Source: a virus (taxonomy: Duplodnaviria; Heunggongvirae; Uroviricota; Caudoviricetes). Taken from it: DNA of 36,030 bases. The notes beneath the pieces were generated by a model. The model made no database searches. It was not told the DNA's origin and saw nothing but the letters and a program-made list of their open reading frames with translations. The stretch lies in the IMG/VR virus record IMGVR_UViG_3300033696_000004, positions 1-36,030 of that record, one strand, 5' to 3'. Both the position numbers and the translations under genes were made by a program. Positions 1-36,030 of the stretch are shown here, in pieces (position 1 is the first letter of the stretch; each line of letters begins with the position of its first letter).

Positions 1-91
1 TTTAAAATCAGGGGTTGACAAGATTATAATTAACCCCTATAATTACCAAATCAAGACAACAACGGTTGTTGTCGAAATCGGAGTTTATACC
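1..91 (+). promoter_or_regulatory. Early cassette family A, copy 1: sigma70 promoter + 5' stem-loop + RBS
   Basis: TTGACA-17 bp-TATAAT, hairpin GACAACAA-CGG-TTGTTGTC, GGAG RBS, then ATG at 92; 1-86 is identical to 345-430. Confidence 0.9.
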
Positions 92-256
92 ATGGCTACT
101 ACATCAAACCTTAAAAAGTTTTTAATCACTCTTACAAATTTTGTTGGTTCTCACGACGAATTGAAAGAATTCAGCACAAAAGCTGAAGCGGTAGAATACG
201 CACAATATCAGGCGTATTCATACGGTGCTTATTCGTGGACGGTTGACCAACAATAA
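92..256 (+). CDS. Hypothetical early protein, 54 aa (MATTSNLKKF...)
   Basis: Own translation (below ORF-track cutoff); directly behind cassette RBS, ends just before the next promoter. Confidence 0.8.
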   Translation: MATTSNLKKFLITLTNFVGSHDELKEFSTKAEAVEYAQYQAYSYGAYSWTVDQQ

Positions 257-300
257 TTTAAAAATAGGGGTTGACAATTTAATAGTCAACCCCTACAATG
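257..300 (+). promoter_or_regulatory. Partial family A promoter with no downstream gene
   Basis: TTGACA-17-TACAAT within inverted repeat GGGGTTGAC...GTCAACCCC. Confidence 0.7.
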
Positions 301-344
301 AAACAACGAAGGAAATTCTAAAAGCAAAAGTTTTTAAAATTATC

Positions 345-434
345 TTTAAAATCAGGGGTTGACAAGATTATAATTAACCCCTATAATTACCAAATCAAGA
401 CAACAACGGTTGTTGTCGAAATCGGAGTTTCAAA
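345..434 (+). promoter_or_regulatory. Early cassette family A, copy 2
   Basis: 86-bp exact repeat of 1-86. Confidence 0.9.
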
Positions 435-857
435 ATGTCAGTTCAAATCACTATCGCAAATGTTAACGTTATCACTCGTTCGGCTGCTCGTGTCGCTGTT
501 AAAAAGCTTTTACAACGCGTTGACGTAACAAGCGCAAAAGTTATCGATAATGGTGTAGAATCGGATCAGCGTTGGGTTGTTCAATTTGAATACATTGAAA
601 CCGTGATCGAGCAATTGCAAGCAATCGAACATAAAACCACGGTGATCGATGGCACTTGCGAAATTATCGGAGAATCAAAAACGGTTGAAAATATCGGCTT
701 GCCAGTGTTGACAATGGAACGTAAAACGCTTACAATTCCGTTATCAAGTGGTAACCGTGGTAACCGTGGTAATGTTAAAACTTGTATTATGTCGGATCGT
801 CATGGTCGTAAAAAATCTGTAATTGTTAAGATCAAGCGTAGTAAATTAAATCAATAA
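435..857 (+). CDS. Hypothetical early protein with basic C-terminus resembling the IF2-associated domain
   Basis: ORF behind cassette; LTMERKT...GRKKSVIVKIKRSK. Confidence 0.75.
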   Translation: MSVQITIANVNVITRSAARVAVKKLLQRVDVTSAKVIDNGVESDQRWVVQFEYIETVIEQLQAIEHKTTVIDGTCEIIGESKTVENIGLPVLTMERKTLTIPLSSGNRGNRGNVKTCIMSDRHGRKKSVIVKIKRSKLNQ

Positions 858-861
858 AATT

Positions 862-951
862 ACAATCTAGGGGTTGACACAAAATTGATTAACCCCTATA
901 ATTACCAAATCAAGACAACAATGGTTGTTGTCTAAATCGGAGTTTATAAAA
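862..951 (+). promoter_or_regulatory. Early cassette family A, copy 3
   Basis: TTGACA...TATAAT, GACAACAA hairpin, GGAG. Confidence 0.9.
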
Positions 952-1353
952 ATGGCTAAATCACAATACTTTTCACTTGAAAGCGTTAAACGTTCTATTT
1001 ACAATATCGTAAAACATGCGCCTGAAAATGGCACAAGTCAAAAGCGTGTTTTTGAACTAGTAGACGGTTTTATTAATGACATGAAACCATATCCAAAAAA
1101 CGAACGTGTGATCGCCCGTGCTTATTTTAGCGGAATGTTTGAATTTATGAGCGATCAGGATACGGTTTTCCTTTACAACGTAGACGGTAAACTATACGCA
1201 ACAAAGCAAAACAAAGATCTAGATTTTCCACACTGGGAAACGTTGGACGGTGATGTTAGCGAAATCACAAAAAAGATCGGATCGTTGGGTGGTATGTATT
1301 ACAAAAACGGCAAACCATTTTGTAATCGTGCGGTACAATTAAGCGAAAAATAG
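952..1353 (+). CDS. Hypothetical early protein, 133 aa
   Basis: Start moved from 925 to ATG 952 behind cassette RBS. Confidence 0.8.
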   Translation: MAKSQYFSLESVKRSIYNIVKHAPENGTSQKRVFELVDGFINDMKPYPKNERVIARAYFSGMFEFMSDQDTVFLYNVDGKLYATKQNKDLDFPHWETLDGDVSEITKKIGSLGGMYYKNGKPFCNRAVQLSEK

Positions 1354-1444
1354 TTTAAAATCAGGGGTTGACAAGAAAATGATTAACCCCTATAATTACC
1401 AAATCAAGACAACAACGGTTGTTGTCTAAATCGGAGTTTATGCC
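1354..1444 (+). promoter_or_regulatory. Early cassette family A, copy 4
   Basis: Same promoter/hairpin/RBS repeat. Confidence 0.9.
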
Positions 1445-1693
1445 GTGTACCTAAGATACCTAAGTAATAAAGTTGATTCTCGTTTTGGTTCGATGCGATT
1501 TGATAGTAATACCCTACTTTTAACGTTTTCGGATTACCGTCAAGATAAAACGACAAGCCATAAACGCAAGGTTTACCGCAACAAAAAAGCGGATCTGTAT
1601 TACGTAATTTTCGAAGGTGAAAAGTTTCGAGTAACTAATTCACTTTTACCGCTTGATCTAAGCCACGAAATAACACCACATTGTTTTAATTAA
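1445..1693 (+). CDS. Hypothetical early protein
   Basis: GTG start behind cassette RBS; fills the space between two cassettes. Confidence 0.75.
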   Translation: MYLRYLSNKVDSRFGSMRFDSNTLLLTFSDYRQDKTTSHKRKVYRNKKADLYYVIFEGEKFRVTNSLLPLDLSHEITPHCFN

Positions 1694-1783
1694 TTTAAAA
1701 TTAGGGGTTGACAATAAACAACCCCTGATCAATAATACCACATCAAGACAACAACGGTTGTTGTCTAAATCGGAGTTTATACC
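1694..1783 (+). promoter_or_regulatory. Early cassette family A, copy 5
   Basis: Same repeat, variant spacer and -10. Confidence 0.85.
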
Positions 1784-2299
1784 ATGGCTAAATTTTTCTG
1801 TAATCCTTATTCGTTTGAGTTAAATGGTTTCTTCTTTACTACTTTAGAAGAGTATCAAAACCGTCTAGCTTTTGCTAAAATTTCGCAAAAATCAGTTGAT
1901 TTTGAAAATGAAATTGAATTGATTGACGGCTCAAACATCGAACGTTCTATTTTTGATTTGTCAAGTCAAAACATCGAAAAGTTTTATGAGTTGGTTGAAT
2001 CATTGAGCGAATTAGACGAAAATCAAATCATAGTTTTAGAACATTGTACAAATAATCTAGGTTATGATTTTGATACAATTTTTAATCATATGGATAGCTT
2101 TACAATCTGGACGGATCGCAGCGATTTAGAAGACGATAAACAAGATCACGTGTTTTGTAGTCTAGACATCGAAGAAAATGATCCGATTTATAGCTATTTT
2201 GATGCCTCTCGTTATGTTGAAGATCTGTTATTAAATGACGAAATTATCGAATTAAATGTAAAATTTTATTTTACTAATCCTCATTTTATTTTAAACTAA
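1784..2299 (+). CDS. ardA: ArdA-like antirestriction (DNA mimic) protein
   Basis: Very acidic 171 aa; PY-x4-GFFF-x3-EEY, EIELIDG and C-terminal YFD-x2-Y-x2-DL match proteobacterial ArdA as I recall it. Confidence 0.75.
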   Translation: MAKFFCNPYSFELNGFFFTTLEEYQNRLAFAKISQKSVDFENEIELIDGSNIERSIFDLSSQNIEKFYELVESLSELDENQIIVLEHCTNNLGYDFDTIFNHMDSFTIWTDRSDLEDDKQDHVFCSLDIEENDPIYSYFDASRYVEDLLLNDEIIELNVKFYFTNPHFILN

Positions 2300-2312
2300 A
2301 ATTTAACCAAAT

Positions 2313-2341
2313 AAAAAGCCGTCTAATTAGACGGCTTTTTT
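2313..2341. terminator. Intrinsic (bidirectional) terminator
   Basis: Perfect palindrome AAAAAGCCGTCTAATTAGACGGCTTTTT. Confidence 0.85.
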
Positions 2342-2367
2342 GATCCTGCTATCCTATCATATACTCT

Positions 2368-2553
2368 CTCAAACCGTCCACACGGTACGATCATAACATA
2401 GTTAATCCGATTGTATGCCTTGATCAATTGAACCGCTTAAAATCGTTTATAGACTGATTAAATCATTTTAAAATTAGTTGTTGACGTGGTGATCGTTTTA
2501 CCCCATAATCAACCCCGAAGACAACAATCGTTGTCTATTCTGGAGGTTTTACC
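2368..2553 (+). repeat. Long intergenic repeat copy 1, ending in a variant early cassette
   Basis: Homologous to 3706-3889; 2465-2514 identical to 3801-3850; TTGACG-17-CATAAT, hairpin, GGAGG. Confidence 0.85.
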
Positions 2554-2904
2554 ATGGCTTTATCGTTAATCGATACCCTACGCAACAACCGCAACAAGAA
2601 AGCGGAAATGATCCGTTATATGCGCTCTCAATTCAAACGGGGATCAAGGTATACCCGTTTATACCGTCTAGAATGTGACCATTATGATTTTTTTGAACTT
2701 GCACGTTTAACCCGTCCAACGATCACCGATCTTGAATTCTTAAAAATTGATCTTGAATTAGACTTGCGCACCCGTAACAACTATGATTATAATGATTTAC
2801 CGTGTGGACTTCAGGATCATTATTATGAGGTCGAATGCCAAAAGCGTGAATTTTTAAACGAAGTGATCGAAGCAATCGAACAACTTAAAAATAATTCAAA
2901 ATAA
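2554..2904 (+). CDS. Hypothetical early protein
   Basis: ORF with GGAGG RBS. Confidence 0.8.
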   Translation: MALSLIDTLRNNRNKKAEMIRYMRSQFKRGSRYTRLYRLECDHYDFFELARLTRPTITDLEFLKIDLELDLRTRNNYDYNDLPCGLQDHYYEVECQKREFLNEVIEAIEQLKNNSK

Positions 2905-2984
2905 CGCTTTACATGGGGATCTTGATCCCCTATAATTACCACATCAAGACAACAACGGTTGTTGTCTAAATCGGAGTTTTTAAA
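2905..2984 (+). promoter_or_regulatory. Early cassette family A, copy 6
   Basis: TTTACA-17-TATAAT, spacer hairpin GGGGATC-TT-GATCCCC, GACAACAA hairpin, GGAG. Confidence 0.85.
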
Positions 2985-3641
2985 ATGAAAGTATGTTTAT
3001 TCGCTGATCACAAGTACAATGATAATAATGGCGCATTTACTGTATTCACTTTGTTTGATACAAAAACAAAGCAATTCAGCACCGAAGGCGGTATTTATAG
3101 CGATCTAGCTTTTGATCACTATGAGCCAACGTCGGATCTAGATGTGATTTTTGATGCATCAAATCGATGTAATCCAACGCCACAAAACGGCGTTTATAAT
3201 AAGTACGCAAGCCGCTATCATTATACGGGTTGTATTGTTAGCCTGAAGCGTAGCCGTAAAGCTCCAAATAATACCCCTTTAGAAGTGATCGGGGATCGTG
3301 ATGGTGGTTATAATTCATTTTATAACAATTATCAACCCGATGAAATTTTAGTAAAACTTGACAACGGTGATCAAGTGTGGGTTAGTGCTGGATGCATTAA
3401 CGAAATTTTAAAAGGTGTTTTAGTTTTCCCGTTATGGCACATAACAGAAAACGAATACAAAAACAAGCGTTTTAACTGCAAAAACCGCAAAAATGTCAAT
3501 AATGACAAGCGTTTAACATTTGCTGATAACATTACATTGAACGAAGTTAAAAATGCATTCAGTCACTTGACAGAAGATCAAAAAGCTGATTCGTTAAAAA
3601 TCATGCTTGAACACTTCCCGAAGATCGCAAACCATCTATAA
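2985..3641 (+). CDS. Hypothetical early protein
   Basis: 218-aa ORF behind cassette, followed by terminator. Confidence 0.8.
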   Translation: MKVCLFADHKYNDNNGAFTVFTLFDTKTKQFSTEGGIYSDLAFDHYEPTSDLDVIFDASNRCNPTPQNGVYNKYASRYHYTGCIVSLKRSRKAPNNTPLEVIGDRDGGYNSFYNNYQPDEILVKLDNGDQVWVSAGCINEILKGVLVFPLWHITENEYKNKRFNCKNRKNVNNDKRLTFADNITLNEVKNAFSHLTEDQKADSLKIMLEHFPKIANHL

Positions 3642-3655
3642 TTAACCCCCAAATC

Positions 3656-3683
3656 AAAAACCACCTTATAAGGTGGTTTTTTT
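3656..3683. terminator. Intrinsic terminator
   Basis: Palindrome AAAAACCACCTTATAAGGTGGTTTTT + T run. Confidence 0.85.
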
Positions 3684-3705
3684 GTATCTGCTATTTTTGC
3701 ACGTC

Positions 3706-3889
3706 CTCAAACCGTCCACACGGGGCGATCATAATACGGTTAATATGATTGCATCAATAAATTATAAACCTCTCAAAATCGTTTATAGATTGATTAAACT
3801 ATTTTAAAATTAGTTGTTGACGTGGTGATCGTTTTACCCCATAATCAACCACGAAGACAAGATCCCCTTGTCGTTTTGGAGTTTATCCC
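3706..3889 (+). repeat. Long intergenic repeat copy 2, ending in a variant early cassette
   Basis: Homologous to 2368-2553. Confidence 0.85.
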
Positions 3890-4150
3890 ATGGCTAAAAT
3901 TAAAAACAAGATTGTACACAAAGATTTTAAAATTGAGTTTGACAAGTCGATCAGTCAAGTGTTACGTGCTGAAGTGTTGGAAGTATTCAACCAATACGCT
4001 GATCGAACCGTGATCGCTAGAAAGTCTAAAAGGTGGGCGCATATGACGATTGAGATCGGTCTGAATTATCGAGCGATCAAACGCAACGGATCGGATCGTT
4101 GGTATGTTTGTTCGCATGAATTGTATAATAGATTGATTAACATAAAATAA
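3890..4150 (+). CDS. Small basic protein, possible ParE/RelE-like fold
   Basis: IEIGLNYRAI...W-x3-SHE-x-YN resembles the ParE-like family as I recall it. Confidence 0.55.
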   Translation: MAKIKNKIVHKDFKIEFDKSISQVLRAEVLEVFNQYADRTVIARKSKRWAHMTIEIGLNYRAIKRNGSDRWYVCSHELYNRLINIK

Positions 4151-4163
4151 ATTACATAAGGGG

Positions 4164-4192
4164 TTGACTATGTTGATCCCTTGTTTTATAAT
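4164..4192 (+). promoter_or_regulatory. Sigma70 promoter facing non-coding DNA
   Basis: TTGACT-17-TATAAT. Confidence 0.75.
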
Positions 4193-4512
4193 AGTTGTAT
4201 AGTAGGAACGGAAACCGAAGGGAAACGCAGCACTCCTGGGTGTTATTTGAAAACACGATCAAGATCACAAAACCGATCATAGTTGGAAAATAACCGATCT
4301 TTTTTGTTGATCTAATCCGTGGATCTGTTATTATAACCCCGTAAACAGTTAATCACTGTTTACCCCATAGATCAGCGTTTAAAAGCGGTGATCGGTATCC
4401 CGTAATTTATAGGGATAATAACGGGCGGTTGATTTTTGCTATCATTGAAATTAATGATCGGTAGAATGATAACCGCCCGTTTTTCGTGTTCTTTCAAAAT
4501 TTGGGGTTTATC

Positions 4513-4784
4513 GGATGTTTAGAAGTATAGACGGCTAGAAGTCTGGATGTTTAGAAGTATAGACGGCTAGAAGTCTGGATGTTTAGAAGTATAGACGGCT
4601 AGAAGTCTGGATGTTTAGACGGCTAGAAGTCTGGATGTTTAGACGGCTAGAAGTCTGGATGTTTAGACGGCTAGAAGTCTGGATGTATAGAAGTCTGGAT
4701 GTCTGGATGTATAGAAGTCTGGATGTCTGGATGTATAGACGGCTAGAAGTCTGGATGTTTAGAAGTCTGGATGTCTAGATGGAT
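4513..4784. repeat. Tandem array of 34 octamers matching the MetJ met box (AGACGTCT)
   Basis: Strict 8-bp register: AGAAGTCT x10, AGACGGCT x7, GGATGTTT x7, AGAAGTAT x3, GGATGTAT x3, GGATGTCT x3, AGATGGAT x1. Confidence 0.9.
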
Positions 4785-5299
4785 AAAATAAAATAAATTC
4801 ACATAAATTTAGATTTTAGGATTTCCAGAGAAATTCAGAGAAAAATCAGTGAATAAACCATCATCGAGTATCGTCACTCTCATGGGCTGACTTACACCAA
4901 TGTTTTTGGGTGAGTACCGTCACTTGAAAAATCGAAGGAAATAACGCTTGGTTACACCATCGGAAAAACCTCGAATAAAAAGTCGAGCCATGGGAGTGGA
5001 CACATCACTATAATAATATCCTACTTACACCGATGTATTTTGAAGGGGCTATCATCACACTCATGAAGCTTGGTTACGTGGTCTTATAGAAGCCCACATG
5101 TAGCCTATTATAATAATCTTACTTACAGGGTTATAGAAAGTTGGTTACAGACTTTCACTTATAGTCTCTTATAAATCCGACTTAATTGCTTTAGTTTTCA
5201 AGGACTTATCAACTTTCCAGTGACACGGTTATAGAAAGTCAGTTCGAGACTTTCGATTATCAACTTCCCGAAAATCTGGTTGCGGCTTTTTACTTATGC

Positions 5300-5326
5300 A
5301 AAAAGGGAACCTTTCGGTTCCCTTCT
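5300..5326 (-). terminator. Intrinsic terminator of the endonuclease gene
   Basis: Minus strand GGGAACC-GAAA-GGTTCCC-TTTTT. Confidence 0.85.
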
Positions 5327-6298
5327 TTAGAAAAGTGACAAAATAAAATTTTCATTTTCTTGAATATTTTCACAAGTTTCTGTGTATCCAAATTTGAAAT
5401 TTTTCTTTTCGATTACTTTAGTTTTCAATTTTAATTTAATTTCTTTTTCTAAACTTGGTGGAATTGATCCATCCAAGAAAAATTTTGCTTTTATCGTTTC
5501 TGGAAAATATTTTGTTCCACGTTGCTGTTCTGCAATTCTTTCCAAATAATTTACACGATTTGTAATTCCAAACTTCAAGAAACTATGATTTGTTTCTGGA
5601 TGAACCCAACGAACTAAGTAGAAAATTCCTTGCGTATTCTTTCTATAACCACTGCTCATACAGTTTGGACATCCACGGTTGTCATTCTTAAAACTACTAG
5701 CATTGACTTCATACACGTTACCACAAGATAAATGTTTTAGTTTGACTTTATGTAAAGCACCAGTGTATTCGCTTAACTGTTCGTATCCTCTCTCTACAAC
5801 TATTTTCTCGAACTCAAGTTTAGATTTTTCTTTTTGCATCAAAGATGACACATTCGTCCGAACCTTCTTTACATAAGGTTTAGCTTTAGATACGTAACAC
5901 GCTCGACACCTAGTACCACGGTTCTTAAACCCGTTTGGTCTGACTCCATACACGTTACCACAAGATAAATGTTTTAGTTTGACTTTATCACTCGAACCAG
6001 TGTATTCACTTAATAACTCATACCCTTCGGATATAACCAACTTCTCGAACTCAAGTTTAGATTTTTCTTTTTGTAATACGGATGATACGTTAGAACGTAT
6101 TAAACACTTTGAACACCTAATACCACGGTTCTTAAATTGGTCTGCTCTGACATCAAATACATTACCACACGATAAATGTTTTAACTTTATCTTATGTAAA
6201 GCACCATTGTATTCACTTAATAACTCATACCCTTCAGCTTTAGCCAACTCATTGAATTCTTTCGACGCTTGTTCTTTACTGTTACTATGTTTATTCAT
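5327..6298 (-). CDS. Putative free-standing homing endonuclease: three Zn-finger repeats + C-terminal GIY-YIG-like (T5orf172-type) domain
   Basis: 3x GYELLSEY..KLKHLSCGNV..RCxxC; GIFYLV..FLKFGITN..R; start moved to ATG 6298 behind AGGT RBS. Confidence 0.75.
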   Translation of the reverse strand: MNKHSNSKEQASKEFNELAKAEGYELLSEYNGALHKIKLKHLSCGNVFDVRADQFKNRGIRCSKCLIRSNVSSVLQKEKSKLEFEKLVISEGYELLSEYTGSSDKVKLKHLSCGNVYGVRPNGFKNRGTRCRACYVSKAKPYVKKVRTNVSSLMQKEKSKLEFEKIVVERGYEQLSEYTGALHKVKLKHLSCGNVYEVNASSFKNDNRGCPNCMSSGYRKNTQGIFYLVRWVHPETNHSFLKFGITNRVNYLERIAEQQRGTKYFPETIKAKFFLDGSIPPSLEKEIKLKLKTKVIEKKNFKFGYTETCENIQENENFILSLF

Positions 6299-6396
6299 AT
6301 TATACCTGCCAAGGTTTTGATTGATAATAGAGATGACCACTAAGTAGTCACCAATGATACCTTGGCAAGTAAATCATCTCTATTATCAATTTAATG

Positions 6397-6404
6397 TATT
6401 TATA
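6397..6404 (-). promoter_or_regulatory. T4-type late promoter
   Basis: TATAAATA on minus strand upstream of the endonuclease. Confidence 0.7.
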
Positions 6405-6464
6405 TATTGACATCACAAATCATTATGATATGATTATACCATCTTAAACAAGGAGAATAAACAA

Positions 6465-6674
6465 ATGAATGAATTTAACATTGGCGATTTGGTTGCGTTG
6501 AAAGCACACCGTGAATTCGAAGCGGTTGTAATCGAATCCAACTTTGAACGTGTGAATGTCCTTCACACAAAAACAGCTAAGGTTGTTGAAGATTTACCAA
6601 ACAGCGTACTTGAATTAGTAACGCCAGTCCAATACATTGACAATCCACCAGAACCATCTATTCGTATGATGTAA
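6465..6674 (+). CDS. Hypothetical protein, SH3/KOW-like (FNIGDLV)
   Basis: AGGAG RBS. Confidence 0.75.
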   Translation: MNEFNIGDLVALKAHREFEAVVIESNFERVNVLHTKTAKVVEDLPNSVLELVTPVQYIDNPPEPSIRMM

Positions 6675-6731
6675 TCATCCAAATTGATTATGATACCATA
6701 ACCATATCTTAAACGAGGAGAATAAACAAAA

Positions 6732-7235
6732 ATGAAAATTACCAAATTGCAGCTACAAAAACTAAATGCTTGCAAAGATGGATTAAACCGTTTCATTACA
6801 CAAACAAATAATACCGATCAACCTGTATCCATTGTATCATTAATTGGTGGTGAAAATACTATTAGTGATCTACTTTGGTTATATTCTGAGATTTACGATA
6901 CAAAAGATATTATTAATTTCTCTTGTAAATGCGCTTTGATTAATATCGAGTTAATTAAACCATATACCGATAAGTACGATCTCATTGTTGATTTCTTGAA
7001 TAATCCAGTTGATGCTTCTCGTGTTGATGCTGCTCGTACTGCTACTTATGCTGCGTATATTGCTGCTTATAATGCTGCCGATTGTGATACTTATGCTACT
7101 TATGCTGCGATTGCTGCGATTACTTATATTGATGCTGGTGATGATGCCGATTACATTGCGTTTTATACGGTACTTGCTAATCCAGAATCAAAACCCGTGG
7201 TTGAACAATACTTAAAAGAATTATTCACGAAATAG
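6732..7235 (+). CDS. Hypothetical protein, MKITK paralog 1 with Ala/Tyr-rich variable segment
   Basis: Paralog of 7298 and 9841. Confidence 0.85.
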   Translation: MKITKLQLQKLNACKDGLNRFITQTNNTDQPVSIVSLIGGENTISDLLWLYSEIYDTKDIINFSCKCALINIELIKPYTDKYDLIVDFLNNPVDASRVDAARTATYAAYIAAYNAADCDTYATYAAIAAITYIDAGDDADYIAFYTVLANPESKPVVEQYLKELFTK

Positions 7236-7297
7236 TATTGACATCACAAATGGGTTATGATATCATAACCCTATCCTAAACAAAGTGAGTAAACATT

Positions 7298-7810
7298 ATG
7301 AAAATTACTAAGCAACAATTAATAGAACTAAATGCTTGTGAACGTGGATTGGAACGGTTTATTGAACAAACCGACGATACGGACAAACCAGTTGAAATTG
7401 TGTCGTTAATTGGTGGCGAAAATACCATTGGTGATCTTACTTGGTTAGCTGGTAAGATTTGCGATAAGAAAGATATTATTAAATTTGTGTGTAAATGCGC
7501 TTTGATTAATATCGAGTTAATTAAACCATATACCGATAAGTACGATCTTATTGTTGGTTTCTTGAATAATCCATTTGATGATACTCGTTTTGATGTTCGT
7601 ACTGCTTATGCTACGCGTACTGCTGCATTTTCTGTTCGTAATGTCGATAGTACTTCGTATACCGTTCGTAATGCTGCATTTTCTGCTTTTTATGCTGCTG
7701 ATTTTTCTGTTCGTAATTCTGTGGATAATGCTGTGGTTTATGCAATTCATTCTAATCTAAAATCAAAGCCGATTGTTGATCAATACTTAAAAGAATTGTT
7801 TACGAAATAG
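7298..7810 (+). CDS. Hypothetical protein, MKITK paralog 2
   Basis: Shares KCALINIELIKPYTDKYDLIV and QYLKELF. Confidence 0.85.
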   Translation: MKITKQQLIELNACERGLERFIEQTDDTDKPVEIVSLIGGENTIGDLTWLAGKICDKKDIIKFVCKCALINIELIKPYTDKYDLIVGFLNNPFDDTRFDVRTAYATRTAAFSVRNVDSTSYTVRNAAFSAFYAADFSVRNSVDNAVVYAIHSNLKSKPIVDQYLKELFTK

Positions 7811-7858
7811 TATTGACATCACAATGTGTTATGGTATCTTAACCAAAGTTGAATATAA

Positions 7859-8044
7859 ATGAAACATCTTTCAATTAATCAAGTCGAAAAAGTTAATTAC
7901 GAGTTCGCTTATCTTGCAGTAAAAGATTTTGAAGAAGGTGTTGCATTATACACCAAACTAAGTCATACTACATTCTCTAAAGTTGATAACGCACCCGATG
8001 TTCTTCGTTATCTGTATCGTTTATACAAAAGGAAATCATTATGA
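7859..8044 (+). CDS. Hypothetical protein
   Basis: Behind a truncated cassette; ATGA overlap with next gene. Confidence 0.65.
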   Translation: MKHLSINQVEKVNYEFAYLAVKDFEEGVALYTKLSHTTFSKVDNAPDVLRYLYRLYKRKSL

Positions 8045-8490
8045 ATAAAATTAAAATTGGTGACAAAGTTCGTCGCATTGGTGAAACGTTTGGTTCTATG
8101 CTACAAGGTGGAATCTATACGGTGTTAGAAGTTGATCATCAGGACAAAGTTATTGTTCTTAAAGAACTGGATCAATACACATACGATCTTAACTGTTTCG
8201 AATTGGTTCAGGATATCACAATCCCAAATAAACCATTTGGTCAACTTAAACTGAAGGAAAAGCTGTCTATCATCGAAGCATTCTTACGCAACCAGCGTCT
8301 AGAAGTTAGCATGAATGGTCAGCATTGGTCTAATCATATCCTTAACACTGATAGTAAGATTATGAACTGGGATGATTCTTTATACTACCGTGTAAAAGAT
8401 ACAGCTGAAACACAACTAAAGATTGAAGACATTCAATTCAAAATGAAAGAACTATCATCTGAGTTGGATAAACTGAAGGCTGGACTATAA
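8041..8490 (+). CDS. Hypothetical protein, GD-x-V-x-R family paralog 1
   Basis: SH3-like N-terminus, F-x2-L, YRV, C-terminal coiled coil. Confidence 0.8.
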   Translation: MNKIKIGDKVRRIGETFGSMLQGGIYTVLEVDHQDKVIVLKELDQYTYDLNCFELVQDITIPNKPFGQLKLKEKLSIIEAFLRNQRLEVSMNGQHWSNHILNTDSKIMNWDDSLYYRVKDTAETQLKIEDIQFKMKELSSELDKLKAGL

Positions 8491-8732
8491 TGCGCATTTC
8501 ATTTGATGATGTTGAATTACTTGATGTGATCCTAGAAAAAATCACGGGTAAGAGTTCATGTGTATACCTATCAGTTAGTGATTACAATAATGTACGCGGT
8601 GAAGTAATTCGTCGTTATTTTGATGGTAACGGTGGCGAAATCACTGAAGGTGATAATTGGTTTAGTATCGAAGGTATTGATGCTACGTTCTACGAAGATG
8701 AAAACGAAGAAGACTACGACTATAGCGTATAA
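8490..8732 (+). CDS. Hypothetical acidic protein
   Basis: TAATG coupling. Confidence 0.7.
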   Translation: MRISFDDVELLDVILEKITGKSSCVYLSVSDYNNVRGEVIRRYFDGNGGEITEGDNWFSIEGIDATFYEDENEEDYDYSV

Positions 8733-8741
8733 GGAACTATA

Positions 8742-9233
8742 ATGAATAATTTTAAATTTGGTGATTTGGTACGTCGTATTCAGTGTAGTTATGACGAAGT
8801 TAGAGTTGGTGAAGTATATACAGTATTGGATAAAAATGTCAATGGGGGTGACATCCGTCTACACGGGTTGAAAAATTCATATAATCCAATGCGTTTTAAG
8901 AAATTAACAGATGCCGAAGTCCATGATTACTACCATCGTCCATTCTGCAAATTGGAGAAAGAAGAAAAGCTAGTGTTGGTTAATGCACTGTATGACGAAT
9001 CATTAGAAGTGCAAATCTTGTCTAATGGTTGGGTTTCCGTACAAACAGATAACAGTGATGGTGGTATCATGTTTGTTGGTGAACGTGTGTATCGTGCTGT
9101 CAATCCAGCGAAACAAAAGCTAGTAGATTTGGAATCTAATCTGGAAAAGGCACAGGGTATTTTACTAACTACACGCAATGAAGTAGAACAACTAAAGCGT
9201 GATATCATTAAGTGCAAAGAAAGTATTAATTAG
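8742..9233 (+). CDS. Hypothetical protein, GD-x-V-x-R family paralog 2
   Basis: Same architecture as 8041; AAGGA RBS. Confidence 0.8.
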   Translation: MNNFKFGDLVRRIQCSYDEVRVGEVYTVLDKNVNGGDIRLHGLKNSYNPMRFKKLTDAEVHDYYHRPFCKLEKEEKLVLVNALYDESLEVQILSNGWVSVQTDNSDGGIMFVGERVYRAVNPAKQKLVDLESNLEKAQGILLTTRNEVEQLKRDIIKCKESIN

Positions 9234-9296
9234 TAGTTGACAATCAAATGGGTTATGGTATCATAGCCCTATCTTAAACGAAGCGAGTAAAACATT

Positions 9297-9779
9297 ATGT
9301 CATTTTTCGAAGATTTAGATTTATCAATGCAACAAGCTGTAGAAATGAAATCAAATCGTGTTGCGCGTTGGGAAAAGATCAAAAGCTCTATTGATGCAGT
9401 CAAAACTCAAATCGAAACATGCGATGATAACTCTATCTTGATTATCCCAAGCGTTATTGGTGGGTATGAAGTATTAGCATTACCCCGTCCATCTACGATG
9501 AATCTAGCTGAATGTGTTTTACATGCTACAAAGGTTCAAGATACTCGTGTCGAATCGGTTGGTGAAGATGTAATGCAACGTATGGCTTTGACTACTACTC
9601 AACTGATCATGAATGGTAAGTTCTTAGATGTATTCATGAAGATGGAAGATCCACGCCATTCTGTTATGGCTGGTCTATGGCAAATGATTATGTTCTACAA
9701 GAATACTTCTGACTGCGTTGAAGTATTCGCAGATAAGAACGTTGTATTCATTGATGTAAATCTGTTAGAAGTAAAATAA
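9297..9779 (+). CDS. Hypothetical protein
   Basis: Fills the space between two family B cassettes. Confidence 0.8.
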   Translation: MSFFEDLDLSMQQAVEMKSNRVARWEKIKSSIDAVKTQIETCDDNSILIIPSVIGGYEVLALPRPSTMNLAECVLHATKVQDTRVESVGEDVMQRMALTTTQLIMNGKFLDVFMKMEDPRHSVMAGLWQMIMFYKNTSDCVEVFADKNVVFIDVNLLEVK

Positions 9780-9840
9780 GTAGTTGACAATAAAATGGGT
9801 TATGATACCATAACCCTATCTTAAAAGTGAGTAAAATATT

Positions 9841-10260
9841 ATGAAAATTACTAAACAAGAATTGATTGACCTAGATGCTTGTAAATCTGGATTAAATCGG
9901 TTTATTAAACAAACTAATGACACCAATGAACCAGTAGAAATCGCTTCATTGGTTGGTGGTGAAAATACTATTGGTGATCTTACTTGGTTGGCTATTAAGA
10001 TTTGCGACAAGCAAGATCTAATCAAGTTCTCTTGTAAATGTGCATTGATTAACGTAGAATTAATCAAACCTTACACTGATAAGTATGATTTAATTGTTGG
10101 GTTTTTGAATAATCCTAGTAATGGTGATGCTGATGCTGCTCGTGATGCTTGTTCTGATGTTCGTGCTGCTGCTCGTGCTGATAATGATGCTGTTACTTTA
10201 ATAAATGAAGAATCAAAAGTATTGGTTAATCAGTACTTAAAAGAATTATTTGCAAAATAG
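9841..10260 (+). CDS. Hypothetical protein, MKITK paralog 3
   Basis: Paralogy; shorter variable segment. Confidence 0.85.
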   Translation: MKITKQELIDLDACKSGLNRFIKQTNDTNEPVEIASLVGGENTIGDLTWLAIKICDKQDLIKFSCKCALINVELIKPYTDKYDLIVGFLNNPSNGDADAARDACSDVRAAARADNDAVTLINEESKVLVNQYLKELFAK

Positions 10261-10319
10261 TTGGCAATCAAATTGGTTATGGTATCATAGCCCTATCTTA
10301 AACAAAGTGAGTACACATT

Positions 10320-10775
10320 ATGAAAAAGTTATTAGTATCTGCATTAGTTCTAGCGTCATTCTCTGCAACTGCATTAGTATCACCATCACCATCTGAAGAA
10401 TACCCAATGTTCTCTTTGGACAAGAAAGCTGAAATTATGATGGTATGTGGTTCTACTGGTGGTATCAACATGGGTATCATCAACTCAATGAAGACTACAG
10501 TAGATCATAATTCTAGTCCATACCACATGGATAAAACTACTATCAGTTACTCCAACGATAATACGTATGGTCAACCTGATGTTGTTATTCCAGCTCAATG
10601 GTCTCAATACAACAACGCATATGTTATCCAACATATTAGTCCAGAAGTTATTCAGAAAATGGCTGCAACTGGTCTTGTAATCAAACTGAAATTCGGTTAT
10701 GATAATGTACAAGAAGTACGCTTCGATAACCTATTTGGTGATGTGTACTCAATGATGACTGAATATTGCAAATAA
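10320..10775 (+). CDS. Hypothetical secreted/periplasmic protein
   Basis: Sec signal peptide MKKLLVSALVLASFSATA. Confidence 0.8.
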   Translation: MKKLLVSALVLASFSATALVSPSPSEEYPMFSLDKKAEIMMVCGSTGGINMGIINSMKTTVDHNSSPYHMDKTTISYSNDNTYGQPDVVIPAQWSQYNNAYVIQHISPEVIQKMAATGLVIKLKFGYDNVQEVRFDNLFGDVYSMMTEYCK

Positions 10776-10839
10776 GTAGTTGACAAACAAATTGGTTATG
10801 GTATCATAGCCCTATCTTAAACAAAGTGAGTAAAACATT

Positions 10840-11181
10840 ATGCAAATCAAACCTACTGGAATTAAAATTCAATTTACAAAAGAAATCGTAGATAAGATTA
10901 ATTTAATCAATTCAACAATCAAATCTAAGAACATTAATTTCTTATCAATTGATGGGATTTTATACGCTCGTTTGGTTAACGACTGGAACATTTCTATGGC
11001 TGATATTGAGATTAACCCAACCGATGGATGCATAAACGTTAAAATGGCAACCGAGTCACTGGAACATCTGAAGCATTTTAACGAGATTGAAATGGAATTA
11101 CTCCAAGTTGGAAATGACATAACTTTCATGCATGGAAAATCGCATGGAGTTGATTTGAAACTTATGGTATCGGACAAATAA
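10840..11181 (+). CDS. Hypothetical protein
   Basis: Behind family B cassette. Confidence 0.75.
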   Translation: MQIKPTGIKIQFTKEIVDKINLINSTIKSKNINFLSIDGILYARLVNDWNISMADIEINPTDGCINVKMATESLEHLKHFNEIEMELLQVGNDITFMHGKSHGVDLKLMVSDK

Positions 11182-11183
11182 TA

Positions 11184-11366
11184 ATGGATTATAAATTAAA
11201 ACTAACAATCTGGTTGATTATGCTATCAGTAGTGACTACAGCAGCAGTGTATGTCGTTACTGATTTTACAACCGATGGTCAATTAAACTGGCTATCATGT
11301 GTTTATGGAGCAGTATGTACAGTAGTGCTCATTAACGAAATGTATCAAACTTGGATTAAAAAATGA
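11184..11366 (+). CDS. Small membrane protein (2 TM)
   Basis: Two hydrophobic stretches; operon packing. Confidence 0.7.
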   Translation: MDYKLKLTIWLIMLSVVTTAAVYVVTDFTTDGQLNWLSCVYGAVCTVVLINEMYQTWIKK

Positions 11367-12004
11367 AAAATAATACTTCTGGAAAAGCTGTTGTACGTAG
11401 TGCAGCAAAACGTGAAATCGCAGTGAATAATGCATTACTTAAATTGAGTAATATTATTCACAAAAATGGTATAGTTTCTGTTCGTGACATCATCTGTCAT
11501 AAGCTTACTGGTTCGCTTTACACATCATATAAAACTGTGGTGGATAGTAGTGATTGTGGATTTTCTCAAAATGAATGGCAATTTAGTCCAGCATCATGTT
11601 TTCGTTTATCTGGGGATAGTGATGGTCAGTTTTTAGTATGCAACTCGATAAGTGTTATGGATAATTACTTACTCAAAATGTTAGGTTACCAAGTTTTTCT
11701 TGTAGCTGGTCGCTGGCGTATCTCTGGTAAATGTAAGACATTTACTAAGCGTTACAAAGACCGTAGCAAGCGTGGACGTGGAATGTATGTTAATCTTGCT
11801 GATTTTGACCAGAAAATGATGTGCGCATCAAATAATGTACATGAGTTTGATACAACTGAAGTTATTAACGGCATCAAAGAATCAAGTTTGCGCATCAACG
11901 AGTTACAAGTTAAGATCAATGAACTTCAACAAGAACTTGATCATGAACTAAACAACAAAGATGCTTTGGTTGCTATTGTTGAAGAACACATTCACTCTTT
12001 ATAA
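11363..12004 (+). CDS. Hypothetical protein with C-terminal coiled coil
   Basis: 213-aa ORF, ATGA overlap. Confidence 0.75.
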   Translation: MKNNTSGKAVVRSAAKREIAVNNALLKLSNIIHKNGIVSVRDIICHKLTGSLYTSYKTVVDSSDCGFSQNEWQFSPASCFRLSGDSDGQFLVCNSISVMDNYLLKMLGYQVFLVAGRWRISGKCKTFTKRYKDRSKRGRGMYVNLADFDQKMMCASNNVHEFDTTEVINGIKESSLRINELQVKINELQQELDHELNNKDALVAIVEEHIHSL

Positions 12005-12007
12005 ATA
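12000..12007 (+). promoter_or_regulatory. T4-type late promoter
   Basis: TATAAATA upstream of the ORF at 12035. Confidence 0.55.
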
Positions 12008-12034
12008 TTATATTTGAACTTACAAGGATAAATT

Positions 12035-12514
<480 letters not shown>

Positions 12515-12533
12515 TAAATTAAAAGGAAAATAA

Positions 12534-13121
12534 ATGAAATCTTTAATTGATTCATATAAATTAATGGCTATTGGCTTTATCGTGATGATGTTCACGGTGT
12601 TCTCTCCAATGTTAATGGCTTCTAAGTCATTGGTTATTGGTGCTATTGTGGCAAAATTCGTATTAGTAATCGCAATCTGCTTTACGAAGAATGAAAAGAT
12701 TGCTAACATGATGTTCGTTGCATTTGCTGGTCTAGCTGGTCTAGTACTTCACCCAGTAATCTTTATGAGTGGTATCCCAATGGGAACTATTCTACTGGTT
12801 CTAGGTTTAACAGCTACAATGTTCGTTGGTCTTACAGCTTACGCATTATACAGTGGTCGTGATTTCAGTGGTATGCATGGCTTCTTGTTCATTGCTCTGG
12901 TTCTAATGGTTGTAGCTGGTATCATGAACCTATTCATTGGTTCTGGCATCCTAGACTTAGTGTTGGCTTACATTGGTGTTCTGGTGTTTAGTGGATTTAT
13001 TCTGTATGATACTCAAGATATTATCGAAAACGGTCATGAACGTACAACTGCTATGAATGCTCTATCGATGTTCTTAAACATCTTGAACCTATTCTTATCT
13101 TTGTTGCGTATCTTCAAATAA
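12534..13121 (+). CDS. yccA: Bax inhibitor-1/YccA family membrane protein
   Basis: Multi-TM; RDFS, FSGFILYDTQ and AL-x-MFL-x-ILNLF-x2-LLRI motifs. Confidence 0.85.
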   Translation: MKSLIDSYKLMAIGFIVMMFTVFSPMLMASKSLVIGAIVAKFVLVIAICFTKNEKIANMMFVAFAGLAGLVLHPVIFMSGIPMGTILLVLGLTATMFVGLTAYALYSGRDFSGMHGFLFIALVLMVVAGIMNLFIGSGILDLVLAYIGVLVFSGFILYDTQDIIENGHERTTAMNALSMFLNILNLFLSLLRIFK

Positions 13122-13133
13122 TAATGTATAATG

Positions 13134-13160
13134 AAATCCAGACTTCGGTCTGGATTTTTT
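13134..13160 (+). terminator. Intrinsic terminator
   Basis: AAATCCAGAC-TTCG-GTCTGGATTT + T run. Confidence 0.85.
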
Positions 13161-13178
13161 AGTTTATAGGGTATACGA

Positions 13179-13490
13179 ATGAGTTTTAGTATTAAGAAGT
13201 TGACAAATGGGTTCGCTGTTCTTTATAATGATAAGCCAGTACTAGTTGGAAAGGATAATAAGTTCGCTATCCCTAACACTTTAATAAAGATAGAATCGGA
13301 AGAACCAATTCCAACCAAAGCGATGTTGGTAGTTGCTATGAGCAAACCACACGACATGCTATGGGAATTATGCAAATTGGGTGCAGAGTATATGTTCACT
13401 TATACATCAAGTGGTGTTAAAACTGACTCAATTAAACTTTTTGAGAAAAATCTTGGAGATATGTCTGGTAGTCACACAACTTTTATGTAA
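13179..13490 (+). CDS. Hypothetical protein
   Basis: ORF track, operon context. Confidence 0.7.
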   Translation: MSFSIKKLTNGFAVLYNDKPVLVGKDNKFAIPNTLIKIESEEPIPTKAMLVVAMSKPHDMLWELCKLGAEYMFTYTSSGVKTDSIKLFEKNLGDMSGSHTTFM

Positions 13491-13518
13491 TAATAGCTAC
13501 ATCAACTAAGGAGATGTT

Positions 13519-13767
13519 ATGAAATTATCAAAAATTAAGTTAATGGTGTTGTGTCTAGGTGCTTTCTGGTTAACTGGTTGTTCCGATAATCCAGAAGTTC
13601 GTTACGATTATGTCATGCCACAAGAACTTGAAGGTTGTAAAGTGGTAATCATTAAAAACGGCAAAGGTGGTAAGATTAAGGTGGTAACGTGTCCACGTCT
13701 AGACTGCACTTCTTCTACTTACTCAGAAGGTAAAACTACTACAACTACTGCTATTTGTAAGGGATAA
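13519..13767 (+). CDS. Putative lipoprotein
   Basis: Signal peptide with LTGC lipobox; AAGGAG RBS. Confidence 0.8.
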   Translation: MKLSKIKLMVLCLGAFWLTGCSDNPEVRYDYVMPQELEGCKVVIIKNGKGGKIKVVTCPRLDCTSSTYSEGKTTTTTAICKG

Positions 13768-13769
13768 AA

Positions 13770-14057
13770 ATGAGCACACAAGCAAAAGACATCGCAGACC
13801 CACTGGATAAAGAGTTCTTAGATTCAGTTACAAAGTTCTTAGATTTATTTAAAATCTTGAATACAAGTGCAGTTTGGCAAAAGAAACATGGTCATGTTAT
13901 CATGGATGCAGATGGTTGGGATCGTATGAACTATCAGTTCTCGTTCCATGAAGAATTAATCACCGAAAAAGAGTATTTCAATCGTTTACAAAAATCTACT
14001 ATTATGATTCAGCGTGGAAAGAATCGTTTTCCTGACAATGAATATAAGGTAAAATAA
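13770..14057 (+). CDS. Hypothetical protein
   Basis: Operon packing; MDADGWDR motif. Confidence 0.75.
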   Translation: MSTQAKDIADPLDKEFLDSVTKFLDLFKILNTSAVWQKKHGHVIMDADGWDRMNYQFSFHEELITEKEYFNRLQKSTIMIQRGKNRFPDNEYKVK

Positions 14058-14088
14058 ACAGTTAATTTAAAATAGTGAGAAAATAATT

Positions 14089-14340
14089 ATGGCTTTTCTA
14101 CAACAATGTAAATCTGATCGCAGTATGAACTTCCACATGTCAGCAACTCGCATGTTGTGTATTTTTACTGGTTCGGTTGGTGCTGGAATGATTTATAATG
14201 GAATCACTCCAATTGCAATGGTGTTATTCTTCGTAGCAATCTTTTGTACAATGGATCAGACTGCAAAGATTAACTGGAAAATAAAAGACATGGAAACTAA
14301 AAAGTGGACAGGTCGTTCTAAGCGTCAAAAGCGTCACTAA
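14089..14340 (+). CDS. Small membrane protein
   Basis: Two hydrophobic segments, basic tail. Confidence 0.7.
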   Translation: MAFLQQCKSDRSMNFHMSATRMLCIFTGSVGAGMIYNGITPIAMVLFFVAIFCTMDQTAKINWKIKDMETKKWTGRSKRQKRH

Positions 14341-14348
14341 TAATTTAT

Positions 14349-14386
14349 AATGAGTACTTGACGTAATCGAGTACTCATGTTAAATT
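14349..14386 (+). promoter_or_regulatory. Sigma70 promoter overlapped by inverted repeat
   Basis: TTGACG-17-TAAATT; ATGAGTACTTGA/TCGAGTACTCAT. Confidence 0.65.
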
Positions 14387-14415
14387 AAGACCATCAAATC
14401 AATGAGGAATACACT

Positions 14416-14907
14416 ATGAATACGGTTTTTAAAGTTGGCGATAAAGTTAAGCGTACTGGTTGTGACCATGGTAATGTTAAAAATGGTCACATTTACACAA
14501 TTAGTAAATGCGTTAATAATCATTGGTCTATAAAACTATGCGAAGTAAATGGGACTTATGATACACGCATGTTCAAATCAGTTGATGTAGATCCAGAATG
14601 GGTTCATGGTTCTTTTGTCAATCCATTACAAAAGATGTTCAAAGATTTGAATGTCAATGAGCAATTATCTCTGGTCAAAACAACTCTAAATGGTCACCTA
14701 CTGGACTTTAAAGGTCAAGTAGAACACGAATGGCGTACTATCTGCAAGTTGACTCCGCAAGGCGGTCTTGATGTATTCCATCCACATGCTATCATGCGTG
14801 TTAATATTGGACGTGTTCTTCGTCGTGTCGAATTAACGGAGAAAAAGGACAAATTGATAGAACAATTGAAAAAAGTTGAATCCGAATTGGAGAAATTAGA
14901 TGTGTAA
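14416..14907 (+). CDS. Hypothetical protein, GD-x-V-x-R family paralog 3
   Basis: FKVGDKVKR; coiled-coil end. Confidence 0.8.
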   Translation: MNTVFKVGDKVKRTGCDHGNVKNGHIYTISKCVNNHWSIKLCEVNGTYDTRMFKSVDVDPEWVHGSFVNPLQKMFKDLNVNEQLSLVKTTLNGHLLDFKGQVEHEWRTICKLTPQGGLDVFHPHAIMRVNIGRVLRRVELTEKKDKLIEQLKKVESELEKLDV

Positions 14908-15391
14908 GTTTAAAATTGGCGACACCATAATTCGCACTGAGCCATGTAAAGTCAGTAAGATTAAAAAGGGTGATGTATTCAAAGTAGTGGGATACCACCA
15001 TTCAAACCCCATGCATGTTATTCTTGATAAGTATAGAGATGAAGACGACCATTACTTTGAGGGATGTTTCGAATTGTATGCATCTAGTAATGAGTATGTA
15101 TTTGAAAACCAAACACATCGTAAGTTTTCTAACTTAACAATCTCAGAAAAGAAAAATTTAATGTGTGGAGCATTAGATCCAGATTATACATTAGAAATGT
15201 TTGACAGTATTGTGTGGAAACCTATCAACAAGAACAATTCTAACGGTGGGATTGACGAGTTTGTAGGTTCTGCTTATTATCGGGTTCTACACAATAAAAC
15301 AGAAAAGACTAATCAAATTATGAAACGGATTTTGGAAACTGAAGACAAGTTAAAATCATTAAAGGAAGAGTTAGAATTATGTTTGAAGTAG
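14900..15391 (+). CDS. Hypothetical protein, GD-x-V-x-R family paralog 4
   Basis: FKIGDTIIR; NSNGGI..FVG..YYRV similar to 8742. Confidence 0.8.
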   Translation: MCKFKIGDTIIRTEPCKVSKIKKGDVFKVVGYHHSNPMHVILDKYRDEDDHYFEGCFELYASSNEYVFENQTHRKFSNLTISEKKNLMCGALDPDYTLEMFDSIVWKPINKNNSNGGIDEFVGSAYYRVLHNKTEKTNQIMKRILETEDKLKSLKEELELCLK

Positions 15392-15858
15392 GTGATTACA
15401 TTCGTCGCACTGGCACTGGTTCTCATCATGGGTTGAAGAGTGGTGCTGTTGTACAAATCAGTAAATGTTGCGGTATTAACAAGAATTATGTTAGCATCCG
15501 TGGATTTGGAGACAATCTATTTCATGTAGCTAATTTCGTTCTCGTAAACCACGACCCAATCGCAAATAAGACGTTTGGTGAACTAACCCACGAAGAACGT
15601 GCGGTTCTTATCAATTCTGCCATTAATGGTGATAGTATTGATGTATACAACGCATACTATGGTTGGATGACTTACAATGTGTTTGATGAACAGGGTAACA
15701 TGGATGGGTTCCGTCAATGGTCCCATTATCGGGTTACTTCAAAAGAAGAAGCTGAACGTCGTGATAATCGCATCAGAGAAATTGAGTCAGAAATTGAGTC
15801 AATGACGCAACGTCGTAAACTTCTGTTAGAAGAAAAATCATTTATTACTAAAAAATAG
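15379..15858 (+). CDS. Hypothetical protein, GD-x-V-x-R family paralog 5
   Basis: FEVGDYIRR; NKTFGEL; HYRV. Confidence 0.8.
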   Translation: MFEVGDYIRRTGTGSHHGLKSGAVVQISKCCGINKNYVSIRGFGDNLFHVANFVLVNHDPIANKTFGELTHEERAVLINSAINGDSIDVYNAYYGWMTYNVFDEQGNMDGFRQWSHYRVTSKEEAERRDNRIREIESEIESMTQRRKLLLEEKSFITKK

Positions 15859-15860
15859 TA

Positions 15861-15901
15861 TTGACAATTTGGTGGGTTGGTGTGATAATCAACCCACCAA
15901 A
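15861..15901 (+). promoter_or_regulatory. Sigma70 promoter with -10 in the loop of a 12-bp inverted repeat
   Basis: TTGACA-17-GATAAT; TTTGGTGGGTTG/CAACCCACCAAA. Confidence 0.7.
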
Positions 15902-15917
15902 ACAAAGGAGTTTTATT

Positions 15918-16142
15918 ATGAACAAGCAACGAGCATTAAATTTATACCATGCAATGAAGAAAGCTAAGTTTAATCATCAGCAAATTGTATCAGTTTGCGA
16001 AAAAATTAAAATACAGCATAACATTGATGTATTTTCATTATTGAATCGTGGTAAACCTCAGAACCGTTATAACATTAATAACTACGCAACTGGTAGTGGC
16101 GGTCGTTCTATGGCTCAGTATAAATCTGGTCATGTTGTTTAA
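15918..16142 (+). CDS. Hypothetical protein, 74 aa
   Basis: Start moved to ATG 15918 behind AAGGAG. Confidence 0.75.
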   Translation: MNKQRALNLYHAMKKAKFNHQQIVSVCEKIKIQHNIDVFSLLNRGKPQNRYNINNYATGSGGRSMAQYKSGHVV

Positions 16143-16160
16143 TTAAGTGAGTATTATATT

Positions 16161-16664
16161 ATGAGTAACGAAAGTTTGAACATTACGTTGGATCCAATTA
16201 CGGATCAACACATCCATGACTTACAAGCTGGCAAAATCCGCACACAACGTGTGAAACCATCTGCCGAAAACATCCAGATGCTAAAGACATTTTTAATCGA
16301 GCAATGGGACATTGCACTACTTGAAATGGCTGAAGATACGTGTGGAGATTTGTCAAATTCGTGTATTCCAGTAGTATTATTTACTAATGCGGTATTTGGT
16401 GGGTCGTTGGATGGTACTAGCAAGCATATCTATAACATTGTTACAGTATCAAGCATGGTGAAAGGTAGCGTATTGCACAATCACAGAGCAGCACCGTTAG
16501 TACTCGACATGACAGAGCATTCCAAGCGTACCCAAGGACTGGGTTGGATTTGGGATAACGATGCGCAGTTTTTATTAAGTAAAGAATTGTTCACAATGTT
16601 CGAAGAATACCTTGACATTGTTAATGTTTGGGTAGATAATTACAATACTAAATTCAAAAAGTGA
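16161..16664 (+). CDS. Hypothetical protein
   Basis: GTGAG RBS as in family B genes. Confidence 0.75.
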   Translation: MSNESLNITLDPITDQHIHDLQAGKIRTQRVKPSAENIQMLKTFLIEQWDIALLEMAEDTCGDLSNSCIPVVLFTNAVFGGSLDGTSKHIYNIVTVSSMVKGSVLHNHRAAPLVLDMTEHSKRTQGLGWIWDNDAQFLLSKELFTMFEEYLDIVNVWVDNYNTKFKK

Positions 16665-16674
16665 GAATAAAATT

Positions 16675-17079
16675 ATGAGTCTGACTACTACGTACAAACA
16701 AAAGCTTTTGGTTCTTAAAGAGATTGTTTCTACAATCGATTTTGAAAACTTAAACCCAATGAAAATAATGGCTTTACGTCAAATTGTTAATGAAATCGGA
16801 TTTGCGAAGAGTCGGATGGAAGCTACACCATATTTGATGAAAATCAAACGCTTGAGCACTGAAAATGGATTGGAATGTAGTAAGGAAGCATTACAAGAGT
16901 TCACGATTTTACTTGAAATGTATGGAGAAATGCGCCAGTATGCAGATGGAACACCAACCAATCCATCCAAAATAGTACATCAAGGATGGATTGACTTAAT
17001 CGATAAAGCTATCGAAGATTCTCATAGCCGTACTTTACGATTGCAAGCAGATGCTATCCTGCAAACACGTTCGAACTAG
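16675..17079 (+). CDS. Hypothetical protein
   Basis: Operon packing; 26-bp convergent overlap with PAAR gene. Confidence 0.7.
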   Translation: MSLTTTYKQKLLVLKEIVSTIDFENLNPMKIMALRQIVNEIGFAKSRMEATPYLMKIKRLSTENGLECSKEALQEFTILLEMYGEMRQYADGTPTNPSKIVHQGWIDLIDKAIEDSHSRTLRLQADAILQTRSN

Positions 17080-17347
17080 AGTCTGCAACGGTATCGCCAC
17101 AAGTAACACCGTCGCCCATACGGACTACAGCTTTACCGTTAATGAATACAGTTCCAGTTGAAGCAATACAAGTACCACCATGAGTATCAAATGGTTTTAC
17201 CAGTCTCGTGTGTGGTACAATCGGGTCACCGTGTAATAATACTTTCTTTCCATTGATTGTTACGGTAGACGATGAAGCAATACAAGTTGTGGGTGGGAAC
17301 TGGTCGTGACCAGTAGTTTTCGCACCATCTAAAGCAATTCCAGCCAT
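17054..17347 (-). CDS. gp5.4: PAAR-family spike tip protein
   Basis: TTGHD-x-FPPT, PH, HGG, VFINGKAVVRMGD-x3-CGD. Confidence 0.92.
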   Translation of the reverse strand: MAGIALDGAKTTGHDQFPPTTCIASSSTVTINGKKVLLHGDPIVPHTRLVKPFDTHGGTCIASTGTVFINGKAVVRMGDGVTCGDTVADSSSNVFAG

Positions 17348-17368
17348 GTTAGGCTCCTTGAGGTTATT

Positions 17369-17623
17369 ATGAATACTATTGTTAATGTGAAAAAGATTTC
17401 TTCATTTGTTATTTTCGACGATATCGAAATTGGAGGTTTATTCCAGTACGATAACAAGATCTGGATGCGTGTTCCTTCTGTTCACTCTGATCCAGAAGAA
17501 GCAAAACTAGGTATGTTTACTGGATACGATTGCGTTGCTGTTGGTTCTGGTGAAGTTATGTGGTTAGAACCATCGTTCCAAGTATTCCCTGTTACTAAAT
17601 TAGATTGTGAGATCATCGAATAA
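17369..17623 (+). CDS. Hypothetical protein
   Basis: GAGG RBS; ends in terminator. Confidence 0.75.
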   Translation: MNTIVNVKKISSFVIFDDIEIGGLFQYDNKIWMRVPSVHSDPEEAKLGMFTGYDCVAVGSGEVMWLEPSFQVFPVTKLDCEIIE

Positions 17624-17647
17624 AAAAGGAGCCTTTCGGCTCCTTTT
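17622..17647. terminator. Bidirectional intrinsic terminator
   Basis: AAAAAAGGAGCC-TTTC-GGCTCCTTTT between convergent genes. Confidence 0.85.
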
Positions 17648-18147
17648 TAGTTTGGAAAATGACCAGATGCTGATACATAATCCTTGAGTTGGTTAGCCCA
17701 TGTGTTATAATCACCGAATACTACCTGAGTGTATACCTTGGTCAATTCTCTCCTAACAGGATATGGAATTGGAACCAAAGGATCAGTATAGTCATAGACT
17801 AATTTAACGGTGTATATGTAGCTGGTTGTAAGAACAGAAGGGGCATTGAATTCAAAGATATCAGCAGCATTCGGGGGTGGAAGTTCCCCAAATGAATTGT
17901 ATCCTTTCATTATCCCATTTGAGCGCAGTCGAACCTTGATAGCACCTGAACCCAACTGGAATGAATCCCTATATTGACCAGAAAACGTAGCACCTTGTAC
18001 GGTTATACCGACATTAGGTCTATGCTCACTAATATTTAGACTCACTAGGGATTCACCAGCTGCAAAGCTAGGTGAAAATGTTATAGATACGTTATCAAGT
18101 TCCTTCTGGTCAGACAATTCAGTCGAAGCAGGAAGAATATTAGCCAT
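17647..18147 (-). CDS. gp5.1: T4 gp5.1-like protein
   Basis: Position after gp5; MANILP..ESLVSLNI..GITV resembles T4 5.1. Confidence 0.75.
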   Translation of the reverse strand: MANILPASTELSDQKELDNVSITFSPSFAAGESLVSLNISEHRPNVGITVQGATFSGQYRDSFQLGSGAIKVRLRSNGIMKGYNSFGELPPPNAADIFEFNAPSVLTTSYIYTVKLVYDYTDPLVPIPYPVRRELTKVYTQVVFGDYNTWANQLKDYVSASGHFPN

Positions 18148-19892
18148 TAGTTGATACTCACTGTTGAACCTGTTAGTGTCATTGCTCCAGCTAATTTAGC
18201 CACTGCACCACCACCATCCATCTTCATAGTACCACTCGCAGTATCATTAACGTTTTCTGCTTTACGTGTCCAATCACCAGTGATAGTATCTACCTTAGAA
18301 CCACCAACTGTTAGTGTATAGTTACCGTCAACATTCATGGTATAGTCTCCAGCGATTGTAGAATTACAGTTCGCTCGTATAGTCTGAACAACATCCCCAG
18401 TTATGTCTTGAGTTACTGCACCCTTTACGGTTTCAATAACGTCACCATTAATTGTAGATGTCACATTACCATCGATTTGCTGAGTAACGTTACCACGAAC
18501 TAGTTCATTAACGTTACCATTGACCGTCAAATCGGAATTACCCATTATGTTAACTATAGTATTACCACCGATTACCACGTTAAGATTACCTTCAACATGT
18601 AAATTTCGATTAGTCTTCACAATAAGATAATCTTCACCTACAATTTTGGTAACTACCGTACCATCTGGATGTGTCTCCGTAAACGTCCCTGTTGGGTGTT
18701 TACGGAAGTAACGCTCTGCTCCAGATGTATCATCGAACTCTTGAATGTGACCCGATTCAGACTCATACACATGGTTAAATGGATACTGAGCAGCGTAGGG
18801 TGAATTTGGTTCAACGAATAAATCATTTACTGAACGTGTACCACCAGTTTGACCGTATGATGCTAGGTTACCATTTAGTATGATCTTAGCAACTCGATTA
18901 GCACGACCTGGAGTTTGACCAGCCCATGTTGAATTCAACATCTCGTCATGTGCTTTCTTCCATTCTTTAGCGAGCATGTAAGCCAATGACTGTTTGAAAT
19001 TGGATACCCCACCTATACCCATTTGGAATACCATGTTCTCGATAGCCATACGTCTAGTTGCATCCAACGACGCATAAACTGGTGCTATAGTAGCACTACC
19101 ACGAATACCAGATTGCACTTCGTCTAGGTCTCCAGCAAATAGTTTACTAATTTCTTCATTAGTTATACGACCATCAGTTACAGTTCTTCCAACTTGTTTA
19201 CCCAATTCTGAATTTATGCGTTGTATGTTCCTAGTCTTTTCGTGTATAATCAGATGACCGATACCGACGGTAGGAAATCCTAGGTGATCCCAGTAGACAG
19301 AAACCCTAACACCTTCGTCACCACGAAGCATCTCTTCTATGGTGAAATCTCCTGGTGGCAGAGGTTTGATGTCATCAGCTGGAGTATCATCTGGTGCTGG
19401 TGCTTTATCTGTATTCAAATCTTGGTCTTCAACCGAAGCTGGTGTTTCTTTGGATGGTTTACCACCCGTTTGGACATCCAACGCTGGCACTTGACCGTTA
19501 CGCGCACGTGTGTTTGTATCTGGTGCGTTTATGTATCGTGGATACTGTCCACTTGGATCATTAAACCCTTTATCTGGATTGGCATACTCTACTGGAATAC
19601 CACTTATAGTACCCATAATGATGCCATCTTGACACATTGGATCACGGAAGAACCCAACGACGTTGGATCCTTCTACGATACCTGTTGGACTATGTCCAAC
19701 ACCACTAATAGCAGCAGATGTTGTTGGTTGGATCACGTGACACCATAGTAGGTTCTCCGTAGGAGAACCATGGGTTACAGATGATACCTTTAAGTCTGAA
19801 TGAATGCCGAACACACGGACACGAATTCTCCCAATGAATAAGGGATCCATTCTGTCCTCAACGACACCATAAAAGAAATTTTGCATGAACAT
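18147..19892 (-). CDS. gp5: Baseplate hub subunit / tail lysozyme (cell-puncturing spike)
   Basis: GVVEDRMDP OB fold; T4-lysozyme DEG..YWD..TVGIGH; YPFNHVYESESGH; VxG beta-helix octapeptides. Confidence 0.97.
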   Translation of the reverse strand: MFMQNFFYGVVEDRMDPLFIGRIRVRVFGIHSDLKVSSVTHGSPTENLLWCHVIQPTTSAAISGVGHSPTGIVEGSNVVGFFRDPMCQDGIIMGTISGIPVEYANPDKGFNDPSGQYPRYINAPDTNTRARNGQVPALDVQTGGKPSKETPASVEDQDLNTDKAPAPDDTPADDIKPLPPGDFTIEEMLRGDEGVRVSVYWDHLGFPTVGIGHLIIHEKTRNIQRINSELGKQVGRTVTDGRITNEEISKLFAGDLDEVQSGIRGSATIAPVYASLDATRRMAIENMVFQMGIGGVSNFKQSLAYMLAKEWKKAHDEMLNSTWAGQTPGRANRVAKIILNGNLASYGQTGGTRSVNDLFVEPNSPYAAQYPFNHVYESESGHIQEFDDTSGAERYFRKHPTGTFTETHPDGTVVTKIVGEDYLIVKTNRNLHVEGNLNVVIGGNTIVNIMGNSDLTVNGNVNELVRGNVTQQIDGNVTSTINGDVIETVKGAVTQDITGDVVQTIRANCNSTIAGDYTMNVDGNYTLTVGGSKVDTITGDWTRKAENVNDTASGTMKMDGGGAVAKLAGAMTLTGSTVSIN

Positions 19893-21085
19893 TATTCAAT
19901 ATTCCCATCGGTTGATAATTCCAAATGTGTAACGAATCCAGATGGTTGTAGGATATGTTTTAGTTTCTTGACCAACCACTTACCAGATTCTTCCCTTCTC
20001 AATTTACCTGTTGATGCTGGAATTTTGACTTCTATAACATCACCAGATTTTATTTCTATGTTACCCGCGATTGTTACATTTAATGTCTTGAAGTTTATAA
20101 GAGTACGTGATAGTGATCTCAACAATGCGTTATGCGTATTTGAGTTCAAATCCATAGTAGAGTATGATGTATTATGCGACCAGAACTGAACATAAGAGTC
20201 GTTGTTCTTTTCGTATGTATTTCCTCTAGGATCAACTGGATTCAATTTAGAAATTTTACTCGAATCGTAAGTGAATTTCTTGTATTGTTTTGTTATCATG
20301 TCATGTGTATAAACAGTAGCACCAGCACCACCATAACGAATGTCATCTCTAAGGTCATAACCCTTGGGTTTCTCCATGTTCAATATAGCATTGAATGTAA
20401 ACAGTTCGTTTTGGGGCTTATAGTAAATCGTTTGGGTTGGTTCTGTTGACTTAATGGTCTCTATTGATTTAAAATTGATACCATCTTTATTTTCAAAGAA
20501 ATAGAAGTCAGAACCTGAGTTCTCTTTTGATTGTGATGTCAGTTTCACCCAGTTGATCATGTCAAGTGGGCTAACGTTAGGAGCAACAAAATCTCTTGAG
20601 TGTAATGTTTCCTCTATGTGTCTTGGGATCTCAACTCCAAGAATGTCGCAGCAGTTATTTACGAACTGCGACGAAGAAACCTTATTGTATGTCCTTGCTA
20701 ATTTAATAGAGTCGTTTTTTACAGATGCATCACTGGAAAAATCAATAACGATTACATCATATAATCCATTCAATCGGTCTTTTGCACTCTTAAACCCGAT
20801 AACTCTAAACTTTTTATCGTAAGGAATTGGAACGACTTGCTTGTCGTGGTCGAATGATGAAAACGAGATTTCGACCATTTCGGTTCCATTGTATACGTCA
20901 TCGCTGGAAAAATCATCAATGAATGATAACTGCCCCTTGACAAATCCACCTTCTATGTCTTCCTCTATTGTTAGAAGCTCAAACAAAGATGTGATGTCAA
21001 TACCGTAATCGCCTTGCATAAGACGAATATGGTTGATACTAAGACACTCTTGGTGTTTGGTTGAAATCTTACTTATTGCGCTCAT
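19892..21085 (-). CDS. gp27: Baseplate hub subunit (gp27-like)
   Basis: Adjacent to gp5; FYFFEN..GINFKS, GKWLVKKLKH; about 400 aa. Confidence 0.75.
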   Translation of the reverse strand: MSAISKISTKHQECLSINHIRLMQGDYGIDITSLFELLTIEEDIEGGFVKGQLSFIDDFSSDDVYNGTEMVEISFSSFDHDKQVVPIPYDKKFRVIGFKSAKDRLNGLYDVIVIDFSSDASVKNDSIKLARTYNKVSSSQFVNNCCDILGVEIPRHIEETLHSRDFVAPNVSPLDMINWVKLTSQSKENSGSDFYFFENKDGINFKSIETIKSTEPTQTIYYKPQNELFTFNAILNMEKPKGYDLRDDIRYGGAGATVYTHDMITKQYKKFTYDSSKISKLNPVDPRGNTYEKNNDSYVQFWSHNTSYSTMDLNSNTHNALLRSLSRTLINFKTLNVTIAGNIEIKSGDVIEVKIPASTGKLRREESGKWLVKKLKHILQPSGFVTHLELSTDGNIE

Positions 21086-21635
21086 TTCTTGATTTCTCCA
21101 TTTGAATACGGAAATCGTTAATGAATGATGTGATGTCGTTTGGTTGAATTATCCTTACAACTCGTTTCTTTTCATTTTCTATGAATTCGTGTTCTATGTT
21201 AGTTACTGGAACCAATGCACCGTGGAATTGTAGATATTTCTGGATAAGATCTCTCTTATCATACCATAGCTGTGGTTCTGCTTCGTATACATTCCAAAAT
21301 TTCTCACCTTGTGAACTAATGTAATATGCTACCTCATTAGAACCACCAACATTCTTATACTTTTGAGCAGCATATTCATGCACCGATTGATCTGACATAA
21401 TCCAATCATAATAAGGATCGTAGATGTCGTTAATCAATAGTAGAACCCAGTAGTATTCAGTAGTACCATACAGCTGGTAGCTTAATAGTTCTGGTCTGGG
21501 TGAATCCTTGATCGACATTTCCTTTACGGTATAATTGGTTTCTATGTTTTTAAAGAAACGGTTATAGTTATGGAAAATGTCAACCATCTCGGAACCATTA
21601 TACATAATGGTTCCAAAAAAACCTAATTCATTCAT
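21069..21635 (-). CDS. gp53: Baseplate wedge subunit
   Basis: RPELLSYQLYG-x3-YYWVLLLINDI-x-DP..W; ENEKKR. Confidence 0.92.
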   Translation of the reverse strand: MNELGFFGTIMYNGSEMVDIFHNYNRFFKNIETNYTVKEMSIKDSPRPELLSYQLYGTTEYYWVLLLINDIYDPYYDWIMSDQSVHEYAAQKYKNVGGSNEVAYYISSQGEKFWNVYEAEPQLWYDKRDLIQKYLQFHGALVPVTNIEHEFIENEKKRVVRIIQPNDITSFINDFRIQMEKSRNERNK

Positions 21636-22585
21636 GCTGCACCCTCAGTGATAACGTTACCCAAGCTACTGCGTAGCTGCTCCCAGTAATTGGAATAAGT
21701 AGGGATCATTTCTTGGAATGTAATTTCAAGATCTATACTGACTGGGTCACCAGCCGTTTCCGCAATACTTTGATAAACTTGATCTGGAGTTTTATTAATT
21801 CTAACGTTGGTTATTGTACACGGACCCATCATAAACTTGTCAATGTAACGATTCTGTGCCGCTGGCTCTGGAGGACCTTCACCAACGGTTTTCTTGTATG
21901 CACGTTTGATACGTTCTTCGATAAACCACATAGGCGGAACTCTTACAGTACCAATCGCACCATCTGTTCCTGCTACAGTTTTTGTCATGGTTCCACTTGA
22001 ATATAGTCGGAAGTTGTGTATAATCTCACCAACCGATTTCAATTCATCCAAGTTTCTAGGACGTAATGTAAAATGGAATGTCTGTTGACGAAGTTGTGTA
22101 CCTTTCCACAAAGAAACATGGTTTTGTAATTGTCGTGTTCCGTTGACTTGTGTCATTGTGTCATTATTTTGAAGAGTTTGTATTATTCTATCCCATGCTG
22201 CTTTCGCTGCGTCCATACTACCTTCAGTTGCAGTATTTGCATCTATGAATTTAGTTGCCATTTCAGCCCAAACTGTTGTATTGGATTGAGCATAATCATG
22301 AGATAACGACTCATTCAGGTTTGGCATGTACATTCGGATAAGTGCTAACGTATTCTGGACATTACCTGGATTAGTCATAAAACTATTCTGGGTTTCTTTT
22401 AATGTCTCATGGGTCAAGTTAGCTTTCTCTTGGTTCACTACTCGAAAAATCAAATAGTTTTTATGTTTGTTGTCTGATTCTAGGTTACTGGGAAAAGAAA
22501 CACTACTGAAAGTAGACTGTGTTTTTTGAGTCTTTTCAGTTTCGTCTTTAGTTCTTCCAGCACCAATCACGTCAGTTGTTGGCAT
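21632..22585 (-). CDS. gp48: Baseplate tail-tube cap / junction protein
   Basis: F-x-FTLRPRN, GPC-x-ITNVRINKTPD, LEITFQE; start moved to ATG 22585 behind AGGGG. Confidence 0.85.
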   Translation of the reverse strand: MPTTDVIGAGRTKDETEKTQKTQSTFSSVSFPSNLESDNKHKNYLIFRVVNQEKANLTHETLKETQNSFMTNPGNVQNTLALIRMYMPNLNESLSHDYAQSNTTVWAEMATKFIDANTATEGSMDAAKAAWDRIIQTLQNNDTMTQVNGTRQLQNHVSLWKGTQLRQQTFHFTLRPRNLDELKSVGEIIHNFRLYSSGTMTKTVAGTDGAIGTVRVPPMWFIEERIKRAYKKTVGEGPPEPAAQNRYIDKFMMGPCTITNVRINKTPDQVYQSIAETAGDPVSIDLEITFQEMIPTYSNYWEQLRSSLGNVITEGAA

Positions 22586-22606
22586 GATGATTCCCCTTTG
22601 GTAATA

Positions 22607-22628
22607 ATATGTATTTATAAATACATTA
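22607..22628. promoter_or_regulatory. Overlapping back-to-back T4 late promoters
   Basis: Palindrome TAATGTATTTATAAATACATTA gives TATAAATA on both strands. Confidence 0.85.
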
Positions 22629-22642
22629 AACGGGAGAAACAT

Positions 22643-23092
22643 ATGGCATACTCAGGAAAATTTAAACCAGTGAATCAACTTAAATATCGAGGAAAAGTTG
22701 ACCAAATTCAATATCGTTCTTCATGGGAACTACTGGTCATGCGACACCTCGACAAAAACCCACACGTTAGTTGGTGGTCATCGGAAGAGACAGTAATACC
22801 ATATTTCAGCGAAGCTGATCAGAAGAAACGTCGGTATTTCATGGACTTCACAGTATGTTATAATGATGGAAGTACCCATTTGTGGGAAGTTAAACCATTT
22901 AAACAGACTCAACCACCTACTCAACCACTTAAAATGAACATTCGTACCAAAGCACGTTACATGAATGAGATCTACACATTTCAGACAAACTTATGCAAAT
23001 GGAAAGCTGCAAATGAGTTATGTCATCGGAAGGGATGGGTATTCAAGATTGTAACTGAACATACAATGAAAAAGTTTTTTGGGCTGAAATAA
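22643..23092 (+). CDS. gp4: Head completion nuclease (TnsA-like)
   Basis: MAYSGKFKP..KYRG..YRSSWE..WSSEE..RRYFMDF..EVKP; start moved to 22643. Confidence 0.93.
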   Translation: MAYSGKFKPVNQLKYRGKVDQIQYRSSWELLVMRHLDKNPHVSWWSSEETVIPYFSEADQKKRRYFMDFTVCYNDGSTHLWEVKPFKQTQPPTQPLKMNIRTKARYMNEIYTFQTNLCKWKAANELCHRKGWVFKIVTEHTMKKFFGLK

Positions 23093-23151
23093 TGATGTAT
23101 TTTATATACGAAACAACCAACAATAAAATTTCACATGTATAGAGAATAATA

Positions 23152-23964
23152 ATGAAAATATTTGAACAAGAACGTCCTGCTGCTTCTCGTATGACTAAAG
23201 CAATGTGGATTGAATACGGTGTCAAGTGGTACGAAAAGAAAGCTAAAGGTTGGACACCTCTTCAGTTTGCAAGAGAGTATAATCTAAATGCAAATACAAT
23301 GTCAAGGGCTTTTCGTAGATTCCGTGCAGAGATTGAAACTGAATTTAGTCAAGTAAAACCAAAATCCACTAAGAAGTCAACTTCTGGAAACAAATCGAAA
23401 GACTTAATTAACCAATTCCGCGAAACACTCCGCAAACGATTATCTGGCTCGTCTGTTGCTACAGAACGTCGCAAAAGCTCAGAGTGGTTCAAGAACCGTA
23501 TCAAGGTTGCTATGAGAACTCGACACACATCGAGACCAATAGCTGGACGCTTGTATACTTACGGTTATGATGCTAAATTAAAAGATGTATTGCCATACTG
23601 GGATAAGTTCCCGTTGGTAATTTACTTGGGTAACAAGAAAACTAAAGAAGGTAAGACTTTATTTGTTGGTCTCAACCTCCACTACGTTCCACCTAAAGCT
23701 CGTCAAGAGTTTTTAGAAGAACTGTTACCACATGCATCAACTAAAAATTTAAACGCTAACACCAAACTACGTGTAAACTGGGATATGGTTAAGAACCTAC
23801 GTGGCTCTGATTTGATGATTAAAACTTATTTACCAAATCACATTACTACAACTATGAGCGAAATCAATCCTACGGATTGGGCGCAAGCTATTTTCTTACC
23901 AACTCAACAGTTTGTATCCAAGGGTAAATCATTTGGTGCTAGAAAAGTATGGAGCAAATACTAA
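23152..23964 (+). CDS. gp2: DNA end protector protein
   Basis: YDAKLKD-x-LPYWDKFPL..GLNLHYVPPKAR. Confidence 0.93.
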   Translation: MKIFEQERPAASRMTKAMWIEYGVKWYEKKAKGWTPLQFAREYNLNANTMSRAFRRFRAEIETEFSQVKPKSTKKSTSGNKSKDLINQFRETLRKRLSGSSVATERRKSSEWFKNRIKVAMRTRHTSRPIAGRLYTYGYDAKLKDVLPYWDKFPLVIYLGNKKTKEGKTLFVGLNLHYVPPKARQEFLEELLPHASTKNLNANTKLRVNWDMVKNLRGSDLMIKTYLPNHITTTMSEINPTDWAQAIFLPTQQFVSKGKSFGARKVWSKY

Positions 23965-24890
23965 TGAGTGATTTCTTTGCAGATTCGGTTGCAGCAGAAG
24001 CTAGATTAATAAACGAAGTGCTGTCTGGTGAAAAAAATAAAAGAAAACAAACAAAACTAGATGAATCTGGTCCTGCACACCCCGACCTATCTAGATTCAT
24101 GCAAGCGGTTAATGCAGAAGACATGTCACGTCCTAACCTATTCCTAGTTAGATTTGATAACTTCTTCGCCAGTATTGGAAAAGATGGTGTACAGGACTTC
24201 AACTTCACGCAAGATGCACAAGACGCTGACTTCACCGATGGGTATGGATTCAACAAAATCAAAGACATCGGTCTTAATGCTGCAATGAATACATCATTGG
24301 GTAAGCAAGTACTCGGTGCTTACAACCCTACTCTGATCAACATGATTCCAGGTGGAGAATACCTAACTGGATTGATTTCTAGTAGCTTTGATGTCAACAA
24401 AGATATGGCAATGCTTGTAAAGAGTGTATCAGTTCCAGGTTCGGCATTCAATACAACGCATCTATGGTTCGATAAAAAACCAATGACAGCCGTTACAGGA
24501 CGCACAGTAGATACAATCACGATGAACTTCTATCTTAGAACAAATCACATCGAACGTCAAGTAATGAATAAATGGATGGACATGGTACACAATCAAGAGG
24601 ATAATACGTTTGGATTATATGATACGTATGCCAAAAAGATAGAAATCTTTCCTCTCGACAGAAAAGGTAAACCAATGAGCGTTATTCAATGTATTGGATG
24701 TTTTCCTATAAAACTAGGAAGTGTTAACTATGATGTTGATTCTAACAATGAAATTTCTATTTTTGAAGTAGAGTTTGCCATTAGTACATTCAAGACAGCA
24801 TCATTTCAAGGTCAAAGTCCATTATTCGACCAGATTGCATCTGGTGCTGAAAACTTATTCACTAATCCACTTCTAGGTGGAATTTTTTAA
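23964..24890 (+). CDS. gp54: Baseplate tail-tube initiator
   Basis: DMSRPNLF-x-V-x-F, GCFP, tube-like fold motifs; TAATG coupling. Confidence 0.8.
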   Translation: MSDFFADSVAAEARLINEVLSGEKNKRKQTKLDESGPAHPDLSRFMQAVNAEDMSRPNLFLVRFDNFFASIGKDGVQDFNFTQDAQDADFTDGYGFNKIKDIGLNAAMNTSLGKQVLGAYNPTLINMIPGGEYLTGLISSSFDVNKDMAMLVKSVSVPGSAFNTTHLWFDKKPMTAVTGRTVDTITMNFYLRTNHIERQVMNKWMDMVHNQEDNTFGLYDTYAKKIEIFPLDRKGKPMSVIQCIGCFPIKLGSVNYDVDSNNEISIFEVEFAISTFKTASFQGQSPLFDQIASGAENLFTNPLLGGIF

Positions 24891-24935
24891 ATTGTTCATA
24901 ACTCTATTTCTTATAGATCTATAATGAACAAAATC

Positions 24936-24962
24936 TCTGGAGGCAAAGCCTCCAGATTTCTT
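24936..24962 (+). terminator. Probable intrinsic terminator
   Basis: TCTGGAGGC-AAA-GCCTCCAGA-TTTCTT. Confidence 0.55.
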
Positions 24963-24981
24963 CAATTAAACAGGAAATGAT

Positions 24982-25707
24982 ATGAAACATAGTAAACTTT
25001 TAGATATGGCAACAGCTGGATTGCTTAGAACTACGGTAAATATTTCGGACGGTAGTGAAGTTAAAATTCGTGCTTTTGCAGTAAAGGAACTAAAGTTGTT
25101 AATGATGGCTAGTGAATCTGGTTCTGCGCAAGACTATCAGGTTATTCAGATTTTGAATCAATGTATTGAAACTGATGGTATCGATGCTAATGACCTACCT
25201 TCACATGACGTTGAATACTTATATCTACAACTATACAAGATTTCGAAAGGTACACATTTAATTCCAGTTAAGTACCTATGTACCAACGAAGTAGATGGTA
25301 AGAAATGCAATAACCCTATTGCAACAAGTCTTAATCTAAACAACGTAGTCGTTGACGAATCGCCTATTCCAACAATTAAATTAACCAACGGTCTTGTGTT
25401 TAACATGAGACTACCAACAATCCTTGAAATGGATCATTTCTCTGATAAAACAACGAATCCAGTATACCTTGCTATTCGCTGTATTAAATCGGTTGACACT
25501 GGTAGTGAAGTTCTGGTGGTAGGAGAAGACCTAGATGACGAGGAACTAGCAGAAGTTGTTGATTACTTAGATGAAAGTGCATTTAACCAACTAATCGAGT
25601 TCGTTACTACGCTTCCGTCGATCAGTCTAACGTTCCCACTTAAATGTCAAAAGTGTGGACATGAAGAGATTGTAACTGTTAGAGGTCTTTCCGATTTTTT
25701 CGGCTAA
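24982..25707 (+). CDS. gp26: Baseplate hub assembly protein
   Basis: RAFAVKE-x-K-x-L, DVEYLYLQL-x3-SKG, CxxC, GL-x-DFF end. Confidence 0.85.
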   Translation: MKHSKLLDMATAGLLRTTVNISDGSEVKIRAFAVKELKLLMMASESGSAQDYQVIQILNQCIETDGIDANDLPSHDVEYLYLQLYKISKGTHLIPVKYLCTNEVDGKKCNNPIATSLNLNNVVVDESPIPTIKLTNGLVFNMRLPTILEMDHFSDKTTNPVYLAIRCIKSVDTGSEVLVVGEDLDDEELAEVVDYLDESAFNQLIEFVTTLPSISLTFPLKCQKCGHEEIVTVRGLSDFFG

Positions 25708-25709
25708 CC

Positions 25710-25871
25710 ATGGTTAACGACTCATTGTTTGACTTCTATAAAACAATGAGTTGGTTAAAAGACCATGGGTACACTATACAAGAAATAGAAAGCCTATCTC
25801 CAATGGAATTCGGAATTTACATCCAATTATTACTACACAAACTGGAGAAGAAGAGAAATGAAACGCAGTGA
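25710..25871 (+). CDS. gp51: gp51-like hub assembly catalyst (53 aa; probably made as a -1 frameshift extension of gp26)
   Basis: Own translation MVNDSLFDFYKTMSWLKDHGYTIQEIESLSPMEFGIYIQLL...; typical Y-x3-EIE-x3-P-x-E-x2-IY motif. Confidence 0.8.
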   Translation: MVNDSLFDFYKTMSWLKDHGYTIQEIESLSPMEFGIYIQLLLHKLEKKRNETQ

Positions 25872-27894
25872 TATTAATGCTGCTAACGAGTTGTATGTAG
25901 ATTCTGCACTCGAAGCAGCACAGTCAATGGAAACATTGACTGAAGCTATAGACGAAAGTACTATAGTTACCGACGATCTCAATCAACTAATTATTAAGGA
26001 ACATAAGTCAGTAGAAAATCTGATTAATGCCAGAAATAAATTAGCTGATGACATAGGAAAAGGTAAAGGTGGAGGAGCACCTAGAAGAAAAAAACTTACG
26101 CCAGAAGAAAAGGCGGAAAACGACCGAATTAAAGCTGAAACTGATGCTATAAAAGAAGCCGAAAAAGCTAGAGTCAAAGCCGAAAGAGATGCTATAAAGG
26201 CTAAGGACAAGGCGGAAAATGACGCTATAAAATCTGCCGAAAAAGCTAGAGTCAAATCCGAAAAGGATGCTGAGAAAGTCAAGAAAAAAGCTGAATCTGA
26301 TGCTATACGGGCTAAAATTAAAGCTGAATCTGATGCCGAAAAAACTAGGATTAAATCTGATAGCGACGCTGAAAAAGCCAAGAAAAAAGCTGAATCTGAA
26401 AAATCTAAACTCGACAAAGAAGATATTGCACGTAAGAAAAAACAAGCACGGACTGACGAATCACGTCAGAAAATCGAAGAGAAAAATGCTAAACTTATAG
26501 CTGCTCTGGATGGAGAATTCAACAAACGAAAGGGTGTTGATAAAGAAATATTGGAGATCCGAGATAAGTATAGACGTGCAGCAGAAAAGGAAATCCCCAA
26601 GAACATAGGTCTATTCGCTAGAATGAATAGCGGTCTCGATAAATACATCAAGACCACCGAAAGTTCTATGGGTAGAATGTCTGCTAGTCTTTTCAAAAGT
26701 GGTGCTGGTTTCTTGGGGGATAAGTTAGATGAACTAACTGACATTCCAGGTCTGAAGCAAATCAAAACTGCTGGTAAGTTTGTCAATTCCAACATACTGG
26801 GTGCTAAACGTAGACGAATGGTCAACGATAACGCACAGAAGATGATTAGGGATGACCTAGACAAAAATGGTGGTGGTACATCTGGTTCGTTTGTTGGTGG
26901 AAAGAGTCCAACGTCTGGAACCGATGGTACTAATAAACGCATTGACAAAATGACAAAGTCCAATGATAGACAGAATAAAGAAATCATTGACCAACTTAAA
27001 AAACTTAACGAGACAGTTGGTAGCATCTACCAACATTTGATATTGAAAAGTATCATCAACATGTTTGGTAAGGGTTCTAATATACTTGGTTCTGCTGGTA
27101 AATTGGCTGGAGGTGCAGCTGCTGCGGCTGGTGTCAAGAAAGCAATTGATGCAATTGGTGGCAGGAAAGATGCCGACTTTGATGACATTGATAAAGATAA
27201 GAAGAACAAACCAGATACACCAGATAAGAAGAACAAACCCGATACACCAGACAACAAAACAAACAATGCTAAGTCAGGAAAGGTTAAAGCCAAAGTTGAG
27301 AAAGGCATTGCTAGTAAGTTCAAGAAAATGGTTGGTAAGGTTGGAGCAAGTTCTGTACTGAAATTTGCTAGCAGACTTGGTGCTGGATTGGTTTCTGGAC
27401 CTCTTGGATGGGCTGTTACTGGTGGACTTATTGCCAAAGACTTGTATGACATTGCTGACGAAGCTGGAATAGTTGACAAAGCAATAGACGAGTTCGGAGA
27501 GTTCGCTGAAACTTCTGGGTTGTCTGACTTATTTGGTAATGGTGACGTAAACTCAACATCCGAAACAATCAACCACAATAACACTGCTCCAGAACCAGTT
27601 GCTTCTAAGTTGAGTAGTCGTAAGTATGGTCAGTCTATTCCTATGCGTGGTATCGATGAATCCAACACTAAGGTAGAAGCTGCTACTCTTGCTCAAACCC
27701 AAGGGAAGGATGACTTACAAGCTAAAGCATACATGGCTATGGCTCAGTCGGTCTCAAATAATACTAACTCTGGTTCTAACGTTGTTACAAGTAACACTAA
27801 CGTTAACAATAATAATAACTATGGAAGTTCGTACAACTTTAACAATAGTCATTATCAATCAACTTTCGATAAAGGTACAAAGGTAGAAAGGTAA
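25858..27894 (+). CDS. Putative tape measure / tail length regulator (gp29 position)
   Basis: Long K/A/E helical protein after gp26/gp51, Gly/Ala hydrophobic patch, N/S/T-rich end. Confidence 0.6.
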   Translation: MKRSDINAANELYVDSALEAAQSMETLTEAIDESTIVTDDLNQLIIKEHKSVENLINARNKLADDIGKGKGGGAPRRKKLTPEEKAENDRIKAETDAIKEAEKARVKAERDAIKAKDKAENDAIKSAEKARVKSEKDAEKVKKKAESDAIRAKIKAESDAEKTRIKSDSDAEKAKKKAESEKSKLDKEDIARKKKQARTDESRQKIEEKNAKLIAALDGEFNKRKGVDKEILEIRDKYRRAAEKEIPKNIGLFARMNSGLDKYIKTTESSMGRMSASLFKSGAGFLGDKLDELTDIPGLKQIKTAGKFVNSNILGAKRRRMVNDNAQKMIRDDLDKNGGGTSGSFVGGKSPTSGTDGTNKRIDKMTKSNDRQNKEIIDQLKKLNETVGSIYQHLILKSIINMFGKGSNILGSAGKLAGGAAAAAGVKKAIDAIGGRKDADFDDIDKDKKNKPDTPDKKNKPDTPDNKTNNAKSGKVKAKVEKGIASKFKKMVGKVGASSVLKFASRLGAGLVSGPLGWAVTGGLIAKDLYDIADEAGIVDKAIDEFGEFAETSGLSDLFGNGDVNSTSETINHNNTAPEPVASKLSSRKYGQSIPMRGIDESNTKVEAATLAQTQGKDDLQAKAYMAMAQSVSNNTNSGSNVVTSNTNVNNNNNYGSSYNFNNSHYQSTFDKGTKVER

Positions 27895-27897
27895 TTT

Positions 27898-28500
27898 ATG
27901 ACAGCTGCAATTAATAACTTTGCACATAAAACTAGCTTCCGTCTGGATGTTCCAGACGGGGGTAAAACCCGTTCATTTCAACTCAATGTGCAAGAGACAT
28001 CTATACCAGGAATGAACATAGAAACTGCTACGGTTGCTTTAAGTCAACAATTGAAAGGTAGCATTTCTGGAACGGGTGTGACATTTGATCCATTGTCAGT
28101 TAGAATAATTTTAGATGAAGACATGAATGCTTATACGGAGATTTTTGAGTGGATGATGTCTACCGTCAATTTCCATGGTCGTCAAGTGTCAACCAAATCC
28201 AAGTACATGCCTCCATTCATACTATTACATGTTATTGACAACTCTAAACGAAAGATTGTATGTACATTCAAGTACCACGATCCTTACCCATTTTCAATGG
28301 CTCCACTAGACTTCTCGTATGTAGAAGATGGTAACCCTGCTATTCAATGTGATGTCCAATTCAACTATAAATGGTTTGACATTGAGAAAGATGGTGCTAT
28401 TATCTCTGCAAGACCTAACGTGTCTACTGATAGTAGTACTAAAAACTCATTTGGTATGCAAAATTCTACAAAAATTGGTTTACATCCTCTAATGAAATAG
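27898..28500 (+). CDS. gp3: Tail completion and sheath stabilizer
   Basis: FQLNVQ-x3-IPG, FDPL-x-VRIILDEDM-x2-Y-x-EI-x2-WM, LHVIDNSK. Confidence 0.9.
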   Translation: MTAAINNFAHKTSFRLDVPDGGKTRSFQLNVQETSIPGMNIETATVALSQQLKGSISGTGVTFDPLSVRIILDEDMNAYTEIFEWMMSTVNFHGRQVSTKSKYMPPFILLHVIDNSKRKIVCTFKYHDPYPFSMAPLDFSYVEDGNPAIQCDVQFNYKWFDIEKDGAIISARPNVSTDSSTKNSFGMQNSTKIGLHPLMK

Positions 28501-28507
28501 GTATAAT
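28479..28507 (+). promoter_or_regulatory. Early promoter
   Basis: (G)TTTACA-17-TATAAT. Confidence 0.7.
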
Positions 28508-28536
28508 GTTCTCATTCAATAACAAGTGAGAACATT

Positions 28537-29244
28537 ATGAAAAATCTATTAGTAATTTCCGCCAAGAAGCGTTGTGGTAAAGATACCGTAGCGAAGATGG
28601 TACGCGATATCATTGGTGAAGGAAACACAGTATCATACGCATTAGCGGAACCAATTAAACGTGCGTTATGGTATGGTCTGAAATTTGCTCATGTTCGCAA
28701 TCCATTAAATCGTGAAGTGATCACAATTGATAACATCAACGGTTTGAATAAGTTTGACCGTGAAATGGATCTAAATCTTAGTAGCTACCAACTTGCATCT
28801 GTGCTTAAAACTGCATGGGGTGAAGTTGAAGCCATGCGTGGTGAACTTGGTGTCCATACAATGGACGCACTAGGTCTTATCGATAATCAAGTTGCTTCCG
28901 AAGATAAAGTTTGGTCGATTCGTCGCTTGATGCAAGTATTCGGTACTGACATCTGTGTAGCAGTAAATCAAATGATTTGGATGAAGTTTATGGCTGATCA
29001 TTACTTGGATGCAATTGCAGAAAATAAATTAATGATCATTACTGATTGTCGTCAAGAGCATGAAATGAAAGCACTTCGTATGATGGGTGGAACATTCTGG
29101 TTTGTTAATCGGGATCTTCCTGAACTAAATACGGATACGCATATCACTGAGCGCGGTCTGCAACCAAAAATAACCGATGTTGTTATTGACAACAATGGTA
29201 CACTTGAAGAACTTAGTCAAAACGTTTACGGATTATTTTTATAA
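28537..29244 (+). CDS. gp1: Deoxynucleoside monophosphate kinase
   Basis: KKRCGKDT P-loop, RRLMQVFGTD, DCRQEHE, DTHITERGL. Confidence 0.93.
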   Translation: MKNLLVISAKKRCGKDTVAKMVRDIIGEGNTVSYALAEPIKRALWYGLKFAHVRNPLNREVITIDNINGLNKFDREMDLNLSSYQLASVLKTAWGEVEAMRGELGVHTMDALGLIDNQVASEDKVWSIRRLMQVFGTDICVAVNQMIWMKFMADHYLDAIAENKLMIITDCRQEHEMKALRMMGGTFWFVNRDLPELNTDTHITERGLQPKITDVVIDNNGTLEELSQNVYGLFL

Positions 29245-29328
29245 TTTTTTTGTTTACTTTTGTCAATTTTCTGGTAAACTAATAATCAAGTCGAAAGACA
29301 TCATAAACTACAAAAAGGTAAACTCCAA

Positions 29329-29607
29329 ATGGAAAAGCAAATTCAACAACTTCAAGGTGAAGTACAATCTCTTAAAGTTCGTCTATTTGATGCTAATGAA
29401 GCACTAACCGCAGAACGTGGCGGTATCAATCAAATTATGCAACAACTTGTTCAAGTGGCTAAAGTTAAAGGCGACGAGAACGGTAATGTAACGATTGATT
29501 CTATTCTTGCTCGTGTTCAAACTCTAGTTACCCTCGAAGAAGGCGAAGCAGCAGTAGAGCTAGGGCTAGATCCAGAAGTAACTACTGTTATTGCTGACGA
29601 AATGTAA
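29329..29607 (+). CDS. gp57A: Tail fiber assembly chaperone
   Basis: LKVRLFD coiled coil; position between gp1 and gp57B. Confidence 0.8.
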   Translation: MEKQIQQLQGEVQSLKVRLFDANEALTAERGGINQIMQQLVQVAKVKGDENGNVTIDSILARVQTLVTLEEGEAAVELGLDPEVTTVIADEM

Positions 29608-30092
29608 TGATTTCATTCACTCAGTTCTTAGCTGAGTCGAAAGAAGGTGATGGAACTTATGCTTCCGTCACCTTTACTTCTGGGTCTACCAAACAGCTAA
29701 GAGACATTCAGAAGCAATACGGTATTCCCAACCCACTACAACGTAATAAATTCCATAGTACTTTGATCTATTCGAGAAATGTACTAAAGGATGTTGATTC
29801 AAAAGATTTACGATTACCACTTGACACAAAGTCATTTGTTATGGAAGAATGGGATCAACGCAACGGTAAGACATGTTTAGTTTTGAAATATGAATCCGAA
29901 TGGATGAAAGAACGTCATGATTTCTATCGCAGTATTGGTGGAACCCATGATTTCGATTCTTATACTCCGCATATCACTCTGAGTTACGATTTAGAAGATA
30001 AGGCTGGACAGTTCAACGGAAAGACTGTAGAATTAAACCTTACGTTAGCTCGTGAAGTTGTAGAACCACTCAATACAGAGTGGTCGAAATAA
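29607..30092 (+). CDS. gp57B: 2H phosphoesterase, gp57B/Acb1 anti-CBASS family
   Basis: Two HxT motifs: FHSTLIYSR and YTPHITLSY; synteny. Confidence 0.9.
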   Translation: MISFTQFLAESKEGDGTYASVTFTSGSTKQLRDIQKQYGIPNPLQRNKFHSTLIYSRNVLKDVDSKDLRLPLDTKSFVMEEWDQRNGKTCLVLKYESEWMKERHDFYRSIGGTHDFDSYTPHITLSYDLEDKAGQFNGKTVELNLTLAREVVEPLNTEWSK

Positions 30093-30110
30093 GCACTGAT
30101 AGTGCTTTGT

Positions 30111-30185
30111 GGTCCGTTAACATAATGGTTAATGTAGCAAGCTCATAACTTGTTGAAGCTGGTTCGATTCCAGCACGGATCACAA
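30111..30185 (+). tRNA. tRNA with CAT anticodon (elongator Met or Ile2); ends ACAA, no encoded CCA
   Basis: Cloverleaf: GGTCCGT/ACGGATC, ACAT/ATGT, GCAAG-CTCATAA-CTTGT, GCTGG-TTCGATT-CCAGC. Confidence 0.88.
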
Positions 30186-30332
30186 AGCGTTATTTGTAGC
30201 CGTAAGGCACTTAAAGAAATAGACTGACGAGTCTTGAAGTCGTCCAGCTGAAACCCTCTGATTATACACTCGCTTCCCCTATTTTGAATAGGTTCTAGTC
30301 TGTATTGACATGGTAGGAAGGGGCGCAACACT

Positions 30333-30435
30333 GGGGGTGTAGCTCAATTGGAAGAGCAGTATCCTTCTCAAGTATTTTTCAATAGAGTCCTTGAGAAGAT
30401 ATTGGTTGCTGGTTCGAATCCAGCCATCCCTACCA
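30333..30435 (+). tRNA. tRNA-Arg-like gene with 27-nt insertion in the anticodon loop
   Basis: Intact acceptor, D and T arms, A20, ACCA end; anticodon loop 34 nt. Confidence 0.8.
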
Positions 30436-30439
30436 TTTT

Positions 30440-30467
30440 AAAAACCAGTGCAATGCACTGGTTTTTT
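30440..30467 (+). terminator. Intrinsic terminator after tRNAs
   Basis: AAAAACCAGTGCA-A-TGCACTGGTTTTTT. Confidence 0.85.
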
Positions 30468-30502
30468 ATTGCCAAAAAATGTCAAATAGTTTCATAAATT
30501 AC

Positions 30503-30531
30503 TTGACACAATGAGTATACTAGAATATACT
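30503..30531 (+). promoter_or_regulatory. Sigma70 promoter
   Basis: TTGACA-17-TATACT. Confidence 0.7.
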
Positions 30532-30598
30532 TAGTTCCAAGTTGAGAGGAATCATCTCAATGAAAAAATCAATCGTATCTATAGTTAAAGGAAATTCA

Positions 30599-32794
30599 AT
30601 GATCAATTCAATCGAACTTAAAAATAAAGTAGCTACTATTCTTCCTACTAACCATTTCGTTGTATGTGACGTGTCGTACTCGATGTACCAATCACTACCA
30701 AAAATGCGTAAGATGTTGAAAGAATCACTACCTACATTAGTTAAAGATGGTGATACAGTCTCTATCATTTACTTCTCTGGTAGTAACCAATGTGGTACTA
30801 TTTTCACTGGCGAAGAAATCAAATCTATAAATGACTTGACTTCAATCAATAGCGCAATTGACAAATACTTAACTCCAATTGGTTGCACAAGCTTTATTAA
30901 ACCACTTGAACTAGCATTTGATACTGCAAAAGAATTAACTAGCCGTAATGGTTTGTTGAACTCTATTGTGTTTATCAGTGATGGTTACCATAACGAAGGT
31001 GGTTCACGTAATGACATTCTTAAAACATGTGAAAAGTTACCTCTAGTTTTCTCGGACATCAACTTTATCGAATACGGCTATTACGTTGACCGTGATTTAT
31101 TCGAAAAGATGACAAAAGCAACTGACGCACTCCACACATTCGCTGAAAACTATGATGCGTTTGTTCCAGCTTTCCAAGATATCATTTCTTGTGGTAAAGC
31201 GGTTAAGATTGAAGTCGAAGTTGGAAACGCTGAACAAGCTGTTTACATCGATTCTGGTCGTATCTATACTGTTAACGCAGTAAATGGTATCACGCTAATC
31301 CCAGAACACGTTGCTCAAGTATGGGCGGTTGGTTCAACTACTATCGATTCAGTAGACTCTATCGACGATGTCCAAGTACTATACGTGCTTTTACATAATG
31401 CGGTTACTAACATGAATCCCGATTTGGCGTGGAAAGTTCTGAAGAAGTTAGGTGACGTTCGCTTGATTAAAGCATACGATAACTGCTTCACTAAGCAAGA
31501 TTATTCAAATGCTAAAGACATGATTTCTGAAGCTGTAGTTGATACAACAAAACGTTTTGTTGATGGTATTGATTACAACATGGTTCCAGATGAAAACGCA
31601 GTTACGGTTAGTGATGTACTAAATGTACTTGTGAATAACAACGCAATGGTTGACATCAAATCTGAACACTTCTCATACAACCGTACGGGTCGTGCTACTA
31701 CTCAGAAAGCAGATGATACAATTGACAAATTAAGTGATGCAATCTCTAATGCAGAAACTGCTGTAGAACGTAAAGCTCTAGCAATGCAGATGGTTGAACA
31801 CGAAGAATGGACTCCAGAATTCACAAATGTAGAAACACTTGTTCCTATGAATAAGCTAGTATCAAATGGTTCTCGTCCCAACATTAGCATTAATACGGAC
31901 ATGAAAGGTTTCGTAACGATTCCTCAATCATTACAAGATAAGTATGGTCTACCCTCTACAGTTGATAGCAAGATCTACCGTAACTATACAGTAGTTAAAG
32001 ATGGTATCATTAACATGAAGAACATTCCTGTTATTGTTCCATCAGATGCAATCCATGCAATCATGGACACGGGTGTAAATTTCACTCAGTATCAAAGTGA
32101 ACGTGCTATTGGTGGTGAAGTTGCTTTATTGATTCACATTGACTCGGTTCCATTAGTTAATCGTTCTATGGCTAAGAACATTTCTGGTAACAAGTTCTTA
32201 ACTGACCAAGTTAAACTGCAAGCTCTTAAAGCTCGTGCCAAGGTATTCAAGCACTTCCGTGATGAATTATTGGGTGGTCGTTCTGCGACTAACGCTGCTA
32301 AAATGGCTGAACTATATGGTGCAGATGCTGCTAAGTTCCTATCCGAGAACGGATTACGTGACTACGGTTTCAGTCCTAAAGTAGAACGTGCGGAATCAAC
32401 TGATTTTTATATGTCGAAAGAGCTAAACGTTAAGATTAAGACTCTATCAAGTCTTCCAGCTGTTAACGCAGTACAGAAGAAAATTGACACAAACAAAAAA
32501 CTTAACGCTGCTGATACTGTGATGAAGCTTGCTATGGATGATTACCAATCCGCAGTTGAGTTGTTTGATAACGATACAGATGCGTTAATCGACTTTATCA
32601 CTACTCAAACCAAGAACACGATTGGTAAGACTCGCTTCTTAGAAAGTGAACTAAGTAAAGTGATGTATGGTATCGTAGTTGCTAAGTCGTGGTTTGCTGA
32701 CATGGATTTAGAAGACACTACCATGCAGATTGATTACGCTGGCTTCAAGTTTGACGTTACAATCGAATTAGAAGAGAAAAAGATTAGTATTTAA
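30599..32794 (+). CDS. vWA (MIDAS) domain-containing protein
   Basis: VVCDVSYSM (DxSxS), GCT, FISDG; start 30599 (AAGGA) or 30560. Confidence 0.8.
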   Translation: MINSIELKNKVATILPTNHFVVCDVSYSMYQSLPKMRKMLKESLPTLVKDGDTVSIIYFSGSNQCGTIFTGEEIKSINDLTSINSAIDKYLTPIGCTSFIKPLELAFDTAKELTSRNGLLNSIVFISDGYHNEGGSRNDILKTCEKLPLVFSDINFIEYGYYVDRDLFEKMTKATDALHTFAENYDAFVPAFQDIISCGKAVKIEVEVGNAEQAVYIDSGRIYTVNAVNGITLIPEHVAQVWAVGSTTIDSVDSIDDVQVLYVLLHNAVTNMNPDLAWKVLKKLGDVRLIKAYDNCFTKQDYSNAKDMISEAVVDTTKRFVDGIDYNMVPDENAVTVSDVLNVLVNNNAMVDIKSEHFSYNRTGRATTQKADDTIDKLSDAISNAETAVERKALAMQMVEHEEWTPEFTNVETLVPMNKLVSNGSRPNISINTDMKGFVTIPQSLQDKYGLPSTVDSKIYRNYTVVKDGIINMKNIPVIVPSDAIHAIMDTGVNFTQYQSERAIGGEVALLIHIDSVPLVNRSMAKNISGNKFLTDQVKLQALKARAKVFKHFRDELLGGRSATNAAKMAELYGADAAKFLSENGLRDYGFSPKVERAESTDFYMSKELNVKIKTLSSLPAVNAVQKKIDTNKKLNAADTVMKLAMDDYQSAVELFDNDTDALIDFITTQTKNTIGKTRFLESELSKVMYGIVVAKSWFADMDLEDTTMQIDYAGFKFDVTIELEEKKISI

Positions 32795-32805
32795 TTGAAA
32801 TAACT

Positions 32806-32846
32806 GGGGCTTGTCAATTGACAAGCCCCTTTTTATTGGGTAACAT
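32806..32846 (+). terminator. Terminator overlapping the -35 of the next promoter
   Basis: GGGGCTTGTCAATTGACAAGCCCC-TTTTT; TTGACA-17-TAACAT. Confidence 0.75.
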
Positions 32847-32877
32847 ACTTGCATCAACTACGAACAAGGCAATAAAG

Positions 32878-33120
32878 ATGAAAATCGGAGATATGGTAAA
32901 GCCAACTGAGAAAATTAAATATCAATTGGTATCAGGGTGTTGTCATTATCATTATGCTGTTGTTGCAAACCTAGAACCATTTGTGTTAGTATCTTCTACA
33001 CTGGATATGAAATGGGAAGCAACGATACAGCCTGATTACTTTGAAGTATTTGACCACGTAGATAATCATTCAGTTTCTGATGATTTTATTAACCAAATTA
33101 AAGCACGTTCTGGATACTAA
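32878..33120 (+). CDS. Hypothetical protein, 80 aa
   Basis: Start moved to ATG 32878 (MKIGDMV). Confidence 0.7.
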   Translation: MKIGDMVKPTEKIKYQLVSGCCHYHYAVVANLEPFVLVSSTLDMKWEATIQPDYFEVFDHVDNHSVSDDFINQIKARSGY

Positions 33121-33122
33121 TT

Positions 33123-34622
33123 ATGAAATTTACACTATCTAACCAACAGAAAGACGTAATCGAAAATAACCGCACTGCAAAGACACTTAAAATTAACGCT
33201 GGTTCTGGTTGTGCTAAGACTTCAACTCTAGTTGAACTAGCAAATAGTTGTAATGAAAACATTCTTTACCTAGCATACAACACTGCTATGAAAGACGAAG
33301 CTAAGAACAAGTTCCCACCTAATGTTGAATGTAAGACGACTCACTCACTAGCATACGGTATCACTGGTCTTGCTATTGCTCATAAGTTCTCACGTCCTAC
33401 AGGTGGCTATGTTAACGTCTGTGGTACTGGTAAAGAAGTAGGTATGCAGTTCGGTCTTCGCTTCAATGGTGTGTCTGCTGCGTTCCGTGGTACTATCATC
33501 CGTGAAACTGTTAATAATTTCGAATACAGTGCTGATTCTGTTATTACTGTTAATCACGTTCCTAAGTCTCGCTTACTAGAAGTAGCAAAGCAGATGCGTG
33601 GCAACAAGATGTCGGATGATAAGATTGTTGAGCAAGTTAAGCGCATTCGCAACGAAGCTGTTAAGTACGCTACTTCATTATGGGCTATGCGTCGTGATCC
33701 TAACTCTCCTACCATGTGTACTCATGATACGTATCTGAAGTTGTTCCAGATGCGTGGTGTTAAGATTACAGGTTACGATACGATCTACTTAGACGAAGCA
33801 CAAGACACCAACGAATGCGTACTAAGTATCATCAATAATCAAGACTGTAAATTAGTTATGGTTGGTGATGAATACCAGTCAATCTATCAATGGCGTGGTT
33901 CTGTTAACGCAATGGAAAAGGTTGATACCGAATACACTGGTATCCTGAGTAAGAGTTACCGCTTCGGTGACAAAATCGCTGAAATTGCAAATACAATCCT
34001 TCGTGGTAAGTTCAAGTTAGAAGGGTTCGAGAAGGTCAATTCGAAAGCTGGTCGCAGTGAAGTCATTGATGGTTCTAAACCATATACAATCATCTACCGT
34101 ACCAACATGGCGTTGATTTCTGATGCATTTGACTTGATTTCTGATGGTCATACCGTCAACATCAAGGTATCAAACTTACGTGACATGATTGCTAAACTAG
34201 AATCGGTTTATGCACTACATAAGAATGAACCACGTGGTGTTAAACATCCAGACATCCAGTTGTTTGATTGCATTGAAGAACTGGAAGAAGAAACAAAGTC
34301 TAACTCTGAGTTAAGTCTTTGTCTGAAGATTGCACGTTCTGACGATTATGAGCGTTCTATTAACATCCTGAAGAACTACAAGCCAATTCTTAATGCACAC
34401 ATCACTATGTGTACTGCACACGGCTCTAAGGGTCTTGAGTGGAACCAAGTAATGCTTGCTGAAGACTTTGGTTCTGGTATGCGTAAAGAAGGCGAAGACG
34501 AGATCTTCATTGGATTGACTGACCAAGAACGTAACTTACTTTATGTTGCTGCTACACGTGCTAAGATTAACTTACAGTATAATCAAACGGTTCAAAACTT
34601 TATCGACAATAAACCAAATTAA
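33123..34622 (+). CDS. UvrD/Rep-like superfamily 1 helicase
   Basis: AGSGCAKT, DEAQD, VGDEYQSIYQWRG, SYRFG, TAHGSKGLEW, LLYVAATRAK. Confidence 0.9.
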   Translation: MKFTLSNQQKDVIENNRTAKTLKINAGSGCAKTSTLVELANSCNENILYLAYNTAMKDEAKNKFPPNVECKTTHSLAYGITGLAIAHKFSRPTGGYVNVCGTGKEVGMQFGLRFNGVSAAFRGTIIRETVNNFEYSADSVITVNHVPKSRLLEVAKQMRGNKMSDDKIVEQVKRIRNEAVKYATSLWAMRRDPNSPTMCTHDTYLKLFQMRGVKITGYDTIYLDEAQDTNECVLSIINNQDCKLVMVGDEYQSIYQWRGSVNAMEKVDTEYTGILSKSYRFGDKIAEIANTILRGKFKLEGFEKVNSKAGRSEVIDGSKPYTIIYRTNMALISDAFDLISDGHTVNIKVSNLRDMIAKLESVYALHKNEPRGVKHPDIQLFDCIEELEEETKSNSELSLCLKIARSDDYERSINILKNYKPILNAHITMCTAHGSKGLEWNQVMLAEDFGSGMRKEGEDEIFIGLTDQERNLLYVAATRAKINLQYNQTVQNFIDNKPN

Positions 34623-34624
34623 TT

Positions 34625-34653
34625 GTTTACTTTAGTCGGTATTGTGGTATTAT
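34625..34653 (+). promoter_or_regulatory. Early promoter for the RNA cluster
   Basis: GTTTAC...TGTGGTATTAT; same type at 35285 and 35407. Confidence 0.75.
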
Positions 34654-34817
34654 AGATTCATGGGTTGGGAGGGAAACTTCCCAATTCATCTTAAAATGCA
34701 TACTGGAAGTGTTCACGGTCTGGAAACAGATGACATTACTCGGTGAACTCCTAGACGATTCCTTACTAGAGTTTCGTTAATTATGGAAAGGTAGTCCTTA
34801 TGTATTTTAAAATGAAT

Positions 34818-34911
34818 GGAGAGATGGTCGAGTATGGCTTATGACACACCACTGCTAATGGTGTAACCGAGGAAACTTGGTTCTAGGGTTCGAATCCCTA
34901 TCTCTCCGCCA
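34818..34911 (+). tRNA. tRNA-Ser(GCT)
   Basis: GGAGAGA/TCTCTCC, CACCA-CTGCTAA-TGGTG, long variable arm AACCGAG-GAAA-CTTGGTT, GCCA end. Confidence 0.95.
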
Positions 34912-35091
34912 GTTTTGTGTAATCCTCCTGTTTGGAGTTTTCATGGTAAAAGGTGGTGTGCAAGCTATAAAGTGCTAACCCACGCCCTTCGGGGAAGCTA
35001 TTGTGTTCTATAAGAACAACGTTGATACATGGCAATAACACTAGCAGCGAATCATTCTACGCCTTATTGGAGGGGGTTCGCAAACAACTAT

Positions 35092-35251
35092 GGGTGGTAG
35101 ACCGAGTACCGATTATTAAGGGGTTCGAAATCCTTCTTATTCTGTATGTTCCAAGGGGAATTCGGTTAGCTTAACTAGAAGTGGAGTCTTGATTCTAGAT
35201 TGATAGACAAAATGGACAGAATGGTCGTGGTTTCGATTACCACTACCGCCC
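35092..35251 (+). ncRNA. tRNA-like ncRNA with expanded D and anticodon domains
   Basis: 8-bp closing stem GGGTGGTA/TACCGCCC stacked on T-arm GTGGT-TTCGATT-ACCAC. Confidence 0.6.
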
Positions 35252-35528
35252 TCTCAAAACTTTTAATGTTTTTATAATAAAATTGTTTACTTTACTGAAA
35301 ACTGTGTTATTATAAGTACATGGGTTGTTTACCGCAAATAAAAATTTCAAATTGGCTTGAAAGCAAAGTGCAACCCGACTTTATTTTAAATTATTCTCAT
35401 AAAACTGTTTACTATAGTCATGAATGTGGTATAATAGGTTGTATGAGTGGCTGACTTAGAGAGTAGTAAACGTATGGTACGTTGATACATCTGAGAATAA
35501 TTCAAAATAATTCGATACTAAATACTAG

Positions 35529-35806
35529 TGTAATCTGAAAACATTCTTTTGACTTACATGATGTCTGGTAAAGCAGACGTGTGGGCAGTGATCACAAGTC
35601 GCAGTCAATCAAACTTAGAGGAATTTGTCACTTCTCGGAGATTGTTTTCAGATTACAGTCCAATCTTACTTGGTGTATTACGTCAGATGACGTTAGTGGA
35701 ACACCATTTTAGCATTGGCAACAGGGGTTCTACTTATCGACATCAGGACGATGCCAGCGTTAGGAATACGCTTCGGTGAGTAATACATCAAGGGAAGAGA
35801 TTGGAC
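35529..35806 (+). ncRNA. Structured RNA (two adjacent long-stem domains) upstream of csrA
   Basis: 15-bp stem 35529-43/35643-57; 9-bp and 13-bp stems 35658-81/35780-806; AGGA-loop hairpins. Confidence 0.55.
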
Positions 35807-35861
35807 ATGGATGTCATTTTATCGGAGTCTACGGTTTCGTAGACTCTTCCCAAGGATTTTT

Positions 35862-36029
35862 ATGTTAGTTTTATCAAGAAAATGTGGCGAGTCAATTACT
35901 ATTGGTGATAACATCGAAGTAACGGTTGTTTCTGTTAAAGGGAATCAAGTTAAGCTTTCGATTAATGCTCCACGAGAAATTAGTATACTTCGCAACGAAC
36001 TTAAAGAAAAAGAAAACGATTTAAAATAA
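35862..36029 (+). CDS. csrA: Carbon storage regulator CsrA homolog, 55 aa
   Basis: MLVLSRK-x-GE-x-I-x-IGD..V-x-GNQVKL-x-INAP-x-E..R-x-E; AAGGA RBS; start moved to 35862. Confidence 0.92.
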
Positions 36030-36030
36030 T

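Follow-up and report, generated by a model that had tools for sequence, protein, structure and literature searches.

Short repeats lie beside the terminal repeats of phages T7 and T3, and iterons are present at oriE of phage T4. Operators of the methionine repressor MetJ consist of adjacent 8-bp met boxes and are recognised by at least two such boxes, each with at least one quarter of the consensus score and together reaching at least the consensus score. In the available part of PMC3228920, E. coli K-12 has 29 boxes over nine distinct operators, with 2-4 boxes each, and the 30 rows listed for Vibrio and Aeromonas operators hold 2-5 boxes each. On adjacent boxes MetJ forms a wheel-like assembly enhanced by SAM (PMC2775130, available part). 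In phage T5, a cluster of DnaA boxes has been proposed in silico as the injection stop signal, and it is posed as an open question how RecBCD spares T5-type ends while no phage protein has yet been made (bioRxiv 10.1101/866236, available part).

The window, that is the whole 36,030-nucleotide stretch of DNA analysed here, is part of a 119,931-bp IMG/VR fragment (contig G000) that is 67% complete. It contains a tandem array of met-box-like octamers at 4513-4784, the longest among the arrays examined. The features of the window that concern this array are the following.

1..4512, plus strand: distal portion of an early cassette that is rich in Dam sites and carries repeated promoter elements, belonging to the inferred terminal repeat (composition)
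3890..4150, plus strand: last ORF before the non-coding block, with a ParE-like domain (Pfam PF24732, E 3e-8; phrog_1525)
4164..4192, plus strand: strong match to a sigma-70-type promoter, not followed by an ORF (11/12 consensus; 320 bp upstream of the array)
4199..4492, plus strand: hairpin-rich non-coding segment with clustered Dam sites (RNA fold z = -5.4, 0/200 shuffles as stable)
4513..4784, no strand assigned: tandem array of 34 met-box-like octamers of 7 unit types in one orientation (consensus match and MetJ matrix)
4785..5326, no strand assigned: non-coding block nearly without Dam sites (no ORF of 60 aa)
5327..6340, minus strand: endonuclease gene of HNH/homing type, adjoining the non-coding block (phrog_681, E 6e-45; phrog_559)
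23152..23964, plus strand: gp2-type DNA end protector (phrog_429, E 4e-66)

The phage belongs, by its gene content, to a deep branch of T4-like Straboviridae. The T4 core genes gp43, gp5, gp55, rIIA/B and long tail fibres are present in the contig, and gp43 is closest to that of Cronobacter phage S13 (55.5% identical). The host is likely a member of the Vibrionaceae, as judged from protein neighbours alone: the named neighbours of a YccA-like protein are mostly from Vibrio, and the nearest named homologues of the terminase on a companion contig (G001, described below) are in Vibrio and Photobacterium assemblies. The YccA/Bax-inhibitor-1 family membrane protein is itself encoded by the phage, at 12534-13121 of the window. 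Three C/G-only palindromic 4-mers are almost fully avoided in G000, one being absent from 120 kb, and this avoidance is shared with G001.

A recount of the window agrees with the original prediction in its description of the array. The 272 bp divide into 34 octamers in an 8-bp register without a break, with identity to the met-box consensus of 7/8 in 17 units, 6/8 in 6 and 5/8 in 11. The unit order (three copies of a 32-bp repeat, three of a 24-bp repeat, two of another 24-bp repeat and a mixed tail) confirms the higher-order repeats of 32 and 24 bp that had been described, and the perfect palindrome, said never to occur, is absent from the window and from the whole 119,931-bp contig. The edges are sharp, the adjacent octamers being only 0-3/8 identical to the consensus, and the other seven registers give mean identities of 0.5-2.0/8. 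The array is strictly polar, with all units facing one way. Its single-strand folding energy is -24 kcal/mol, against -86.5 +/- 7.5 kcal/mol when boxes are randomly flipped (0/200 as weak), so that polarity results in weaker hairpin formation; tandem duplication by itself would equally yield it. The array is partly covered by contigs of three public runs, all from one study and possibly from the source samples, but no contig spans the whole stretch, and the count of 34 boxes therefore rests on one assembly and could be an assembly value.

Boxes were scored with the MetJ matrix in Table 3 of the available part of PMC3228920. All 34 boxes reach the single-box threshold of 3.145 bits (range 5.5-9.5 bits, mean 8.0), and the array totals 271.8 bits against the required consensus score of 12.58, so the matrix scoring suggested along with the original prediction came out in its favour. 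Base shuffles of the array (n=2,000) give a longest run of four passing boxes, and the longest run in the rest of the contig is three. Only 686 of 65,536 octamers pass the threshold overall, as do 22% of those with 5/8 identity, and the three 5/8 unit types of the array lie at or above the 95th percentile of this class. Six of the seven unit types, making up 24 of the 34 boxes, were found exactly, by eye, in the natural operator rows listed in Table S1 of the same source, and 21 of the 24 bases in the first 24-bp repeat agree with the metA operator of V. cholerae, also as compared by eye.

The fit extends to a pooled set of 16 arrays from other phages and the window, in which 226 of 255 boxes pass the matrix and a single one is the perfect box. 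Across these arrays the non-consensus bases correlate with the MetJ matrix (Spearman 0.84), and the pooled substitution fit ranks 4 among 1,296 permutations, against 486 for genome background octamers; the rank stays at 4 of 1,296 after the window is dropped and seven lineages are kept. The window array by itself ranks 8 of 1,296, and ranks of single arrays run from 2 to 192, so that several arrays, taken singly, fall short of significance. The phage arrays contain C 66 times and G 23 times at half-site position 3 (84 and 27 in the MetJ matrix), and this excess of transversion over transition is not what mutation bias would give. Units in both orientations, in register, are present in four of the 16 arrays, as expected for a two-fold symmetric binder. 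The arrays were gathered by BLAST with the window array and bounded by consensus identity, which biases the set towards similar units. Selection for MetJ binding, whatever the mechanism, is considered highly probable.

The window array may be regarded as a candidate MetJ-binding site that, to judge from its letters, likely binds the repressor as an operator does, but it has no gene to regulate. Both earlier remarks on this point proved accurate: no methionine-related gene lies beside the array, its neighbours being the ParE-like ORF and the endonuclease, and no credible promoter overlaps it, since the matches inside the array (three at 9/12, minus strand) are at chance level (8 found vs 6.4 +/- 3.2 in shuffles).

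The array closes a Dam-rich cassette with small early genes and repeated promoters, and this cassette lies within a variable island located between gp25 and gp5 in S13. The GATC-rich region said to adjoin the array is real: positions 1-4512 contain 59 Dam sites, a density of 13.1 per kb, whereas other parts have 2.4 per kb (p = 5e-23). The accompanying idea that it is a potential SAM consumer was abandoned, as the local sites were judged too few to form a meaningful SAM sink. Dam-rich early cassettes with 13-16 sites per kb occur in the window (1-4512), in G001 (1-13450) and in phage AhSzq-1 (103-106 kb), compared with 0-3 per kb otherwise; they are possibly related to SeqA or methylation. The ParE-like ORF at 3890-4150 is an orphan behind a strong early promoter, with no recognised antitoxin alongside. 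Within 4199..4492, which is a candidate small RNA or origin-like element, an Rfam scan found no family near the gathering score; the segment contains an inverted repeat at 4417-4484, and the long stem and T run in which it ends stop 20 bp short of the array. In 4164-4492, three Dam sites spaced 13 bp apart are reminiscent of the oriC 13-mers. On the other side of the array only one Dam site occurs in 4785-6500, and a repeat boundary or physical end presumably falls within 4785..5326.

Arrays of this kind recur in phages. BLAST with the window array gave matches in 89 of 50,697 phage records, duplicates included, whereas no plasmid match was found by BLAST. The array-bearing phages form about seven other groups with arrays of 5-34 boxes. 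Among the matches listed are Demerecviridae of Vibrio, Aeromonas and Providencia (the last at looser thresholds), Asteriusvirus, Mimasvirus and relatives, Drulisvirus and Ermolevavirus, together with Pseudoalteromonas phage PH1 and Vibrio phage D164. D164 has two arrays 1.5 kb apart, and the PH1 array has at least one register shift. Podoviruses, siphoviruses and myoviruses have the same consensus, phase and substitution spectrum in common, and the flanks of the window array match none of the flanks of nine other arrays. The presence of arrays is patchy: the whole genomes of T5 and of five cultured T4-like phages (S13, Ci1, POP12, KP27 and Aeh1) contain no run above three boxes, as suits an accessory function. 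No close relative with the array was found; G001 stops short of the equivalent position, and contig G002 is unrelated and has no array. In viral contigs a loose tandem pattern recovered mostly homogeneous satellites, with a mixed array in 1 of 14 loci, and a tighter 19-base pattern recovered 18 loci, 17 of them with a scored box run. At four viral loci near contig ends there are arrays of a single repeated 8-mer that resembles the met box; they may be a satellite or a simple form of the same element. A literature search, based on titles and abstract openings, returned no description of met-box arrays in phages, nor did one on Dam-linked host sites in phages. The name MetJ was also absent from five phage papers searched for it. 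New here is the longest array examined, in a T4-type genome, with a linked hint of fixed ends.

The restriction to MetJ-positive hosts that had been anticipated is largely borne out, with one counter-example. Of the 89 matching records, 88 are named for genera in five MetJ-bearing orders, the exception being Xanthomonas phage XbC2. Its array is of full quality (13 of 15 boxes pass, mean 7.0 bits), and Xanthomonas belongs to an order without MetJ, which counts against a strict MetJ-host rule. As described in the available part of PMC11273794, XbC2 was isolated and typed on Xanthomonas only, with a 28-strain panel that includes no enterobacteria. Xanthomonas SamR was considered as a binder of this array and rejected, because its motif differs and is 24 bp long. 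A MetJ homologue encoded by the phage itself was found neither in the 67% complete contig nor in any of five records searched, four of them array-bearing. The reading of the array as MetJ sites thus stands well on sequence fit (matrix, substitutions and natural boxes) and for the most part on host range, XbC2 being set against it.

In all six genomes with a known terminal repeat, the array lies within about 800 bp of a physical end.

NNA-G4: array at 1-40, terminal repeat 255 bp
PGT2: array at 38-101, terminal repeat 260 bp
Dax: array at 357-444, terminal repeat 8.6 kb
XbC2: array at 648-767, terminal repeat 17.6 kb
CBB: array at 685-804, terminal repeat 22.5 kb
PR1: array 770 bp from the right end, terminal repeat 10.5 kb

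The PH1 array lies 200 bp past the large terminase gene, and no terminal repeat was found in the parts compared of AhSzq-1 (partial) and D164. In T5-like phages the array is close to the end that enters last, and as seen from the end that enters first it lies 9.6 kb inward. The linkage of arrays with ends favours action in cis, as a landing pad, over that of a decoy in trans.

T4-like phages normally have permuted ends. Contig G001 (46,338 bp) probably represents the neighbouring segment of this phage or of a nearly identical one, though no sequence joins it to the window. The genes gp25 to gp18, missing from G000, are present on it, its last 86 bases are those of a promoter cassette of the window, and the completeness of each of the two contigs implies about 178 kb. 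Their tetranucleotide signatures correlate at 0.958, compared with 0.16-0.34 for six cultured phages and 0.849 for the unrelated G002, and comparison by eye matches a loose end in run X3 to G001. The early cassette of the window likely continues, on the evidence of G001, beyond the contig start. In G001, gp18 directly follows gp15 with no terminase in the interval. The gp17-type terminase (705 aa), with a 79-aa ORF upstream, is found instead at 13,452-15,792, at the edge of the 13.4-kb Dam-site-rich stretch and pointing away from it; the T5 terminase, a few kb from the right repeat, likewise points away. G/C-run tracts are located just upstream of the G001 terminase (about 13,260-13,350). The position of the terminase at the far edge of the array-closed Dam-rich cassette suggests a terminal repeat of roughly 18 kb, and we infer such a repeat, bounded by the terminase on one side and with the array close to its opposite edge. 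Contig read depths, at about 2-6, are too low to show repeat copy number. The moved terminase suggests defined ends in a T4-like phage. Homologues of this type of terminase (43-45%, cluster representatives) occur on Vibrio and Photobacterium contigs of up to 2 Mb, hinting at T4-related prophages in these assemblies, on which a literature search found nothing.

The explanation we tentatively place first is that the array would load a MetJ-SAM coat near the physical genome end and act as a roadblock in cis that shields newly entered DNA. MetJ dimers would wrap the 34 boxes cooperatively into a continuous MetJ-SAM coat, and this coat near a free end would block host motors that load on ends, so that host MetJ would serve for covering a DNA end and not for switching a gene. 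The boxes, their matrix fit, their recurrence and their closeness to ends in the mapped phages are observed; the explanation supposes in addition that MetJ binds in vivo, that the host is MetJ-positive, that a fixed end lies near the array and that the coat has a shielding role. A role at entry is indicated by phage PGT2, which carries both a SAM lyase (2689-3066) and a met-box array (38-101), as the lyase would weaken MetJ binding after its early expression. The patchy presence of arrays counts towards such a role as well, and so does the RecBCD question posed for T5-type ends. PGT2 was the only one of ten phage records searched with a SAM lyase, and none was found in the 67% complete contig by a search without a positive control. 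Three points stand against a shield, besides the ability of RecBCD to evict bound proteins: the phage of the window encodes the gp2-type end protector, so that a further shield may be redundant; the T5-like arrays are near the last-entering end; and XbC2 has a full-quality array although it was typed on a MetJ-less order.

The same closeness to ends would suit a function late in infection, in which MetJ on the array would act in cis, either as a cofactor supplied by the host or as a roadblock, to set the place of the terminase cut or of the duplication of the terminal repeat. The terminases of lambda and P1 are aided by host IHF and HU, arrays are located at repeat boundaries, the PH1 array follows its terminase gene, the T5-like arrays are near the right end, which is likely packaged first, and the G001 terminase has been relocated to the opposite edge of the same cassette. 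The lack of arrays in T5 and other relatives is odd for a core packaging signal, and the PGT2 SAM lyase would leave MetJ binding poor by that stage; we regard this late function as unlikely. A similarly low standing is given to the decoy that the original prediction put first, in which the arrays, once amplified, would titrate MetJ and so release methionine and SAM synthesis from repression. In number of boxes a single array exceeds the nine K-12 operators combined (34 against 29), genes for SAM-using enzymes are present on the contig (a Dam-type methyltransferase, a radical SAM enzyme and NrdG), and a terminal repeat would give early entry and two copies. However, a decoy has no need for a place within 800 bp of the end in repeats of 8.6-22.5 kb, the boxes of one genome are likely few against a MetJ pool of hundreds per cell, and extra SAM would also feed SAM-dependent defences, of which type I restriction is one. 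The available part of PMC7877911 describes phage SAM-lyase genes that derepress the met regulon, which favours the decoy, and that of bioRxiv 10.1101/866236 describes a stop of host RNA synthesis by T5 in about 5 minutes, which does not, the array-bearing T5-likes having A1/A2-type genes. Titration thus keeps its box count and SAM-using genes but becomes the weaker option, and the alternative offered along with it, a MetJ filament serving as roadblock, shield or handle, appears to fit better.

Two further explanations dispense with MetJ. The array could be an iteron or packaging site for a phage protein, its likeness to met boxes being due to convergence or to descent from a captured operator. 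The array of XbC2 on a MetJ-less host, the strict polarity of the window array and its position next to a promoter and a hairpin-rich, Dam-rich, origin-like block would agree with this, and short repeats are known to flank the T7 termini. Yet podo-, sipho- and myoviruses share consensus, phase and substitutions without flank homology to the window, and polarity also weakens hairpin formation; a phage-protein site is rather improbable. A neutral satellite, or a repeat inflated by assembly, is very improbable: homogeneous 8-mer satellites do match the loose pattern, with few mixed loci, and no public contig spans the array, but all seven unit types are within MetJ tolerance and equivalent arrays are present in finished cultured genomes. 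Our ranking accordingly puts the entry-stage roadblock first, repeat formation or packaging and the decoy next, and the phage-protein site and the neutral repeat as less likely.

A broader and still more speculative proposal is that at least four phage architectures independently built giant MetJ operators at their ends as a SAM-gated coat, and that a marine T4-like lineage abandoned the permuted headful ends of T4 in favour of a terminal repeat in the style of T5, about 18 kb long and edged by the relocated terminase and the 34-box array. If true, a well-studied metabolic repressor would gain a second, structural role at the ends of viral DNA, and the SAM status of the host would govern how phages enter or how their ends are processed, no phage protein being needed. 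It would also become testable, cheaply since both metJ mutants and cultured coliphages with arrays exist, how linear ends with terminal repeats survive or are handled before phage gene expression. Fixed ends together with a moved terminase would be a further unexpected finding in a T4-like phage.

Among known systems, natural MetJ operators (PMC3228920 and PMC4239095, available parts) share with the array the tandem 8-bp boxes, several of them identical, and their matrix scores are comparable (5.0-11.0 bits for K-12 sites, array mean 8.0). They differ in size, with 2-5 boxes in the rows listed against 34, and in that the Vibrio rows often hold the perfect palindrome, of which the array has none. 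The array, moreover, is located on a lytic-type phage, with no regulated gene or credible overlapping promoter. Iteron origins of plasmids and phages have repeats of about 17-22 bp beside an initiator gene, whereas the array unit is 8 bp, no initiator gene is found among its neighbours and it has no plasmid match. The DnaA-box cluster of T5 likewise consists of host-protein sites in a non-coding terminal repeat, and the PR1 array is at the corresponding place (bioRxiv 10.1101/866236, whose available part does not mention MetJ). That signal is defined by a DnaA cluster with A1 and A2; no exact DnaA box occurs in 3600-5400 of the window, and neither the A1 nor the A2 family was matched among 135 ORFs scanned of the incomplete contig. 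The arrays instead fit the metabolic repressor MetJ in contiguous 8-bp phasing and, unlike the T5 signal, occur in podo-, sipho- and myoviruses. Phage SAM lyases (T3 SAMase and Svi3-3; PMC7877911, available part) also act on the MetJ-SAM circuit, and PGT2 has both, but a lyase is a trans-acting enzyme and the array is a DNA element. The repeats at T7 and T3 ends and the T4 oriE iterons are, like the array, non-coding repeats at ends or origins; they are lineage-specific and tied to phage processes or proteins, whereas the unit of the array recurs in different phage families and is that of a host operator.
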